A stretch of DNA of 64,000 bases, taken from an uncultured Nitrososphaerota archaeon. Its GTDB lineage: Archaea > Thermoproteota > Nitrososphaeria > Conexivisphaerales > DTJL01. The DNA is taken from contig CAWJIE010000003.1 of NCBI GenBank assembly GCA_963842885.1, positions 352,001 to 416,000 of the forward strand, written 5' to 3'. Position 1 is the stretch's first letter, and every line of letters starts with the position of its first letter. The notes under the pieces are model-generated. The model made no database searches and was not told where the DNA came from. It was given only the letters and a program-made list of their open reading frames with translations. Both the position numbers and the translations under genes were made by a program. This document shows positions 1 to 64,000 of the stretch, in pieces.

Positions 1-402
1 GCCTGGCGAGAAGCCTGCAGCGTTCGCAGCGCCAAATCAGAACCTTGCCGCACTCGGGACAGTAGAACTTCACAGCCTTCTCTCTTGGATCGATGGGCTT
101 GTTGCAAGATGAACAAGTCGGAGGCTTGACCAGCGGCGACAAAGTTTCTCACCCCCCTTTCAGAAGTGGTCTATTTAACAATTGCTCGCTGAAGAGACAC
201 CGAAAGGGAGGGCATCTTCCGGCCCAACCATCGTTCCTGAGCCACATTTAGGCAGGAAGAACTCTGCAGTACCGCTCAAAACCATCAAAAAAGGGGTCCA
301 CAGGCTCCTTCGGCACGGTAAAAAGAGCCATTTTAGGCACAAGATACGCATACAGTTAAATACGCACGTCTCGTATACTACGCACAACGGTGAAATGAGA
401 AG

Positions 403-552
403 TTGGCTGAAACGGCATACTGCGTCAAGTGCAGGGCCAAACGCGAAATGAAGAACCCCAAGGAAGTCAAGCTGAAGAATGGACGGAAGGCTCTTTCGGG
501 CACCTGCACCAAGTGCGGTACCAAAGTATTCAGGATTCTTGGCAAGAAATAG
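403..552 (+). CDS. DUF5679-family small zinc-binding basic protein (49 aa), missed by the ORF track
   Basis: Hand translation from TTG403: MAETAYCVKCRAKREMKNPKEVKLKNGRKALSGTCTKCGTKVFRILGKK*; two CxxC motifs in the DUF5679 pattern; T-run at 577-582 downstream. Confidence 0.85.
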   Translation: MAETAYCVKCRAKREMKNPKEVKLKNGRKALSGTCTKCGTKVFRILGKK

Positions 553-585
553 ATGCATTGACGAGCCATAGTCCCCTTTTTTCCC

Positions 586-1749
586 CTATCTTCTGGTTAG
601 GTCCACTAATGAACGCAGTCGCCCGTAGCTCCCGCCCAGCACTAAGAGGGAGTCAAGGAGGCCCTTCACTCCGAGCATCTTCGCGAAGTCAAGGGCGTGG
701 TAGTCGAAGCTGCCGTCCTTAAGGGAATCGCCCACGTTATGGTGTATCATTATCCTGAACAGGGCGTCCAGTTCGTCGTTACCCAGGTCCACGAATAGCC
801 TGCGCAGCGAGAGTTGGGTGTCGAAGTCCTTCTGGAACTGAGCCCTCCATTCCAACTCGTAACCGTGCAGCAGCTTGGGATCGCCGGCCAGCAATGCCCT
901 GGCGGTGGCTGCGCCTGCCATCATCCCTCCCACCCCGCCGCTGAAGATCCCGCCCGCGGTGGTGGGTTTGGTCTGTCCTGCCGCGTCACCTACGAGGAGC
1001 CTCCTTCCCAACACGAACTGCGACAGCGGCCCGCCGACCACGATGCTGGCGTAGGTCTTCTTGAGGACTTGCCCACCGCGCCTGGCTATGTAGGCTTCAA
1101 GCCAAGGCTGGAGTGAAGGGCCGTGGCCGGCTATGCCCACCCTTGCCGAGGAGCCATCGAGAGGGATGAGCCAGGCGAAGTACTCCTTGCTCACCTTTTT
1201 GTCGAGGAAGACCTGCACCATCCCCCTTTTGATGTCGGGGAGGACGCATTCGTACTGCACGGCCTGAAGCAGGCCCTCCCCGTTGAAACCTTTGTAGACG
1301 GAGACGCCCCTCGCGTCGATGAAGTATTGGGCGACGTATCGGCCCGACGAAGTGACCACCTCGACGCAATCGTCCTTCTCTTCGATTCCGACGACCCTGT
1401 CGCCGAGCTCGAAGCGGGCGCCTGAGACGGCCGCCTCCCTGGCCACTGCCTTATCTAGCTCCCTTCGTCTGAGCGCAACGACGCCCACCTTCCGTGCGTC
1501 AACCTCCAAGACCTCTCCCCCGGGAGAAGTGAAGGCGGCCGACTTCATGGTGTCGGCAATCACCCTGCTTGAGGGGGCGATCCCCAGCTGCTCGAGGCTG
1601 TCCAGGGAGACGAGGCCGCCGCATTTCTCGGGCGTCCCTATCTCCAGGTCGTCCTCGAACACGATGACCTTGCAGCCTTCCTCAGCCAGCCGCCGGGCAG
1701 CCGAAGCACCAGCTATGCTGGCCCCTGCGACGACCACATCACAGGACAT
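586..1749 (-). CDS. Geranylgeranyl reductase family FAD-dependent oxidoreductase (DGGGPL reductase-like)
   Basis: N-terminal DVVVAGASIAG FAD motif, IGTPEKCGG, YFAWLIP, LLVGDAAGQTKPTTAGGI. Confidence 0.9.
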   Translation of the reverse strand: MSCDVVVAGASIAGASAARRLAEEGCKVIVFEDDLEIGTPEKCGGLVSLDSLEQLGIAPSSRVIADTMKSAAFTSPGGEVLEVDARKVGVVALRRRELDKAVAREAAVSGARFELGDRVVGIEEKDDCVEVVTSSGRYVAQYFIDARGVSVYKGFNGEGLLQAVQYECVLPDIKRGMVQVFLDKKVSKEYFAWLIPLDGSSARVGIAGHGPSLQPWLEAYIARRGGQVLKKTYASIVVGGPLSQFVLGRRLLVGDAAGQTKPTTAGGIFSGGVGGMMAGAATARALLAGDPKLLHGYELEWRAQFQKDFDTQLSLRRLFVDLGNDELDALFRIMIHHNVGDSLKDGSFDYHALDFAKMLGVKGLLDSLLVLGGSYGRLRSLVDLTRR

Positions 1750-1798
1750 TGAAGACAAGTATCCCACCGCCCATCCCAACCTGCAGAAAGGAGTTTCT

Positions 1799-3193
1799 TT
1801 AATGTGCCGTCGTTCGGACAGATGAAGAGGCTTCTCGAAGGATACGGACGCCGCTTCTGGCGAGCTCCTCGGCCTTCTTCGCTGTCTTGGCCTCGACGTA
1901 GCAGCGGAAAAACGGCTCGGTCCCGCTGGGGCGGAGGAGCATCCAAGACTTGTCAGGATAGACCATCTTGACGCCGTCCAAGGTTATGACCCTGGCCTTC
2001 TTCTGACGAGAGAGCTGCAGTATGCGTTCCTGGATCGCCGCCTTGCTGGATTCGTCACACCGGAAGGCCCTCTTGACCATGTGGTACCTGGGAAGAGTCT
2101 CCGTCAGCTCCCCTAGGGTCTCGCCGCGTCGATCCATCAGCTCCAACATCTTGGACGTGGAGAGCGCGACGTCCCCGTAGAGGAGAACCTCCGGCCAGAT
2201 GTACTTCCCTGTCTCCTCGAATCCGAAGACTGCGCCTTCTGCCGTCCGCAGGGCGTCTATGATGGCTGGGGGGCCGACGCGAGTCGTCACCAGCTTCCCC
2301 CGCCCCCGGCAGACGTCTCGGATGAGCTGCGACGAATTCACGGGCGCCACGATAGTTCCTCCGTTCCTGTCTTGGAGGCGGTCCAAAGCGAAGAGGGAGC
2401 CGGTGACGTCTCCCCACACCACGTCTCCTCTTTCGTCGACGAAGATGGCCCTGTCGCCGTCACCGTCGGTAGCCACGCCGAGCTCGGCCGAGGCCTCCGT
2501 TACGGCTTGCTTCAAAGCCTTGAGGACCTCTCGCCTGGGGTAGGGCGGCCTCGATGGGAACCTGCCATCCGCCGAGTCGTTGATCGCGACCACCTTGCAG
2601 CCCAGCTTCACCAGTATGGGGCCTATAATTCCCGAAGCAGCACCGTTGCCGGGATCGACGACGACGCGACGACCGCCAAGGCGGCCGATGTCGGTCACTC
2701 CAAGGATGGATTCTTGGTACGCTCCTTTCGCTTCGCCAGGCCTAGTGCGCCCTGTCCTGTTCCAGGGGTTCGGCAGAAGAGTGCCCCCGAAATACATGGA
2801 CTCCAGCTTCGCCTGAAGTCGGACGTTGATCTCCCCGCCGTCCGCCTGAAAGAACAGAAGTCCAATCACCGGAGCGATTGTGTGGCTGCCGGTGACGACG
2901 ACGGCGCCGTCGAGCTTCTCACGTTTGAGGTAGTGTAGGACGGCGGGAGTGGGGACGACCCCGCAGTCACGGACGTCGACGCCCCCTGCGTTCAAGCCAG
3001 ATACAACGGCCCTCTGCACGACGGCGGCGTGAAGGCGCACGTCCATGCCGACAGCCACTTCGCCCTCCCGTCCGAGGAGGTGGGCGAAACACAAGCCCAT
3101 CCTTGCCGCGAAGTCGGGTGTCAGGTTCCTATTGATGAATCCTCTGATGCCGGACGTGCCGAACAGCCTTAGCGTCACGTGTTTTGCCGACAT
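1799..3193 (-). CDS. Phosphoglucomutase/phosphomannomutase (alpha-D-phosphohexomutase)
   Basis: LFGTSGIRG, TGSH phosphoserine loop, DGDGDR metal loop, GFEETG, LLRPSGTEP. Confidence 0.92.
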   Translation of the reverse strand: MSAKHVTLRLFGTSGIRGFINRNLTPDFAARMGLCFAHLLGREGEVAVGMDVRLHAAVVQRAVVSGLNAGGVDVRDCGVVPTPAVLHYLKREKLDGAVVVTGSHTIAPVIGLLFFQADGGEINVRLQAKLESMYFGGTLLPNPWNRTGRTRPGEAKGAYQESILGVTDIGRLGGRRVVVDPGNGAASGIIGPILVKLGCKVVAINDSADGRFPSRPPYPRREVLKALKQAVTEASAELGVATDGDGDRAIFVDERGDVVWGDVTGSLFALDRLQDRNGGTIVAPVNSSQLIRDVCRGRGKLVTTRVGPPAIIDALRTAEGAVFGFEETGKYIWPEVLLYGDVALSTSKMLELMDRRGETLGELTETLPRYHMVKRAFRCDESSKAAIQERILQLSRQKKARVITLDGVKMVYPDKSWMLLRPSGTEPFFRCYVEAKTAKKAEELARSGVRILREASSSVRTTAH

Positions 3194-3349
3194 GGCCACC
3201 GAATCGACCTTTGGTGGAGATTGCTTAATAACAATACCTCGTATGTCTTATGATCATCCCCGACGATACCCGACGGCGTCACTCGCTCGCCTACGTTTGG
3301 CCCGTGTTAAATACTCCCGGGAGCCCAGTGGGGTTCAGGACGTGGAAAA

Positions 3350-4501
3350 ATGGACTGGAAAATCGTCATCGATGGAATCGCAAAGGCGACCTTGGCAGTC
3401 TTCGTCCTTGAAGTCCTCGCTCGTCTTTCAATGGCATTCAACATCGGGATTGCGGGAATCATCTACCTCGACGTGCTCTTCGCAGCCCTCTTGGTCCTCA
3501 CCGTTTTAGGCTATGGCGTCTACTATGGCAGGACCTACGGTGCGCCTGTCCCACTTGTCGCAACCGTAGTGCTGGGCGTCTCCGGGTTCGCCCTGGCCTT
3601 CGTCGCGCTGCTGGGATTCCCCGCATTCTCTTCTCCTGCCAGGACGCAGCTGTTCTGGCTGGGCACGCTCATGGTGGCTATCGCCATACCGCTTGGGTCA
3701 TATGCGTCTCGCCAGGTCAGGAAGGAGTGGCATGACCATGTGACTGACTTCGAGTTCGGCCATCACAGCTACAACCTGGCCAAGGACTTTGACGGCTGCG
3801 CCGACGGCAGACAGGGCCTCTCCGCACCCGCCTTCGGAGAGCCCGCCGTGAGTTCAGGAGGAGGGAACTGTGAAGGCGCGGGTATCAGGATCGAATGGGA
3901 GATGGGCTCAATCATCTTCCGCAATGAAGGCGGGAACGGAATCGCCGTAGCTGGGAGAGGCCACCTGGAGACATCTCATGGACAAGACAACCTGGACGGA
4001 ATCTGCGTCGTGTCTTCCACCTGTCCCTTGGAGATCCGGGACTCCCCTGCGAGGGTGGCGACCGACGCCGATGCCGCCGACCATGAATTCAAGACCCTAG
4101 GCGACCTGAGGGCCAGCGTAGCTTCCGCCAGCTCGGACATCGTCTCGGAGGCCGAGAGTTTCGTGAAAGAAGCGATCTCCCGCTACAACCCCGACGACAA
4201 GGTGGAATCGGTCTCAGTGGGAGGCTTCATCAACGTGGAAGAAAGCGCTCACAGAAAAATCGTAAGGGTCCCCGGCGTCTATGTCTATGACGGGCCAGAT
4301 GGAGAAGTCGTCCGCGTTGGCGGAAGGGTGGTGAAAAACGAAATAAGGTCGCCGGGCTCCATGATGGGATTCAACGGGGTCTTCAAGGAAGGAGAGAAGC
4401 CTGTGACTGTCATCAAGAACCTGTCCGGAGGTCTGAGCTTTGTCATAGTGGGGCCGCGTTGGGTGGCATGGAAGAAGGATGAGAAGGTGATATCTCCATG
4501 A
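3350..4501 (+). CDS. Hypothetical membrane protein (4 N-terminal TM helices plus soluble C-terminal domain)
   Basis: 383-aa ORF with hydrophobic N-terminus; TTAAATA TATA-like box upstream; overlaps the next ORF at ATGA. Confidence 0.7.
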   Translation: MDWKIVIDGIAKATLAVFVLEVLARLSMAFNIGIAGIIYLDVLFAALLVLTVLGYGVYYGRTYGAPVPLVATVVLGVSGFALAFVALLGFPAFSSPARTQLFWLGTLMVAIAIPLGSYASRQVRKEWHDHVTDFEFGHHSYNLAKDFDGCADGRQGLSAPAFGEPAVSSGGGNCEGAGIRIEWEMGSIIFRNEGGNGIAVAGRGHLETSHGQDNLDGICVVSSTCPLEIRDSPARVATDADAADHEFKTLGDLRASVASASSDIVSEAESFVKEAISRYNPDDKVESVSVGGFINVEESAHRKIVRVPGVYVYDGPDGEVVRVGGRVVKNEIRSPGSMMGFNGVFKEGEKPVTVIKNLSGGLSFVIVGPRWVAWKKDEKVISP

Positions 4502-4824
4502 CCTACTACTCAACGGTCCACAGCCTCGGCAACGTCGGAGCGCTTTTCCTCCTGGCATACATCATAGCCCTCCCTTTGGGTATGGTCGACCAGTTCGTAA
4601 AAGGGATACTATACGTTGCCCTAGCGCTGATACTCGTGTCAGCTTTCGACGCTCCTCGGCCCGGCAGGGTTTTCAAGGGGGTTCTCGGGAGAGTGGGAAC
4701 GCTGGCGTTCGTGTTCTGGCTGCTGGTAGTGGTGTTCAAGCTGGCGGTGGTGCCGCTGACTTCCGCCCAGCTCTTCTGGACCTTCGTCGCGGCGTTGGTA
4801 ATAAGGGCGGCTGTAGAGATATAG
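4498..4824 (+). CDS. Small hypothetical integral membrane protein
   Basis: 108 aa, about 4 hydrophobic segments, translationally coupled to the upstream ORF. Confidence 0.7.
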   Translation: MTYYSTVHSLGNVGALFLLAYIIALPLGMVDQFVKGILYVALALILVSAFDAPRPGRVFKGVLGRVGTLAFVFWLLVVVFKLAVVPLTSAQLFWTFVAALVIRAAVEI

Positions 4825-4851
4825 GCGGGAGTCCGGCGGAGTGGAAGGTCG

Positions 4852-5322
4852 ATGAGCCTGAAGCTGGCCCAGAGGTTTTTCAACAGGGTCTTCCCTGCTC
4901 GATTGACCAGCTTTTGGTCCCTTGAGAGGCTGGAAAGGAACGAAGAGTTCGCCCTTCTGCTCAAGAACCCCATACGGAGGAAGGTCGTGCTTCACTACCT
5001 TCGCAACCAGAACACGTGGAGCAGCATTTCTTCACTGGCGGCCGATATCGGCGAGAGCAAGGCGACCGTCCAAGACCACCTCGAGACGATGAAGGAGAAG
5101 ATGTTGATCGAGAGATGGTTCATGAACAGGAGGCTCTTCAGGTTGAAGCCCGAGATATACCCCGAGCTCGCGCCCAATCCGTTCATGATCGCTGGCGTGC
5201 TGGTGGCCGTGGGCCTCGCCGTGGGATACCTCCTCCGGCCCAGCGAAGTCATCGCCGGAATGCTGGCGGGGGTATCGCTTATGCTGACCATCTACATCGT
5301 TGTGGAGACCAAAAAGCTGTAG
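4852..5322 (+). CDS. ArsR-like winged-helix regulator with two C-terminal TM helices
   Basis: LLKNPIRRKVV...SISSLAADIGESKATVQDHLETM HTH followed by a hydrophobic tail. Confidence 0.75.
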   Translation: MSLKLAQRFFNRVFPARLTSFWSLERLERNEEFALLLKNPIRRKVVLHYLRNQNTWSSISSLAADIGESKATVQDHLETMKEKMLIERWFMNRRLFRLKPEIYPELAPNPFMIAGVLVAVGLAVGYLLRPSEVIAGMLAGVSLMLTIYIVVETKKL

Positions 5323-5325
5323 CGC

Positions 5326-5877
5326 CTACGGCAGAAGGACGCAGGCGGCCACGACGGAGGTCCAAAGGCCGTTCTTGTCCCCCTCGGCTGACTGGACCAC
5401 ACTAGCGGTCCTGTAGATTTTCCCCGATATCTTCCATTCCTGCTTTAGGACGTCCCAGCTCTTGTCCGGGTCGAAAGGCAGTCCCATCGTGGAAGCCAGC
5501 ATGTAGATTGCAAGGTCTTCTGAATAGTCGGCCGTCTTGGAGTCGGTCTTCCCGAACGCGTGCACCTCCGACAGATAGCCGTACATGTTCTTGTCCCTCG
5601 GAAGGGCCAAGCCGACCGCGGCCGAAATGAGCCGGTTGGGCTCGTCGGTCTCGTTCCTGCTGAGAACGACGAAGACCACTTGCCCAGGACTGATCAGCTT
5701 CAGCCCTTCCTTCCTGCTGATGACTCGGGCCCTCGGGGGAAAGATGCTGGAGACGGGCACCAGGTTACAGTGGGCTATCCCCGCGTCTCTGAGCGCCAGC
5801 TCGAAGCTGTTAAGCTTCTCTTTGTGGCGACCGACGCCGTTCGTCAAGAAAACCCTCTTTGGAATGAATGAGGACAT
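5326..5877 (-). CDS. pdaD: Pyruvoyl-dependent arginine decarboxylase
   Basis: SFELALRDAGIAHCNLVPVSSIFP with the Ser-Ser self-cleavage site; GYLSEVH; WTSVVAACV. Confidence 0.93.
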   Translation of the reverse strand: MSSFIPKRVFLTNGVGRHKEKLNSFELALRDAGIAHCNLVPVSSIFPPRARVISRKEGLKLISPGQVVFVVLSRNETDEPNRLISAAVGLALPRDKNMYGYLSEVHAFGKTDSKTADYSEDLAIYMLASTMGLPFDPDKSWDVLKQEWKISGKIYRTASVVQSAEGDKNGLWTSVVAACVLLP

Positions 5878-6035
5878 CGCGCTAAGACGGGGGTAATAGG
5901 ATGGCTGTATTTAAGTTGCAACACCACCACCACCGCCTCCATCGTAAGATGGCCGGAAACCCGATGGCGAATCCGCTGCGGATCCTTGAATGCCAAGTCG
6001 GACTGGCAGTTGCGCCCTGGACCCGACCGGCGCAA

Positions 6036-6452
6036 TCAGAAGACCGACGTGCTAAGGGCCTTGACAATCTTCTCTTCGGATATGATGTCCCGGACGGAGA
6101 CGACCCCGAAGAGCTTCCCGGATTCGTCCACAACGACTAGATGCCGAACGTTGAACTTGGACATCGTCATGGCTGCCTCGTCGATGCGGGCTGTCTTCGG
6201 AATGGAGATTAGTTGCTTGGTCATAAAATTCTCTATCGGAGAGTAGATGCTGCCGCCCTTGGCCACGGCGGTTACGATATCGCGCTCGGAGAGGACACCC
6301 ACCATCTTGGCCTTGTCCAACGGATTCACCACGACCAGGAGGCCTATCCGGTGGGTGCTCATAAGCTTGGCCGCGTCCATGAGGCTGGCCTCCGGCTCAA
6401 TCGTAACGGCCGCCGTCCTAATCAGGTCGCCGACCTTCATGACATCATACAC
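6036..6452 (-). CDS. CBS-domain pair protein
   Basis: Two CBS repeats (IGLLVVV...GVLSERDI; VRHLVVVDESGKLFGVVSVRDI). Confidence 0.9.
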   Translation of the reverse strand: MYDVMKVGDLIRTAAVTIEPEASLMDAAKLMSTHRIGLLVVVNPLDKAKMVGVLSERDIVTAVAKGGSIYSPIENFMTKQLISIPKTARIDEAAMTMSKFNVRHLVVVDESGKLFGVVSVRDIISEEKIVKALSTSVF

Positions 6453-6577
6453 TACTGGGCTTTAGAATATAAGGAAACGGATATCCGGGTGGCATGGGTT
6501 GATGAGAAGTCTTTGCCGGCAAAAGCTTTTGAGCACCCGGTGCCGACTTCGCCTACATCCGGAGTCAATACGATATT

Positions 6578-7240
6578 TTGAAGGCACACACGATCGACGC
6601 TGCGCTGTTCGATTGGAGCGGCACGCTGGTCGATGACCTGGACGTCGTCTGGAGGACCAATGACCAGACACTGATGTCGTTCGGCGTCCCGCATCAGGAC
6701 ATTGAGACCTTTAGGGAGAGGTTCATCCTCCCATGGCAGTCCTTCTACGCTCTCTACGGGCTCGGTGACGCGCGGACCCTTGAGGAAGTAGACGCAAGGT
6801 TCTGGAAAATCTACCGTCCCCTGTCGGAGGAGATCAGGCCGTTTCCTGAAACCTTCCCTCTTCTGGCCAAGCTCAAGTCTATGGGAATCAAGACCGCAGT
6901 AGTCACTCAGACCAAGCGAGGTCCTTTGCTCGAGCAAATGGAGAGATTCGGCTTGGTCGAGCTAGTCGACGCGACGGTGGGCGCTGAGGACGCGGAGGAG
7001 CTCAAACCCTCGCCGAAGCCAGTCCTGGCTGCCCTGCGTAAGCTGCACGTGGAGCCGGAGGAAGCGGTCTTCACGGGTGACATGGTCGAAGACGTCTTGG
7101 CTGGGAATAGTGCGGGCGTAAGGGTCATTTCGATTGTGCGAAAGGGTAGTTACCAGACGGAGGAACGTGTCAAATCCGGAAATCCCTACCGCATAGCTCG
7201 CAGCATGAGGGAGGTCACTGACATCATCAAGGGCATATGA
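6578..7240 (+). CDS. HAD-superfamily phosphatase
   Basis: FDWSGTLVD motif I, KPSP motif III, GDMVEDV motif IV. Confidence 0.88.
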   Translation: MKAHTIDAALFDWSGTLVDDLDVVWRTNDQTLMSFGVPHQDIETFRERFILPWQSFYALYGLGDARTLEEVDARFWKIYRPLSEEIRPFPETFPLLAKLKSMGIKTAVVTQTKRGPLLEQMERFGLVELVDATVGAEDAEELKPSPKPVLAALRKLHVEPEEAVFTGDMVEDVLAGNSAGVRVISIVRKGSYQTEERVKSGNPYRIARSMREVTDIIKGI

Positions 7241-7431
7241 CCTCTGCCGGCCGAGCCTTCTTCTTCCAACCGTGTGACGGCGCCGTCCTGGCCTCGCTCA
7301 GTCCGACACGCAATTCGAAGGGCAGGCCAACGACCACACGACTTCAAACAGCCAGTACCAAGTGACGTGCCTTTCCAGCCTAGGCGATGCCCTCATAAGC
7401 CTCTGAGCGACAGGTTAGGCTCACCGGCCCC

Positions 7432-8409
7432 CTATGCAAATGCGGAGACGACACCGCCGCCGATGACCCTGGAGGCGCCAGGTCTGATATTCAGGTCCAC
7501 TAGGACGGCCCGCTGTCCAGCCCAAACTGGCACATGCTTCTGGTATGTGACCGTTATCTTCCCATCCGGCTGGGGAACGACATGGCCAAGGTTCAGGCCT
7601 GATATGGTTTGGACGTGGAGGTCGACGGGCTTACGGATGCCCTGACGGAAGTACGGCGAAGGTCTGAAGTCGATGGTGGCCTGGTGAGAGACCCTGACGC
7701 CTTCGCTGCCGACGCCCACCCCCTTCTGAAAGTCCTCGACGGACGCTCCCTTCAAACAGAGCCCGACTCTGGAACCTTCAGGGGCGAAGCTGACATCGAC
7801 GTCCATGATCTGGATGCTCCTTACCTCAACCTCTTTCCTTTGGGGGAGGATCCGCATGACGTCGTGGGCCTTGACGGAACCTGAGACGACGAAGCCCAGC
7901 ACGACAAGACCGACGCCCTTGACGTTGAACGCTTGATCGACGGAGACGTAGGCCAGGCCGCCGGTCTCTTTGCTCCTCGACCTATCCTCGCCCATCGAGG
8001 AGAAAAGGGAAGGGTCGCCCGAAGACACGACCGGGAAGGAAGACAGCGTGAGGCCTTTGAAGACCTTCTGGGCCATAGACCGCGCAGAATCTGCGTCCCC
8101 TGTCGCTACGATCTTGCCCTGTGACACCTCCAAAAAGTCAAGCATCAGTGCGAGCTCGCCGTCCATCCAGCTGAGCTTGCCTTCCTTGGGCAGGAAGTAC
8201 AGGGCCTCATCTGAGATCGAGGCGATCTTCAGCACGTCCTGAATCTTCCCCGGGTAGGCATTCTCATCGAGGAGTATGAAGCCGCTGCCGCCGCTGGCGT
8301 GGTAGTAGAGGAAGAGGCCTTCCTCTTCGCTGGGATTGCCCAAGTGTGATGCGACCTTCCGCCGCAATGTCGCATCTGAGCCCAAGAGACTGGAAACCGT
8401 TATGGTCAA
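7432..8409 (-). CDS. SelB-like / EF-Tu domain-2 protein (archaeal SelBL type, degenerate G domain)
   Basis: VSVDQAFNVKGVGLVVLGFVVSGSV, VEVRSIQIMDVDV, GSRVGLCLKG; no GHVDHGKT P-loop; start placed at TTG8409 because the ORF-track extension runs into the tRNA. Confidence 0.8.
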   Translation of the reverse strand: MTITVSSLLGSDATLRRKVASHLGNPSEEEGLFLYYHASGGSGFILLDENAYPGKIQDVLKIASISDEALYFLPKEGKLSWMDGELALMLDFLEVSQGKIVATGDADSARSMAQKVFKGLTLSSFPVVSSGDPSLFSSMGEDRSRSKETGGLAYVSVDQAFNVKGVGLVVLGFVVSGSVKAHDVMRILPQRKEVEVRSIQIMDVDVSFAPEGSRVGLCLKGASVEDFQKGVGVGSEGVRVSHQATIDFRPSPYFRQGIRKPVDLHVQTISGLNLGHVVPQPDGKITVTYQKHVPVWAGQRAVLVDLNIRPGASRVIGGGVVSAFA

Positions 8410-8527
8410 GTTGCCGGCTTCACGTTTGGAGAGGCGCCCTCCAATCGTTCTAATAACCCTTTTCACAGCGTTCGCAGGCCTCCCAAGATCGAAGGCCGTT
8501 CCGTGGAAAGAACTAGGCGAAAGTGGA

Positions 8528-8617
8528 TGCCGCGGGCAGGATTTGAGCCTGCGACACATCGGTGACTGATGTCGATGAACTTCAGCCGATTGCTCTCCCA
8601 GGCTGAGCTACCGCGGC
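8528..8617 (-). tRNA. tRNA-Phe: tRNA-Phe(GAA) with a 16-nt intron at position 37/38 (8564-8579); CCA not encoded
   Basis: Reverse complement GCCGCGGTAGCTCAGCCTGGGAGAGCAATCGGCTGAAG[TTCATCGACATCAGTC]ACCGATGTGTCGCAGGCTCAAATCCTGCCCGCGGCA; acceptor stem GCCGCGG/CCGCGGC, anticodon stem ATCGG/CCGAT, central helix CTGA/TCAG typical of a bulge-helix-bulge splice site. Confidence 0.95.
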
Positions 8618-8731
8618 GCAGATTTGAAGAGCGTTTTCGGGCAATATATCTCCTTTCCGGTCAGAGGAAGATGAAGGAACGATTCTGAGAAGCGGCGACA
8701 GATTAATCAGGCGAGCCACGACCGGTTAGCT

Positions 8732-9277
8732 GTGACCGTTGGTTCCAATCTGAAAGCCGATCATCGTGTGGTCAGGAGACTCGAATCGGTGCTGAGGGTC
8801 ATGGCGGCACGCATTTCCGCGGGGGAGAGGCTCCCCGCCGAGGACGTGGAGGAGGCGATCCGGCTGATGTTCGAGTTCGTTGATTCATACCATCATGTCA
8901 AGGAGGAGGTGGGCCTCTTCCCAGTAATCCAAGGTGCGAGCAAAGAACAGCAGAAGATGGTGTATGCGTTCCTGGTCGAGCATGAATTTGGGAGGAAGGC
9001 CGCGCGCAGGATTGAGCAGGAGTTTTCGTCTTGGGTGAAGGGGGAGGAGGCAGCCGAGCCGCTGGCACGCTTCATCCTGACCTACGCAGACTTCATCAAG
9101 GTCCATACGGCGAAGGAGGACGAGTGGTTCGAGAGCGTCGACGGCAAGCTGCTTTCTGGCACGCTGCAGAGGGAGATCTTGGAGAGGTTCGCGCAGGTCG
9201 AGACACTAGGCCCTTCCGCCAAGGAGAACTTCGGCCGTCGGGTAAAGGATCTGGCAAGGAAGTACCTGAAGAAGTGA
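8732..9277 (+). CDS. Hemerythrin-like (HHE) domain protein
   Basis: DHRVV, YHHVKEEVGLFP, EHEFGR, HTAKED motifs. Confidence 0.88.
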   Translation: MTVGSNLKADHRVVRRLESVLRVMAARISAGERLPAEDVEEAIRLMFEFVDSYHHVKEEVGLFPVIQGASKEQQKMVYAFLVEHEFGRKAARRIEQEFSSWVKGEEAAEPLARFILTYADFIKVHTAKEDEWFESVDGKLLSGTLQREILERFAQVETLGPSAKENFGRRVKDLARKYLKK

Positions 9278-9392
9278 ACCCCCCCCCCGGCCGGATTATT
9301 TCCAGGTTATCACAAATGCCTTATCATCGGAATCACCCGGTCTCGAAAGAGGGCAAAAGCGAAATAAGTGCGCGCCGCCTACGAGACGGGCG

Positions 9393-10373
9393 TTGACGAC
9401 GAAAGAGCTGGTCCGAGGAGTCGCGAGGGGGAGCAGGAAGGACATTTCCAAGGCCATCACCATCCTCGAAGACGGCCTCCCCGGCTCAAGGCGGCTCTAC
9501 GCTGAAATATACAAGAGGGGAGGAAACGCGTTCGTCCTCGGCGTCGCAGGCCCGCCTGGAGCGGGGAAAAGCTCACTGATCAACTGCATCATAAGGGAGC
9601 TTAGGTCCATGGGCCGCAAGGTGGGCGTGGTCGCCGTGGACCCGACTAGTCCCTTCACAGGGGGGGCGCTGCTGGGAGACAGGATCAGGATGGTGAATCA
9701 CAGCCTCGACGAAGGGGTCTACATAAGGAGCATGGCCTCGAGGGGCAGCAGGGGCGGCCTGTCCCGGAGCACGAAGAAGGTGATCGACGTCCTGGACGCC
9801 GCGAAGTTCGACGTCATCCTGCTCGAGAGCGTAGGCATAGGTCAGACCGAGGTGGACATCGTCAAGGTCGCCCAAGCCACTCTCGTGGTTATCATGCCGG
9901 AGATGGGGGACTCCGTTCAGGCCATGAAGGCGGGGCTCATGGAGATCGGCGACATAGTAGTGATGAACAAAGCCGACCTAGAAGGGGCGGACAGGGCGGC
10001 GCTGGAGATCGCTCAGTTCGCTAGGACGAAAGACGGCGCAAGGCCGACGGTCCTGAAGACAGTGGCAAGGACATGCGAGGGGGTTCCCGAGCTCGTCGAC
10101 GCCCTCATGAGGCTGATGGCTGGGGCTAAGGGCAGAGCCAATGTGGAGGGCGGCGCCCTAGAGGAGGTGAGGGAGGCCATAGGGTCGAAGGTCGAGAAGG
10201 CGTTCTTGGATGGCCTCGCGTACAAGCCCAGCTGGACAGAACTGCTGGAGAGGGTTACGCTCCGAGAACTGGACCCCGACTCGGCGGCTGAACTTGTCGT
10301 GAGGGACATGACCTCGAAGTCAAATGGACTAAGGGCGGACGGACCGACGAAACGAGCTCGCGCTCGCCGTTGA
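9393..10373 (+). CDS. meaB: MeaB/ArgK family GTPase (methylmalonyl-CoA mutase chaperone)
   Basis: GPPGAGKSS, AVDPTSPFTGGALLGDRIRM, ESVGIGQTE, NKAD. Confidence 0.93.
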   Translation: MTTKELVRGVARGSRKDISKAITILEDGLPGSRRLYAEIYKRGGNAFVLGVAGPPGAGKSSLINCIIRELRSMGRKVGVVAVDPTSPFTGGALLGDRIRMVNHSLDEGVYIRSMASRGSRGGLSRSTKKVIDVLDAAKFDVILLESVGIGQTEVDIVKVAQATLVVIMPEMGDSVQAMKAGLMEIGDIVVMNKADLEGADRAALEIAQFARTKDGARPTVLKTVARTCEGVPELVDALMRLMAGAKGRANVEGGALEEVREAIGSKVEKAFLDGLAYKPSWTELLERVTLRELDPDSAAELVVRDMTSKSNGLRADGPTKRARARR

Positions 10374-10400
10374 GGGACGTTTACTCATTCCTCCACAGGA

Positions 10401-10841
10401 TCAGGTGTCCGACCCAGATCCCCCACCGCGAGCGTGAGCCCCGCCATGCGAGGCCGTGAGCTTTTCCATTTCTTTCGCCACGAAGGCTGAAATGTCCGAT
10501 TCGGCCTTCAAGTACACCGCCTCTCCCCCTCCGGCTGTGCCGGCCACGGAGAGCCCGAGTGTGAAAGGTGCCAGCGCCCAGGCGGCCAGGCCTGCGAGCG
10601 TGGTGTCCTTGACCATCTGAGATACGTCCCTGTCGATCTCCAGTGTGAAGTCGTCTGGCTCTCCGACAATCCTCAGTGCGAAGGTGACCTTGATGACAGT
10701 CAGAGCCTTCTCCTGCACGGCCACCAGAGTCAGGCGCCTGTGATCGGACTGGACATTGTAACCTCTGAGCAAGAGGAAGGCGCTTACCTTCCTGAATAGC
10801 AGGTCAAGGTCAGCGCCGTACGAAAGGTAGCGCGACCGCAT
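10401..10841 (-). CDS. Hypothetical protein with a glycine-rich hydrophobic segment
   Basis: Protein-like ORF downstream of yjjX on the same strand; start uncertain. Confidence 0.55.
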   Translation of the reverse strand: MRSRYLSYGADLDLLFRKVSAFLLLRGYNVQSDHRRLTLVAVQEKALTVIKVTFALRIVGEPDDFTLEIDRDVSQMVKDTTLAGLAAWALAPFTLGLSVAGTAGGGEAVYLKAESDISAFVAKEMEKLTASHGGAHARGGGSGSDT

Positions 10842-10930
10842 CCCATTTTCATCGTCGCATGCCTTCCTAATAGCGTTTGGCTCCATCATCAAGCAACGAA
10901 AGGAGGCTACGTCCAGCCCTCCAATCGCAC

Positions 10931-11458
10931 TCACCAGGTGAATTGGCGGTTCAGGTGGGGTATAAGTGCGAGGGTTGTGCCGTGCTGGTAGAGAGCCGTC
11001 CTGTCTATCACACCTTTGGTAAGTATGCCCACCGCACCTAGTCCGTGCTTGACGTCGGATGTGCCCGTGATCCTGTCCATGGCCTCTCCCAGCTCCAGGC
11101 CCTCGTCGACGAGCTTCAGAGACTCGAGGGGGAGCGGGAAGAGCCCTGTGGTGGCACTGGATTCGCGGCCCTTCGCGTCCACTATTGAAACGGCGGCAAA
11201 GGCGTATCGCCGGCAGTCGAACTCGATTATCCCGCCTTCGACGCCTACCGCCAGATCACACTTGGCCAGTTCCTGGGCGTGGACGGCCCTGTTCCGAGCG
11301 CCCCTGAAGGCGTCGTTGCCCAAGGGTTGTGGACTGACGTCGGAGCTGGCTTGGACGCCAATGACCTCCGAGTCGAAATAGGGTTCGAGCGCCAGTCGCA
11401 CCGCTTCCACTTTGACCTTGTTTGTGCTTCCTACTGATACTCTGATGCTGGGTTTCAT
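10931..11458 (-). CDS. yjjX: Inosine/xanthosine triphosphatase (NTPase_I-T)
   Basis: VGSTNKVKVEAV, GARNRA, VGVEGG, GLELGEAMD, GAVGILTKG. Confidence 0.92.
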   Translation of the reverse strand: MKPSIRVSVGSTNKVKVEAVRLALEPYFDSEVIGVQASSDVSPQPLGNDAFRGARNRAVHAQELAKCDLAVGVEGGIIEFDCRRYAFAAVSIVDAKGRESSATTGLFPLPLESLKLVDEGLELGEAMDRITGTSDVKHGLGAVGILTKGVIDRTALYQHGTTLALIPHLNRQFTW

Positions 11459-11531
11459 CGTACGGCGTCTTCAGCGAAGGCTCTCCAAATGAACCTTTCG
11501 AAGGCCAGTCGAGAAGAAAGGCCTGGTGCGC

Positions 11532-11897
11532 TCATAACGTCATGACGTCGTCGTACGAATCCTCGGGGAGGCGCCTGGCCACGTCAGGTGATGTGGCGAT
11601 GATAGTATGGTAGATCTTCCGGTTGTCCCTCCGGAAGCACTTGATCTTCCTGATTCTCGGATCCCCTCGGCGGTAGGTGGTAATGCAGTTGATGAAAATC
11701 GTGTTCCCTTCGAATGCCACCATGATGTCGGGGACATATGACGTTCTCCTCCCACTCTCCAGCGTCACGGTAAAAGGGGGCACGTCATGGTCGTGGGGCA
11801 CTCCCTTCTCGGAAAGGTCCTGGCAGACCCTGTCCTCAAGCTTCGACCTCACGACGTGACCGAAGGAGTTCGTTCGCCCCTTGCGTGACTCTTTCAA
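11532..11897 (-). CDS. PD-(D/E)XK-fold nuclease-like protein (T7 endonuclease I-like)
   Basis: RSKLEDRVCQDLSEKGVPH...YVPDIMV pattern; the E-x-K position appears as NCIT. Confidence 0.6.
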   Translation of the reverse strand: MKESRKGRTNSFGHVVRSKLEDRVCQDLSEKGVPHDHDVPPFTVTLESGRRTSYVPDIMVAFEGNTIFINCITTYRRGDPRIRKIKCFRRDNRKIYHTIIATSPDVARRLPEDSYDDVMTL

Positions 11898-12142
11898 CGC
11901 ATTGACGAGAATCGTGCCGGCGCTTTAATCTTTCTGAGGGCGAAAGACCGGTTGCGGGCTTCTGGAGCGTCGAACCCGCACCTCCCGCACGGTCTCCTGC
12001 TAGCTCCGCTCGATTTACAGCTCCTGCGCGCCCCGGACGGCGGATGGCGGCACGTTGCGACTTGAACGTCGAAGCGGGGGCCGACGGCCTTCTGGCGAAC
12101 ATCTTTAATAGCTTGAGAGGACATCGAGACCTAGAGTACCAT

Positions 12143-12745
12143 TTGGACTCTGGCTTGGCTCTCAGGACCAAGCGCCTCCTCCTGAGAGACTTCAGAGAGG
12201 AAGACTGGGAATCAGTCCATGTATATGCGTCGGACCCTGAGGTGGTAAAGTATGTGTCTTGGGGTCCCAACACGGAGGAGGAGACCAAGGGCTTCGTCAG
12301 GCAGGCCATGAAGTGGGGGGAGGAGAGGCCCAGGCTGCACTTCGAGCTTGCCGTGATATTGAAGGCCGATGATACACTCATCGGTGGGTGCGGGTTGAAC
12401 TTGTCTAGCTCCCAGAATCGCGAAGGCTACGTAGGGTATTGCTTCAACAGGATATACTGGCACGCAGGATTCGCCACTGAAGCCGTCGAGACGCTGATAC
12501 TCTACGGCTTCGAGCAGCTGGGACTCCACAGGATCTGGGCCACCTGCGACCCCGACAACTTGGCCTCAGCGCGGGTCCTTGAGAAGGTAGGGATGAAACG
12601 TGAGGCGCAGCTTCGGGAGAACATGTGGATGAGGGGGAGGTGGAGGGACTCCTTGATCTACGCGGTGCTTGACAGGGAGTGGTCGGACCTACGTGGAAGA
12701 GATGCCGCCAAGCGGAAGGAGAAGGATGCTGCTGGCGTGGCCTAG
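12143..12745 (+). CDS. RimJ/RimL-family GNAT N-acetyltransferase
   Basis: LRTKRLLLRDF, GFATEA, LGLHRIWATCDPDNLASARVLEKVGM. Confidence 0.9.
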   Translation: MDSGLALRTKRLLLRDFREEDWESVHVYASDPEVVKYVSWGPNTEEETKGFVRQAMKWGEERPRLHFELAVILKADDTLIGGCGLNLSSSQNREGYVGYCFNRIYWHAGFATEAVETLILYGFEQLGLHRIWATCDPDNLASARVLEKVGMKREAQLRENMWMRGRWRDSLIYAVLDREWSDLRGRDAAKRKEKDAAGVA

Positions 12746-12795
12746 GGAGGCTGGGCCTGTGAACAGGCTACCGGCCGGGCTGCGGCAAGGATGAT

Positions 12796-13779
12796 GTGCC
12801 GAGGCGGTTGAGCTTGGATTCCGTAGCTGGCGTCGACATCGGGGCGACGCGGCTTAGGGTGGCATTGGGTGACGGCTCGGGGAAGATCGTGGCCAAGGCC
12901 TCTGAACGAAGCTCTCATCGGGCTTCGCGGACGGCTTTGGGGGAACAGGTCAAGGAGTCTCTTTCGCGGCTGCTCAAAGAGCACGGCTCATCAAGGCTAA
13001 GATGTATTGGCGTGGCCTCCACCGGACCCCTGGACAGAAGGGGCGGAATCGTGGACCCGGCGAACCTTCCCAAGCTGGGTTTCGTGCCGCTCGCGCGGCC
13101 CCTAATTGAAACCTTCGGTTCCGATGTCCTTCTAATCAACGATTGCTCCGCAGCGGCTGTCGCTGAGAAGGAGATTGGCTTGGGGAAGGGATTCGACAAC
13201 CTGGCGTACGTTACCTTGAGCACAGGCATCGGCGCAGGAGTCTTCGTCGATGGCCGCCTCTTGGTGGGAAAGGACGGAAACGCGCATGAAGTCGGCCACA
13301 TGGTCATAGATCGCGAGCAGAGGCTCGTGTGTGGTTGTGGTAAGGGCGGGCATTGGGAGGCATACTGTTCGGGACGGAACATCCCACGACTGGCTCCCCT
13401 TTTACTGGACGACGCTGCTGACGCCCGCAGGGTGGGGGCCCTCACGTCTCCGCAGATCTTCGAGCTTTCAAGGGGCGGCGACAAGGCCTGCGCTAGGGTG
13501 ATCCGGGAGGTCGGACTTCTCAACGCGATGGGCTTCGCCAACATCGTCGACGTCTACGACCCGGAGCTCGTCGTCGTGGGTGGTTCCGTGGCGCTCAACA
13601 ATGTCGACCAAGTGCTGGGGCCAATCAAGGAAAGGATTGGCGACCTAACCAGGAACAGGGTCCCGCCCGTCAAGCTGACGGAGATGGGGGAGGATGTCGT
13701 TCTTTCGGGAGCCCTCCTGGCGGCACTTCACGTAGCGGACTATCACGAGCTGAAGCCTTGGACCTATCCTGCAGACTAG
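12796..13779 (+). CDS. ROK-family sugar kinase (glucokinase-like)
   Basis: GVDIGAT, LINDCSAA, TLSTGIGAG, EVGHM, CGCGKGGHWEAYCSG. Confidence 0.92.
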   Translation: MPRRLSLDSVAGVDIGATRLRVALGDGSGKIVAKASERSSHRASRTALGEQVKESLSRLLKEHGSSRLRCIGVASTGPLDRRGGIVDPANLPKLGFVPLARPLIETFGSDVLLINDCSAAAVAEKEIGLGKGFDNLAYVTLSTGIGAGVFVDGRLLVGKDGNAHEVGHMVIDREQRLVCGCGKGGHWEAYCSGRNIPRLAPLLLDDAADARRVGALTSPQIFELSRGGDKACARVIREVGLLNAMGFANIVDVYDPELVVVGGSVALNNVDQVLGPIKERIGDLTRNRVPPVKLTEMGEDVVLSGALLAALHVADYHELKPWTYPAD

Positions 13780-13783
13780 GTGT

Positions 13784-14134
13784 TCAGACCGAGCGAATCA
13801 TCGTCAAGAGCATCTTGAACCTCTTCGCAGCGCGAAGCGAATGCGGCCTGTGCGCGGGTAGGATGATGCCGTCTCCCTGCCCTAGACGGTTGTCGGTGCC
13901 GGCTACGTTGACGTCCGCCTCGCCTTCCAGGATGTAAACTAGGGCGTCGAACGGTGCTGTGTGTTCGCTGAGGCCTTCTCCCTGATCGAATGCGAAAAGC
14001 GTGACGGAGCCCGCCTTGCCTTCAACGATGGAACGACTTACAACGGAGCCAGCTTGATAGGGAACGAGAGAGGAAAGGTTGACCCTTTCGCCGCGGGAGA
14101 GCCTGCCTTTCTTGTCAGACCTCCCTTCGACCAT
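13784..14134 (-). CDS. Cupin domain protein
   Basis: FAFDQGEGLSEHTAPFDALVYILEGEA, PHSL. Confidence 0.9.
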   Translation of the reverse strand: MVEGRSDKKGRLSRGERVNLSSLVPYQAGSVVSRSIVEGKAGSVTLFAFDQGEGLSEHTAPFDALVYILEGEADVNVAGTDNRLGQGDGIILPAHRPHSLRAAKRFKMLLTMIRSV

Positions 14135-14197
14135 GCTTTGCCCTCTGTCTTTGTGTGAGCTGGGAACCTAAAAGCGTTTGTCCATTATCGGAGCTTG

Positions 14198-14950
14198 TCA
14201 GCGGAAGTCTTGGAGGCCTCTCCTTTCTTTTATGAGGCCGAGAACCATGTCGAAATACGTAACGAGGGCGCGGCGAAACTCGACCTCGTCCCAGTCGGCC
14301 CTTGCATTCTCAAGAAACGACTCCACTTCGTTGAATTGCTTTTGACTCTGCTCACCGGAGAACGAGAGGTACTTCTCGTTCTTGCTTTGCATCTCTTCAA
14401 TCCCTTCGGTGAAACCCCTGCGCCGGAGGGATGCGACGGCGAAAGCGTTTCTCACCAGCAGGACGGCATCAACCACGGAATCGCCGGATGGCCTCTCGGA
14501 CACCCAGTCGGCAAAGAATCTCTGCGCATGCTTCAGCTCCCGACCCGACATCGAGGCGAAGACGATGTCGTCGACGATGATGTTCTGGAGGTGGCTGAAC
14601 ACGTCGACAAGAGCTGCTGACTCCCTTTCGTTGAGCCCGTCTCTTTCCGCCGCCTCCCTCAAGACACCGTCGACGATATCAGAGACGTGTGATGGCGACC
14701 CTTGCTCCGTATGGTAGATGTGCGCGAGCTCGTGAAGGATAAGCCCTCCGAGCATCTCCGAGTCGAGGGCCCACTCGGCGATGACTATGCTGTGTTCATC
14801 TCCATCACTCTTGGCGTATCCCATTATCTTCAGGTCAGGGTCCACCTCAACTGTGACCTTGGAGGTTATCGGATAGCCAGCTTTGCCCATTCGTTGAATC
14901 GCCCACTGAAGCGTTCCGGTAAGAGATGTGTCTCCAGGCTCTTCTCCCAA
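14198..14950 (-). CDS. DUF5781-like HEXXH zinc metallopeptidase-fold protein
   Basis: GLILHELAHIYHTEQGSPSH, NIIVDDI. Confidence 0.75.
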   Translation of the reverse strand: MGEEPGDTSLTGTLQWAIQRMGKAGYPITSKVTVEVDPDLKIMGYAKSDGDEHSIVIAEWALDSEMLGGLILHELAHIYHTEQGSPSHVSDIVDGVLREAAERDGLNERESAALVDVFSHLQNIIVDDIVFASMSGRELKHAQRFFADWVSERPSGDSVVDAVLLVRNAFAVASLRRRGFTEGIEEMQSKNEKYLSFSGEQSQKQFNEVESFLENARADWDEVEFRRALVTYFDMVLGLIKERRGLQDFR

Positions 14951-15333
14951 GAAGTGGTGACCTTAGCGTCGTCTGCACAGGCTTCCAGATAAACACGACG
15001 CCGTTCATCTACGTGAATGGATTTGGAATCGGGAAGGGGAAGCGGACGAGGCCGGCTAGTGTTGCTCGATATCGTCGAGGTATCCTGTTTGCTCTTTAGC
15101 AGGCCCTCTTCTTTGGTCAGAAGGGACCACAGTTTGATGTCATCTTCGGAATTCACAAGAATGTACTGCAAGGAATACGCCCTGATGCCAACTCTGTCCA
15201 GCGCTGCAGGATAGGCGAGGACCTTTCTCCCATACCTGTCTGTCGTAGCCTCCGAGATTGGTTGACTGTATCTCCGTCTTAGCTTCTCGATCTGAAGCTC
15301 CACCTCTCCAAGCTCTTCGGGATTCGCGAGCAC
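14866..15333 (-). CDS. Hypothetical protein; start and end uncertain, possibly frameshifted
   Basis: Protein-like core (ANPEELGEVELQIEKLRRRY...) lying between co-oriented genes. Confidence 0.4.
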   Translation of the reverse strand: MLANPEELGEVELQIEKLRRRYSQPISEATTDRYGRKVLAYPAALDRVGIRAYSLQYILVNSEDDIKLWSLLTKEEGLLKSKQDTSTISSNTSRPRPLPLPDSKSIHVDERRRVYLEACADDAKVTTSWEKSLETHLLPERFSGRFNEWAKLAIR

Positions 15334-15453
15334 CCTCCACCTCCCCCCGTGTTCCTCGGACTAAATCGTGCGGTATAACTCGGACAGTCCACAATTCCTA
15401 GGCTTCTAGCTAGAACCCTTTGCTTTCTGGAGAAACGACGCGCCCGGCAGCGT

Positions 15454-15948
15454 TTAGGCCCTGACGCCCAGCAGCTCAAGGAATCTCTTGAAGTCTGCAT
15501 CGCTGACCCAGTCGACCTTTAGGTACTTGACCAGCTCCTCGCCTTCGTAGCCTATTCTCCTCGCCTCCTTCAGGGTCGCTTGGTAGGCTTCAATCTCCGT
15601 AGCGCGGTCCACATAGTCATATCTTTCGTCGAAGAGCTCCTTTCCCTCGCGAAACTGCCTAACGTGGACCAGCTCATGGATGACGTCGAGGTAAAGGTAT
15701 CTCTCGTCGGCCGTCTCTAGGTAGGGCAGGCTGACATGGAGATCGCCGGTTTCTCCGTCGACATGCATGTAGCCGCGACGTGAGGCGAGCACGACCCTGA
15801 TTCCAGCGAGGACCTCCTTCGTGTTCCTTCCGAATATGTCCTCCACCGCATCCACCCTGTCAAAGCCGCGGAAGACTTCGGCGAACTCGTATGTCCCGAG
15901 CTCCAAGTCTCTTCTGATTTCGATTCCCAAGTCCAGGGCAGGATTCAC
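15454..15948 (-). CDS. Hypothetical HEXXH metallopeptidase-like protein
   Basis: YLDVIHELVHVRQ, EIEAY. Confidence 0.75.
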   Translation of the reverse strand: MNPALDLGIEIRRDLELGTYEFAEVFRGFDRVDAVEDIFGRNTKEVLAGIRVVLASRRGYMHVDGETGDLHVSLPYLETADERYLYLDVIHELVHVRQFREGKELFDERYDYVDRATEIEAYQATLKEARRIGYEGEELVKYLKVDWVSDADFKRFLELLGVRA

Positions 15949-16710
15949 CTCGACTCCGCGTCTGTCGAGAGCACAAACTTGCTATAGATCGCTCTGAAGC
16001 CGCGCTTGAGGTAGAACCCTTCAACATGGTCCTCCGCGAAGGTCTGCAGCACGAGCGTCAGCCCCTGCTCCTCGGCCTGGCCGGAGGCATAGCTCAACAT
16101 CCCGCTGGCCACTCCTGACCTGCGGTATTCGGGCACCGTCCCGACGCAATAGGCGCCCAGCAGCCCTCCATGGCGGAAGAGCGCCATTTCACCCACGACC
16201 TCCTTCCCCCGCCTGGCCAAAACCAGGGAGGCGTCTTTGTCCTTGGCTGCTCTTCTTGCAGCAGCCTCCACCTCTGCCTCCTGGCCGCCGTCGCCGTAAA
16301 AGGACCGAAGATAGGCCGAAACCCACTCATGAACGTCGGACACGACCCGCATGATTTCGACTGACCCGCTCTCCCTGGGTACCTCCGGCCCCGCCCGCCA
16401 TTACCTCCATTGTGTCCAAGGCGACGTAACCGGCCGACTCCAATCTCGTTCTCAATCCAAGAAGACGCGGGTCATCGATCACGAAGAACGAAGGCCGGAC
16501 ACCTGCTTTCGTGAACTTGCTGAGGGCGTGTTCAAAAACCGAATCGACGTCCGACACGTCGCCCATTATAGTTGCGTGGTTGAAGAGAGGCTCAGGGAAA
16601 CTCGTCGAGGTGATGACGTAGGCGCCTTCACCAAGCCAGCTGACGTCTCCCCAGTGGGACCACCATGAGACTTCGTTGAGCTCCTGCTCTTCGATGCCGA
16701 CGCTAGTCAA
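15945..16710 (-). CDS. GNAT acetyltransferase split by a frameshift near 16350-16380
   Basis: N-part (EPLFNHA...) in ORF 16327..16710; C-part (YCVGTVPEYRRSGVASGML) in ORF 15945..16352. Confidence 0.75.
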
Positions 16711-17926
16711 AGATGTTCACGCCCAGGATGGCGCTGGCCTTTGCTATGGAGTCGTAGTACGCATCCAGCCTCTGAAGGTTGACTTCATTTGCGCCCTCCT
16801 CGACGAGCTTGGAGAACCGGGCGATGGCGTGAGGCGTGTCGAAATCGTCGTTCACGGCTTCGATGAATGACCGCAGAGCTAGGTTGGGGCCTTCCAGAAT
16901 CGGCTCGCGCGAAGAGCCTTCCTTAATCTTCTTCGCCTTGGCCTTCAACCTCCAGAACTCCTCGTCGACATGACCCAGCTTCGATTCGTCGTACTCCATG
17001 TCCTCCCTGTAATGGGAGAGCAAGAAGTACATCCTGAGCTGGCTAGGGCCGAACTTCGAAAGGGCCTCCCTCACGGTGACGATGTTCCCCTCCGACTTGG
17101 ACATCTTCTTCTTGGCGATTGTCAGCAGACCCGTGTGCATCCAGAACCTGACATAGGGCTTCAAACCCGTAAGCGATTCGGCCTCGGCTATCAGAGATTC
17201 GTGATGCGGATAGATGAGCTCCCGGGCGCCTCCATGGATGTCGTATTGGGGACCCAGCTCCGTAAGAGAAACTCCCGTGTCCTGAATGTGCCATCCAGGG
17301 CTTCCTGTCCCCCACGGGCTTTCCCAGCGCTGAACTGATGTGGGCGAAGACCTCCAAAGAGCGAAATCTGTGAGGTGCCTCTTCTTCGGGGATATCTCGA
17401 CAGGCCTGAGGGTCAACTCCTCGGCTGTAAGGTGCGAAAGTTGGCCGAACTCGGGCACGGTGGAGGTGTCCAGATAGACGTCGCCGTCGGTGACGTAAGC
17501 GTGTCCATGTCCGATGAGGCCTTCGACCTCCTTGATCATCTCCTGGATGTAGTCGGACACCTTCGGGTACTTCGTGATGCTTGTGACGTTGAGCCTTGCG
17601 GTGTCCTGGATGAAGGCGTTCGCATATCTCTGGGCGTATGCGTGCGGGCTCAGCTTTTCCCTCTCGGCGCCCTTTACGATGCTGTCGTCTATGTCTGTCA
17701 TGTTCATGATAAAGGTAACTTCGTAGCCCTGGTGAATCAAGTAACGGGCCACCGTGTCGAAGAAGATGGCCGTCCTTGCGTGGCCGACGTGCATGTAGTT
17801 CTGGACGGTGGGACCACAGACGAGCATCTTCACCCTCCTCCTGCTGAGGCTTTCGAAGGTTTCTATCCCTCCTCTGAGCGTGTCATAGATGCGCAGTCCA
17901 GCAGGCAGGCCCGAATGACGCCTCAT
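16703..17926 (-). CDS. cysS: Cysteinyl-tRNA synthetase-like protein, short form ending after the DALR-type domain
   Basis: CGPTV, HVGH (HIGH), NMTDIDD, DFALW, PGWHIQD, DIHGG, KMSKS, NDDFDTP. Confidence 0.82.
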   Translation of the reverse strand: MRRHSGLPAGLRIYDTLRGGIETFESLSRRRVKMLVCGPTVQNYMHVGHARTAIFFDTVARYLIHQGYEVTFIMNMTDIDDSIVKGAEREKLSPHAYAQRYANAFIQDTARLNVTSITKYPKVSDYIQEMIKEVEGLIGHGHAYVTDGDVYLDTSTVPEFGQLSHLTAEELTLRPVEISPKKRHLTDFALWRSSPTSVQRWESPWGTGSPGWHIQDTGVSLTELGPQYDIHGGARELIYPHHESLIAEAESLTGLKPYVRFWMHTGLLTIAKKKMSKSEGNIVTVREALSKFGPSQLRMYFLLSHYREDMEYDESKLGHVDEEFWRLKAKAKKIKEGSSREPILEGPNLALRSFIEAVNDDFDTPHAIARFSKLVEEGANEVNLQRLDAYYDSIAKASAILGVNIFD

Positions 17927-18154
17927 GCTAGGGTGGGCGTCGGAGGACATTAAAAGCATGCCCTATTCCTGGTCCGATGGAACGGGCCCGCTCTTTTTCT
18001 GCTGACGCGTTGCGATTCGTTCCAATGCGAGTGAACTTTATCGGCATCAGGGTAACTGATTTGGAGAGGCCATTGGGATTCTGCAAGGAAGTCCTTGGTC
18101 TCACGGCCCACCTAGAACAGATATAGGGAGCCGTCCTAAGCTAGGTCGACAGAG

Positions 18155-18448
18155 ATGATCTACGAGAAGAGGCTCAACACTCTTCCGGAGCTGGCCGAAG
18201 AGCTGCGGACCTTGGATTTCGACGGAGGGATCAGAGTGCAGGGAAGGTACGGCGGGGAGCCTTGTTTCATCTTCATCACAAGATTTGGGGCCAGCTTCGC
18301 AATGGCTCTGTACTCGGGCAAGCGAGGGACTTCGGACTCGGAGGTCCCCGACCGAAGGCTGATGTTGAAGCAGTACGAGGAGATCGGGCCACTTATGAAG
18401 TTCCTCGAGGGTGAGGCGCTGGACCCCTTGGAAGCATATTCCTATTGA
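18155..18448 (+). CDS. Conserved-looking hypothetical protein
   Basis: 97-aa ORF with protein-like composition. Confidence 0.6.
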   Translation: MIYEKRLNTLPELAEELRTLDFDGGIRVQGRYGGEPCFIFITRFGASFAMALYSGKRGTSDSEVPDRRLMLKQYEEIGPLMKFLEGEALDPLEAYSY

Positions 18449-18493
18449 CCTCAGGCAGACACGCTTAATAGGCGAACGAAGGAAGTTTGAGGT

Positions 18494-19012
18494 ATGAGTT
18501 TCTGCCCTTCGTGTGGCAGACCCGCCGCAGACAACGCCATCTTCTGCCCCAGCTGCGGTTACAACCTGCAGACCAAGCCCCAGGGCTCTCAACAGCCTCC
18601 GGCTTCTGCGTCGCTCCCGGTCATGGCAGGGTCTGGCGGAAGGATGTCGCGGCCTGTCGGGGTGACCGTCATCGCGGTCCTCGACGCTCTCGCGGGGTTC
18701 TTGATGCTGCTGGGGGGTGGAGCCATTCTGGGGGTTGGCAGTTTCATGGGATCCTTCGGCGGGCCGATGAGGGCGTTCCACGGACTGCTCACCGGCTTCG
18801 GTGTCCTAGTCGTGGTCGTGGGGCTGGTGACTATCTTTCTCGCATGGGGGATATGGACAGGGGCTCGTTGGGCATGGACTGCGGCGCTCCTGATTGCCAT
18901 CCTGAGCGCGGTGCTTCATTTGCTGAGTTTCAGCGTATTCGTCCTTGCTATCAATGTGATAGTCATCGTGTACCTTCTGCAGCCCAACGTCAGGCTGTAC
19001 TTCAAGCATTGA
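18494..19012 (+). CDS. Zinc-ribbon-domain membrane protein
   Basis: FCPSCG...FCPSCG zinc ribbon, then RPVGVTVIAVL and 4 TM helices. Confidence 0.85.
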   Translation: MSFCPSCGRPAADNAIFCPSCGYNLQTKPQGSQQPPASASLPVMAGSGGRMSRPVGVTVIAVLDALAGFLMLLGGGAILGVGSFMGSFGGPMRAFHGLLTGFGVLVVVVGLVTIFLAWGIWTGARWAWTAALLIAILSAVLHLLSFSVFVLAINVIVIVYLLQPNVRLYFKH

Positions 19013-19373
19013 ATCGCTGGAATCCTGCCACGTTTTTGACATCTATCGTATTGGCATGAGCCATACCTAGAGTATGGATGGGTGGAAGTGAGGGCCTATC
19101 CCGTCATCCAAGCGGCCTTCATCCTGGGGAACGGCTCCACCATCAGCCAAGGCTTCCACTTCGACGATTTGACCGTGCCGGCGGGAAGGGTGACCCGTTC
19201 TAGCTGGAATGTTTCCGTTCCGCTGGCTTTGATGGGGGCTGCCAACCTGACAGCCTACCCGAGGATTAGGGGACCGATATCGGAGGCGTCACCCACCTAT
19301 CGGGTACCCCAGGGAAGGCCGCATGCTCCGAACAAGATTAAAGGACGGGAGAAGAACGTCTTAGGGACCGGCC

Positions 19374-19931
19374 ATGGTGATTGCGGGGAAGGCGGTGTAC
19401 CTTCGTGGCATCGAACGAGAGGACTTGAAGCTTATGCACAAGTGGCTCAATGACAGCGAAATCATGCAGTGGGCACGTTCCCAGCCTGACAACGTTGCGT
19501 CGATGGAGGCTGTGGAGAAGGAGTTCGAGCTTGACCTGAAGGGCGAGAACCCCCATCGGTGGACTTTCATATTGGCGCAGGTGGGGACGGAAGAGCCCAT
19601 AGGATGGGCGTCGATTCGCTGGTGGAGGCCGTTCAGCACGACCGTCGACATCGGCCTGGTAATCGCGGAGAAGGGGCTGAGGGGGAAGGGAATCGGAACT
19701 GAAGCCACGATGCTCCTCGCAGATGAGGCCTTCGACCAGCTGCACATGCACAAGGTCGAGCTGTGGACGAGGGCTGACAACACAGCGGCCAGGAAGGTCG
19801 CGGAGAACTGCGGTTTCAGGTTGGAAGGGACGGACAGAGAGGTCGTATTCTTCGATGGGAAGTACCATGACGGCGTTTCTTATGGCGTTCTCGAAGACGA
19901 GTTCAGAAAGGCAGCCGCCAAGACAGGATGA
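19374..19931 (+). CDS. RimJ/RimL-family GNAT N-acetyltransferase
   Basis: VYLRGIEREDL, RGKGIGTEA, LHMHKVEL, GFRLEG. Confidence 0.9.
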   Translation: MVIAGKAVYLRGIEREDLKLMHKWLNDSEIMQWARSQPDNVASMEAVEKEFELDLKGENPHRWTFILAQVGTEEPIGWASIRWWRPFSTTVDIGLVIAEKGLRGKGIGTEATMLLADEAFDQLHMHKVELWTRADNTAARKVAENCGFRLEGTDREVVFFDGKYHDGVSYGVLEDEFRKAAAKTG

Positions 19932-20078
19932 AAGTTCGTACCGTGTCTGCCCCGGCCGGATTGAGGAGGTCGATGAAGTGCAGACGATGCGAGCCTTGAA
20001 AGGGTCCTTCGTGCCGTGATGAAACAACCACACAATGCTAATGTATTCCTTCGATAGTCGCATAGAGCGTGAGAACGA

Positions 20079-20453
20079 GTGGTGGACAACTGCCTGGAAT
20101 GTAGCAAGATTGGCATGACCACGGAGTGCCAGTACATGGAGTTCCCTGAAGGGATGCATCACTACTTCGACGAGAAGGTCTGCTCGTTCCACTATTGGCT
20201 CCTCTACGTGCGTCCCAGGAAAGGGTGGGAAGACTATCTCAGCTTCGAGCAAGCGGACGGAGCTGCCGCCGGATACCATGTCACCCTTCCTCCTGAGGAA
20301 GTGATAAGAACTGCCATCCGTGGGGACGTCGCGCCCGTCATCGGTTCCATTGGCGGCAAACAAGCTACTCAGACTTCTGATGGTGGTCAGGGCCAGCCCC
20401 CTAGGTCGAGCAGGGACCAGACGACAGCGCAGCCGCCTTCATCTCAATCCTGA
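20079..20453 (+). CDS. Hypothetical Cys-containing protein
   Basis: NCLEC...ECQY...VCSFHY; C-terminus uncertain. Confidence 0.45.
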   Translation: MVDNCLECSKIGMTTECQYMEFPEGMHHYFDEKVCSFHYWLLYVRPRKGWEDYLSFEQADGAAAGYHVTLPPEEVIRTAIRGDVAPVIGSIGGKQATQTSDGGQGQPPRSSRDQTTAQPPSSQS

Positions 20454-20536
20454 GCAATCGTGGGAAGAGAGCAGCTCACCTAGAGCTTTGAACGGATTTC
20501 TTCCTTTGTGGTTCTGATGGGGGGCCAGAGAGCACG

Positions 20537-21010
20537 TCAGGCCCCTCTGGTCCCAGACGGCAAAGCAAGGGACACATCCGGCGAGATTGCACAGATGGCT
20601 TCGAGCCGTCGGGCGGAGCTGGCAAAATAGATTAGATGAGACCCGCATCGGCAGTCGGACGATCCGAAGTGGGGCACCGAGCCGTCGGAGGTTTTCTTCA
20701 GAATCGTCGCAACTTCGCACTCGGTGCGTGAGCGCCAGACCACTACGCTAGTCGGAGTGACCTCCCGCCGCGCAGTCAAGTAGTCTATGTGCCATCTAAC
20801 CGTCTTTGTGCTTGCGACATGCCGCGCTACGCGCTTGCGGAGGTTGGCTCGGGCGGAACCGACGTAGACGTAGCAGCCCTTCCTGAAAGGCAGACAGCCC
20901 AATGATCCCACCGGAATCATCTCCTCGTGGTTGAAGACGAGAGTCAGGGCGTACACACCGCTGCCAAGAAGTTGGCTCAGTTCCTCGGAGGTCATCGGGA
21001 TGGAGGTCAA
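20537..21010 (-). CDS. DUF123 / GIY-YIG nuclease family protein
   Basis: GVYAL, YVYVGSA, RVARH, RWHIDYL, FGSSDCRCGSHL. Confidence 0.88.
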   Translation of the reverse strand: MTSIPMTSEELSQLLGSGVYALTLVFNHEEMIPVGSLGCLPFRKGCYVYVGSARANLRKRVARHVASTKTVRWHIDYLTARREVTPTSVVVWRSRTECEVATILKKTSDGSVPHFGSSDCRCGSHLIYFASSARRLEAICAISPDVSLALPSGTRGA

Positions 21011-21139
21011 AGGTGCCTGTATTGAACTCTTGTCCCTATGGGTGAAAGACGGAATAGGAATCGGCCGTCGTCAAAGCGAAGAGGTCGGACCCGTGCCATG
21101 CAAGGCGATGTAGTCTCGTTTGACTCGGAACCCCGATGT

Positions 21140-21454
21140 TCAGCCCAGGGCTTTCTTGATTTCTGCCGAAATCTCGGCATCAGTCTTTCCGTCGGTGGAG
21201 ATGCCGAGCTCGCTGGCGGCCTTGATCATCCTGACGCGCGCGTCGGAGGAAGGCTGGCTAGAAGTAGTCGACGCCGAAGCCTTGAGTTTCTGGACCTCCA
21301 GCTCGGACTCGACCTTCGCCTTCTGGAACTCGCCCTGGGCGCGTCCGAGGGACTTGGCCAAATCGGGGATCTTGCCGGCGCCGAAGATCAGAACGACTAC
21401 GATGACGATCACTATCAGCCATTCCGAACCTTGCAGCAGCATTGGTACGAACAT
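21140..21454 (-). CDS. tatA: Twin-arginine translocase TatA/E subunit
   Basis: EWLIVIVIVVVLIFGAGKIPDLAKSLGRAQGEFQK. Confidence 0.92.
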   Translation of the reverse strand: MFVPMLLQGSEWLIVIVIVVVLIFGAGKIPDLAKSLGRAQGEFQKAKVESELEVQKLKASASTTSSQPSSDARVRMIKAASELGISTDGKTDAEISAEIKKALG

Positions 21455-21669
21455 TCTCTACACCTTACGGTCAGAGGCGCGTGCTATTATTTACAGATAT
21501 GGATCGCAAATGTTTCAAGAGACCGATATGCAGACATCCATTATGGATTCCGACGAGGGAAGGGGATGACAAGTCCGGACTGTCTGGTAAGACAGGGAGG
21601 AGTCCCTTCTAAGCCGAATCGGTGCCCCGAATTCACGGCTCGCTTATAAGGGCCAACCGAAGGATACTT

Positions 21670-22284
21670 GTGGACCAAGCCTTGTTCTCAAGGATCAAGG
21701 TCTCCGGGGCGTTGATATTCCTGGCAACCACTCAGTTCCTCCTTGGGATGCTCTTGGCCGAGACCCTTTATCCGGGATACAGCGTCTCCGCGAACTATAT
21801 CAGCGATTTCGGAGCCACGTGCCGCGCTACTTGCACCATCGTTCAACCCTCCTCGCTGATATTCGGTTCATCCGTCTTCTTGCTCGGAGCCCTTCTGGTC
21901 CTAGGAGCCTACCTTTTCAGACAGGGGTCCGGATCGGTGCTCGTGCCCTTGCTTCTCGGAGTAACCGGCTTGGGAGCCATGGGAGTCGGCGTCTTCCCTG
22001 AAACGACAGGTGTGTTGCACGATGTCGTGTCATTGGTGGCATTTGTGGGAGGAGGGCTTGCCGCTGTTGCCTCCTTCAAGTTCTCTAGGCCCGTCCTTTG
22101 TTACTTCGCCGCAATTCTAGGAATGATGACTCTCGTGGCGCTGGTGCTGTACGCCTCCAGGATCTACTTGGGGTTAGGCGCAGGCGGCATGGAGAGGATG
22201 GTCGTGTTTCCGGTCCTCACCTGGGGGATCGGGTTCGGCGGCTATTTGACGGCAAGAACAGAAGACTCATTCGCGAAACATTGA
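21670..22284 (+). CDS. DUF998 family membrane protein
   Basis: YPGYSVSANYISDFG, GVGVFPE, LHDVV, GGMERM. Confidence 0.85.
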   Translation: MDQALFSRIKVSGALIFLATTQFLLGMLLAETLYPGYSVSANYISDFGATCRATCTIVQPSSLIFGSSVFLLGALLVLGAYLFRQGSGSVLVPLLLGVTGLGAMGVGVFPETTGVLHDVVSLVAFVGGGLAAVASFKFSRPVLCYFAAILGMMTLVALVLYASRIYLGLGAGGMERMVVFPVLTWGIGFGGYLTARTEDSFAKH

Positions 22285-22326
22285 TTCGCGTGTGAAGCGG
22301 AATCCAGAAGGCTCCACCTTGGACGA

Positions 22327-23415
22327 CTAGACCACCAGCAGCTCCTTGTCGCACTTGCCTATCGTCTCGACTCCTTCTGTGGTGACGACCAGGTCGTCCT
22401 CAATCCGGACGCCCAGTCTTCCAGGTAGGTATATCCCAGGTTCCACTGTAAAGGTCATCCCCGGTCTCAGGACCAAGGGGCAGGAGCTGGTGATGCTTGG
22501 CTCTTCGTGGACATCGAGACCCAGCCCGTGCCCCGTGCGGTGGAGGAAGCAGTCGCCGTAGCCAGCCTTGGTTACGACGGCTCTCGCCCTTCTGTCCAGT
22601 GTGCCGGCGACGAGGCCAGGCTTGATGGCCGAGATGGCAGCGGTCTGCGCATCCAAGACGGTCCTGTAGACCTCCATCTGCATGGGCGACGCCTTCCCGA
22701 CGAAGACCGTCCTCGTGAGGTCCGCGTAATAACCGCGATATGTGGCGCTGACGTCCATCAATACGCAATCCCCGCTGCGGACCTTCGTCCCAGATGAGTC
22801 GCCATGAGGGAGAGCGGCGTTCTTCCCCGTCAGCACGGCGTTGAATGGCACCTTCTCCCCTCCCAGCTCCCGTATCTTGCGCTCAATCTCAAAACCGATC
22901 TGAAGCTCAGTCGCACCCACCTTGATGGCATCAATCCCAGCCAGGATGCCCTCTTCGACTATCTTGCCGGCCTTCTTCATGGTGGCGAGTTCCTCGGTGT
23001 CTTTGGTCACTCGCAGCTCCATCACCGCGATGGTGGTATCCTCAATGGTGGACCTGGGGATTGCCTTGGAGACGTACTGGAAGAAACGGAAGGGAAGGAA
23101 GCTCTCGACGCCCACTGTGCCGCCACCGAGACCCAGCTCGGACAGTGTCGACCTGATGAGCCTGTCCGGGCCCTCTTCGTCCGTATACGACCTCACGTCC
23201 TTGACGCTGGACTGCTCCTTTGCCTTCTCCGCCTCCAAGGAGGGGAGGATAAGGGAAGGCTCACCATCGGCGGGTACCACCATGGCCGAGAACCGCTCGA
23301 ACGATTGAATGGGGATGCCGGCAAGGTAGAGCAGGTTGGCGGTGGATGAAATGACCATGCCGGAAAGGCCCCGTCTGACGATGACCTTCTGAAGTCTTCT
23401 GGCTCTGGGCGACAA
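22327..23415 (-). CDS. pepQ: Xaa-Pro dipeptidase (M24B)
   Basis: ALPHG, GYYADLTRT, HRTGHGLGLDVHEEP, TVEPGIY, GVRIEDD. Confidence 0.92.
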   Translation of the reverse strand: MSPRARRLQKVIVRRGLSGMVISSTANLLYLAGIPIQSFERFSAMVVPADGEPSLILPSLEAEKAKEQSSVKDVRSYTDEEGPDRLIRSTLSELGLGGGTVGVESFLPFRFFQYVSKAIPRSTIEDTTIAVMELRVTKDTEELATMKKAGKIVEEGILAGIDAIKVGATELQIGFEIERKIRELGGEKVPFNAVLTGKNAALPHGDSSGTKVRSGDCVLMDVSATYRGYYADLTRTVFVGKASPMQMEVYRTVLDAQTAAISAIKPGLVAGTLDRRARAVVTKAGYGDCFLHRTGHGLGLDVHEEPSITSSCPLVLRPGMTFTVEPGIYLPGRLGVRIEDDLVVTTEGVETIGKCDKELLVV

Positions 23416-23547
23416 CGGGGAGTCGGTTGTCGAAAGGCCTTATTACCTTTCCCAACGTCCTGAGGGAAGATTCGATGGGGAGGACCATGACGTCCCGTAG
23501 AACCCGTCTTGAATGGAGAAACCTGAAGGGGCTCTAGGCAAGAGGGA

Positions 23548-23913
23548 CTATGTAGGGTCCGGAAACGATTCCAGGATGCCGAAGACGTTGCCTTCGGTGT
23601 CCTGGCAATAAGAGAAGATGCCCACGCCGGGTATCTTGGTCTTCTTGGAGACCTGCTTTCCGCCTGCCGCCTTGATCTTCTTTGCGAACTCGTCATGGGA
23701 AGGGACGTTCACCGTGTTAATGGTGCTCTCCTTCTTCTCCCGCTTCATTATGGCGCCGTCGATGCCTGCTTCTTTCTTCTTCCCGGTCGTGATCAACCAG
23801 TAACCCACGGAGCCGCCCCATTTCTTGATCTTCCATCCGAAGACCTTCTCGTAGAAGGCCTTGGCCCTCTTGGGGTCCTCGGCCGCTATTTCGAAGTGGA
23901 TGACTCTTGGCAT
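23548..23913 (-). CDS. VOC/glyoxalase family protein
   Basis: VIHFEIAAEDPKRAKAFYEKVFGW, DTEGNVFGI. Confidence 0.9.
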   Translation of the reverse strand: MPRVIHFEIAAEDPKRAKAFYEKVFGWKIKKWGGSVGYWLITTGKKKEAGIDGAIMKREKKESTINTVNVPSHDEFAKKIKAAGGKQVSKKTKIPGVGIFSYCQDTEGNVFGILESFPDPT

Positions 23914-23981
23914 ACTATAGAACAGTCAACACATGCGAATCTATTAAGCGTATTTCACGAAGTTCTAGAGAAATCCCCGAG

Positions 23982-24350
23982 TCATGAGAGCTTGATCTCC
24001 AGGAAGACCCTTTTCCTGTGCCTTAGCCTTGTCGCGACCTTGTCAAGGACCATGAGCATACCATATTTCGATCTGAAGGTCTTGTTCAATTCCTCCGAAG
24101 AATCGTCTTCCGACATCGTGGCGACCCCTTCAAGGTACGGACCTAGGGGCTCCCCGCCCACCTTGCAGGGCGCCAGAGCCACATTGGGGTTGTTCCGCAG
24201 GCGCCTGACCTTGCCAGAGGTGGCCATCGTCCAAACGTAGACGCGGCTGTCCCTTTGCACAAACCACACAGGGGTGGAGACCTTGGCGCCGCTGCGTCTA
24301 TAAGTCGTCAGGCTGACGTACTTGTGACCTTCAAGTGCCGTGGAGCTCAA
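23982..24350 (-). CDS. PPOX-class F420/FMN-dependent oxidoreductase
   Basis: YVSLTTYRRSGAKVSTPVWF, GKVRRLRNNPNVALAPC. Confidence 0.88.
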   Translation of the reverse strand: MSSTALEGHKYVSLTTYRRSGAKVSTPVWFVQRDSRVYVWTMATSGKVRRLRNNPNVALAPCKVGGEPLGPYLEGVATMSEDDSSEELNKTFRSKYGMLMVLDKVATRLRHRKRVFLEIKLS

Positions 24351-24585
24351 TTTTCGCAGGCTCTTCTGTGGGGCGCTTCCCCTATATCCATTCCCCCGCC
24401 GGAGCGGAGAGCTCGGCGGCTCTTAGGGGTCACCTCGGGCTTGGGACCCTGGCTGGCCAAGAGCGACTGAATCGCTTTGAGTCCTTTTGCCTTCGCATCC
24501 TACCTTTTGGCGGGCCTTTCAGTGGACGCCCGATGGTCGGGCTGGATTAGCTTAATAAGGCCGTTATTTCTGCGGATGAAGTATA

Positions 24586-25563
24586 ATGATATTCAACAGT
24601 ATTCTGGATCTCATCGGCCACACACCAATGATTAGGGTGAACAACCTGGCCAGCAACAAAGAAGTTGAGCTTTACATCAAGCTGGAGAAGATGAATCCCG
24701 GCGGCTCCGTCAAGGACAGGATTGCCAAGTACATGATCGAAGACGCGGAGCGACGGGGCGTCCTAGTCCCAGGAAAGACGGTGATCGAGCCGACCAGTGG
24801 CAATACCGGCATAGGCCTGGCAATGGTCTGCCGTTCCAAAGGTTACGATTGCGTCCTGGTGATGCCGGAGAGCATGACCATGGAAAGGCGACAGCTGATG
24901 ATCGCTTTGGGCGCGAAGATCATCCTGACGCCCGGGGGAAAGGGGATGGACGGCGCCGAAGACTACGCTAGGAGCCTCGTCACTCGCAGAGCTGAACGAT
25001 ATTTCATGCCAGACCAGTTCGGAAACGAGGTAAACGCGCGGGCCCATTACGAAACCACGGCTGAGGAGATATGGAAGGATACGGAAGGGAGAATCTCACT
25101 GGTCGTGGCAGGACTTGGGACGGCGGGGACATCGATGGGTGTGGCCCGACGCCTTAAGGAACTCAACCCCAAGGTCAGGGTGATAGGCGTCGCACCCGAC
25201 GAGAAGACGCCAATCCAAGGCCTCAAGAACTACAACACACAGCACATCCCTGGAATCTGGAAGCCGGAGCTTCTGGACGAGGTCCGGTACATCGGCTCTA
25301 AGACTGCGGAAGAGACCGTGAGGCTTCTGGCCCTGGCTGAAGGGCTGCTGGTGGGACCGAGCTCGGGTGCGATACTGCACGTCGCCCTGAAGGAGGCTAA
25401 TGAAATGGACAGCGGCGTCGTGGTGTCGATCGCGCCCGACGGCCTCGAAAGGTATCTGACCACTCCGGTATGCGAGCCCAGTTACTGCCTGGACTGCGCT
25501 CAGAAGTACGGCATAAAGTGCTCCTACAGCGACGGTGTGCCCATATCGAAGTCTGAAGCGTAG
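24586..25563 (+). CDS. cysK: Cysteine synthase (PLP-dependent, CysK/CysM family) with a Cys-rich C-terminal tail
   Basis: NPGGSVKDR, EPTSGNTGIGLA, DQFGN, GLGTAGT, GPSSGA. Confidence 0.88.
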   Translation: MIFNSILDLIGHTPMIRVNNLASNKEVELYIKLEKMNPGGSVKDRIAKYMIEDAERRGVLVPGKTVIEPTSGNTGIGLAMVCRSKGYDCVLVMPESMTMERRQLMIALGAKIILTPGGKGMDGAEDYARSLVTRRAERYFMPDQFGNEVNARAHYETTAEEIWKDTEGRISLVVAGLGTAGTSMGVARRLKELNPKVRVIGVAPDEKTPIQGLKNYNTQHIPGIWKPELLDEVRYIGSKTAEETVRLLALAEGLLVGPSSGAILHVALKEANEMDSGVVVSIAPDGLERYLTTPVCEPSYCLDCAQKYGIKCSYSDGVPISKSEA

Positions 25564-25618
25564 CAGGTTTCGCGGCCCTAGGCATGGGCTTGCCAGATGT
25601 CGTCCTTGCGATAGCTGC

Positions 25619-26449
25619 CTAGACTACTGTCAGCACCAGAGCGGCGACTATCAGCGCCCCAGCCAACAGGTCGCTGGCTCCTGGTTTTTCCTTCCCGAGA
25701 GCCTTCGAAAAGAGCTGTGTAAGGAAGGGGGAAAGGCTCGTCAGCAGGATTGTCATGTTCAGGCCCACTAGAGTCAGAGAGTAAACGAAGAGAGAGGTGC
25801 CAGCGGCAGTGTCTGCGACCGACAAGGCAGCCAGCCAGGCGTGCCTTTTCGCTCCGAAACCCACAGAGCCCTTCGGGCGCCTAACGGCAAAGACGACGCT
25901 GAGGACGATGACGGCCCCGCCGATACGCATGAAAGTGAGGGAAAGCGGGTTTGCCCCTCCGGAGGTCGCCAACTGCAGGACCGTCTGGCCAGCGGTCCAC
26001 AGAACGGAGGCCCCAAGGGCCAGGGCGACTCCCTTGAAGCGCAGACCGGTCCTGTCACCTCTCGACAGGATGTAGATGCCAGCGATGATCAGACACGAGC
26101 TGACGAGGAAGGTGGGGCGAAGTGGCTCCCCGACCAGAGTCGCCGAGAACTGGGTCAGCAGCACGTCCGTGTAGGCCACGGGCGCCGCCACGGACGCCCC
26201 GGCGTACTTGACGGCGTAGAAGTAGAAGGTGTCTCCCGCCACGAGGACCACCACGCCGCTGACCATGGCGTACGGCAAACCTTGGATTGAACCCACCAAG
26301 AGGAAGGGCACCAGCATGGCGAGTCCGCCATAGCAGAGGCGGAGGAGATTGATGGTCGGCGTGTCATACCGAAGAAAGTAGTCCCTGTAGTAGATCGGAC
26401 AGAACGCCCAGATGATGGAGCTGGTGAGGGCTGGGACGGACTCGGACAT
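25619..26449 (-). CDS. DMT/EamA family transporter
   Basis: About 10 TM helices in two EamA repeats (AGASVAAPV; LTSLSPFLTQLFSKALGKEK). Confidence 0.85.
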   Translation of the reverse strand: MSESVPALTSSIIWAFCPIYYRDYFLRYDTPTINLLRLCYGGLAMLVPFLLVGSIQGLPYAMVSGVVVLVAGDTFYFYAVKYAGASVAAPVAYTDVLLTQFSATLVGEPLRPTFLVSSCLIIAGIYILSRGDRTGLRFKGVALALGASVLWTAGQTVLQLATSGGANPLSLTFMRIGGAVIVLSVVFAVRRPKGSVGFGAKRHAWLAALSVADTAAGTSLFVYSLTLVGLNMTILLTSLSPFLTQLFSKALGKEKPGASDLLAGALIVAALVLTVV

Positions 26450-26574
26450 GCTGCTTCGAAATGTCTCCTGATGCGACAGCATGACGGCCGGCCTACTTTA
26501 ACGGTGTCGCCACGGTCGGCTCATCCGAGCTGCCCTGTTGAACTTTAAGCAGAAGATGACAAAACGAGGGGACA

Positions 26575-27150
26575 TTGAGTGACGCCGAGGGACTCTACGT
26601 GGCCGACAGGGGGGCATGGCACAGCTGGTTGTAGAAGCATCATGACCGGAGCCCAGGCGTGTGGCTCGTCTTCTGCAGACGGCAGACAGGGAAGATTTCA
26701 ATCCCATATGACGACGCCGTCGAAGAGGCTCTCTGTTACGGCTGGGTTGACAGCCAGATAAGGCGCACCGACTCGGAGAAGTTCGCGCGCAAGTTCATGC
26801 CGCGCCGACTGAGAAGCAAGTGGTCCCACTCCAATGTGGAACGGGGCCGGAGGATGATTGGCGAAGGGCGAATGACGGAGGCCGGTCTCATTTAGGTCAG
26901 GGAGGCTAAGAGGAGGGGGACATGGTGCGCCCAGGAATCGAGACCCCGCAATCTCCAAACCCCCTCCTTTCTCGGCGACGCCTTGGGGACGAATCCCAGG
27001 GCGGAGACGAACTTCCAAAGGATGGCAGGCTCTTACAGGGATCAGTTCGTGGCCTGGGTCGCCAGCGTCAAGACCAAAGCAATTCGCAGGAAACGCGTGC
27101 TGGAGACGCTGGAAAGGCTCGAGAGAAACGGGAAGCTCGGAATGAAGTGA
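26575..27150 (+). pseudogene. YdeI/OmpD-associated family gene with two in-frame TAG codons (26632-34, 26893-95)
   Basis: A single frame from TTG26575 to TGA27150 reads ...WHSWL*KHHD...EALCYGWVDSQ...SKWSHSN...MTEAGLI*VREAK...LERNGKLGMK. Confidence 0.8.
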
Positions 27151-27240
27151 TGTCATGATCGTCCCTTCGAGCGAATAGGCTTTATGTCACCACTGGGTCC
27201 ATCTCTTGAGCCCACGGCATGGACCAACAGGTGGATTGTG

Positions 27241-27885
27241 TTGCATAGGGTGCTCGTCATGGGTTTCGAGCCTTTCGGGAAGGAGGATGGCAACCCGACG
27301 GACAGGCTGGCCAAGGCGTTCGACGGAAGGATCATAGGCAAGTCGAAAGTGGCGGGGAGGGTCCTTCCGGTCAGCTATCGGAGAGTCGGGGCGAGCTTGC
27401 GCCTTATCCTTGAGAAGGAGAAGCCGCAGGTGGTTGTGGCGACGGGCCTCTGGGGCGGAAGGACGGACATGACGGTCGAAAGGATCGCCGTCAACGTCAT
27501 GGATGCGCGAATCCCCGACAACGACGGTTTCAGCCCGAGGGACTCTCCTGTCGTCAAGGGAGGCCCCGCGGCATACCTTTCGACGTTCCCCTACACGAGG
27601 ATCTTGGCAGACATGAGGAGGGAGGGAGTGCCAGCCACTCTATCGTACTCGGCGGGGACCTTCATATGCAACGCCCTGCTCTACCACTTGCTTCACTACG
27701 CGCACAGGTATGGCATCCCCCGGCTTGGAGGCTTCCTTCATGTCCCCAACCTGCCGGAAGAAGTCATTTCAAAGCAGGGTGCTTTCGGTATGTCAAAGCC
27801 CAGCATGTCTTTCACCTTGATGGAGAAGGCCGTCGAGGTGGCCGTGCTGGACAGCCTCGATGAAATCGAGGAATCCCGGCGGTAG
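27241..27885 (+). CDS. pcp: Pyroglutamyl-peptidase I
   Basis: GFEPFG, VERIAVN, IPDNDG, SAGTFICN, FLHVP (Glu/Cys/His triad). Confidence 0.92.
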   Translation: MHRVLVMGFEPFGKEDGNPTDRLAKAFDGRIIGKSKVAGRVLPVSYRRVGASLRLILEKEKPQVVVATGLWGGRTDMTVERIAVNVMDARIPDNDGFSPRDSPVVKGGPAAYLSTFPYTRILADMRREGVPATLSYSAGTFICNALLYHLLHYAHRYGIPRLGGFLHVPNLPEEVISKQGAFGMSKPSMSFTLMEKAVEVAVLDSLDEIEESRR

Positions 27886-27987
27886 GTCGGCCCGGACCAG
27901 AGGAGCGAACCCTGCGGCGCGCGTGGGGCCTCTGCATCACCCTAGGGTTTGGCAGATTGCGCCACGCATGACCTTTGGAAAGATTGT

Positions 27988-29766
27988 CTATGTGGAACTC
28001 TCTACGTTCAGGGCCCTGGGCAGCGTAATCACGGCTGTGGTACCCTTCCCTTCTTCGCTCCTGACGTCGATTTCCCCGCCGTGGGCCTCCACGAGTCGCT
28101 GGCAGATCGCCAGGCCAAGTCCTAGACCCTTGGCCTTCGTTGTGAAGAAGGGGCTGAAGAGCTGCCGTAGCGTCGTCGAGTCCATCCCGACGCCCGTGTC
28201 GCCGACTTCGGCAACGACCTTGTCTGCATCGGCCCTGACGGACAAGCTCAAAATCCCTCCGGAGGGCATGGCCTCCACTGCGTTGGAGATGAGGTTCTGG
28301 AAGACGCGCTTCAACTTGGCCAGGTCGCCGTTGACGAATGCGCCGGTGTCAAGGTTGCGAACAAGCTTGACGGACGGAGGAAGGTCCAGACCAGAGGCAA
28401 ACTGCCCTAGCATGGACCCCAGGTCCAATCTCTCACTGTTCAGGTCGGTCGCCCTCGAGTACTGAAGAAGATCGTCGATTATCTTGCTAGAGTGTTCGAC
28501 CGCCCCCTCGACGGATCTGATTGAATCCTCTATCTTGTCGCCCAGGTCTTCGGGCAGGACGTTCTTGATGTAAAAGAGATTGGTGTTGATGGCCGTCAGA
28601 GGGTTACGTAGGTCGTGGGCCACCTGGGCGGCCAGGCTGCCGATGGCGGCCAGACGCTCGGACTGCACCAACAGTTGGTGTGCTTTCTCCAACTCTTCCG
28701 TGCGCTCCTTGACTTTCTTCTCTAGACCAACACTGTACGACTTGAGCTCGTCTTCCGCCTCCTTCCTGGCGGTCACGTCCTGTACCTGCGATATCGAATA
28801 GAGGGGCTGGCCACCCGCGTCGCGCACAAGGGAGACGCTCAGGGTCGCCCAGATGACCTTGCCGTCCTTCCTTACGTATCGCTGCTCCACCTGGTAGGAG
28901 GCGAGCTTCCCCTCCCTCATCCGGAGGCTATAGTCCGAGTTGACGTCCCTGTCCTCCACATAGGTGACCTCTTCGAAAGTCTTGGCAAGGAGCTCCTGCT
29001 CCGTATAGCCCAAGGTTTCGCATAGGGCCCTGTTGACCTTCATCCAGCGGCCGTCCAAGCCTGTCATGGCCATCCCCACGGCCGCGTCTTCGAAGGCCGA
29101 CTTGAAGCTCCTCGCAGTGTCGATGAGCGCCGCCCTCTCGAGTTTTCTCTCGGAGATGTCCTCCATCACCTCGATGGCTCCCCACAAGCGTCCGCTTTCG
29201 TCGCGCACCGGTAGGGTGGTCACCAGCATGTCGAGGTTAGTGCCGTCCTTGTTCTTCCGCACTTGTTCAGAGTTGTAGGTCCCCACTCCTCCGAAGGCTT
29301 TCAGCAACTCATATCTGAAGCCAGGTAACAGTTCGGCGGGCACGGTGGGGTCGGCCTTGCCCAACACCTCCTCTCGCTTCCATCCGAAGATGTGCTCCGC
29401 GGGGAGGTTCCAGGATTCCAAGTTCCCCCGGAGGTCAGTTGAAGCGACTGCCAGGGGCGACGCATCCAAGAAGGTCCTTAGGCTTTGGCTGGCCGTCTCC
29501 TTGGACCTATCGGCTGAATCGACATCGTGCACGTAGCGTCTTGCGAGGAGAAGTACTGAAACTCCGGAGGTAACCGCGTAAAGCAGGTCCAGCGCGATGG
29601 TCAGCCAGAGTGCGAAGGTCCTGTCTGCCACAAGGCCAAGGACAAGAAGGTCGGAGGAAAGGAGGAAGGCAACCGACATGGACAGCCACAGGAGGAGGAG
29701 AGCGTCGGGTTCTGAGAGATGCGTAAGGCGTTGCACGTACTTGATCAGGTCGTGGGGAGACTCCAA
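27988..29766 (-). CDS. Membrane-anchored PAS-PAS sensor histidine kinase
   Basis: 2 TM helices, two PAS domains, AHDLRNPL H-box, NLISNA, DTGVG, FFTTKAKGLGLGL. Confidence 0.92.
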   Translation of the reverse strand: MESPHDLIKYVQRLTHLSEPDALLLLWLSMSVAFLLSSDLLVLGLVADRTFALWLTIALDLLYAVTSGVSVLLLARRYVHDVDSADRSKETASQSLRTFLDASPLAVASTDLRGNLESWNLPAEHIFGWKREEVLGKADPTVPAELLPGFRYELLKAFGGVGTYNSEQVRKNKDGTNLDMLVTTLPVRDESGRLWGAIEVMEDISERKLERAALIDTARSFKSAFEDAAVGMAMTGLDGRWMKVNRALCETLGYTEQELLAKTFEEVTYVEDRDVNSDYSLRMREGKLASYQVEQRYVRKDGKVIWATLSVSLVRDAGGQPLYSISQVQDVTARKEAEDELKSYSVGLEKKVKERTEELEKAHQLLVQSERLAAIGSLAAQVAHDLRNPLTAINTNLFYIKNVLPEDLGDKIEDSIRSVEGAVEHSSKIIDDLLQYSRATDLNSERLDLGSMLGQFASGLDLPPSVKLVRNLDTGAFVNGDLAKLKRVFQNLISNAVEAMPSGGILSLSVRADADKVVAEVGDTGVGMDSTTLRQLFSPFFTTKAKGLGLGLAICQRLVEAHGGEIDVRSEEGKGTTAVITLPRALNVESST

Positions 29767-30624
29767 TCGGCATCCTTCCGGTGTATACAGGAAATAGCGA
29801 ACTCACGTTAAAGCTTTTGAGATGGACATTCAGCGATTGCTGGAGCCCCAGTTCGGGGCGGGAAAGTTGTGGAGGACGGTTTCCCGATGAGGACCTTGTT
29901 CGAACTGGTGTTGAGGAGACAACGCATCAACTCGAGCCCTCGAAAGAGTTGTTCGACGCTGGTGGGCGGACATAGCGGGACTGACCCTGTCCAGAATGGT
30001 TCAAGCGGCCGGCTGATGGCAACGGATTCTTTTGCGTCTTTCGGAGAACGACCTCTTTGACCTGCTCCATAATCAATAAATACACACCAGCAGGCAACCT
30101 CAGAAACGAGCGGTGGTCGTCTAGCCTAGTCTAGGACATCAGCCTGCCACGCTGGTAACGCGAGTCCAAATCTCGCCCACCGCACCAGCAATTCTGTCCA
30201 AATCCCTGCTATCGACATGGGTTTTTCCTATCTCGCTTGACGACTGCATGGGATTATCCAAGAGGTAGAGTAGCTCTGACTGACATAAAAAGGCCATGTC
30301 GTCCGCTCCTGAGAAGTTGTAGGTTGATTGGGCGTGGGACCTGTTCGTCATCAACCGAACAATCCCCACCACAGACCCACTGACCATGGGTCCGAAGGGA
30401 CGAGTGCTCACATGGGTTCACAAAGCGGACTCCTCTGACCTGACAGAGTGCCCGTCGGGAACCGCTTCCACATAAGCCCTCTAACGGGCTGGGGCCCAAG
30501 GCGACCCCGTCAGAGATGTTCTATGACGATTACGGATAGCAAAGTTGGCAACCTAGCTGACTCGGTCGCTCTTGCTTACTCATTCGGGAGCCATAAGACG
30601 GTTTTCCGTCATTCACTTGGGGCC

Positions 30625-30664
30625 ATGTAACTGAGTTACGTAACTTAAATCCGACAGGCATTTA
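30625..30664 (+). promoter_or_regulatory. Promoter/operator copy A (palindrome GTAACTNAGTTAC upstream of a BRE/TATA-like element)
   Basis: ATGTAACTGAGTTACGTAACTTAAATCCGACAGGCATTTA; 34/40 identical to the inverted copy at 33894-33933. Confidence 0.75.
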
Positions 30665-30701
30665 GTCCAGACCAGACAGAGTCTTTTCGACCCACTAAGG
30701 T

Positions 30702-31322
30702 ATGCTGCAGATGCAAGATATCTGGAAGTCTTACGGTGCGATAAAGGTACTGGAGGGCGTCGGCCTCGAGGTCGAGGACGGCCATTCCATGTGCATCTAC
30801 GGGCAGAGCGGTTGCGGAAAGTCGACCCTGCTGAAGCTCGTAGCGCTAATCACGTCACCTGAGAGGGGGGCGCTTGTCGTAGACGGCACGGACACCACAA
30901 AACTGACGCCAAGCCAATTGGAGGAGTTCAGGAAGGAAAAGATAGCCTACTCCTTCCAAGAGCCGCTTCTTATCCCATACATCAGCGCAGTCGAGAACAT
31001 AACGGATATCGTGGGCGCGCCCAGGGACAGGGCCGTCGAGATGCTCTCTTCGTTGGGCCTGTCCCAAAGGCTTAACCACAGGCCTGGCAAACTCAGCGTG
31101 GGCGAAAAGAAAAGGGTGGACGTAGCTCGGGCTATGCTGAAAGGGTCGAAAATCATCGTGGCCGACGAGCCCCTGTCGAACCTCGACCCATCCACGGCGG
31201 AGACAGTGATGGCGCTGCTGAAGGAGCACACGTCAAAGGGTGGCATCTTGATCTATTCCTCCGTAGAGCCGACCGAATCCAAGTTCGCTGACGCCGCCTT
31301 CAACATGCAGAAGAGGGGCTGA
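30702..31322 (+). CDS. ABC transporter ATP-binding protein (LolD/MacB-like)
   Basis: GQSGCGKST Walker A, LSVGEKKR signature, ADEP Walker B. Confidence 0.9.
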   Translation: MLQMQDIWKSYGAIKVLEGVGLEVEDGHSMCIYGQSGCGKSTLLKLVALITSPERGALVVDGTDTTKLTPSQLEEFRKEKIAYSFQEPLLIPYISAVENITDIVGAPRDRAVEMLSSLGLSQRLNHRPGKLSVGEKKRVDVARAMLKGSKIIVADEPLSNLDPSTAETVMALLKEHTSKGGILIYSSVEPTESKFADAAFNMQKRG

Positions 31323-31352
31323 CCGACCCCCTGCAAGCAACGTCAGGCTTGG

Positions 31353-32573
31353 GTGCTGCGAATGAGACGTGTCGTTCTCACTCTCGTGCTCCGAAAGATC
31401 GCCAGAGAGGTCGGATGGACTCTGCTGGTCGTGGCGGTCATGGGCGCGGCCTTCTCGGGGGTGATGGTCGTCCCTTCGGTGGGGTCGTCGCTCGGGTCGG
31501 GTCTGAGGGACTACGCGAACACTGTGGGCACGTACATGATAGTCGCGCCCGTCAACTCGCCATCCGCGACCCTGCCCGCGGAAGCGGTAGAGAACATCAC
31601 TTCGGTCGAAGGGATTGAGGCGTCGTATCCCTTCTCCGCGAACAGCACTTTCTTCATCGTGCCTGGGGGAAATGCCACGAGCCTCCAGAACAGGGAAGCA
31701 CTGAGCGCAGTCGTAGGCGACGGCTACTTCCCACCCGAGCTGCTGTCTCTGACCTCAGGACGGATGCCATCCGCCAGCGGAGAGTACGTGCTCAACACGG
31801 AGGCGCCACCGATGGGTGGGATGGGCAGCATACAGGAGGCGTTCTTCTCGTGCTACTCCTGCGGCCAAGGAGGCGTCTTGGGCACGACGTTCAGCGCGAC
31901 CGACGTGGGGGCCGTGGCCACGGACCTCTACCTTTCGGACATTCAGGTGTTCTGGAATGCCACCTTCGTCGAAAACCAACTGGGGGCATCCACGTTTCAA
32001 GCCACATACGGCAATGGGTCGGTGAATTACGTTGTGCTAAGAGTGGACAGCCTTAGCCATATGGCGGCGGTATCGGAAGCGGTTTCCCAAATCCTCCAAG
32101 CGTACCCAGGTTTCGCGGTCGAGTACGACCAGTCGCTCCAGATGACGCTCGAGTCTTTCGTCACCAACGCCTCTCCCGCCTACGCTCTGCTATCGGCAGC
32201 CGCCATCGGGCTGGTCGTTGCGGTGGCCGCCATCCTTGCCCAGATAGTCTCCCGTAGGCGCAGGTGGGAGGTGGGGCTTCTGGCGGTCCAAGGCTGGGGG
32301 AGGAACGAGGTAGCGGGCGTATATTTCGTCTACTTCCTTGTGCTCTCGTTCGTCTCCGTGGCAATCAGCTCTGTGATCTCCTTCGTTTCTATCCAAAGGG
32401 TGACGGCGACTTACAGCCAGTACGGCGGGACTTTCACCATAGCTTCGCATCTGGACCCCATGGCCGTGCCACTGACCTTCGTGCTCGCCTTCATAATCTC
32501 GCTGCTATCGGCCTACGTCGTGTCCAGGGGGACGAGGGGGAGGGCCTTGGACCGCACCTTCCGCGACCTCTAG
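31353..32573 (+). CDS. FtsX/MacB-like ABC permease
   Basis: TM, large extracellular domain, then 3 TM; RRRRWEVGLLAVQGW. Confidence 0.8.
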   Translation: MLRMRRVVLTLVLRKIAREVGWTLLVVAVMGAAFSGVMVVPSVGSSLGSGLRDYANTVGTYMIVAPVNSPSATLPAEAVENITSVEGIEASYPFSANSTFFIVPGGNATSLQNREALSAVVGDGYFPPELLSLTSGRMPSASGEYVLNTEAPPMGGMGSIQEAFFSCYSCGQGGVLGTTFSATDVGAVATDLYLSDIQVFWNATFVENQLGASTFQATYGNGSVNYVVLRVDSLSHMAAVSEAVSQILQAYPGFAVEYDQSLQMTLESFVTNASPAYALLSAAAIGLVVAVAAILAQIVSRRRRWEVGLLAVQGWGRNEVAGVYFVYFLVLSFVSVAISSVISFVSIQRVTATYSQYGGTFTIASHLDPMAVPLTFVLAFIISLLSAYVVSRGTRGRALDRTFRDL

Positions 32574-33862
32574 TACTCCCTGAGTATCCCGTCAAGGCCC
32601 AGCCTCTTCATCCTTCGGACGAAGACCAGGCCTGAAAGGCAGGCAACCACCATCATAAGTGCCAGCGCTGCGAGGACATAGTACGGATCGAGGTAGGCTG
32701 TGAAGCGCACGGTCTGCCCGTACACGCTGTAAGAGGCACCGAAGGAGCCGATTAGGTAGGCTGACAAGGGGAGGGAGATGGCCAGCGCTATTCCCCCCAT
32801 CACCATCAGATAGGACCAGTAGTACTGGAGCACTTCGTTCCACGACCACCCCTCCGCCAGCACTAGGCCCGCCTCCCACGACCTTCTTCCGACTACGATG
32901 TACGCTACGAAGAAGACGACCGCCGCCACGGATGCAAGCGACGCCAACCCCAGGGCCTCGTAGACTGGCCCAGTCAGCCCGTTGTATGAAAGCAGGCTTG
33001 CCTTCAGCGCTTGGTTGGAAACGATCCCGAAGACTGGATAGGGCTCCAGAACGGCCTCAAGGGCAGCAACGACAGGCTGGACATCTTGCAGTGTATCGAC
33101 CTTCAGTATTACATAGTCCGCGTAGCTCTGGTCGTTGCCCAAGAAGGTCTGATTATAAAGGGTAGGTCCCATGAAGTTCTCCACATACGTGGAGTTCCAC
33201 AGGATGAAGACGTCGCCCAGCAGCGGGTTCGAGGCCGTTAGCCCGACGGCCGTGGCGTTGAATTCGGCCGTCACGTTCGGCCCGTTAAAGCATGTGAGAC
33301 AGCTGAACTCGACATCGTAGGTGCCATTGATGTGCCAGCCAGAAAGCATCTTTCCGTTGAACATCATTTCGGGCTCCGCGGAACTGGGATAGCGTCCTGA
33401 GGCCAACGTCAATAGCGAAGCGGGGAAGCCGTTGGGGCCTCCTATCATCGCCGACCGAGCAGATGAGCGCACGGAAGCAAGCGTCACGTTCTGGCCGTTG
33501 TAGACTTCCGTCACGTTGTGCTCGACGAACGTCGTGGCGTTGGTCATCACGGGCCAGACCTCCTGCACTCCGTTTATCGCAGACAGGTTCTCCACGACGC
33601 TCTTGGGCAACGACCTAGCACATTGTTCGCTCGGGAGGCAGGCCGATCCCTTGCCAGACATGACCACCACGTACGCGCCGATTCCGTTCATGTAAGAGAC
33701 CAGACCGCTGTCCAAGCTGGCGCTCGTGGATGGTATCAGCATGCCAGCCGTAAGCAGCGCCGTCAGGACGGCGACTATCATGAGCGACCACGCCGCTTCG
33801 TGCGCAATGCGCTTGACGGAGAGCCCGACTAACCTCGACCTGCGCCCTGCCAAGTGGTTCAC
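32570..33862 (-). CDS. FtsX/MacB-like ABC permease, paralog convergent with the previous gene
   Basis: Same architecture; RRSWEAGLVLAEGW; stop codons overlap by 4 bp. Confidence 0.8.
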   Translation of the reverse strand: MNHLAGRRSRLVGLSVKRIAHEAAWSLMIVAVLTALLTAGMLIPSTSASLDSGLVSYMNGIGAYVVVMSGKGSACLPSEQCARSLPKSVVENLSAINGVQEVWPVMTNATTFVEHNVTEVYNGQNVTLASVRSSARSAMIGGPNGFPASLLTLASGRYPSSAEPEMMFNGKMLSGWHINGTYDVEFSCLTCFNGPNVTAEFNATAVGLTASNPLLGDVFILWNSTYVENFMGPTLYNQTFLGNDQSYADYVILKVDTLQDVQPVVAALEAVLEPYPVFGIVSNQALKASLLSYNGLTGPVYEALGLASLASVAAVVFFVAYIVVGRRSWEAGLVLAEGWSWNEVLQYYWSYLMVMGGIALAISLPLSAYLIGSFGASYSVYGQTVRFTAYLDPYYVLAALALMMVVACLSGLVFVRRMKRLGLDGILREY

Positions 33863-33893
33863 TAATGTTGCTTCATACGTCCCCTTTCCGAAT

Positions 33894-33933
33894 TAAATGG
33901 CTGTCGAACTTCAATTACGTAACTTAGTTACAT
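33894..33933 (-). promoter_or_regulatory. Promoter/operator copy B
   Basis: Reverse complement ATGTAACTAAGTTACGTAATTGAAGTTCGACAGCCATTTA, about 30 bp upstream of the permease start. Confidence 0.75.
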
Positions 33934-33954
33934 CGACCTTAGGTGCTCCTATGC

Positions 33955-34299
33955 CTACCTGCCGAGCTTGTCGTATATTCTCCGAAGGTCGGCGAGCAGG
34001 GCCTCGCCAGAGGGTGTAAGGTGGTATACGGTCTGCTCCTCCGACTTTTTGCCCTGTACGAAGCTCTTGGACCCAAGGTCGTCAAGGAAACGCTTGGCCA
34101 TGCTGAAATTGAGCCTGGCGCAGAAGGCGATCTCTCCCATTGTCATGGAGCGGTCCTGCAACAGCTCAAGGATGCAGACATAGAGGTCGAACCTTGACCT
34201 TCTGCGTCTCTGGCCGAGGAGGAAAGTGAAGCGGGGGACCTGGGACACAACGGCAGCATCTCCTCCTACGAACGCTGTCGTCAGCAAGGAAGGGTCCAT
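33955..34299 (-). CDS. Small winged-helix DNA-binding protein (archaeal 'RSR..I..IL' type); start uncertain
   Basis: RRSRFDLYVCILELLQDRSMTMGEIAFCARLNFSMAKRFLDDL...YHLTPSGEALL. Confidence 0.72.
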   Translation of the reverse strand: MDPSLLTTAFVGGDAAVVSQVPRFTFLLGQRRRRSRFDLYVCILELLQDRSMTMGEIAFCARLNFSMAKRFLDDLGSKSFVQGKKSEEQTVYHLTPSGEALLADLRRIYDKLGR

Positions 34300-34679
34300 G
34301 TCCTGCCATTCGTTAATGGTGTGACCATAGATGATCCCTCCGCGCACGTAATCTGTAACCGCCGTGCCATGCCACACCCCGAGGTACGCTACCTCAATCG
34401 CGGGAGACTGAAAACGAAAGGGAGGATTCCAAGAGAGAAGGGATGCTAGGCACACGAGCGGGTTCGAGGCCGATCCGACCAAAAGGCAGACGAGCATCAG
34501 ACAAGCGCATCGACGTGAGGGCACGGCTGGCATCATTATCACAAAAAGAGAGGGGACCCTATTTAGTTTGCGGGAATCGACGCAGAAATCAAGCCCGATT
34601 GCATGTAGAGTGTGGGATTTGCGAAGGTTCCAGTCCAGCAACCTGACTGCCACGGCCACCGCGAGCATCGCTTTCCGTT

Positions 34680-35226
34680 TCGTGGACCTTTGCTGCTGGA
34701 CATATCCTCCGACAGGGTTTGCTCTCCTTCGCAAATAGAGTCGCAACAGGCTCAGGGCGATGCCCACGGCGGCAGTCCAGAACGCGACGTCGATCAGCAG
34801 TCCCGTCATGTCGAGATAGAACATCGGAAGCGAACCAGGCGGTCCAAAAGTGAAAAGCTGATGCGCCCACGCCAGGGGCCACCCGACATCGAAGTGTGCG
34901 GAGGTCAGGCTCCCCCATGACGTGGAGAGGGTCAGTGCTAACCCAGACCCAATGCTGGCGAGGACCGATCCTCCCCTCTCTGATGCGAACGCGGACGTTA
35001 TGGCGGTCAGTCCCAGCACCATTCCGATGACGTTGAGCATGGGGAGGTTGAAGGGCCAGAGAAGTGGAGCAAAGGTGAAGCCGCTTGATGGAGAGCCCAG
35101 GATGCCCACGTACGCGTCGTGCGGAATGGTAGCCACATCTGCCATGATGGACAGGATTCCGACGACGATGCAGGTGTTCCTGAAGGTCCTGCCAGACTTA
35201 ATGGCCGTGATACTTCTCGACATCAA
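34680..35226 (-). CDS. Hypothetical multi-pass membrane protein; true end uncertain because the ORF reads through into the wHTH gene
   Basis: Hydrophobic N-terminal half of the 423-aa ORF (GWPLAW, GLLIDVAFW). Confidence 0.5.
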
Positions 35227-35236
35227 TAACCGCTGT

Positions 35237-35780
35237 TCACGGTTTAACGCTCTCCTCGGAATCCGCCTTCTTCAGCATCTCGCCCAGCAGGCTTAGGAGA
35301 AGCTTGCCCTGCTGGGTCAGGCCGTACATCTTGATCGCTCCTGACTCGGCGTACACGGCCACGATGCCATACTTCTCAAGAAGGTCCAGGTCACGGTCCA
35401 CCTCCTTCCAGTCGAGACCTGTCACCTGAGCCAGCTCGGACCTGTGTTTGGGCGTGTCCATGCTCCGCAGGAGTTCGAGCCGCGATCCTGCCCCCTTCAT
35501 CTTCACCATCAGGTCGTAGACGTTGTCGTCGACGCCCGCCTTCTTCAGGGTCCGCCTGCCGTTCCTGTCGACGATGAAGGCCACGCCAACGATGGCCCAG
35601 CTCAGCGCTGCCACTGGGAAGGCTAGGGCGCCGAACTCTCCGCAGCAACTGCGGGTCGCATGGCGTGCCCAGCGCCCATGGATAGAAGGTCGATAGGTAA
35701 TAGGTGTAGCCAATGGCGAAAGGAGGACACGATCACGGCAACACGAACGCCGCAGCCAGAGCGACCGTTGAGAGCCTCAA
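35237..35780 (-). CDS. Membrane-anchored wHTH regulator with frameshifted N-terminus
   Basis: Signal/TM-like start MRLSTVALAAAFVL at TTG35780; C-terminal MKGAGSRLELL...HRSELAQVTGLDWKEVDRDLDLLEKYGIV HTH. Confidence 0.65.
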
Positions 35781-35956
35781 TACTGTGAAGATGAAATGCG
35801 CTGTTCTCCTATTAGCTTTTCCCAGACGATACTGGGAAACCTGTAAATGCCATCAGACCACCTTCAATGAAGACACGGGAGACGGATGAGAACATTCAGT
35901 GGCGGACTCAAGGCCATACCTCGGCCTTCGAATTATTCAAGAAGGAGAAAAGGGAA

Positions 35957-36538
35957 ATGCTAGCTGTGAAGAAGGCCAAGGCGTCTCTCGTCGCAGCGGC
36001 GCTAGCGGCAGCGATCCTGGTTCTCGTCTTCGCCCCCGTTGTGCCAGAGAAGGTCACCGCCGACAGGCTGAACGGGGGGCTGCTGTTGACGGACGAGATG
36101 AAGAACCCTGACGTCGGAGCCGCTCCAACGCAGATCACCCAGAGCCCTGCCTTCATGGCCGAGACCCAAGGCAGGACCTACGTATTCGAGGGAGCGGTCA
36201 GCGGTTCCATCACCTATTACACCTTTGAAAGCCTTGGGGACCACGTCGCAACTGCGTGCAATTCCATCATCTATCGAGAGGTAACTGACGTGCTGATCGT
36301 CGGCGAACCACTGGGCAACGCATCCTACATAACCAGCATGACGGAGGTCGAGACGCCCTACCTGGACTTCGGGAACATGACCTTCTCTCATTCTGGCGGC
36401 GTCACCTATCACTGCAGTCAAGAATCCATCGCGATGAAGGACGTGCCCTCTCAGGCCGTTTTCTCCTCCGTGATCTTCGCGGTCAGTGGGCTCGGAGCGG
36501 CTTACGCCCCTGGCATAGGCTACCTCTGGTTCGCTTAA
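35957..36538 (+). CDS. Hypothetical secreted/membrane protein
   Basis: Signal-like LVAAALAAAILVLVFAPVVP; hydrophobic C-terminus. Confidence 0.65.
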   Translation: MLAVKKAKASLVAAALAAAILVLVFAPVVPEKVTADRLNGGLLLTDEMKNPDVGAAPTQITQSPAFMAETQGRTYVFEGAVSGSITYYTFESLGDHVATACNSIIYREVTDVLIVGEPLGNASYITSMTEVETPYLDFGNMTFSHSGGVTYHCSQESIAMKDVPSQAVFSSVIFAVSGLGAAYAPGIGYLWFA

Positions 36539-36902
36539 TCCGCCCTACGGTGTTCGGCATTTCGGCTGCGTATTGAATCCCTCTTTCGTTGATAACGATG
36601 CCTAATCAAGGAATTAGAAAGCGAGTCCGCACCGTTGGGGATTCGTAGTTGGCTGAATACTCAACCTGTGGGCATGGGGCTGCGAAAGGGCCGTTCACCC
36701 TAGAGCAGGGGACTGTGCGCGGCTCATCCATTGCTGGACCCATAGCCAGTCATCTTCTCTCCGAACCGAACGTGAAATCGGATTCCGTCAAGCTCTGCAT
36801 CGTGACGCTGTCGGTCTTCCACGGAGGACCACCGAAAGTCTTGGGAGGACCTGTTGTTCACAGGCAAGGCGTTAAATCTCCTGCCGTTCGAAGAACGTCG
36901 CA

Positions 36903-37421
36903 ATGGATGCCAACGCCCCCGTCGACGGGTTCGACCAGTCAAGGGCGGAACTGTTCGAGACGTTAAGTCATCCCGCGCGGATGAAGATCCTCACGGCGCT
37001 GGGCGGCGGCCCTATGGGGTTCGCCGACCTGAAGAGAGTCGCGGGGATAGAGAGCAGCGGCAACATGCAGTTCCATCTTGGCAGGCTGAAGGGTCTGGTC
37101 GCCACCGTCGCTGACGGAAGCTACGTCCTCACGGATGAGGGGAAGGATGCACTACGGATGATGACCGTTTCAAGCCGCACTGGCGATTTTATACGGGTAG
37201 CGAGACGGGTATTCTTGGATCGCAAGACCTGGGCTGTCATCGCATTCTCGTTGGCATTCGGGCTAACCGCCATTTTCCTACCGATATTCCAAACCTTCGT
37301 TCTTCAGCCGTGCAACACGGGCATCTGCCTCGTGGCGTACGTCAGGGCTCATGTCTCGCTGACCTACCTGCTATTCGGCTTCGGCGGCGTCACGCTGGGC
37401 TCGTCGTATTACTTCTGGTAG
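36903..37421 (+). CDS. ArsR-like wHTH regulator with C-terminal membrane domain
   Basis: SRAELFETLSHPARMKIL...GFADLKRVAGIESSGNMQFHLGRL followed by TM. Confidence 0.82.
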   Translation: MDANAPVDGFDQSRAELFETLSHPARMKILTALGGGPMGFADLKRVAGIESSGNMQFHLGRLKGLVATVADGSYVLTDEGKDALRMMTVSSRTGDFIRVARRVFLDRKTWAVIAFSLAFGLTAIFLPIFQTFVLQPCNTGICLVAYVRAHVSLTYLLFGFGGVTLGSSYYFW

Positions 37422-37458
37422 GACTTCGTTAACAAGGGTCGCCGATGTCGCTTCTCAC

Positions 37459-37599
37459 TCATCTTCTCCTGCTCAGCTCGTCTGTGAGCTTCAGGTAGTA
37501 GATGGCCAGCCCCAGGGAGTGACCCATCAGGAATTGTACGTAAGCGGACTTCATGGTCTTCTGGGCTCTGGTCTCGAAAAACTTCCTGAAGCCGTGGAC
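37459..37599 (-). pseudogene. C-terminal remnant of a tyrosine recombinase/integrase
   Basis: Hand translation VHGFRKFFETRAQKTMKSAYVQFLMGHSLGLAIYYLKLTDELSRRR*: HxxR, MGH and catalytic-Tyr region. Confidence 0.78.
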
Positions 37600-37619
37600 A
37601 TTCCCATTTCTCGCAGATT

Positions 37620-38573
37620 CTATTCCTGGACGAGCAGCATTACCAAGGAGCTCTGCGAGTCCAAGATCACCCCCGCCTCAGGAGCATGGTTCGCTGCAAA
37701 GGATGGTGTGCCCTCCCCTAGTACGACCGCGCTATCTGTCCCATTAGGCCCGAAGGTGTAAAAGCTCCCCGGTGCTGCAGGATTGCTGGACATGTCTGCC
37801 ACAAAGGACGTGCTTTCCCCGTCACCGAACGAAAGCTGCACCACGGGGGAGTGGAACATGATCTTCTCATAAGAGACATTGTTGGAGTTGGAACAGAAAG
37901 TTGACGTAATGCCGGAGCTTGAGAACGAAAACACAACAACAACCAAACTTGACCTTGACGCGCCGCTGCATGCGCTAAGATTGTCTATGTCTATTGCGAC
38001 TGGAGGCCCCTGAGGGAGGGTGAGGAGCTGATACCCCAGGAAACTGAAGACTACACCATGGAACGCAAAGGACGACACGTTATAGAGAGTGTCAGCAGCC
38101 ACCGCCTTGTACCAATACGTCACGCCGCCGATCTGCACGGTATCACCCCGAGCCGATGAGGGGACCTGCCCCAACCCCGGAATGAGACCTTGCTGGGCCA
38201 TCGCGACCGATCCGATGATGACCATAATGATGACCAACACGCCGACCACAATCCTATGCCCAACGATGTACCGCCTGAGACGTCCAATCCCGGGCCTGCG
38301 AGACCGCATCTTCTCGACGGCTTCTATGATAGCCAGAGCTTCCTCTCCTTGGTGGGTGAGGGCGTAGCCTCCCTCTGGACGCTCGCAAACGAGGCCCTCC
38401 ATCTTCCCCAGGTGAAACGAAAGAAGCCCGTTGCTGGCAATTCCTGTCTTCCTCTTCAGCCCTGCGAAACCGAGAGGCTCCTCTCCCAAGGCCTCGAGAA
38501 TGCTGACCCTGCTCGGATGGCCCAGGATTTCGAACAGTTCAGCCCTAGACTTCTCCTGCCCAGAGGCGCTCAA
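37620..38573 (-). CDS. ArsR-like wHTH regulator with a TM helix and extracellular domain
   Basis: SRAELFEILGHPSRVSIL...GFAGLKRKTGIASNGLLSFHLGKM, then TM and a beta-rich domain. Confidence 0.82.
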   Translation of the reverse strand: MSASGQEKSRAELFEILGHPSRVSILEALGEEPLGFAGLKRKTGIASNGLLSFHLGKMEGLVCERPEGGYALTHQGEEALAIIEAVEKMRSRRPGIGRLRRYIVGHRIVVGVLVIIMVIIGSVAMAQQGLIPGLGQVPSSARGDTVQIGGVTYWYKAVAADTLYNVSSFAFHGVVFSFLGYQLLTLPQGPPVAIDIDNLSACSGASRSSLVVVVFSFSSSGITSTFCSNSNNVSYEKIMFHSPVVQLSFGDGESTSFVADMSSNPAAPGSFYTFGPNGTDSAVVLGEGTPSFAANHAPEAGVILDSQSSLVMLLVQE

Positions 38574-38584
38574 GAAGCGTCTAC

Positions 38585-39935
38585 GTGACTGTATCGAACC
38601 CGCCTTTAATTATCTTCCTTCCGGGCTCCTTCAAGGAGGGAGGTCAACGCGGGTTGACTTCCAGGCGTCGGGCTTCGACGCCGATGTCAACGCCTGAGGC
38701 ATTAAATCATCACAGGCCCGTCTGGAGATACGTGGGCATTGCCAAGGAAGGCGGGCCGGGCGATTACGGACCGATTTGCCATGGCAGAACCTCAAGCAAC
38801 ATCTCCTATGAGGTAGGAGCGCTCCTGGTCTTGGCATTGATGGCGATGGCCCCTCTGCTCCAGAGCGTCACCTTCGCTGACAACGGAGCGTCCGCGGCGT
38901 CGTCTTTCGATTCCTCCAGCTTGGCCGTCGGGGACTATGCGAACTACTCGTGGAGCAACTACTCCTTGAGCTACCTGGTGGGGTTTCACCCCGGCGGGGC
39001 GTCCGCAAGCGATTCCCTTCAATTCCTGAACACGACATGTGATCACATATGACGAGATGAAGTTTGGGTGGCGCATCGTGGCTGTCTATCAAGACACCTA
39101 CGTGGTTGACTACTCCCTGTCATTGGCAGGGATTCAGGGAACTGGGGCTTCGTTAGATTTCCAGCGTAATGTCATTGTCTCGAGGACGAACAACAGCGTC
39201 TATGACCTGAACGGCACCCTGTATGGGACATGGCCCTACTGGCTTGCGCCCAGCTACCTGTCTCTTCAGGGCAATTTCACGCCCGCCCATGGCTTTCCAG
39301 AGGGTGTCACGAACTTCACGACGGGCCAGCCCACCATCCAGTTCAATACGCCAGACGAATTCCTCAGCCTTCCCTTGGGCAACGGGATGCCTTCAAGACC
39401 CCTCAACTCAACGGACTTCCTTCGCTCGACGCTGAACATAACAGCGCTGGGGACCTTCGATACGGATAGACTGATAGTGACCTATCCCTGGGGAGTGATT
39501 ACCAACCTGACTGGCGTCTCAGGCCTTCCTAACGGCATGATGGCCATAGGGTGGGTGTCGCCGATCTGGTTGGGCATCTACGATCGCTTCAGCGGCATCA
39601 TGCTCGCGTATCAGTTTTCCACCTCATGGTTCACGGACGACATACTGTTGCACTCCTCCTTCGATGTCTGGCAGATCGGGTCCGCCAATGAAAGCCTGAT
39701 ACTGACAGCCACGAATCTACCCATAAAGGCGGACGTACCTGTCAGCCCAGGGGCGCCCGGCAGCGGATACACAACCCTTCTTGCGGCTGCGGTCGCCGTA
39801 GTAGCGGCTGTACTCTTATCGGTCGCCCTCTTTCGTCGGCGCAGGATGAAGAGGGCACAAGGCGGCCCTCAGGGGAGGAGCGCCCAAGCCCCTCCTACCC
39901 TACGACACAGCAAGCCCAGTCCTAATGGAGCCTAG
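38585..39935 (+). CDS. Secreted, C-terminally anchored protein; frameshift near 39040, start uncertain
   Basis: Signal-like LLVLALMAMAPLL, LAVGDYANYS, many N-x-S/T sequons, C-terminal TM plus RRRR. Confidence 0.6.
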
Positions 39936-39940
39936 AGGCC

Positions 39941-41260
39941 TTGCGCCGGGCAAGCTTGCTCAGAGTCTTGGGTTTCGTGGGGCTCGGGCTGTTGCTGATG
40001 GGCTTGTCGATGCTCGCCAACGCGCATTTCGGTCCTGAGAACGCAATCTTCGGCATGGGGAGCCCGACAACAAGCCAGGGCAACACGACCGACTCTTTCA
40101 CGGTGTTCCTTAAGCCCACCGACAGGATGCTCCTGTCCTACTCCTCCAATTCCTCGAACGTGAGCTTCGATGCCTCAATCATCTCTCTGGCCACCGGTTC
40201 CACCGTGTTCCAAGAGGGCGTTCCCCCTGGCGGCAGCCTCCAGGTGTCCTTTTCGCCTTCTACAAGAGGGGCATATTTGGTCAGGGTCAATCTGTCATCT
40301 TCTTCGCCCAATCAACTGGTGACAAGTATCGTTTCGATTTACGGCGGGACCCCTTCCGACTTTGAAGCGTATGCCTACCTTCTTATCGCCCTGGGCGCGG
40401 CCATGGCCCTGTTGTGGATCGCCGGGTCCAGAAGGGCTCAAGCGGCCGGGCTCACGCACAAATCAGGTCGACAGGAATACCTCGCGGATGGTCAGCAAGG
40501 GCACCGGACCTTCTTCGTCCTGCTAAAGTGGGAGCTCATTGCAAGCAGGAAGGTGTTCTTCGGCCTGCTGGTCTTCTTCCTCATGATGTACAGCGCTGGC
40601 GGGTTCACACCGAACTATCTGAGCTCATCGATAGGTGGGATCGCCCCGACCATAGCCGACCTGTTCAATCCAACCCTCAGGCCCACGTCAGACTGGTTCA
40701 ATCTGTTCCCCATCGTGGTCGCGGTTTCGGCATACAGCTTCTCCTACGAACAGGACAAGCTCATCCTCAGGTCTCTCAAACTCAACCCAATCAGGTCCGC
40801 CACCATCTTCGCTTCGAAGGTCTGCGCCCTCCTGGCGGTGACCTTGGTCCCCATCGCGGTCGCCTTGAGCTTCACCCTCGCGCTGTACGACCCGAGGCTC
40901 TTCCTCGGAGCCCCCCTGCTTGCGTGGGGGAACCTTCCGATGTGGGTCGAAGCCTACATCCTCTACGGATTCGTCATGGTGGGGCTGTCGTTGCTGCCGG
41001 CCGTGTTCTTCGATAACGCCGTCTATGCCTTCGTCGCCCCGTTGTTTGTATCATTCCTGATTCAGACCGAAGGCTTCGGCCTGTATGGCGCGATACCCTC
41101 CGACGTATGGACCACTGTGGTAATGCAGATTCAGAGCTACCGTGACTGGGGTGCAACTCTGGGCAAGACGCTGCCTGCGGTCATCCTAGCAACGGGCATT
41201 CCTCGCCATCTCCCTGATTCTGTTCGAAATCAAGGAGGGAGAGTGACGCGAGTGGCTTGA
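39941..41260 (+). CDS. ABC-2-type permease with N-terminal extracellular domain
   Basis: LLKWELIASRK, SYEQDKLILRSLKLNPIRSATIFASK, multiple TM helices. Confidence 0.75.
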   Translation: MRRASLLRVLGFVGLGLLLMGLSMLANAHFGPENAIFGMGSPTTSQGNTTDSFTVFLKPTDRMLLSYSSNSSNVSFDASIISLATGSTVFQEGVPPGGSLQVSFSPSTRGAYLVRVNLSSSSPNQLVTSIVSIYGGTPSDFEAYAYLLIALGAAMALLWIAGSRRAQAAGLTHKSGRQEYLADGQQGHRTFFVLLKWELIASRKVFFGLLVFFLMMYSAGGFTPNYLSSSIGGIAPTIADLFNPTLRPTSDWFNLFPIVVAVSAYSFSYEQDKLILRSLKLNPIRSATIFASKVCALLAVTLVPIAVALSFTLALYDPRLFLGAPLLAWGNLPMWVEAYILYGFVMVGLSLLPAVFFDNAVYAFVAPLFVSFLIQTEGFGLYGAIPSDVWTTVVMQIQSYRDWGATLGKTLPAVILATGIPRHLPDSVRNQGGRVTRVA

Positions 41261-41315
41261 CCCCGAGCCTCACGGGAGCCACCAACCTGGAGACACGGGA
41301 AGGCTGGCGATTGAG

Positions 41316-41995
41316 GTGAGCCATCTCAGCAAGAGGTTCGGTTTCACCCTCGCTCTGGACGACGTAAGCATTAAGCTCCCGCAAGGCAACGCGCTCCTGA
41401 TCGTCGGCCCGAACGGGAGCGGGAAGAGCACGTTGCTTAAGGTCCTGTGCGGCATCCTAAGAGCGGCCCAGAGGTTCTCTCGTTCGCGTATTGGGGGTTG
41501 ACCCCTGGAGGGAGCGACATATCCTGTTCTCCAGGGCCACGGCAGCTTTCGAAGACTATGCCTTCCCGGAGCTTGCCAGCGGGGAGGATTATCTCAAGTT
41601 CGTGGCCGAGCTTCGCTGTGTCTCCATCGACCGAAGCGTCGGAGAGATCATGGGCATAGAGGACTTCTGGTCGAAGCCTATCAGAGGCTACTCGTCAGGC
41701 ATGAAAAGGAAGCTCGCGCTCGCGCAGGCGCTGGTCGGCAGGCCGGAGCTGATCATCTTGGACGAGCCACTGGTCGCCCTAGACCGCCAGTCGAAGGACC
41801 AGCTGATCGACATATTGGCTCAGAGGAGGGCTACAGGGACGACCCTGGTCATATGCAGCCACATACTGACAGGTCTGGAGCGGATAGCCACGGAGGATGA
41901 TCGTGCTTATCAACGGAAAGATGATCTATGAGAGCGATATCTCCGATTCCAGTGCAGCGCTCGAGGAAACCTACAAGATCTTGGAAACAACGTGA
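41316..41995 (+). CDS. ABC transporter ATP-binding protein with two frameshifts
   Basis: GPNGSGKST (41316 ORF); YSSGMKRK and ILDEP (41491 ORF); tail in a third frame ending at TGA41995. Confidence 0.8.
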
Positions 41996-43245
41996 ATGTG
42001 GAGCCAACCAGACCCCTCGTCTCGCTCCCGTCTATGTGGCACTCCCACGTTTCAAATGAATCTGCTGTGGTCCAATTCGGTCAGCACGAAGCCAGAGAAC
42101 GTTATGGGTCAGCCATGGAAGGTCCGCCAATTGAGACGCTCCTCCCGCCGATGATTGGCGTATCTATCGCCGCTGGAAAAGAAACCAATATCATCAAACT
42201 GACGAGACTGGCTGGCCTTTTCGGAACCTCGGTAGTGGCGGAGAATCTTGGCTGTACCGAAGGCGCCAACGTTGCGGATGCCGCCGCCCCCCTCTTGAGG
42301 TTATTTACAATGCAGTCGTCCTGAGAGTGGCCATGATTCTGACATGCCGTAAACCCATGCCAACATGTCACGCTCCACTTGGTTGCGTTGTTAGGACCAA
42401 GCACCCGCGCACCCTGACCGGGTTCCACCGATACGGGACGCAAATGCACGTTGTCCATCTAATCACCATCGATGAGGTCCGCTTTCCGAGAACTCGCCTT
42501 TCCATGGCCCTGGCTGTGTCGGTTTGGCCGTATCCTGCGAAGTTATCTGAGGAGCATCGAATGCGTCACCAAAAGGCGTTGTGGGACGGGGAAAGACGTT
42601 AACTGCCATGGTCCGTTCTGGCAGGTACTCTATTACTCTTGAGTCGCTGGGACATCCGTCGACGCGCGCAGGTGGCTGAATTCGCGGAACGGATTGAGTC
42701 GAAGCACCTTTCCTTTCCTTGCCTTGCCATGGGCCACTTTCCCCCGCTGAACCGTTCCATGAACCCACGGACGAGCCCGGAATGAGCAAGGATGTGATGA
42801 TGGGCTGGCATTCGCACGGCGATGAATTGGCATGATTCGAGGGGCATCGATTCGACGAGCTCGGCGAATGTAAAACGAGGCATGTCTGACTTAGCAACGA
42901 AGCTGAACCGGGCTTGGCATGTTCGACTGGACTTCACTTGATGGGACGGGCTGGACCTAGCTTGGTAGTGGAAGAAAGCTCGTTCGGCTCACAGCTCAAT
43001 TCGGGGACGACGGTTGGCGACCTTGCGACGCACAGCCAAGACATCGGTGGACCGGGAACGTTATACTAACAGAAATGAATCAAAAAATACACAGGGAAGA
43101 CATGCAAGAATGTCCGCAATGGTATAACATCTCAACTCGGAACTCGGCTCTTGGAGCCGATCGGGCTGAGTGCACGAGCTCTATGTAATTCCGGCCACCA
43201 TACGGGCTACCGGAAAATGGGCGTCAGACATCAAACGTAAGGGGT

Positions 43246-43292
43246 TAAGTACATGGGGATGCACTAAGTACACGGGGATATCCCACGTACTT
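43246..43292 (+). promoter_or_regulatory. Repeated operator-like motif AAGTACRYGGG over the ATPase promoter/start
   Basis: TAAGTACATGGGGAT and TAAGTACACGGGGAT direct copies plus inverted CCCACGTACTT around the palindrome GGGATATCCC. Confidence 0.5.
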
Positions 43293-43323
43293 CGAAGAGG
43301 CCCCGAAGACGGACAGGAAGGAC

Positions 43324-44421
43324 ATGTTCGACTACTCCGAGGAGTTCCAGAAGATGACCTCCTCTCTATCGGGAGGGGCGAGGATGATCATAATAAAGGG
43401 AAGGAGGAGGACGGGCAAGACTTCTCTCCTCCTGTCCTCCCTGAACGAACTCGGGCGCCCGTACGTCGTTCTTGATGGGAGGGCCTTCTCCTCCTCCCCT
43501 CAGGTGAGGCGGGAGGAGTTCGTCAAGCTGCTCGAGGACGGCCTGAACGAGTTCCTGAGGAGGGAGAGGAGGCTGGGCGCCAAGGTGATCGATGCGCTAA
43601 AGCACGTCCAGGGCCTCGAACGAACCTCAGGTGCCATCCCCGGCCTCTCCCTTCGCTGGGGGCCCCTGCCCCGGGACGCCGTGAACGTCTCCTCCATCTT
43701 CGATGCCCTTTCAGACGAAGCGGCCAGACAGAAGACCTCCTTTATCATCGCCATAGACGAAGCGCAGGAGTTCAGGAAGGTCATGCGCTACGACCTGACG
43801 AGCGTGCTCGCGCACGCGTACGACTACTGCCCGGGACTCAAGTTCGTGGTCACCGGCTCGGAGGCGGGGATGCTCCACAAGTTCCTTAGGGTCGATGACC
43901 CCGAAGCCCCCCTCTTCGGACGGGCGATGGTCGAGATAGAGCTCTCCGGCCTGACGAAGGAGAGGAGCGTCGAGTACCTTCGGGAAGGGTTCAGGCAGGT
44001 GGGGATGGAGGTGCCTGGGGATGTGCTCGAAGGAGCCCACCTGAGGTTCGACGGGATAATAGGCTGGCTGACCTACCTCGGCTTCAGGGCCAGGGAGGAG
44101 AGGGAGCTCGACCAGAAGGTGATTGAGGAGACGGCCTCGCTGGCATCCAAGATGGCGGCCTCGGAGTTCAGGAACTTCCTGGGCCTGTACAGGTCGGAGA
44201 GGTATCGGACAGTGATGAAGAGCCTGGCTGGAGGGAGCCTTTCGTGGGCGGACCTGAAGAGGGCGATCGAGTCCAAGGAGGGGATGAGGGTCGGACAGGG
44301 GGAGGTCACTAAGGTGCTCCACAACCTCGAGGACGCCGGCTTTGTGGCGAAGGATGAGGGAGGAGCTTATTCCATCTCGGAGCCGATGATAAGAGAAGCG
44401 GCCTCGAAGGGGATCATATAG
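43324..44421 (+). CDS. Archaeal ATPase family P-loop NTPase (ATPase_2 type) with C-terminal wHTH
   Basis: GRRRTGKTS Walker A, IAIDEAQE Walker B, VTGSEAG, PLFGR, DGIIGWL; the family-like N-terminus YFEEAPK begins at 43288, upstream of the first ATG. Confidence 0.88.
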   Translation: MFDYSEEFQKMTSSLSGGARMIIIKGRRRTGKTSLLLSSLNELGRPYVVLDGRAFSSSPQVRREEFVKLLEDGLNEFLRRERRLGAKVIDALKHVQGLERTSGAIPGLSLRWGPLPRDAVNVSSIFDALSDEAARQKTSFIIAIDEAQEFRKVMRYDLTSVLAHAYDYCPGLKFVVTGSEAGMLHKFLRVDDPEAPLFGRAMVEIELSGLTKERSVEYLREGFRQVGMEVPGDVLEGAHLRFDGIIGWLTYLGFRAREERELDQKVIEETASLASKMAASEFRNFLGLYRSERYRTVMKSLAGGSLSWADLKRAIESKEGMRVGQGEVTKVLHNLEDAGFVAKDEGGAYSISEPMIREAASKGII

Positions 44422-45100
44422 GAAGGATATGGTACATAGCCCTGCACTTGGTATATGGACATAGCGCGAGAGGGGCCGAGGCGAAGGACCCCGCCTTTAA
44501 TCTGCCATCGAGCGACAAGAGGTGGGTCCTTTTGCGTCGCTGGCGGAAGACAAGGCTCTGCATCTCCGCTGTGATGGTTCCAAGCCGGCCCGTCAATCGG
44601 TATTTAAGGCAAAGGCGCGGCCATTGAGGAGTATTTAAGGAGAAGACGATGGCGGTCGAGCTCTATTGTGAGGTTTCGAATCAGCCATAGATGGAAGACC
44701 TCGGATCTCGTCCAGAGAAGCGAAGGTGGATGCGGGATGCCAAAGGGCAGACGCGTAAACGGTTTGAAGCGATGGAACCATGCACGGCCTCCTTTTAACG
44801 CACTTTGCAGGGGCTTCCGGGGGCTCAGGAGCCGCCTTGGCCTAGATGATGAGCTTCCCTGGCGTTAGCGCGGGGAGGAATGCACGACCTCAGGCATTGC
44901 CCCTTTTCCTACGGCAGCGACAGCCATCCTGTCGGCCTAGGTAGGTCTCTAGTGTCGGTCCCATGTCATGATGTAGAGCGGGGGACGGCCATCCGGATCG
45001 AGACAGGCTCCCTAACCAGATGGAGTGCGCTATTGAGCTGGTTTGATCGTGAAGACGATGTTGGCAGTCCCGTGCATGTACGGGTTCCTTTCACCAGACT

Positions 45101-45900
45101 CCACTAAACTCTCGGCTCAATGAGACAAAGTGCCCTCTTGAGTTATTTTGAAGATGAGACGGAGCTTAGCAGGGCCGGGGCATCCGAGCTCCGTCCCCGT
45201 CGATTTTGCTAACGCGCCCCTAGGATGAGACGGAACGCCTTTTCAGGCCGATTTGGAGATGAGACAGCGTTAGCAGGTCCAGGGCGTCAAAATTTCGGTC
45301 CCCCTTTCCTGCTAACGCGACCGTCAGATGAAACAAGATGCCATTTTGGGCCATTTGGACGATGAGACGATGTTAGCAAAACCGGGGGCGCCAGTTTCTC
45401 CTCCGTCTAGACTGCCATTGCACCCGTCGGGTGAGACGAACGGCGCTTCCAGGTCGGTTCTGAGATGGGACGATATCAGTAGTTGGAGGGAGTCGAAATT
45501 CCGTCCTCTGCGATTTGCTATAGTCACCGCTTAACGAAACAAAGCGCCCTATAGGGCCGTTTTGACGATGAAACGGGCTCTAGCAAAGCCAAGGCCTCGA
45601 AATTTTGCCCCCTCCGACTTGCTAGAGTCGCGGCTTCAATGAGACAAAGCGCCCCCTTGGGTCATTTTGGCTACGAGACGAACTCTAGCAAAACCAGGGG
45701 TGTTCGAATCGTCTCCTCCGGGCTAATAACGCATCTATCTGATGAGACGAACGGCGCTTTTAGCCCGTCCTGACAATGAGACGATGTTATTAGCCACGAG
45801 GCCTCAAAATTCCCCGCCCTCCGCGCTAATAACGCCCCCTTCCGATGAGACGGAACGCCTTTTTGGCCCATTTTAACGATGAAACGATGTTATTAGGGCC
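45101..45900. repeat. Non-coding array of 8 structured units with a 103-105 bp period
   Basis: ATGAGAC-like box pairs at 45120/45154, 45225/45259, 45328/45362, 45431/45465, 45534/45568, 45639/45673, 45742/45776, 45845/45879 (always 34 bp apart), each pair enclosed by inverted arms. Confidence 0.92.
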
Positions 45901-46492
45901 GAGGGCGGTTCGTCGCCGCCATCGCCATGTCGTCGCCCCAAGCCCAACTGGCTGGCGTTCTTATGGGGGCTCATCTGAACCACTGGTCTTCGATCACGTC
46001 CTAGAGCTCTTCTTTGAACGGTTCTTTAGTGGCAAGCGGGAGTCTCCGGTGGCGGCTCTGGTTCCGGCTCGCTCTTCGCCTGGGATAGTAGAGCTTGACG
46101 GACCTACTTCTAGCATTCGCGTTGCCGACCCTCATCGCAATGCTCTAGCTAACGTAACCGTTCAAGACCTTCCGAAACTCTACCATCTCCACTATGACAA
46201 CGGCAGAAGCATGAGGGGCGATTTAACCACCCATCTTCAGTCGAGGGGGCTGAGCGCGGAAGCTGCTTCAGGTCCTCTTCTTCCGTTGTGTTCCATCATC
46301 GGGACTTCTTGGCAAGTGTCCGGTTCGGGACCTGCAGCTAGGCTCGGGCAGCGAAATCCCCGTCCGGAAGTGAGGAGTCTAGAAGGCCAGACTTTGGCAT
46401 GTCCTTTGTCCGTCGTATCATGGAGTCTGATCTGCCAATCGACAGAGGATCTTCTCCCCAGCTCTTTTAAGTTGAGCAATGACCGAGTATAC

Positions 46493-46618
46493 ATGACAGA
46501 GAACAAAACCGATGACAAGGATTCCGACGAGGTCGAGCTGCGCGCGGCCGTCAAGGAGCGTTTTGAAATCAGAAGAGAGATAGAAGGGCTCCGGCGCGAA
46601 GTCGGGAGCCTGTCCTGA
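46493..46618 (+). CDS. Small coiled-coil-like protein (41 aa), convergent with the integrase
   Basis: MTENKTDDKDSDEVELRAAVKERFEIRREIEGLRREVGSLS; TTTTAAG TATA-like box at ~46465. Confidence 0.5.
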   Translation: MTENKTDDKDSDEVELRAAVKERFEIRREIEGLRREVGSLS

Positions 46619-46623
46619 CCCCG

Positions 46624-47997
46624 CTACTTGCCGAGCAGGACCCGCACGACGTCCGGCGGGATTGCCTTCCCTTCTTGCACGTACTTCGTCAATATCCGCC
46701 GGGTGCGTTCGTCGTTTTCCTCCTGCCTGGCCTCGAGCTCTTCTATCCTTCTCTGTTGCTTCATCAATTCCGGATCGGTTCCCTCTACGATCAGAGGGAG
46801 CTCCTCGTGAATCGGTGCTCCGCAGCCCCCGCAGAACTCGTTCATCCTAGGGTTCTCCCGCCGGCAGTTCGGGCAGAGGACAAACTCCGGCTGGGGCTTC
46901 TGGGTCTCGACGCCACCGTACACGTTCTCCAAGACTTCGTTGACGTCCTGTGCCGCGAGCTCGATGTACACCGCCGGCATCTTGCTTCCGGGCGCCCACC
47001 CGAACTTCCTCCTCATTATCTCCTCGTTCAGGTTGTGCTTGGCGTCTTTCGTGGCGGACATGTGCCGGAAGATGTTGGGATGCACGGGCCTCGGGATCCC
47101 CGCCACCTCGCCCAGCCGGCGCAGCGCCCTGTAGCAGGCGTCGTAGCGCCAGCGCTTGCAGACCAGCCTTCCTCGTTCGGTCATCAGCCAGAGCGGGGCC
47201 TTAGGGTCATCCCTGTATGGGTGCGTCTCAAGCCACTGCGTGAGCAGCATCCTCGACCTCTGCACCACCAGCCGTCGCCCGACCGTTTTCGTCATCTCAT
47301 CGGTGAAGTCGATCAGTACCCTGTACTCCTCCTTGCCGTTCCTGATGACCCGCTCATGCCTGATGTTGCCTATCAGGAGGCGCAGAAGCTCGCCCGGCCG
47401 GAGACCCAGCTCCTCGGCGACGGCGAGGAACGCCTTAATCATGATGTCGCTGGTCGCCCTGATGAGAGCTTCGAACTCCTCCTCCTCTATCACCGAGGGC
47501 CTCTTCTTGTCCGATTGCTTGAGGTTCGCCTTAAGCCCGTCGACCAAGTCCGGGTAGTGGTGGTCCTCCCTCCACTTCTCGTACTTTCCCTTGGGAGCCT
47601 TCAGCCACTGGTAGTATCGCTTGATCGTTATGACTATGTCGCGCTCGGTACGCGGTTCGTAGATGCCAGAGTAGAGCCACTTCTTGAGCTCGGCCACTTT
47701 CTTCTGGTTCATCCTGATCAGGGTCGTCCTGTTGTCGAACGCCCACATGGCCAGGTCCTGTAGGATGATGACGTACTTGGCCACCCTCACGTCGGATATG
47801 TTCTGGCCTATCAGGACGTCCACGAACCTCAGGATGGAGCGGCAGTCCTTCGGGCTTATCCTCCTCGGCCTTCCGGTCTTCTGCTCGATGGTGCCTTCCC
47901 GCGCTGACCGCTTGAGATGGGCGATCGCGCGCTCGATGCGCCGCTTCCCGCCAAAGATGTCGTGGTCCTCGACCTGCGCACCCGCGATTTGGTTCAT
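46624..47997 (-). CDS. Tyrosine recombinase/site-specific integrase with C-terminal zinc ribbon and coiled coil
   Basis: GLRPGELL (Arg), TKT (Lys), HPNIFRH, FGW, AVY (Tyr), CPNC...CGGC; TATA-like element ~25 bp upstream of ATG47997. Confidence 0.92.
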   Translation of the reverse strand: MNQIAGAQVEDHDIFGGKRRIERAIAHLKRSAREGTIEQKTGRPRRISPKDCRSILRFVDVLIGQNISDVRVAKYVIILQDLAMWAFDNRTTLIRMNQKKVAELKKWLYSGIYEPRTERDIVITIKRYYQWLKAPKGKYEKWREDHHYPDLVDGLKANLKQSDKKRPSVIEEEEFEALIRATSDIMIKAFLAVAEELGLRPGELLRLLIGNIRHERVIRNGKEEYRVLIDFTDEMTKTVGRRLVVQRSRMLLTQWLETHPYRDDPKAPLWLMTERGRLVCKRWRYDACYRALRRLGEVAGIPRPVHPNIFRHMSATKDAKHNLNEEIMRRKFGWAPGSKMPAVYIELAAQDVNEVLENVYGGVETQKPQPEFVLCPNCRRENPRMNEFCGGCGAPIHEELPLIVEGTDPELMKQQRRIEELEARQEENDERTRRILTKYVQEGKAIPPDVVRVLLGK

Positions 47998-48217
47998 GAT
48001 CGGGTACGGCGAATTACCTTTTAAGACGGGTAAGGGATTTGGATGTCTTCGTGGAGGCGCGCCCACCGCATTTTCACTGCTACCGGAATGCCCAGGGTTA
48101 GTCATGATGGCAGCTGCTGCCCCGCATGGCGACACCATGATGGCCCGGATTCCGCCATCTCCTTGGCAACATTCATAAGGCGATTCAGCCGAAAAATACT
48201 AGAATCGGAGAGAGGGC

Positions 48218-48751
48218 TTGACCGGAGAAGGCAAGGCGCAGAAGGTGCAGGACTCGTTGAAAGAAGTGATGCGGGGATTCCCGCAGGGCGTGACGGTGGT
48301 CACCACGAAGGCGAAGGGCAGGTTATGGGGTGTCACCGTGAGCTCGTTCACGACGGTGTCCCTCGAGCCGCCGCTCATCCTGGTGTCATTGATGAAGAAC
48401 GTCCCCACCTCGGGTGCCTTTGCGTCGGCGAGCGGCTTCACGGTGAACTTGGCAGATGACTAGAAGTCCGTTTCCGAAAGGTTCGCTGGCATGGTGCCTC
48501 TTGGAGACCGGTTCGAAGGACTGCGCTATCACTTCGCGAGCACCGGGTATCCCGTCATAGAGGGCGCCATGGGGTATTTCTACTGCAAGAGATGGAGGAA
48601 GTACGACGGCGGAGACCACTTGCTGGTACTGGGCAAGGTCATCGAAGCCAAGAGGCTCAACCACAAGCCTCCCCTGGTCAATTTCAAGCAGCAGTATGCC
48701 ACAGTGGTTCTCCCCGAAGTGGGTTCGCTCACAAAAGAGACACTCTGGTAG
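48218..48751 (+). pseudogene. Flavin reductase family gene with an in-frame TAG at 48461-63
   Basis: FPQGVTVVT, GVTVSSFTTVSLEPPL, NLADD*KSVSERFA, GGDHLLVLG all in one frame. Confidence 0.8.
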
Positions 48752-48787
48752 CACTGGACCGGCGCAGGGGGCTCCGATAGGTCTTTA

Positions 48788-49039
48788 TCACTTCAGAATC
48801 TGGTTCTGTCTCTCGGATATGCTCCTCAACTTGTCCAGATGCGGAGCCAGCTTTGACGGATCCGAAGGACCCAGGTCCTCCAAGCAGGACACATACCCGT
48901 TCATTTCGTTGAGCATCCCCTCGACCGAAGGCATGCGTCGGAAGGGGGCACCGAAAGGCCAAACCAGCTCCTGCTTGCCCTTCTGAGTGATCCCATAGCG
49001 TCTGTCGTCGTTCTTCGAGACTAGGCCCTCCTGAGTCAA
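48788..49039 (-). pseudogene. 5'-truncated PadR-like regulator
   Basis: LTQEGLVSK..DRRYGITQKGKQEL wing and C-terminal helix only; the N-terminal HTH is missing and the fragment abuts the macrodomain stop. Confidence 0.6.
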
Positions 49040-49043
49040 ATCC

Positions 49044-49643
49044 TCAGGCTATCGGCATCTCGATCCTGCCGAAGTCGTCTTCATAGATTTCGTAATCGCC
49101 CTCGGAGAACAGGACGAACCTGACCTCCTTCAAGGACCTGTTGCCCTTGAGCAGGAAGTCGATGGCTGCGTCCAACGCTACGCGGGAGGCCTTTTCGATG
49201 GGATAGCCGTATGCACCGGTGGAGATGGAAGGGAAGGCGATCGACCTAATTCCGAGAGACTGGGCGGAATCCAGACAGTTCCGGTAGGCCCTCGATAACA
49301 GCTCCCCTTCGCCCTCACCGCCACCTCGCCAAACCGGGCCGACCGTGTGGATGACGTATCTAGCTGTCAGGTCCCCACCTGTTGTGACCACTACCTCACC
49401 AGTCGGGAGGCCATCGGGATACTTGGTCTTCCGGATCGCCTTGCACTCTTCCTGGACCTTGAGGCCACCCTTTCGATGGATGGCACCGTCCACTCCACCC
49501 CCACCCAACAAGCTCGAGTTGGCCGCATTTACAATGGCGTCGCAGTCTTGGTCAGTGATGTCGCCAAGGACAAGGCGAACCACGGTGTCACCTACGGTGC
49601 GCTGCAATCCACCATCGCCCAAGGCACCCTCACTAACAAACAT
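49044..49643 (-). CDS. ymdB: Macrodomain O-acetyl-ADP-ribose deacetylase
   Basis: GDIT, AIVNAANSSLLGGGGVDGAIH, VIHTVGP, AFPSISTGAYGYP. Confidence 0.92.
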   Translation of the reverse strand: MFVSEGALGDGGLQRTVGDTVVRLVLGDITDQDCDAIVNAANSSLLGGGGVDGAIHRKGGLKVQEECKAIRKTKYPDGLPTGEVVVTTGGDLTARYVIHTVGPVWRGGGEGEGELLSRAYRNCLDSAQSLGIRSIAFPSISTGAYGYPIEKASRVALDAAIDFLLKGNRSLKEVRFVLFSEGDYEIYEDDFGRIEMPIA

Positions 49644-50067
49644 GACTCCGCATGCGCAGACGTGAGCAGAGACATGGCCTTGAACCGTCTCCAGCCGTAC
49701 GACCACTCTGACAATGCCGATGCTTATCAGGCAGACCCGGAAACCGGTTATCCTCTCATGCTTTCTCTCAACTGAAGTCTGAGGAAGCGTACGAGAGACT
49801 CTGAGCTCTACGAAGACGAATACGAAGCCATTTGGATTGAGGACTGCTATGGTTCAAGGCCGAAGACCATGCGCTTGGGGACCGTCGTGGACGCGGAAGG
49901 GTTCACTACTGAATTCGAGAGGGCCGGCAGAATACATGCGACCTGAGGGTATGATTCCCCCACTGGCCCATCAAAAGAGACGTCAGGACTGGAGAGCAGG
50001 GCAAGCCTTTGGGCGAAGGAAGCCACTTCGAGTTCCCATCGGGATCCTACAGCGAGGCCTCGGACTG

Positions 50068-50766
50068 CTACGCCGAGAGTGCACCGAACTCCTTGACGAT
50101 GTCTACGCCGTGGCTCGTTCCTATCCTGTTCGCGCCAGCTGAAGTAAGGGCCGAGAAGGACTGAGCGTCCCTGATGCCCCCTGAAGCCTTTACGCCGAGC
50201 TTCGGACCGACGACCCTGCGCATCAGGGCGACGTCATGTACAGTCGCGCCGCCCGTACCGTATCCGGTGGAGGTCTTGACGAAATCAACGCCGGCCTTCA
50301 CTGAAACCCTACAGGCCGCTTCCTTCTCTGCGTCGGTGAGATAGCAGGTCTCGATGATCGCCTTGACCAAGACGTAGCCGTCCATCCTCTTTGCGGCGCG
50401 GACCACTGCCCTGGCATCCCGAAGGACCAAATCATAGTCATGCGACTTCTCTGCGCCGATGTTCATCACCATGTCGATCTCCTCGGCTCCGTCCTTCACT
50501 GCAGCCTGAGCCTCTCTGACCTTGATCCCTGTCTTCGAGAGGCCGAAAGGGAAGGAGACCACCGAACACACCTTGACCGAGGAGCCCCTGACCTTCTCCC
50601 AGCATAGCGCCACGTGCGCGGGGTTGACTGTAACTGTGCAGAAATGGTATCTGACCGCCTCCTCGCACGCTTCCAGAATCTCCTCCTCTGCGGCGTTCGG
50701 TCGGAGGAGGGTATGATCTATGATGGAGGCAGCGCTCTCTGGCGTCCACCCGGAAGATCTCTTCAC
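50068..50766 (-). CDS. deoC: Deoxyribose-phosphate aldolase
   Basis: IDHTLL, EIDMVMNIG, KAIIET, FVKTSTG, VKASGGIR, RIGTS; start uncertain. Confidence 0.93.
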   Translation of the reverse strand: MKRSSGWTPESAASIIDHTLLRPNAAEEEILEACEEAVRYHFCTVTVNPAHVALCWEKVRGSSVKVCSVVSFPFGLSKTGIKVREAQAAVKDGAEEIDMVMNIGAEKSHDYDLVLRDARAVVRAAKRMDGYVLVKAIIETCYLTDAEKEAACRVSVKAGVDFVKTSTGYGTGGATVHDVALMRRVVGPKLGVKASGGIRDAQSFSALTSAGANRIGTSHGVDIVKEFGALSA

Positions 50767-50941
50767 ACCCCATGGAGGTGGCGTCAGGTTGAAAACGGTT
50801 CCTGTCGAGTTGCACAACGAGGGCATTCTAAGAAACCACTCCATGGCGAACACTCGACCAGACGCACGATCGTTGAAATGACCCGGCCCGTCGACACAAA
50901 CCACTTATACCGCGAAGTCGATATTGGAATGGAAGATCACC

Positions 50942-51181
50942 ATGAAGGTCGGCGTTTGCGGCATCTCCTGCGAAGTATGCCCTAAGATGGTCAAAGGCAC
51001 CTGCCCAAACGGTGAACAGGGCTGCGTGCCGAAACAGAACCCATTCTGCCAGATCTCCACCTGCGCCTTCAACAGCGGAGTCAGGCTCTGCTTTGAATGC
51101 GCCTACTTCCCCTGCGAATTGACGAAGACCGGGCCGATAAACTACAACTACTGTTCCTTCCTAGTGGGCAAGTCTGAGTAG
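50942..51181 (+). CDS. DUF3795-like Cys-rich metal-binding protein
   Basis: GVCGISCEVCP...CPNG...C...C...C...LCFECAYFPC. Confidence 0.75.
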   Translation: MKVGVCGISCEVCPKMVKGTCPNGEQGCVPKQNPFCQISTCAFNSGVRLCFECAYFPCELTKTGPINYNYCSFLVGKSE

Positions 51182-51500
51182 GGGCGGGCTTTGCTGAAGC
51201 CGTGTGCCTCTCGGCGTCCCTTCGGATGTACCTAGCTGATTATTGTCGAGTTCCTGAAGAAGTAGTAGAAGGTGGCTATACCCACAGCATAGAAGCTGCT
51301 CGCCAGGAAGACTAGTCGCAACCGCCGAGCCCAACAGTTGGAGTATGGGAGGGAACTGAGGGACTTGCTGAATTCCCTTGTCGTAAATTTGTAGTCGTCC
51401 TATGCTCCTGACAGCAGACAGGACTGGTGCACGTCATCTGTCGAAATATCTTCATCATGCTGACGATGCTTATTAGACGCTAGAAAGAAGAGATGGTGGC

Positions 51501-51704
51501 ATGTTGCAGGAACTCAACAGGCGACTCGAAGCCTTGTCATACTGCAAACTTCGGATGTTTCAAGATCCGTCCGGCTTGGTGTGGTTGGAGGATTTGCGCG
51601 CGGACCCGTCGGCGCAGCCCATCAGGATAGGTTCCCTTACTGACGCCGCTGGGTACGTCGAGGCCATGGAAAGAGAAGAGCGCATGGTCGCCGTGATGAA
51701 CTAG
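51501..51704 (+). CDS. Small hypothetical protein
   Basis: 67-aa ORF with a TATA-like element upstream. Confidence 0.45.
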   Translation: MLQELNRRLEALSYCKLRMFQDPSGLVWLEDLRADPSAQPIRIGSLTDAAGYVEAMEREERMVAVMN

Positions 51705-51792
51705 GGCTGACAACTCGAAGGGAAGTCCCTCATTCCTCTCGATATTGGACAAGGACGTGACCTTCTAATGATTGTTGCGCGGTCGAGAAAGG

Positions 51793-52986
51793 TCAAGCCC
51801 GTTCCAAGACCGTCGCGAATCCCTGTCCTCCGCCGACGCAGAGCGAGGCGACTCCATACCTTTTGCCGCTGACGTGGAGCTGCCTGGCCAGAGTGCCCAC
51901 GAGCCGAGCGCCGGTGGCGCCTAGCGGATGGCCGAGCGCGATGGCGCCCCCATGGAGGTTCACCCTCTGATGGTTAATCCCTAGCTCCTTCATGGCGTAG
52001 AGGACGACCACGGCGAAGGCTTCGTTGATCTCCCACAGGTCGACCTCCTCGGGCTTTAAGCCAGCCTTGGCGAGGGCTTTGAGGCTGGCCGGCACTGGTC
52101 CCTTCCCCATCAGGCTTGGCTCCACGCCGGCCCAGCCGAACGAGATGACCTTGGCCAGCGGCGAAGCTCCATGTTCCTTGACCTTGGCTCCGGACATCAG
52201 TGCGACCAGGGAAGCTCCTGCGCTGAGCGTGGACGAGTTGCCTGCGGTAATCGTTCCTCCCTCCTTGAACACGGATGGTAGCTTCGAAAGCTGTTCCAAA
52301 GAGGGGTTCTTCCTGATGCTGAGGTCCTCCTCCACCGTAATCTCCTTCCTTCCGGACTCCACTCTGATCGGCATCATCTCGTCCTTGAACCAGCCGGCTT
52401 CGAGGGAGGTGGCCGCCTTCCTGTGCGACTCTACCGAGAATGCATCCATCGCCTCTCTCGTTATGCCGCTTTCGCTGGCCAACTTCTCGGCGGTTAGGCC
52501 CATTACGTAACCGACATTCATCTGGTACTTCATGTATTCGGGCCTCAGGATGAGCCTGGGGTTGACGGCCATGTGCGGGTTGTTCCACATGGGGACGTGC
52601 GTCATGTGTTCCATGCCGCCTGCGAGGACGACATCCGAATGACCCGTCATGATCTCGAATGAACCGGTAGAGATGGCGTTCATGGAGGAGGCGCACGCCC
52701 TGTCCAGCGCCAGCCCGGGGACGGAGACAGGGAGGCCGGCTAGGAGGATGGGGTGCCTCCCACCGTAGAGCCAATTTTCGTCGACCTGGAGGGCACAACC
52801 CGTGATCACGTCGCCGATCTCATGACCTTCGATCCCAGTCCTCTGCATGACCCTGCCGATCAGCAGTGCGAGAGCCTGATCCATCCTGACGGAGTTGAAG
52901 ACGTCCTTCTCAGGCTCAGCGGGCTTGGATTTGGAGAAAGGCGTCCTTTGAAAGTCGATGACATAGACGTCTTTCAATCCAATCAC
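51793..52986 (-). CDS. Acetyl-CoA C-acetyltransferase (thiolase)
   Basis: DRACASS, AGGMEHM, TAGNSS, EINEAFA, GGAIALGHPLGATG, LCVGGGQG. Confidence 0.94.
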   Translation of the reverse strand: MIGLKDVYVIDFQRTPFSKSKPAEPEKDVFNSVRMDQALALLIGRVMQRTGIEGHEIGDVITGCALQVDENWLYGGRHPILLAGLPVSVPGLALDRACASSMNAISTGSFEIMTGHSDVVLAGGMEHMTHVPMWNNPHMAVNPRLILRPEYMKYQMNVGYVMGLTAEKLASESGITREAMDAFSVESHRKAATSLEAGWFKDEMMPIRVESGRKEITVEEDLSIRKNPSLEQLSKLPSVFKEGGTITAGNSSTLSAGASLVALMSGAKVKEHGASPLAKVISFGWAGVEPSLMGKGPVPASLKALAKAGLKPEEVDLWEINEAFAVVVLYAMKELGINHQRVNLHGGAIALGHPLGATGARLVGTLARQLHVSGKRYGVASLCVGGGQGFATVLERA

Positions 52987-53129
52987 TTGCCCTTGAACTC
53001 CGGTTTCCGCTTCTGGAAGAAAGCGGAGATGCCTTCTATGACGTCGTCCGTGCCGAAGAGGATTCCATCACCATGGCCCATTTCGCCGGCCCCAACGACG
53101 GCCACGCTATTGATTTCCAGGCTCGACAC
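52983..53129 (-). pseudogene. Internally deleted 3-hydroxyacyl-CoA dehydrogenase/enoyl-CoA hydratase fusion gene
   Basis: 48 aa: the dehydrogenase N-terminus (INSVAVVGAGEMGHG) joined in frame to a crotonase C-terminus (ILFGTDDVIEGISAFFQKRKPEFKGK). Confidence 0.8.
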
Positions 53130-53283
53130 GTGGGACCCTGCTCGCTCACTGCTAATAAACGGTTCTTGAGACACGATTCCGGACCGAAGAGGCATGGGTC
53201 GAGTGAGAACGGGACGAACAGCCCCTCTTCGCCGGGCAGAATTGGGGGAACAGGATTTAAGCGTCGAATGACAACCACGATGC

Positions 53284-53941
53284 GTGACTAGGAAAGCGTT
53301 GCTGGTTGTCGACATGACAAACGACTTCCTCCTCAAGAGCTACAACCCGGGCTTGGCCTTGGAAAGCGGCATGGCCCTGGTGCCCAGGATCAGGGAGCTC
53401 CAGGAGGCGTTCCTTGATGCGGGAAACCCCGTCATCTACACGACTGACCGCCATCTGAAATCTGACTTTGAGCTGAAAAAGTGGGGGCCTCATTCAATGA
53501 AGGGCACCAAGGGTTCAGAGATAGTCAGCGGGCTCCTGACCCAAGGGCCTGTGCGTCCTGGAGAGAGATTGGAAGGAGAAGGACGTGAAGAAGATAAAGA
53601 AGGATCAGCTTCTATTCGAGGTGGAGAAGGGTACCTACAGCGGATTCACCGACAATGGAGGGAGGCCGACGGCCATGGACTCCCTGCTGGAGAAGCTGAA
53701 ATTCAAACCCGGTGACAAACTCTACGTCACGGGCCTCCATACGAACTGCTGTGACAAGCACACGGCGGCCGACGCCTGGTTCAGGGGCTACGTGCCTGTA
53801 ATGGTGAGCGACTGCACCACGGCCTTTGATGACACCGACGGCACCATGGGCATGGGCCATGATAGGGCGTTGAACTATGAGAAGTACTGGTACGAGGCCG
53901 AAGCACAGCCTTCCAAGGAAGTCTTGAAGGAACTCAAGTAG
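53284..53941 (+). CDS. Isochorismatase/nicotinamidase-family cysteine hydrolase; frameshift near 53540
   Basis: ALLVVDMTNDF, WGPHS; then EKGTYSGF, TGLHTNCCDKHTAADA. Confidence 0.85.
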
Positions 53942-54066
53942 GCTTGGCAGTCAGAGAAGCAGGCTGCGGGAGTCCTTTCCGAGCTCACACTGTGAATCGT
54001 TTGAAGAAATAAGAGGGACCACCTTCAACGTGGCGGCCCCATCAGAGGGAATAATGCCGCGTCCTT

Positions 54067-55299
54067 CTAGGAGGTGGGCGCGGGCCTCGTGCCAAGGGTG
54101 ACTGAGACGTTCATCGTCTGGCCATTGCGTATTATGGTCATGGTTACAGTCTGTCCGGGGAGCGTGTTGCCTTCGAGGTACGCCGAGAGGCCGTCGCTGT
54201 TCAGGATGCGTGTGCCATTGATTGCAGTGATCACGTCTCCACCTAGCAGTATTGTGTTGCCTTCGACGGTCGCCTGCTGCGTGCCTGCCTTCAGACCCGC
54301 GCTGGCGGCGGGACCGCCGCTGACCACGCTCTCGATGAGGGAGCCGTAGGTCGTGTTGATGTTCATCGCCTGAGCCGTCGCGTAGTCCATGTCGACATCA
54401 GTGATGCCGAGGTAGGAGTGCTGCTTGTAGGTCCCGGTGGTGACCAGAGAGTTAATCTCCCTAAGGATGGTGGAAGAGGACACGGCGAACCCTATCGCGT
54501 CGGCGGCGTTACCCGATGAGTCGGTGGCGGTCGCCGTGGTTATCCCGACGACCTGGTCAGCGTAGTTCAGGAGTGGTCCGCCGGAGTTGCCCGGGTTGAT
54601 GGGGGCGCTAGTCTGAATGGCGTTGGCGATGGCATAGGGTACCGTGCTTTCGTCAATCGTGCGACCGAGTGCGCTTACGACCCCTGTGGTGACAGAGCCT
54701 GTCAGTCCGTAGGGCGCGCCCACGGCCAAGACAGGGTCACCGACGCTCAGGGTGGTCGAGGACACCATGGTCAAGGGGATGAATTCCGACGATGGCGCCT
54801 GGACGGTGAGCACCGCCAAGTCAGAGTACGGGTCGGTGCCAATGACGGTTGCCGCATATGCGTCGCCGTTGTTGAAGGTCACCGAGATGCCCGTGGCGCC
54901 GTCCACGACATGGTAGTTGGTTATGATGACATCCTCGCTAGCTCACGGTGTAGACGAACCCGGAGCCCTGTATTTCGCTCGAAGTCGTGCCGAAGATCGA
55001 TGACTGGCTCACCATCCCTGTGATGACTACCACAGAGTTCTTGACCGCCGCATAGAGATCGGAGACCGACACGTTGCCGCTAACCACGACGCTCGTGCCG
55101 GTGGTCGAGGTACCATTCCCTGTACTCTCGATTCTGAGACTGCAGCATGTTCACCTGCTGCTGCAGCTGAGGTGACCTGGCCGGTGTAGGCGACGTAGCC
55201 TATGCCTCCTCCTATGACCAGTCCCAGAGCTAGGACCAAGACGGCGACGACGACAGTGAAGTTCCTGCGAGAATGCGTAGGGGGCTCCATCATCGTCAA
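54067..55299 (-). CDS. Membrane-anchored HtrA/DegP-like serine protease with PDZ domain, frameshifted
   Basis: N-terminal TM (55027 ORF), ITNYHVV, DLAVL, INPGNSGGPL, PDZ. Confidence 0.85.
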
Positions 55300-55581
55300 T
55301 CGAGCCTTCCTCCTAGGATTTGGGCGACTGCGGGGATCGCCCTGACATGTGCCGTTCCCAGGCCAGTGAGCGAGCGGAAGTCACTGATTGGGGCTTCACC
55401 GAACTGAAATCCAGAACCTTCAAGATTCCTCAAGTTGATCATACCCGATGTTACTAGGCCGCATAGTAGCTAACCCTTCTTAAGTGTTATGACAAAACAT
55501 GGTAGTGAACGAGAGAGGACGCGGAAATCACTGAAAAGGCTAAATAGCTACTATGGGGGTTAGTAAGAAGCGTCGATAGCG

Positions 55582-56034
55582 TTGGCCACCAAGAGAACGT
55601 ACAAGGTCTCCCGCTATAACCTGGACGGCGAGCAGTTCGAAGGTTTCCTCGGCCCTCTCGGCGCTGAGATCCTTGAGACGATTTGGGACTCGGAAGAGGA
55701 GCCGATGACCGTCAGGAAGGTCTATGAGGAGCTCAGGAAGAAGACGAAGATTGCATATACCACAGTCATGTCTACGATGGACCGCCTCTACGACAAAGGC
55801 CTCCTGGACAGGCGAGTCGAACGGGGCAAGGGCGGGGTCTTCTTCGTCTACTGGCCGAAGCTTGGAAAGAAGCATTTCGAGGAGTCGGCAGTCAGGACCG
55901 TGGTCAGCAGCCTCTTTCGCAACTTCGGGAGCACTGTCACGAATGCCCTGATTGAAGAGGTAGCTATGAACGGGGAAGACCTTCAAGCGCTTCAGAAACA
56001 GGTGGAGAGAGTAGCCTCAGAGAAGAAGAGGTGA
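55582..56034 (+). CDS. BlaI/MecI/CopY family repressor
   Basis: LGPLGAEILETIW, IAYTTVMSTMDRLYDKGLL. Confidence 0.9.
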   Translation: MATKRTYKVSRYNLDGEQFEGFLGPLGAEILETIWDSEEEPMTVRKVYEELRKKTKIAYTTVMSTMDRLYDKGLLDRRVERGKGGVFFVYWPKLGKKHFEESAVRTVVSSLFRNFGSTVTNALIEEVAMNGEDLQALQKQVERVASEKKR

Positions 56035-56052
56035 AGATGAACGAGCGCCTCC

Positions 56053-57353
56053 ATGCTCGGCAGCATTGCCCAAGAACTTCTCCAGCCTTACGTTTACTAT
56101 GCTGCCGTGTTGACGACCGTCTGGTTCCTATGCACCAAGCTTCTTCTCAGGTCGGGGAACTTCTTCGGCCATAGGACCCGCAGCTTCCTGCTGCTAGTGC
56201 CCTTGAGCGTGCCGGCTGCGGCGGTTGTGGCCTCGTATGCGGTGAACTTCGCCAGGAATCTCGCAACGTCGCGGATGGCCGTGCAGCCCGATGTCTTCAT
56301 TCAGACGCCGGCGGCATACTTTACTTACGTGCAGCCACCGCCGGGGTTCCTTAGCATGAGCCCCTTCATGTTGACGGCCGTCATCGGCTTGGCGGCCCTA
56401 ACCGGTGGAGCTGTCGTCTTCTTTTCCATGCTACTTATTCGGCGGACGGGTCGCACGGAAGATTTTCGGCGTCGTCCTCATGGAGGAGGAGGACTATACT
56501 GAGCTGCAGGCGAAGGTCCGCCTGATGTCGTCCAAGCTGGGCATCAGGATGCCCAAGGTGGGATTGGTCGAGGATCTCAGGCCCAACGCTTTCTCCATCG
56601 GAAGGGGTAGGAGATGCGACTATCGTGTTCTCTCTTGGTATCCTGAAGGTACTGGACGGCGACGAGCTGGAGGCCGTCATCTCGCATGAGCTCTCTCACA
56701 TCAAGAACGGGGACCTGACCTTCAAGGCCTTGACCAGTGCGTTGGTGGCCATATCCTTCTTCAATCCTCTGGCCTATCTGTCGGCTTCGGCCGCGCAGAA
56801 GGAGAGGGAGATGCTCGCCGATGAACGCGGCGCGGGCGTCATCGAGAGGCCTGAAGCTCTGGTGTCGGCGCTGGTGAAGGTGGGGAGCGCACTGAAGGCC
56901 TTCCCGCCTGACGGCCGCCTTACGCGGCTTGCCGTGGCTACATTCCTCGCATCCTCCTTTGAACACAGGTCGGAGGCATTGTCCAGCCATCCCGCGATGA
57001 AGACCAGGGCCTGGAACGTGCTGGACCTGAAGTCTAGAAGCATCCTGCCGAGGCGCAGGCTCGCCGCGGTGCTTGTGGTTTCGTCGCTCATCTTCGTGGG
57101 CGGCGTAGTGGCCAGCATCTACCTGGTCGACTTGCAGGCGCAGATGCTCCAGGTCTTCCTCCCCAAGGCTCCGCTCGCCTTCAGCTATGCCTCGTACCAC
57201 GGCTTTGGTGACACGAACGCCATGGTCGCTCACTCAGTCGGGTTCGCCCATCCACATGGGTTTAGCTCCGTCTCCCCCTCCGGGGGGGTCCCGGGTCTCC
57301 GGGCGGTTCAGCTGTCGCGGTGCCATCTCCCTCACACCATCTCCCACATCTAG
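56053..57353 (+). CDS. M48/M56 (BlaR1/HtpX-like) membrane metallopeptidase, frameshifted into three ORFs
   Basis: TM N-terminus; RPNAFSIG; AVISHELSHIKNGD; EMLADE; SSHP. Confidence 0.82.
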
Positions 57354-57450
57354 GGCCGTATGCTCGGGATTGGTTCGGCCCGTTTGAACCTGATGGCTTG
57401 ACTCGCGTCACCAGAACACGAACATGGGGATGCTCACGCGAGCGGGGTGA

Positions 57451-57825
57451 CTACTCTTTGATTTCTACAGTCTGCCTTCCTTCCTCGTCGTTCCATCTGT
57501 TCACCCAGTCGGCGAAGTGCTGCAGGACGACGAGCAGGTCCTTCCCTTTGTCGGTCAGAGAGTATTCGACCCTTGGCGGAGCGGCGGGCAGGACATTTCT
57601 CTGAATTATCTGAAGGCGCTCGAGTTCGTTCAACCTGTCGGCGAGGCTCGTCGAGCTGATTCCATCGATGCGCCTCTTCAGCTCGTTGAACCTTGCTGGC
57701 TCCCTTATCCCGAGAGTGTGGATTATCGGAAGGCTCCAGGCCTTCGTCAGCTCGTTCCAAGCGGCGTGAACGGCTCTGCTGGCCTCGCACTTATCGGCTA
57801 GTTCCTGGTCAGGCTGTGCTGACAT
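57451..57825 (-). CDS. HxlR-family wHTH regulator
   Basis: WSLPII, RFNELKRRIDGISSTSLADRLNELE, PPRVEYSLTDKG. Confidence 0.9.
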   Translation of the reverse strand: MSAQPDQELADKCEASRAVHAAWNELTKAWSLPIIHTLGIREPARFNELKRRIDGISSTSLADRLNELERLQIIQRNVLPAAPPRVEYSLTDKGKDLLVVLQHFADWVNRWNDEEGRQTVEIKE

Positions 57826-57907
57826 AGTCAACTGCGTATTACCTACTAAGTATAAAATTACTATCAAGTATATAAAGATGACTTTCCACATCAGCATCCG
57901 AAGACAG

Positions 57908-58268
57908 ATGGAGATCCAAGATGTGAGACGTGTTTCCTTCACAGAAGAAGAGACGGAATTCCTGGCCGAGAACGGCTTGGCGAGGATCGCGACCGTCTCC
58001 AACGACATGCAGCCTCATGTTGTCCCGGTGGTATACGAGTTCGACGGCACGTCGTTCTACTTTAGCGGCTGGAACCTGGAGATGAGTCTCAAGTTCCGGA
58101 ACATCAAGCAAAACGGCAAGGTCGCGATGGTGTTTGACGACCTGCCTTCTGTCAACCCATGGCGTGCCCGAGGCCTCGAGATTCGGGGGATGGCAGAAGT
58201 GGGATACGCGAACGGGAAGCCCTACGTCAAGGTGAATCCCGTCCACCAAGCGGAGCTGGGGGCTCTAG
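57908..58268 (+). CDS. PPOX-class pyridoxamine-5'-phosphate oxidase family protein with C-terminal frameshift
   Basis: LARIATVS, PHVVPV, KFRNI, VAMVFDDL, GLEIRG; the SWGL* ending lies in a shifted frame. Confidence 0.82.
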
Positions 58269-58281
58269 GAGGGAAGGAAAA

Positions 58282-59248
58282 TTGGACTTATCAGGGTTTG
58301 AAGACCAGATAACTAAGGTCGTCGCCCAGCTGCAGCGCTCCGTCGTTAGCATCGACAGCGTCCGCATGGCGAGGGACTGGAGGTTCGGCACGGTCCCCCT
58401 TGAAGGGCAGGGCTCGGGCGTCATCATAAATCCCAGCGGATACATCGTGACCAACAACCACGTCATTGATGAAGCCGACAGGGTTCAGGTGACTCTGGAG
58501 GACGGGAGGACCTTTGTCGGAGAGGTCGTGGGGTCGGACCCCGCCACAGATGTCGCACTGGTTAGGGTGGACGCCACGGACCTCCCCGCTGCGAGGCTCG
58601 CCGACTCGGAGAAGCTCAAGGTGGGTCAGTTCGCCCTTGCCGTAGGGAACGCACTTGGACTGCCCGGGGCACCCACGGTGTCGCTTGGCGTCGTCAGCGC
58701 CCTCGGGAGGCCTCTCCCCGGGACTGATTTCGTGCTTGAAGGGCTCATCCAGACCGATGCCGCGATAAACCCCGGGAACAGCGGGGGGCCTCTTGCCAAC
58801 GTCGACGGCGAGGTCATCGGCATCAACACGGCGATGATACCCTTCGCCCAGGGCCTCGGATTCGCGATACCAGCCCAGACAGTCAGGATGGTGGTCGATC
58901 AGATACTCCGCAACGGAAGGGTCGTCAGGCCCTGGCTGGGGATCTCTGGATTGGACATCAATCCGGCCCTAGCGAAAGAGGTACGGCCTGCCCTCTGAAT
59001 CAGGAGTGCTTGTGGGCGACGTCTCGCGGGGGAGCCCGGCTGACCTGTGCGGCTTCAGGAGGGGTGACTTGATCGTGGCCGCAGGAGACCTCGAGGTCAG
59101 GAAGATGAAGGACCTCCTTCTTGCCCTTGCGAAGGTCGCCGTAGGTGACGGCGTGAAACTGATCGTCATGCGCAACAGCAGGAGATACGAAGTTACAGCA
59201 AGGCTAGAGGAGGCGCCTGTCCAGATGGTGGACAGGAGAAGGAGGTAG
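58282..59248 (+). CDS. HtrA/DegP-like serine protease with PDZ domain; frameshift near 58980
   Basis: GSGVII, TNNHVI, DVALV, IQTDAAINPGNSGGPL, RPWLGI; PDZ in ORF 59006. Confidence 0.88.
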
Positions 59249-59254
59249 GTGCAA

Positions 59255-59368
59255 ATGGCCTCGATTTTGCCGTCGTATGAGATTGATGCGCTCTACCTGC
59301 TGCTCTCCATCGCGCTCTTGGTTCTGGGCGCCGGCGCGGCCGCCATCGGGCCAGCGGTGGGGCTGTAG
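59255..59368 (+). CDS. Small single-TM peptide (37 aa)
   Basis: MASILPSYEIDALYLLLSIALLVLGAGAAAIGPAVGL*; AGGTG SD-like element upstream; same frame as the downstream DUF1512 gene. Confidence 0.45.
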   Translation: MASILPSYEIDALYLLLSIALLVLGAGAAAIGPAVGL

Positions 59369-59380
59369 GGAGAAAAGGAG

Positions 59381-60499
59381 TTGTTCGGGTTGGCCGTCAA
59401 TTTGTTGCAGCTCGCGGTCGACATCGGAGGGATCCTTGGCCTGGTGACCACGGCGTTCTTCCTCTCGTTCATGCTTTTCGGCCAGAGGCTCCAATACAGG
59501 ATGGCCTTGGGCGGCATCAGGCGCTCAGTCGAACGTCTGGACCTGATGAGCGGAAGGGTCAAGAAGGAAACGGTGGACTACCTGATCAATACTGGAGGGG
59601 CTCCAAGTAATGTGGCAGAAAGGGTGGACCAGCTTCTGGACTACATCACCATCATGCCCGTTGACCTTGACCCCTCGGGTATCGTGCCGAAGATAGAGCA
59701 CATAGCGAACACCGGCGACGAACACGTCCGTGCGGAGGTCAGGGAGTTGCTGAAAGACGCAGACCCTGTCTCCGTTTCGATCGCACAGAATCTCCTGGAG
59801 TTGTCGAGCGCCCTCAACATGATGCACAAGGTCGTCCGTCATTTCTACATAACAGGCCTGAAGACGAGGTCGTTCGCCACCTTATCTCAGCTGCAGATGG
59901 TGATGCCGCAGGTGCTTGAACAGGCCACGACTCTGGAGAGGGCCGTAGGTTCGATCAAGCTCGGGCAGCCGGTCGGCGACGGGATAGGCCCACTCGTAGC
60001 TTCGAAGTTCATCGGCAAGAAGGCGCAGGAGCCCATCGCCAGGGACACCACTCTATCGACTATCTCGTACAAGGGCAGGATCCTCTATGTCGTGAAGGCC
60101 GAAGGACCTGCGGGCTACGTCGGACAGCCAGGCGTGGCCATACAGAAGGTGGTGGAGGAAATGGGGGTCTCCCTCAACAGCATAATCATGGTCGATGCGG
60201 CGCTGAAACTCGAGGGGGAGCCGACGGGCGAGGTGGCGGAGGGGGTGGGAGCGGCGATAGGGGGGATTGGCGTCGAGAAGTTCCAGATAGAGGAGGTTGC
60301 ATCGAAACACAAGATACCGCTCTACGCCATCCTCGTCAAGGAGAGCGACCTCGAAGCCATCACCACGATGAAGCAGGAGATAGTGGATGCCATTCCGAAG
60401 GTCACGGGCATCATCTCCAAGATTATCGAGCAGAGGACCAAGGAAGGCGAGGGGGTCCTGCTTGCCGGCATCGGCAACACCTTGGGGATAGGCCAGTAA
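59381..60499 (+). CDS. DUF1512 family protein
   Basis: PVDLDPSGIV, PVGDGIGPLVA, VKAEGP, IIMVDAALKLEGE, GIGNTLGIGQ. Confidence 0.88.
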   Translation: MFGLAVNLLQLAVDIGGILGLVTTAFFLSFMLFGQRLQYRMALGGIRRSVERLDLMSGRVKKETVDYLINTGGAPSNVAERVDQLLDYITIMPVDLDPSGIVPKIEHIANTGDEHVRAEVRELLKDADPVSVSIAQNLLELSSALNMMHKVVRHFYITGLKTRSFATLSQLQMVMPQVLEQATTLERAVGSIKLGQPVGDGIGPLVASKFIGKKAQEPIARDTTLSTISYKGRILYVVKAEGPAGYVGQPGVAIQKVVEEMGVSLNSIIMVDAALKLEGEPTGEVAEGVGAAIGGIGVEKFQIEEVASKHKIPLYAILVKESDLEAITTMKQEIVDAIPKVTGIISKIIEQRTKEGEGVLLAGIGNTLGIGQ

Positions 60500-60529
60500 A
60501 CTGGAGGGCCTTCCTCCAGGCTCTCGGCT

Positions 60530-61105
60530 CTAGCTCCCTATCCTCAGTTTTTCCAAGTACTTCTTCCTTAGCTTGGCCACCTTTGGGGCGATGATGATGC
60601 GGCAGTAGGGCTGATGGGGGTTCTTCTTGAAGTAGCTCTGATGGTAGTCTTCCGCAGGATAGAACGCTTGGAAAGGTTTGACCTCAGTGACCGCCTCCTT
60701 CCCCCAGATTTCCGACGTGTTGACTTCCCTCATGACCCCATCGGCGTCGGCCTTCTGCCGGTCGTCATGGTACAGGATTATGGAACGATACTGGGTGCCG
60801 ACGTCCGCCCCTTGGCGGTTGGGCGTGGTAGGATCATGCATGGTGAAGAACACATGCAGGAGCTCCCGGTATGAAATCGCGCTAGGGTCAAAGGTGACCT
60901 GCACGACCTCGGCGTGACCGGTCGCGTCGCCGCAGACCATCTCGTAAGTGGGGTTGACCACATCGCCGCCCGAGTACCCCGAGACGACTTTCTCCACGCC
61001 ACGCAGCTCGCTGAAGATGGCGTCCAAGCACCAAAAGCACCCTCCGCCTAAGGTCGCCACCTCCATGGACGACGTTGGATACCCAACACTGTCAGAGGAT
61101 CCCAT
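60530..61105 (-). CDS. msrA: Peptide-methionine (S)-S-oxide reductase
   Basis: GGGCFWC, TGHAEVV, HDPT, QYRS, AEDYHQ, YC. Confidence 0.95.
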   Translation of the reverse strand: MGSSDSVGYPTSSMEVATLGGGCFWCLDAIFSELRGVEKVVSGYSGGDVVNPTYEMVCGDATGHAEVVQVTFDPSAISYRELLHVFFTMHDPTTPNRQGADVGTQYRSIILYHDDRQKADADGVMREVNTSEIWGKEAVTEVKPFQAFYPAEDYHQSYFKKNPHQPYCRIIIAPKVAKLRKKYLEKLRIGS

Positions 61106-61220
61106 TGCAATCCGCTCGAACCAAATGAACACATTTAACTTGCTAGCAAGAAAAGCGATCCCTGACATTATACATTCAGATTTAAATATCCAAATAGCGT
61201 ACCCTCCCGTTGAAGGAAAA

Positions 61221-61265
61221 GTGCCGGCAAAGAAGAAAGCTGCTAAGAAAGCCAAGAAGAAGTAA
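61221..61265 (+). CDS. Putative 14-aa Lys/Ala-rich peptide
   Basis: GTG start MPAKKKAAKKAKKK*; GAAGGA SD-like element and TTTAAATA TATA box at 61181. Confidence 0.5.
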   Translation: MPAKKKAAKKAKKK

Positions 61266-61621
61266 TTGGTTTTCGCTATTCTGTGAACCGTAATTCGTGG
61301 CATCCAGCATGCGCTCTCCGTACCCTTTTTTGGAGAGCCATTAATTGACAGACTAGACGCCGCCAGCAAGCCCATGGACGGCAAGATAAGGCGAAGGGAA
61401 AGGCTGGGCGGTGACGCATGCCATGGAGAGGTTTGCGAACGGCGTAAACATTCCGTACGGGCTTGCGAGCCACTTCCTTCCGGTGGTCTTCATCCTTGGC
61501 TTCCCGCTCAGCAACCAGATGTGGAGTCGCAAGGTTGAACATGTCAAGTCTCTGTGCGACACCGTGGCCCTTGACCTCAGAGTCCATGGAGGATTAGACA
61601 AACCCGACCTTCTGTTAGCAA

Positions 61622-61845
61622 TCAGATTTCCCTCGACTTCAGGGCTTCGTAGGTAGCGTGCGCGTTTTCCACCTGGAATACCACCCCAATCAGATCCGAG
61701 ATGGAGCTTCCCGCCATTTCGCGCAGCGCCAGCTCTACCCTCCGCCGTTAAAGAAGACGAACTCTCCGGGCAACGTGTATTTGACCTTCATGCCCAGCAC
61801 GTCCTGGTTGAAGGAGGCGGACCTAGTAAGCTCTCAACCGGGAGT
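61622..61845 (-). pseudogene. Degraded VOC/glyoxalase family gene
   Basis: Fragments LTRSASFNQDVLGMKVKYTLPGEFVFFNGGG and VELALRE...VVFQVENAHATYEALKSREI in shifted frames. Confidence 0.6.
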
Positions 61846-62017
61846 ATGACTTGACTCGTCTTCGCGAAACTCACAGGCCACCCGCCCAGTGGGTTTCGAA
61901 TTTGCCAGTTATGCGCGTTTAATTCCGGGGCGATGACGCTTCTAAGTCTGGAAATCCCCAGAGCTGCCGCTGGCCCACGATCAAGGACAAAGAAACCTGA
62001 TTACTGGGGCGGGTCGT

Positions 62018-63220
62018 TCAGACCTGCTTCTTCCTGCCTCTGAGAAGGACGAGGGCGAAGCTCAGAACCGCGATGACCAGGGCCACGATCACGGCGATGG
62101 TCAGCTGGAAAGTGTAGTCGTTGTTGGACGTCGCAACGGCACCTGGGCTCGCGTTCGTTGTCGTCAGAGAGGGGATCTGTGTCTGAAGAGTGGGCGTGCT
62201 TGAGCTGCTGCTCGAGAACTGCGTACTGATGAAGGCTGGAACCCCGCTGGCACTGTTCGATATTGTTCCCGAAGAAGAGGTGCCGGTGGGAGCCGACGTG
62301 ACCGTCGGCGCCACGACTCCTGTGCTCGCGTCGGACATGTACCAGTATGTCGGCTGCTGGACATGGAGCGTGATGGTAGCGCTGTTCTGCGGCGGAATGA
62401 TCAGCGCAGAGCCGCCCAGTCCAACATAGGTAGGCTGCCAATAGACCGTTACGTTGACGGTCTCTCCTCCGACGTTGACCGGAACGGTCGTCTGGTTGGT
62501 CGGCAGTTGCACCGAAATCCAATCCCAGGCGGTCACGTCGACCGGAACGCTCGGGACGGTGAGCTGGGCAACCCCGTCGGCGCCTGTCTGCGTGTACATC
62601 GTGAGGCTGGCGTCGGGCCCGTACCACCAGTACCATGCTCCCACGACTGACGCTGAAACGGAGGCATCGGCCGCAGCGGTCCCGTTGGCGAACAAGACCG
62701 TCACCGTAATCTGGGTGAGCGTTATGTTCTCAATGGGCAGCGTCTCGATGTTCAACGTCGTGGGGCCTGAGATCTGCTGGAGCTGGAAGCCGTATTCCGC
62801 TTTGGGATACTCGTAGGGAGACGGGATGACGTCTTTACCTGTCGAAGCACCGGCGGTCGATGCCGCTGATCCGGTCAGTGGCACCGGATATTGGTAGTAG
62901 CCCGTCTGGTCCATGGCTGACACGGTGAAAAGGTAGTTCCCGCTTGGCAGCTCGAAGGCCGCCGCGGGGTACATCGTCTGGGAGGACGACACCAGGAAAC
63001 CGCTGGAATTGTAGGCAGCGATTGTGAAGATGCCTTGCGTGATGTTGGTCGTCTGAGCGAAGATCTGGACGTTGTTGTAGGACGCGGCACCGAATGCCGG
63101 ACTCAGCGCAAGTCCTCCTACGCTGGCAAGGAGAACCCCCATGATCGAAATGGAAAGTAGCAGCGAGACGATCCTCTTGGCGCGATTAGGCTTGATGTTG
63201 GTCTGCATCTTGAAGTTCAT
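62018..63220 (-). CDS. Secreted Ser/Thr-rich cell-surface protein with C-terminal TM anchor
   Basis: Signal peptide, beta-rich domains, S/T linker, TM followed by RGRKK. Confidence 0.8.
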   Translation of the reverse strand: MNFKMQTNIKPNRAKRIVSLLLSISIMGVLLASVGGLALSPAFGAASYNNVQIFAQTTNITQGIFTIAAYNSSGFLVSSSQTMYPAAAFELPSGNYLFTVSAMDQTGYYQYPVPLTGSAASTAGASTGKDVIPSPYEYPKAEYGFQLQQISGPTTLNIETLPIENITLTQITVTVLFANGTAAADASVSASVVGAWYWWYGPDASLTMYTQTGADGVAQLTVPSVPVDVTAWDWISVQLPTNQTTVPVNVGGETVNVTVYWQPTYVGLGGSALIIPPQNSATITLHVQQPTYWYMSDASTGVVAPTVTSAPTGTSSSGTISNSASGVPAFISTQFSSSSSSTPTLQTQIPSLTTTNASPGAVATSNNDYTFQLTIAVIVALVIAVLSFALVLLRGRKKQV

Positions 63221-63581
63221 CTACCTGTGCTATCATCTTGAGGAGGCATAGCTCTAACCCAAAGAACAGTCGTTCAAATCCGCTGAACAGTCGTACTGTC
63301 CTGCCTGAGATGGGTTTCGAGTCCCGGCGAAGTCAAGGAGGAGTGCGAAGAGCTCAGGCCGAATATGAGACGGTCAGGCGAGCTTCGCTGCGTCTCGCAG
63401 AAGGCGGCCGAACTCGCTCTCGTCAATGTCAGCGGTCGTGCAAACCTTGGCTTGGCGATCCCTTTCCGGAGCCTCCGAGCCGGCTGGGTCTCAGCTCGGC
63501 GGCGGGGACACTGAAGGCGAGGACTGGGGGTCCTGACACGCGCCAAGACTTAAATGGGGCAGCCTTTCAATCCGCCGATGA

Positions 63582-64000
63582 ATGAACGCCAAGACCCTCT
63601 TCCTGGCTACAAGGCCCTGGTCGTTCACGATGACATTTTCATCCGTCACTCTCGGGACTCTGATCGCCGCCCTGGCAGGCAGGTTCAACGCACTCTTTTA
63701 CGTCCTCACCTTGGGGGGGATGATAGCGTTCCACGCGGCCACCAACCTCCTCAACGACTTCTATGATGTGAAGCACGGCGTGGATAAGGTGGGAGCCCCT
63801 ACGACCAAGTACAGGCCACACCCGTCGGCCACCGGCCAGGAGTCCCCTTACACGATAAGGAGGTGGGCGGTCATCTTCTACCTGCTCACCATCGCTGTCG
63901 CAGGGTTTCTTTCGATTCAGGCGAGCCCATGGGTGGCGGTCCTCGTGGCCCTCGGCATCATCGGCAGCGTCCTCTACACCGCCGACCCCGTGATCCTGAA
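63582..64000 (+). CDS. menA: UbiA-family prenyltransferase (MenA-like), truncated by the window end
   Basis: Hand translation MNAKTLFLATRPWSFTMT...HAATNLLNDFYDVKHGVD...SVLYTADP. Confidence 0.85.
   Translation, partial: MNAKTLFLATRPWSFTMTFSSVTLGTLIAALAGRFNALFYVLTLGGMIAFHAATNLLNDFYDVKHGVDKVGAPTTKYRPHPSATGQESPYTIRRWAVIFYLLTIAVAGFLSIQASPWVAVLVALGIIGSVLYTADPVIL

Follow-up and report, generated by a model that had tools for sequence, protein, structure and literature searches.

A non-coding archaeal array of paired heptamer boxes and covarying hairpin units, tied to a ParB-type gene pair

Array layout and genomic neighbourhood

The window, by which we mean the whole 64-kb stretch of archaeal DNA that was analysed, carries a repeat array of eight tandem units of 101–106 nt (~103) at 45084..45913, delimited with a covariance model and placed on the + strand, defined as the strand on which its boxes read ATGAGAC. 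Its upstream neighbour is a gene for an archaeal-type ATPase with an MCM_C winged-helix domain (43324..44421, + strand; Pfam ATPase_2 E 2.3e-12, MCM_C E 5.5e-11), followed by a stretch (44422..45083) that is gene-free by ORF and gene scans and recurs with ~92–96% identity in contigs of four public DNA runs. On the other side lie a relic of the 3' end of an HTH-protein gene (45914..46069, minus strand) and, 0.7 kb from the array, the gene of a 504-aa tyrosine recombinase with a C-terminal zinc ribbon (46624..48138, minus strand; Pfam Phage_integrase E 3.3e-10 and a PHROG integrase match), behind whose 3' end the array is situated. The gene-free stretch, the array and the DNA up to 46623 together form 2.2 kb without a convincing ORF. 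The tyrosine recombinase marks an integrated element; a search for att sites found no direct or inverted repeat of ≥14 nt between 28000–44500 and 46000–52000.

Each unit contains two boxes of the AYGRRAC type (consensus ATGAGAC), so that the window array has 16 boxes, all direct and on one strand. Box 1 starts at 45120, 45225, 45328, 45431, 45534, 45639, 45742 and 45845, and box 2 follows after 34 nt in 8/8 pairs, with unit periods of 105, 103, 103, 103, 105, 103 and 103. An earlier sequence-only reading of this DNA had described the 16 boxes in eight pairs, the 34-bp spacing and the same periods; sequence and pattern search confirmed them, and every box variant that it listed is present.

Sequence, covariance model and pattern search agree on four of the units, all on the + strand like the rest: unit 1 (45084..45188; ATGAGAC at 45120–45126 and again at 45154–45160), unit 3 (45292..45396; ATGAAAC at 45328–45334, second box at 45362–45368), the most deviant unit 4 (45397..45497; GTGAGAC at 45431–45437, ATGGGAC at 45465–45471) and unit 5 (45498..45603; ACGAAAC at 45534–45540, ATGAAAC at 45568–45574), which has CTAGAG-type arms. 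The same three sources and a repeat search define unit 2 (45189..45291; boxes at 45225–45231 and 45259–45265), with arms of the type GCGTTAGCAGG / CCTGCTAACGC. Units 6 and 7 were recovered by inverted-repeat search (I18 and I3, respectively), covariance model and pattern search: the former (45604..45704) has boxes at 45639–45645 and 45673–45679 (ACGAGAC) and arms TTGCTAGAGT / ACTCTAGCAA, the latter (45706..45810) boxes at 45742–45748 and 45776–45782 and arms CCTCCGGGCTAATAAC / GTTATTAGCCACGAGG. Unit 8 (45811..45913; boxes at 45845–45851 and 45879–45885, the second ATGAAAC), found by inverted-repeat search (I2) and the covariance model, has arms that form a 20-nt inverted repeat with 90% complementarity. 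A probable degenerate ninth unit occupies 45000..45083 (+ strand), at the array end far from the partner gene; its positions 45042–45066 share 76% identity with unit 3 around box 2 (D5), and the covariance model gave no match to it at E up to 10.

The paired arrangement stands out far more than the heptamer does. RYGRRAC-N27-AYGRRAC matched nine times in the window (eight in the array, one elsewhere) where 100 shuffles averaged 0.08 matches, while the total count of exact ATGAGAC is by itself not unusual, lying within the shuffle range (15 in 64 kb, nine of these in the array; shuffles mean 9.8, with ≥15 in 8/100). Pairwise identity between units is 47–70% (median 57%), and because of this low identity the array is absent from the output of Tandem Repeats Finder; a general repeat search does recover it. 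Majority identity reaches 94% in the boxes versus 55–85% in the remainder of the unit, and the diverged units show almost no insertions or deletions. The segment of 10–11 nt before box 1 (65% majority identity) keeps a C-rich consensus across units. Linkers of ~10 nt join the abutting units, and the GGG..AAATT..CCC linker of the sequence-only reading is real. Every unit contains T4–T5 runs on the + strand, and A/T runs are spaced ~10 bp apart between the paired boxes. A covariance model built from the aligned units, as had been proposed, found 8/8 of them at 64.8–98 bits, with the rest of the window at ≤21 bits; in a scan of the 2.03-Mb genome, this was the sole such array.

The array is an undescribed non-coding array. 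Its longest ORF has 68 aa (102 aa with TAG read through), which bears out the earlier statement that no convincing ORF covers it, and a coding repeat was rejected: no frame is open across units, and 5/7 periods are 103, not a multiple of three. A pyrrolysine reading was discarded as well, since no PylC-like match was found and TAG readthrough opens no frame. A CRISPR array was also rejected, given units of 47–70% identity throughout, a sole Rfam CRISPR-DR match at E 8.8 and no cas domains in the scanned neighbours. At Rfam gathering thresholds only two tRNAs pass in the whole window, neither of them in the array, and the array reaches no gathering threshold, C/D-box sRNA, hammerhead and other ribozyme families included; ranked by E-value, the best matches within 44000–47000 have E 0.51–8.8, all far below threshold. 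Promoter and terminator scans of the array gave chance-level results, and none of the 15 listed runs that contain the region is RNA.

Counterparts and partner genes

Counterparts of the array occur in at least two places outside the window, one in a congeneric genome (G004) and one on a metagenome contig (L191), so that the same design is found in three loci with differing flanks. Over these loci the box spacing is 34 nt in 11/12 units and 33 in one, and the periods are 102–105. The sequence-only reading had proposed a selected array of functional sites and not a simple duplication, a CRISPR or a coding repeat. This core inference holds, with boxes at 94% against 55–85% elsewhere, the near-constant spacing and the counterparts; neither a coding frame nor an Rfam match was found, and arrays of the same geometry exist in G004 and L191. 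Its overall interpretation was supported in part, as the covarying long-range hairpin described below and the mobile-element context had escaped it; for the mechanism, it had offered multi-site protein-binding DNA or a multi-unit RNA precursor, both of which are weighed below.

The element that carries the array is rare; the searches detected it in this archaeal genus and in related metagenome DNA only. Among 60 relatives scanned with the covariance model only G004 matched; the 284-aa HTH protein introduced below was present in 1/401 genomes of the class, and this partner protein had five relatives among 5.8 billion proteins. At least 118 pattern stretches were obtained from JGI metagenomes, and the 78 scanned with the model yielded one real array (L191); further copies may exist in metagenomes. 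In GTDB species genomes, 97 three-box stretches were found and 80 were model-scanned, the sole match being a 34-bp repeat of Rhodoblastus at 24 bits, which was judged unrelated. In viral contigs, none of 21 stretches from the pattern scan was matched by the covariance model, and protein-based scans with P0006 and A5 found no relative; the PLSDB plasmid collection held no DNA match to the array. Between strains, the unit number varies (6, 8 or 10), and sequences differ by ~2–7% in array and flanks alike, the array being no better conserved.

L191, the least decayed copy among those examined, has the gene order of a 462-aa ParB-family gene, a 284-aa HTH-protein gene and then the array, which starts ~25 nt past the stop codon of the HTH gene. 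This contig starts within the array and breaks off within the ParB-family gene. The G004 array directly adjoins a homologue of the 284-aa HTH gene. The search for similar arrays and their neighbours that had been suggested earlier thus returned two arrays, both abutting an HTH-protein gene, with the ParB-family gene in L191. That gene stands beside the array in this one locus only, and searches of the window's genome and of four congeners did not detect it. The array in the window is an orphaned copy whose partner genes have been deleted except for a short relic: by blastn the similarity to L191 reaches 46006 and by tblastx, in another frame, ~46066, and the last 12 codons of the HTH gene are recognisable on the minus strand at 45930–45965 (50% identity, E 0.07), with no similarity further on. 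The present neighbours are not conserved partners, as the ATPase does not adjoin the array in G004 or L191, and recombinase–array adjacency is absent in G004, in L191 and in the contigs of runs X9 and X10, which diverge from the window at ~46209–46246.

Motifs and database matches place the 462-aa protein in the ParB family. Its full-length form (P0006) contains the motifs GxRR and ENxxRxDLxPIEEA; the best 8 of the 11 PDB matches listed are Noc, Spo0J, ParB or a ParB-like nuclease-domain protein (E 0.002–0.035, residues 14–149), and tblastn matched annotated ParB/RepB/Spo0J genes of Thermus plasmids at 36.7% identity (E 2e-4). ESM Atlas matches of the protein to ParB-HTH/KorB clusters at 0.88–0.92 were taken as a lead only. 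The 284-aa protein has a three-helix N-terminal HTH and looks like a DNA-binding protein. A link of this protein to ParB-type HTH domains appears indirect: its sole distant relative among 1.84 billion representatives (P0010) scored 22.0 bits with Pfam HTH_ParB, against a cut-off of 22.6. An AlphaFold model of the 284-aa family had a pLDDT of 42.5, too poor for a fold search; hhalign of the family against the ParB-family protein gave a probability of 0.3%, ESM Atlas returned only 'hypothetical' clusters for the 284-aa protein, and profile searches of the PDB with A5 and A6 matched neither ParB nor Tas. Pfam identified no ParA among the window's neighbours, L191 stops before such a gene could come into view, and the surroundings of all array copies yielded neither an RNA-binding nor a Nop domain. 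The genome's single Pfam Nop match is a housekeeping gene on another contig, none lying in the neighbours, and hhalign between the 284-aa family and the genome's Nop5 gave a probability of 0.5%, a value to be read with the strong divergence of Tas proteins in mind.

Hairpin structure and covariation of the units

Each unit is a nested imperfect palindrome corresponding to a hairpin of ~95 nt. Inverted repeats on either side of each box pair form outer arms (P1) that base-pair with each other around the boxes, and between the two boxes there is an inner hairpin (P2). The small dyad that the sequence-only reading had seen between the boxes is real and is P2. The P1 arms across the boxes, the degenerate unit at ~45000–45083, the counterparts elsewhere and the ParB/HTH/integrase context had been missed by it.

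Pairing in the units is well above that of controls, with 84.7% of cells paired versus 33–48% when partners were slid. In inner P1, changes on both sides occur at 8/11 pairs, and pairing inside the own unit amounts to 74/88 versus 7.18/11 for arms mixed between units; this covariation is drawn from ~five arm classes of paralogous units in three loci. Inner P1 is the best-supported helix, and its mismatches have no strand bias (12 G.U versus 10 A.C cells), unlike those of a typical RNA helix. P2 and outer P1 together have 30 G.U versus 5 A.C cells. Under RNA energies, 9/12 units have their more stable P2 on the + strand, while with DNA energies P2 has no strand preference and is weak (−0.1 to −6.1 kcal/mol). 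RNAalifold gave P1 and P2 on the + strand and P1 only on the minus strand; single units folded modestly better than shuffles (z +1.2 to −4.3). The boxes fall in predicted unpaired regions. For the internal loop, the k-turn, hammerhead, H/ACA and bulge-helix-bulge motifs were tried and rejected, the consensus spacing being unfit by eye and Rfam support absent.

The covarying hairpin is the feature that most constrains the answer. A duplex-reading protein has no need of arm covariation, whose source has to be either template-switch mutation (PMC8794818) or a single-stranded state. Arm covariation therefore argues against a purely double-stranded role, while gene context, strict spacing and the strand-neutral P1 mismatches argue for one. 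A ParB-type gene pair is associated with this repeat platform, whose units are under selection to form hairpins or are at least kept in that form.

Candidate roles of the array

The reading that we favour, tentatively, is that the array is a centromere-like DNA platform for ParB-type proteins, orphaned in the window. It would be a cis-acting repeat module of a rare mobile element, whose units act as double-stranded DNA and whose 16 boxes would offer ParB-type or HTH proteins a multivalent, regularly spaced loading platform, serving segregation or regional silencing of the element. We infer protein binding to the boxes, its duplex DNA target and partition as its purpose from gene context and site geometry. 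The sopC and parS centromeres hold the same place in type Ia partition operons, after the last gene, and a repeated motif directly downstream of a parB-type gene is what was found here (16 boxes in 8 units; L191, G004). Box spacing that stays fixed despite 47–70% unit identity speaks for duplex DNA, since a folded RNA with varying stem and loop lengths needs no constant count. The variation in unit number also speaks for a centromere, as in repeat centromeres, and the absence of RNA-binding and Nop domains near the copies was counted for a DNA platform. The box differs by 1–2 letters from GTGAAAC, one half of canonical parS, a heptamer that 13 listed papers contain along with 'parS'; this apparent sequence likeness is a lead, not a test. 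No 16-bp palindromic parS site is present in the array: its boxes are direct, not inverted, and the P1 and P2 inverted repeats vary in sequence. Arm covariation, the strand bias of P2 and outer P1, the direct form of the sites and the lack of a visible ParA all count against a centromere. So do the presence of the ParB-family gene beside the array in a single locus, and the indirect ParB-HTH link and poor model of the 284-aa protein.

The main rival, less likely than not, is that the array is transcribed and cut in its A/U-rich linkers into ~95-nt hairpin RNAs, in each of which P1 and P2 would enclose a large internal loop that presents the two AUGAGAC boxes, for use by a protein partner or in a purine-rich non-canonical helix. 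The covarying arms whose pairing spans the boxes, the + strand consensus fold with both helices, the G.U excess of P2 and outer P1 with the + strand preference of P2, and boxes that are predicted to be unpaired yet are the best-conserved part all fit such RNAs, and PMC12704722 describes a ParB-CTPase fold sometimes fused to RNA-related domains. However, inner P1 has no G.U excess, single units gain little over shuffles, none of the listed runs is RNA, Rfam gives no match and the neighbours are of DNA-binding types. The favoured + strand is, moreover, convergent to the partner gene, tight abutment to the stop codon suggests co-transcription of the minus strand, where P2 is poor, and the + strand T4–T5 runs in every unit could stop archaeal RNA polymerase; the covariation itself, resting on ~five arm classes, could stem from template switching. 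That the ParB-family and HTH proteins act together with hairpin RNAs, and not with DNA, the RNAs perhaps being a multivalent scaffold or decoy with neither Nop protein nor guide spacers, seems less likely than not. In shape only, the hairpins would resemble tandem sibling small RNAs or tandem stem-loop TIGR arrays. In cyanobacterial NsiR1, each of the tandem sibling RNAs has its own promoter and terminator; about a dozen diverged tandem units of 70–110 nt, each a potential small structured RNA, are a shared trait, but no promoter or terminator is recognisable in the array units. The sequence-only reading had taken TIGR arrays to have short units only, which does not hold: PMC12045711 describes a second architecture, in which stem-loop units follow one another in tandem; their arms vary in sequence but are palindromic throughout, short boxes are conserved, processing takes place in the linkers and a protein gene is adjacent. 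The array shares this gross plan in its palindromic variable arms, short boxes, linkers and a nearby small helical protein gene. A TIGR- or CRISPR-type guide-RNA array, in which variable unit segments specify targets, could claim this tandem stem-loop architecture with conserved short boxes and the less conserved segment before box 1. That segment keeps its consensus and is no more variable than the arms, which points to a diverged copy and not a spacer; no hypervariable segment exists, the least conserved blocks having 55–65% majority identity with a consensus, and paired 8–12-nt spacers are lacking. The boxes are 7-nt direct repeats and not C/D motifs, the unit is ~3x a 36-nt tigRNA, no Nop-domain protein was detected near the array, and the housekeeping Nop match, the low hhalign probability and the CRISPR match at E 8.8 speak against it as well. 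Already weakened by these failed membership tests, a guide array is extremely improbable.

The covarying arms with strand-neutral inner P1 mismatches, the lack of strand preference of P2 under DNA energies and the dynamic unit number would also suit a single-stranded-DNA site, such as an origin, a priming or packaging signal, or fold-back repeats like those at the telomere-like ends of Streptomyces linear replicons, here of a linear plasmid or virus. The start of L191 inside the array would fit a physical end, but a contig end in a repeat is the usual assembly break, the array is internal in the window and in G004, P2 is weak as DNA, and none of the loci showed a rolling-circle Rep, relaxase, terminal protein or primase; we regard such a site as improbable. 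Integron attC sites are imperfect palindromes of 57–141 nt, conserved in structure over sequence, that act as folded single strands. The units are likewise imperfect palindromes of attC-like length near a tyrosine recombinase gene, and several arms end in inward-facing ..AAC / GTT.. Nevertheless, that the array consists of integron-like attC or other recombination sites for this recombinase is hardly credible: the enzyme scores 51 bits with the NCBIfam XerA/integron-integrase model, whose cut-off is 220, in the other loci it does not adjoin the array, the array lies behind its 3' end and not on the attI side, no cassettes separate the units, and the two conserved direct boxes have no attC counterpart. 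A functionless satellite that grew by unequal crossing-over, and whose palindromes persist solely through template switching during replication, would account for a window copy without partner genes, for the varying unit number and for an array no better conserved than its flanks between strains. It would not be expected to keep 94% box identity and fixed spacing while units diverged to 47–70% with almost no indels, nor the same design in three loci with different flanks, and is very unlikely.

If the array is a centromere, it could be an unusual one whose DNA must fold; if it is an RNA, it could represent the first case of a structured RNA array associated with ParB-family proteins and a new RNA–protein module of archaeal mobile elements. 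To our knowledge, the archaeal sites defined so far for partition or maintenance are very few, and either result would add to the understanding of archaeal plasmid and virus maintenance, within the limits set by a very rare family (three loci found) and an orphaned window copy. On mobile elements, the functions of ParB-fold proteins extend far beyond segregation (PMC12704722).

Among known centromeres, the closest parallel to a DNA platform is sopC of the F plasmid, a run of 12 direct 43-bp repeats in which SopB binds a 16-bp inverted repeat present in every copy (PMC3177203). Both are tandem direct-repeat arrays placed immediately after the final gene of a ParB-family operon, with multiple units and a dyad in each. 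The array differs in its units of 103 bp that are only 47–70% alike, in a motif that is a pair of direct heptamers and not one palindrome, in dyad arms that covary instead of being conserved, in the absence of a visible ParA beside it and in its archaeal host. The parS site of P1 is a single site of ~80 bp just downstream of parB, with heptamer A boxes in mixed orientation, read by the ParB HTH, and hexamer B boxes around a bend. The array, in contrast, is tandem, and no IHF-type site or B boxes were identified in it; its heptamers resemble the parS half-site, and the bent DNA between the parS boxes has a possible parallel in the A/T runs that recur every ~10 bp between the paired boxes.

Geometry and coding capacity of the array

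Reading of the sequence from 44700 to 46300, together with a search for RYGRRAC-N27-AYGRRAC, placed eight pairs of ATGAGAC-type boxes on the plus strand of the window (array at 45084–45913), with box 1 starting at 45120, 45225, 45328, 45431, 45534, 45639, 45742 and 45845. The distance from box 1 to box 2 is 34 nt in all eight pairs, as the sequence-only reading had described, and its periods of 105, 103, 103, 103, 105, 103 and 103 were reproduced exactly. The pattern has nine matches in the window, eight of them forming the array, where 100 shuffles give an expectation of 0.08; the window has 15 exact copies of ATGAGAC, nine within the array, a total that lies within chance. Because the units share only 47–70% identity (median 57%), the array went unreported by Tandem Repeats Finder; a separate repeat search of the window recovered its repeat families. 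The spacing is constant despite a median divergence of 43%, with almost no insertions or deletions, in line with the earlier view of a selected array.

No convincing gene was found throughout 44422–46623 (2.2 kb). The longest ORFs within the array measure 66–68 aa, reading through TAG raises the longest to 102 aa only, and of the seven periods just the two of 105 are divisible by three. A coding explanation therefore fails, and the earlier statement that no convincing ORF crosses the array stands.

Inverted repeats bracket each box pair, with 55 nt separating their arms (I2, 20 nt, 90% complementary; I3, 16 nt; I4, 17 nt; I18, 10 nt, 100% complementary). Folding of the eight-unit alignment with RNAalifold gave the unit layout: the outer arms pair across the boxes as P1, with three outer pairs, a 3 × 3 internal loop and 11 inner pairs, followed by a large internal loop with ~10 variable C-rich nt and box 1 on its 5' side and 3 nt, box 2 and GAT on its 3' side. 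The inner hairpin between the boxes, P2, takes the last C of box 1 as its first base. Linkers between units are ~10 nt long and show the previously noted AAATT core with G and C runs on either side. Most P1 arms contain GCTAA or TTAGC (45200–45320, 45370–45390 and other unit arms), a core also present in the KorB (OB) and KorA (OA) operator half-sites, according to PMC11790492; at five letters, this may be a chance match.

Related copies and their partner genes

A covariance model built from the eight-unit alignment scored the eight units at 65–98 bits, with nothing above 21 bits in the rest of the window and no further copy in the rest of the 2.03-Mb genome (87% complete). Among 60 relatives, it recovered one congener only, G004, whose array has a degenerate unit beside two good ones. 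Pattern scans gave no real copy among 21 stretches from viral contigs or among the 80 scanned of 97 stretches from GTDB species genomes; at least 118 stretches came from JGI metagenomes, and the 78 of them that were scanned yielded one copy, on contig L191, which starts inside the array and holds two units. The search for similar arrays proposed by the sequence-only reading thus found counterparts in G004 and L191. A repeat in a Rhodoblastus sp. MAG contig (JBKDZW010000107.1; L081:4411–4580), which surfaced solely through its fit to the box pattern, has a 34-bp unit in five tandem copies, each opening with ATGAGAC, after which comes a GC-rich palindrome (GCGCGCAAGCGCGC); at 24 bits on the covariance model, it looks unrelated.

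On L191, ~25 nt separate the end of the last unit from the stop codon of a gene that encodes a 284-aa protein on the minus strand, and in G004 a homologous gene (P0001, 246 aa, without the N-terminal part) abuts the array. A comparison with 5.8 billion proteins gave the family five relatives; it is present in one of 401 genomes of the class and has no match in Pfam, NCBIfam or PHROG. Apart from a three-helix N-terminal HTH, AlphaFold modelled it poorly (pLDDT 42.5). One distant relative (P0010, E 7.5e-5) was added by profile searching against 1.84 billion representatives; its Pfam HTH_ParB score, 22.0 bits, falls slightly short of the 22.6 cut-off. The gene preceding the 284-aa gene on L191 is partial; its full-length forms (P0006–P0008, 458–464 aa) carry an N-terminal ParB domain with GxRR and ENxxRxDLxPIEEA motifs, then a proline-rich linker and C-terminal zinc ribbons. 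The eight best of 11 listed PDB matches are Noc, Spo0J, ParB or a ParB-like nuclease-domain protein (E 0.002–0.035, residues 14–149), and tblastn matched annotated ParB/RepB/Spo0J genes (Thermus plasmids; 36.7% identity, E 2e-4). Neither the window's genome nor any of four congeners yielded this ParB-family gene. Around the G004 array (contig C95; L011:3275–3913 and surroundings) lie ORFs without family match and one HNH endonuclease; the setting looks like mobile-element DNA, with flanks unlike those of the window.

Arm pairing and the readings it bears on

In an alignment of all 12 units from the three loci, guided by the covariance model, 84.7% of 268 cells hold standard pairs, compared with 33–48% when partners are slid by 1–3 columns and 75.4% in shuffles, of which 0 of 500 reached the observed value. 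Changes on both sides occur in 12 of 23 pairs; inner P1, with its 11 pairs, accounts for eight of these. About five classes of arm can be distinguished (TTAGCA/TGCTAA, CTCTAGCA/TGCTAGAG, GTTATTAG/CTAATAAC, the deviant unit 4 and the G004 forms), and therefore the 12 sequences stand for far fewer effectively independent events. Inner P1 pairs within units in 74 of 88 cells, the 3' arm of one unit pairs with the 5' arm of the next in 55 of 77, and arms of different units pair at 7.18 of 11 positions on average; within- and between-unit pairing are discriminated by the junctions of units 3/4 and 6/7. We take arm base pairing as a real constraint, with the caveats that the alignment had been made to fit the model and that, as described in PMC8794818, replication template switching is able to generate and maintain hairpins without selection.

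All pairs together hold 42 G·U against 15 A·C cells, distributed as 12 and 10 in inner P1, 23 and 5 in P2, and 7 and 0 in outer P1. The best-supported helix, inner P1, therefore looks strand-neutral, as expected of a DNA-level palindrome. P2 is predicted by RNAalifold on the plus strand only, and RNA energies make its segment more stable on that strand in nine of 12 units; DNA energies give no preference (plus better in two of 12, equal in one). A conserved T-run facing a variable purine run may account for part of this plus bias. Compared with shuffles, the folding of whole units is only modestly better, whichever strand is taken.

The array is a real repeat family under constraint, belongs to a rare archaeal mobile element and is apparently undescribed: word searches of open-access texts on archaeal centromere/ParB repeats, Methanomassiliicoccales mobile elements and archaeal tandem structured RNA arrays returned no such array. 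The sequence-only reading had offered protein-binding DNA and an RNA precursor side by side; both are retained, now ranked in that order, with spacing and covariation pulling opposite ways. From the sequence evidence, we tentatively favour a centromere-like duplex-DNA platform for ParB-type proteins. The array lies directly behind a ParB-type gene pair, as sopC lies behind sopB (PMC3177203), and its constant linear spacing, strand-neutral P1 mismatches and DNA-binding-type neighbours point the same way; the resemblance of the box to the canonical parS half-site GTGAAAC is a weak lead. Against a centromere-like role, the boxes run as direct repeats instead of inverted ones, ParA was not encountered, a single locus (L191) supplies the ParB link, and arm covariation would have no part in duplex recognition.

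That covariation would instead suit a processed hairpin-RNA array, which we regard as possible and rank only slightly below the centromere-like platform. The G·U excess in P2 and the position of the conserved boxes in predicted loops are consistent with it, and the plan closely resembles the TIGR stem-loop arrays of PMC12045711; P1 is without strand bias, however, and the favoured strand has an awkward orientation. None of the 15 sequencing runs listed for the region is an RNA run. The array also differs from TIGR in its defining features, with no Nop domain found at its loci and no hypervariable spacers in its units, and the CRISPR, C/D-box and ribozyme readings fail Rfam tests, which agrees with the earlier separation of the array from CRISPR and TIGR. 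A single-stranded-DNA role is improbable, and so are the remaining readings taken together.

The window copy and its variation between strains

Judged from its sequence context, the window's array copy is orphaned. Similarity to L191 extends only ~90–150 nt past the last unit, ending at 46006 (blastn) or ~46066 (tblastx, different frame), and the last 12 codons of the 284-aa gene alone are recognisable, on the minus strand. Beyond this relic lie unrelated sequence and then a tyrosine recombinase (504 aa, 46624–48138, minus strand), weakly XerA-like at 51 bits against a cut-off of 220, on which an attC reading fails. The recombinase is unusually long, with ~100 aa extending its N-terminus and, at the C-terminus, a double zinc ribbon that leads into a charged tail. 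Upstream of the array by ~450 nt, in the gene-free stretch (44600–44641), are two copies of GTATTTAAGG that lie 32 nt apart; by archaeal standards they resemble TATA boxes, and they could be promoters directed towards the array.

The region is present at ~90–98% identity in contigs from four public DNA runs, whose labels are soil, peat and freshwater. In three of the four, 210 extra letters between 45709 and 45710 amount to two additional units, inserted precisely where two units meet; the box region of one resembles that of unit 3. In run X5, the dominant contig is without 44820–45499 (680 nt, including units 1–4), and two variants coexist in this run at different depths; contigs of runs X9 and X10 depart from the window sequence at ~46209–46246. 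Therefore, as read from assembled contigs, in which rare forms may be missed, strains differ in unit number (6, 8 or 10) and the integrase does not consistently adjoin the array.

Elsewhere in the window, a 146-aa ORF (41491–41931) matches only the C-terminal part of an ABC-transporter ATPase domain (profile positions 91–136 of 137), which suggests that it may be a gene fragment. A 90-nt tRNA call at 8528–8617 (minus strand), to which ARAGORN assigns no amino acid and an odd anticodon, scores 53 bits as tRNA on Rfam and may hold an intron.

Follow-up and report, generated by a model that had tools for sequence, protein, structure and literature searches.

The question raised by this locus is what kind of element a tandem array of diverged repeats represents when the inverted arms of each repeat change in sequence from unit to unit while remaining complementary to one another. 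The array lies in a stretch of 64,000 nt, referred to here as the window, from an uncultured Nitrososphaerota archaeon (GCA_963842885.1, contig CAWJIE010000003.1, positions 352,001-416,000 of the forward strand). The assembly is 2.03 Mb in size with a completeness of 87%. Ribosomal protein S8e was found in it and the genome is therefore archaeal; McrA was searched for in the same 87%-complete assembly and was not found. How plasmids and integrated elements replicate and segregate in the archaea of soil and peat is very little understood, and a small orphan gene accompanied by tandem, hairpin-capable repeats with covarying stems is a concrete candidate for a site serving such processes. Covariation is by itself no proof of an RNA, and the strand symmetry of mismatches as well as templated mutation need to be checked; if the units prove to be RNA, they would constitute a new archaeal RNA class.

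Anatomy of the array

The array occupies positions 45088-45911 and consists of eight head-to-tail units of 103-105 bp each (Table 1), with intervals of 105, 103, 103, 103, 105, 103 and 103 bp between successive unit starts. Each unit contains two directly repeated 7-mer boxes with the consensus RYGRRAC, most commonly read as GATGAGACG, yielding 16 boxes in the eight units, and the distance from box to box is exactly 34 bp in all eight. Sequence identity between units is just 62-76%, and Tandem Repeats Finder made no call because the units are too diverged. A reading frame repeating across units is impossible, since 103 is not a multiple of three. The inter-unit spacer is conserved, its A/T-rich core being preceded by a G run and followed by a C run. 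In the whole assembly the two-box pattern occurs ten times, eight of these being in the array, compared with five occurrences of a backwards control pattern. No other genomic copy of the array was found by BLAST against its own genome, and the array was the sole locus by both covariance model and pattern. The stretch immediately to the left of U1, designated unit 0, belongs to the same direct-repeat family, with 76% identity to the matching part of U3, and was not recovered by the covariance model at an E value of 0.01.

Table 1. Units of the array, their arm classes and the neighbouring features. Positions are those of the window; G004 is a genome of the same genus and L078 a metagenome contig.
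Feature	Position	Strand	Arm class	Boxes	Arms (left/right) or other evidence
Unit 0, degenerate, decayed left edge of array	45000-45087				Box-2-like and right-arm-like stretch 45042-45066
U1	45088-45187		Close to D	45120, 45154	45104-45111/45162-45169, 7/8
U2	45193-45291		A	45225, 45259	45207-45215/45267-45275, 9/9
U3	45296-45394		A	45328, 45362	45300-45316/45372-45388, 17 nt, 76%
U4, degenerate	45399-45497		E	45431, 45465, both off consensus	Clear pairing in outer CC/GG only
U5	45502-45601		B	45534, 45568	45514-45525/45576-45587, 10/12
U6	45606-45706		B	45639, 45673	45619-45628/45682-45691, 10/10
U7	45710-45808		C	45742, 45776	45715-45730/45786-45801, 16 nt, 88%
U8	45813-45911		C	45845, 45879	45814-45833/45889-45908, 20 nt, 90%
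L078, both units			C		
G004, units b and c			D		
Decayed remnant, 3' end of the 246-284-aa gene	45912-46070	-			Three-way DNA alignment, blastn/tblastx
Tyrosine recombinase, 504 aa, C-terminal zinc ribbon	46624-48138	-			Pfam Phage_integrase 3.3e-10; PHROG integrase
Archaeal-type ATPase, 365 aa, MCM_C-like winged helix	43324-44421	+			ATPase_2 2.3e-12, MCM_C 5.5e-11

The arms are held in a fixed register relative to the boxes. In 12 of 12 units (eight from the window and two each from G004 and L078) the paired coordinates sum to 2 x box-1 start + 31 to 33, so that the dyad falls 15.5-16.5 bp past the box-1 start; the original prediction gave 16-16.5 bp after the first box for the seven units with clear arms. 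All of the arm pairs quoted there were recovered, several of them being longer than stated and reaching 16-20 nt; the 7/8 pairing of U1 was reproduced, and the description of U4 as degenerate was borne out by its weak arms. The best-paired core of the arms extends from -19 to -12 relative to box 1, where each position is Watson-Crick paired in 8-12 of the 12 units, and a second paired block is formed by the outer C and G runs. Between the boxes lies a small central hairpin on the same dyad as the arms, variable in sequence and weakly supported. An additional dyad is located in the A/T-rich spacer, and where units of one class adjoin, a right arm also complements the left arm that follows, as happens at three of the seven junctions. 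With the boxes set aside, the array thus reads as linked palindromes, each unit contributing two dyads.

Covariation of the arms

It had been proposed from the window sequence that the arms of U2-3, U5-6 and U7-8 fall into classes in which both arms change together. This was upheld, as the pairing of each arm with its own partner exceeded that obtained by every re-pairing of class representatives. With one representative per class (U2, U6, U7, G4c, U1 and U4), own arms were Watson-Crick paired at 42 of 60 positions, the best derangement reached 32, and a single one of the 720 permutations reached 42; an alternative choice of class representatives gave 39 of 60, a value reached by two of the 720 permutations. 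In an alignment of 13 rows fitted to the covariance model, 84.1% of cells pair compared with 74.7% in shuffles (0 of 500 shuffles reached 84.1%), sliding the partner by 1-3 columns lowered pairing to 35-50%, and double-sided changes were present in 8 of the 11 pairs of the arm helix; these figures overstate independence, because the alignment is model-fitted, includes one weak minus-strand match and is made up of related rows, units within a class not being independent.

The preservation of complementarity while arm sequence changes by class implies that there is some intrastrand pairing, or that one arm is copied from the other by some process. To this extent the base pairing suggested in the original prediction is partly supported, whether the paired molecule is RNA or DNA. 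The companion suggestion, that the arms or loops might be specificity sequences, was not sustained: against the archaeon's own genome they gave 374 short matches, all at chance level, the longest being 15 nt without a mismatch or 17 nt with one (E 0.023 or higher).

Folding and strand symmetry

Folded as single-stranded DNA, U1 to U8 gave z-scores of +0.86, +0.76, -0.55, +0.51, -1.37, -2.52, -2.41 and -3.65, and the units of the relatives +0.65, -0.54 and +0.70. U6-U8 fell below -2 (3 of 11 units), and the other 8 of 11 folded no better than shuffles. As RNA, the corresponding values for U1 to U8 were 0.95, 0.04, -2.61, -0.02, -1.94, -1.77, -3.19 and -4.72 on the plus strand and -0.99, -1.49, -2.75, 0.20, -1.07, -1.98, -3.74 and -3.80 on the minus strand, with means of about -1.7 and -1.95 respectively; the two strands thus fold roughly equally. 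On a plain MAFFT alignment of 11 units, RNAalifold returned no structure for the plus strand and nine outer pairs only for the minus strand, and the inner hairpin was not recovered on plain alignments; on the 8-unit alignment it returned 23 pairs. Arm mismatches flanked by pairs numbered six G.T and seven A.C, beside 171 Watson-Crick arm cells in 12 units. The inner region, read in fixed register on the plus strand, contained seven G.T and two A.C. Given the lack of wobble bias in the arms and the equal folding of the two strands, a strand-symmetric DNA palindrome fits better than an RNA made from one strand, although this is not decisive.

An array of structured small RNAs, transcribed from either strand, is a rather doubtful reading. 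The RNAs would be units of ~95 nt with a long stem and an internal loop containing the two boxes, which are GA-rich on the plus strand and would be displayed around the small hairpin; they might act as a protein-binding RNA, for example a 16-site sponge or a new RNP, with unit-specific stems preventing the mispairing of neighbours in a long transcript. Covarying stems around conserved loop motifs, with 8 of 11 arm pairs doubly changed, are the classic signature of a structured RNA, and differing arms suit the correct local folding of a tandem transcript. The G.T excess of the inner hairpin on the plus strand (7 vs 2) points the same way, as do z-scores below -1.7 in five of eight plus-strand and four of eight minus-strand units; in the relatives, moreover, a transcript of the adjacent gene would include the minus strand of the array at its 3' end. 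These points are opposed by the arms themselves, which show neither an excess of G.U (6 vs 7) nor strand asymmetry in stability, and by the failure of RNAalifold to find the inner hairpin on plain alignments. T4-T5 runs are present within every plus-strand unit (T5 in 3 of 13 units), and at runs of this kind archaeal RNA polymerase tends to terminate. By eye, the spacer showed no promoter-like motif placed so as to include the left arm in a unit transcript.

Known RNA families offered no counterpart. Two tRNAs aside, no Rfam family matched the window at gathering score; between 44000 and 47000, an E value of up to 10 admitted four chance-level matches and no relevant family, and C/D-box sRNA, hammerhead, twister and CRISPR repeats were among the families covered without a match. 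Archaeal C/D-box sRNAs have 12-nt guides and pair a C box with an in-register D box (CUGA). This geometry is not found here: the two boxes are direct copies of one GA-rich motif at a distance of 34 nt, no D box stands in register, and CUGA precedes box 2 in only two of the eight window units. By eye, reading the boxes as hammerhead, C/D-box or k-turn motifs was likewise rejected, the flanking consensus letters not being conserved between units. It is unlikely that the units are transcribed and represent a new archaeal class of structured RNA serving as a multi-site protein-binding sponge or scaffold borne by a mobile element.

Related arrays and the adjacent gene

Relatives were sought using the covariance model of the unit. 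The array was detected in two of 61 related genomes, the window's own and G004, corresponding to two of the five genomes of the genus and two of nine within the family. One metagenome contig, L078, also contains the array, bringing the related arrays to a total of two. Box spacing in these relatives is 34 bp in three of five units and 33 and 39 bp in the other two. A class-wide scan with the two-box pattern found one of 401 genomes, the window's own, and missed G004 because one G004 unit has the 33-bp spacing. Pattern scanning of genome contigs produced 30 loci, none of which was real by the model, and two candidate loci, L033 (22.3 bits, E 0.0023) and L023 (E 0.2), were attributed to chance. 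In metagenome contigs at least 116 stretches were found and 80 loci scored, L078 being the sole real one among the matches listed; a further metagenome locus, L099, was weak (E 0.4-0.7). Three scans of viral contigs gave 0, 1 and 24 loci, none real, and blastn against PLSDB plasmids and INPHARED phages left the array unmatched. The module is without a counterpart among the curated RNA families and the plasmid and phage records searched. No description of it was found in the literature on centromeres, thaumarchaeal mobile elements, template switching and pRN1, a search whose limitation to four subjects makes it no proof that the module is unpublished.

In both relatives the array is situated at the 3' end of the same minus-strand gene, which encodes a protein of 246-284 aa. 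In G004 the stop codon of this gene is overlapped by the last unit of the array, over 17 nt; in L078 the two are 20 nt apart. Beyond the gene the flanks of the loci are unrelated. In the window about 150 bp of the gene persists, without an open frame, and the protein was not found in the window's assembly. The family is small, with five clusters among 5.8 billion proteins and an occurrence in one of 401 genomes of the class. It matched no Pfam, NCBIfam or PHROG family, the 284-aa protein giving sub-threshold helix-turn-helix matches only. Against 1.84 billion representatives there were three matches at an E value of 0.001. The sole remote relative among these representatives, P0007 (E 7.5e-5), scored 22.0 bits against Pfam HTH_ParB, below the cut-off of 22.6, so that a weak and indirect link of the small protein to the ParB helix-turn-helix domain may be suggested. 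Another of the three, P0006, a chlorophyll-binding protein, matched over 25 residues and was regarded as spurious. A PDB sequence search with the adjacent protein gave nothing below an E value of 0.4, the ESM Atlas returned unnamed clusters only, and the AlphaFold model of the 284-aa protein was unusable (mean pLDDT 44). Upstream in L078 is an ORF of 398 aa, with no counterpart in G004, which by eye resembles a ParB N-terminal region, a likeness that no library searched supported. No ParA or Rep gene was seen near the related arrays, both contigs ending 1.5-2 kb from the array.

In the window a gene for a predicted tyrosine recombinase is found some 700 bp away from the array; its product scored 51.1 bits against XerA_Arch, for which the cut-off is 220. 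This recombinase marks the setting as a decayed, integrated mobile element. Around the G004 array no integrase was present over ~2.7 kb on the left and 1.5 kb on the right. The putative ATPase that is the left neighbour of the window array is not conserved beside the related arrays and has no similarity in the G004 locus. In a search for att sites, the integrase flank shared no direct repeat of at least 13 nt with either of the two tRNA genes or with the sequence on the left side of the array.

Variation between strains

Independent backing for the covariation came from near-identical strains, represented by contigs from four public DNA runs belonging to four studies; the comparison is a selected view in which 40 of 92 differences are listed. 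Additional units are inserted between 45709 and 45710 in three of the four runs, and the unit number therefore varies between strains; the arms of the extra units, read from loose ends and inserted letters, constitute a sixth class with 10/10 pairing. The strain joints add or remove whole units, and no excision or integration junction inside a unit was found among them. Four arm differences among those listed (45103, 45308, 45309 and 45521) turn mismatches of the window into Watson-Crick pairs. In U1, 45103 A>G gains one pair in all four other strains; in U3, C>T at 45308 and 45309 converts two C.A mismatches to pairs; and in U5, 45521 T>G repairs a T.C mismatch, again in all four. Among the differences listed, box consensus is restored in other strains at 45266, 45431, 45468 and 45883, the second and third of these positions belonging to U4. 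By rough counts of differing letters per contig piece, change in the array is not slower than in the flanks.

Alternative explanations

Arm complementarity might have arisen without any function, through template switching in quasi-palindromes combined with unit duplication, leaving a palindromic tandem repeat. According to one study, template switching is able to create and maintain the complementarity of hairpins in one step (bioRxiv 10.1101/2021.04.15.439925). The arm classes common to adjacent units (U2-3, U5-6, U7-8) indicate recent duplications and so agree with such an origin, as do the loss of the partner gene from the window genome, the unexceptional folding energies of most units, the variable unit number and the rate of change between strains, which is no slower than that of the flanks. 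What this explanation leaves unaccounted for makes it unlikely: the boxes and their exact 34-bp spacing are kept in all eight units here and in three of five in relatives despite 62-76% identity, four off-consensus box positions of the window have the consensus letter in other strains, at least five arm classes each remain complementary, and the link to the 3' end of the same gene is kept in two of two relatives. Minus-strand hairpins at the 3' end of the adjacent gene, serving as terminators or mRNA stabilisers in the manner of bacterial REP/BIME elements, are very unlikely. In both relatives the start of the array does lie at the stop codon or no more than 20 nt from it, every unit presents a minus-strand hairpin followed by a T3-T4 run in the spacer, and minus-strand RNA folds are slightly more stable than plus-strand ones in seven of eight units. 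Archaeal termination, however, is not known to need hairpins, and neither the two fixed-spacing boxes per unit nor the eight copies would be explained. REPs are scattered over a genome in tens to hundreds of copies and are associated with RAYT transposases; the array resembles REP/BIME elements in its clustered imperfect palindromes at gene 3' ends and in the alternative pairings between neighbours, and differs from them in being confined to one locus per genome (a single one in the 2.03-Mb assembly) with no RAYT seen.

Extremely unlikely is a set of attC-like recombination sites, folded as single strands and recognised by the neighbouring tyrosine recombinase. The original prediction drew attention to an attC likeness, of which the AAC...GTT geometry at the inner arm ends of four window units stands, together with imperfect inverted repeats and the proximity of the recombinase gene; the comparison fails for cassettes, core consensus and integron integrase. 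The units abut at 103 bp with no cassettes between them, and their interior is a conserved pair of boxes, in contrast to the variable interior of attC. The outer core sites of attC are RYYYAAC and GTTRRRY. The class A and C 7-mers that end in AAC or start with GTT break this purine/pyrimidine pattern at two or more positions, and AAC/GTT is absent from arm classes B and D. No integron-integrase-specific NCBIfam model (IntI type) matched beside the array at an E value of 0.01, the integrase is far below the archaeal Xer cut-off (51 vs 220 bits), and no integrase lies beside the G004 array over the distances given above.

A candidate DNA control site

The reading tentatively favoured is that a plasmid-like mobile element became integrated in the archaeal chromosome and that the array is its DNA control site, origin- or centromere-like, present here as a relic. 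The 103-bp module is an imperfect palindrome, with outer arms of 8-20 bp and the small central hairpin; because arms and hairpin share one dyad, the module could extrude as a hairpin or cruciform. The two direct boxes of 7-9 bp, 34 bp apart, may be iteron-like sites for a DNA-binding protein encoded by the element, for which the likeliest candidate would be the small protein encoded by the gene whose 3' end adjoins the array in both relatives. Extrudable stems might supply the structure needed by a replication origin or a partition complex, in which case the integrity of the stem would matter and its sequence would not, as in the stem-loop of pRN plasmids. The window copy would be a relic whose partner gene has decayed and in which several boxes and arm pairs have private mutations.

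The sequences themselves show the layout of the units, arms that stay complementary from class to class, the attachment to the 3' end of the gene and the mobile-element surroundings; protein binding, extrusion and a role at an origin or in partition are what we infer from several features taken together. These are the strand symmetry (mismatches of 6 vs 7, and RNA z-scores likewise) with palindromy of the whole unit outside the boxes; the rigid spacing and the position of the array at the 3' end of the same gene in two of two relatives; the HTH_ParB-related remote relative P0007 and the variable unit number; the sporadic occurrence (2/61 genomes, 2/5 of the genus) beside an integrase; and the precedent of the pRN-family stem-loop. 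Several observations weigh against a control site. The ParB-HTH link is indirect and sub-cut-off, and a stem of 9-10 bp closing a 55-nt loop is weak. The units are 62-76% alike, unlike the near-identical units of known centromere arrays. The array persists well in a genome that has lost the partner gene, and its change is not slower than that of the flanks. A double-stranded binding site, furthermore, gives no reason for unit-specific arms. A variant of the control-site reading, in which tandem cruciform modules act as plasmid origin or centromere, would have the protein read the modules when extruded. The element is real, of unusual design and narrow range, and the window copy is probably decaying.

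Plasmids of the archaeal pRN family need a stem-loop of roughly 100 nt immediately 3' of the replication gene; the stem-loop is conserved in structure and poorly so in sequence, and a compensatory mutation restored replication (PMC4234260). The module echoes this origin. The likeness lies in a structure of roughly 100 nt directly 3' of an element gene, with structure maintained over sequence; the corresponding feature here is the covarying units of ~95 nt that lie 20 nt past the stop codon or overlap it by 17 nt. The pRN plasmids have a single stem-loop, with no conserved box pair reported, as opposed to the present tandem array, and a primase-helicase of the ORF904 type in a different host lineage, as opposed to a small orphan protein with at most a ParB-type helix-turn-helix.

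The centromere sopC of the F plasmid consists of 12 near-identical 43-bp tandem repeats downstream of sopB, each with one 16-bp inverted-repeat binding site (PMC3177203). The array shares with it tandem direct repeats containing an inverted repeat, directly downstream of the gene for a putative DNA-binding protein. It is unlike sopC in its 103-bp units, which are 62-76% alike and contain two direct boxes, in arms that are 51-55 bp apart and differ between units, and in that no ParA gene was seen. In plasmid replication origins, iterons are usually 17-22 bp long, closely spaced and not enclosed in covarying palindromes. Like iteron arrays, the present array consists of short direct repeats at fixed spacing beside the gene of a putative helix-turn-helix protein on a mobile element; unlike them, its boxes are 34 bp apart within covarying palindromes. 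As a purely descriptive observation, the A/T content of the array peaks at unit harmonics 5, 6 and 10, corresponding to 20.7, 17.2 and 10.3 bp.

Array structure and variation between strains

In three public DNA runs, contigs of other strains carried extra array units at the junction 45709/45710, and in one of these runs (X9) the insertion amounted to about two units. The arms of the extra units constitute a new arm class, that is, a group of units sharing an arm sequence. The number of units in the array therefore differs between closely related strains.

Across the array (window 45088-45911), the A/T content within the unit showed apparent maxima at 20.7, 17.2 and 10.3 bp, which are the fifth, sixth and tenth harmonics of the 103-bp repeat length. 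Within the central 60 bp of the unit, A/T clusters were spaced at roughly 10 bp, a spacing which may reflect helical phasing or bending.

A match to the covariance model of the unit (22.3 bits, E 0.0023) was obtained at positions 4484-4581 of the forward strand of L033, a locus from a bacterial metagenome-assembled genome whose contig carries the title Rhodoblastus sp. This match was taken as chance.

Genes flanking the array and related arrays

The gene for the ATPase_2/MCM_C-like protein adjoins the array in the window, but not in the related loci. The tyrosine recombinase is of unusual length, and no att repeats of at least 13 nt were found in the window that would connect the recombinase with the left flank or with one of the two tRNA genes.

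In the same-genus genome G004, the related array has no more than two well-preserved units, plus a degenerate one. Compared with its longer homologues, the array-linked gene of G004 is missing ~49 residues at the start, among them a portion of the predicted helix-turn-helix, and may itself be truncated. The ORF upstream of the array-linked gene in the metagenome contig L078 has a linker rich in proline and glutamine and a Brz-type zinc-ribbon match of 7.2e-5, under the cut-off; no counterpart was present in G004 or the window.

ARAGORN assigned no anticodon to the tabulated tRNA ('tRNA-???'), which may represent an intron-containing archaeal tRNA.

Coordinates of features in the window and related loci (L012, array-bearing locus of G004)
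Feature	Location	Strand	Remarks
Tyrosine recombinase, 504 aa	window 46624-48138	-	C-terminal zinc ribbon, Pfam DZR/Zn_Ribbon_1, residues 422-444
ATPase_2 and MCM_C-like winged helix in one protein, 365 aa	window 43324-44421	+	archaeal ATPase_2 domain
tRNA, 90 nt	window 8528-8617	-	Rfam, 53 bits
Array-linked gene, G004 copy	L012 10190-10930	-	
ORF, 378-398 aa	L078 1022-2218	-	upstream of array-linked gene
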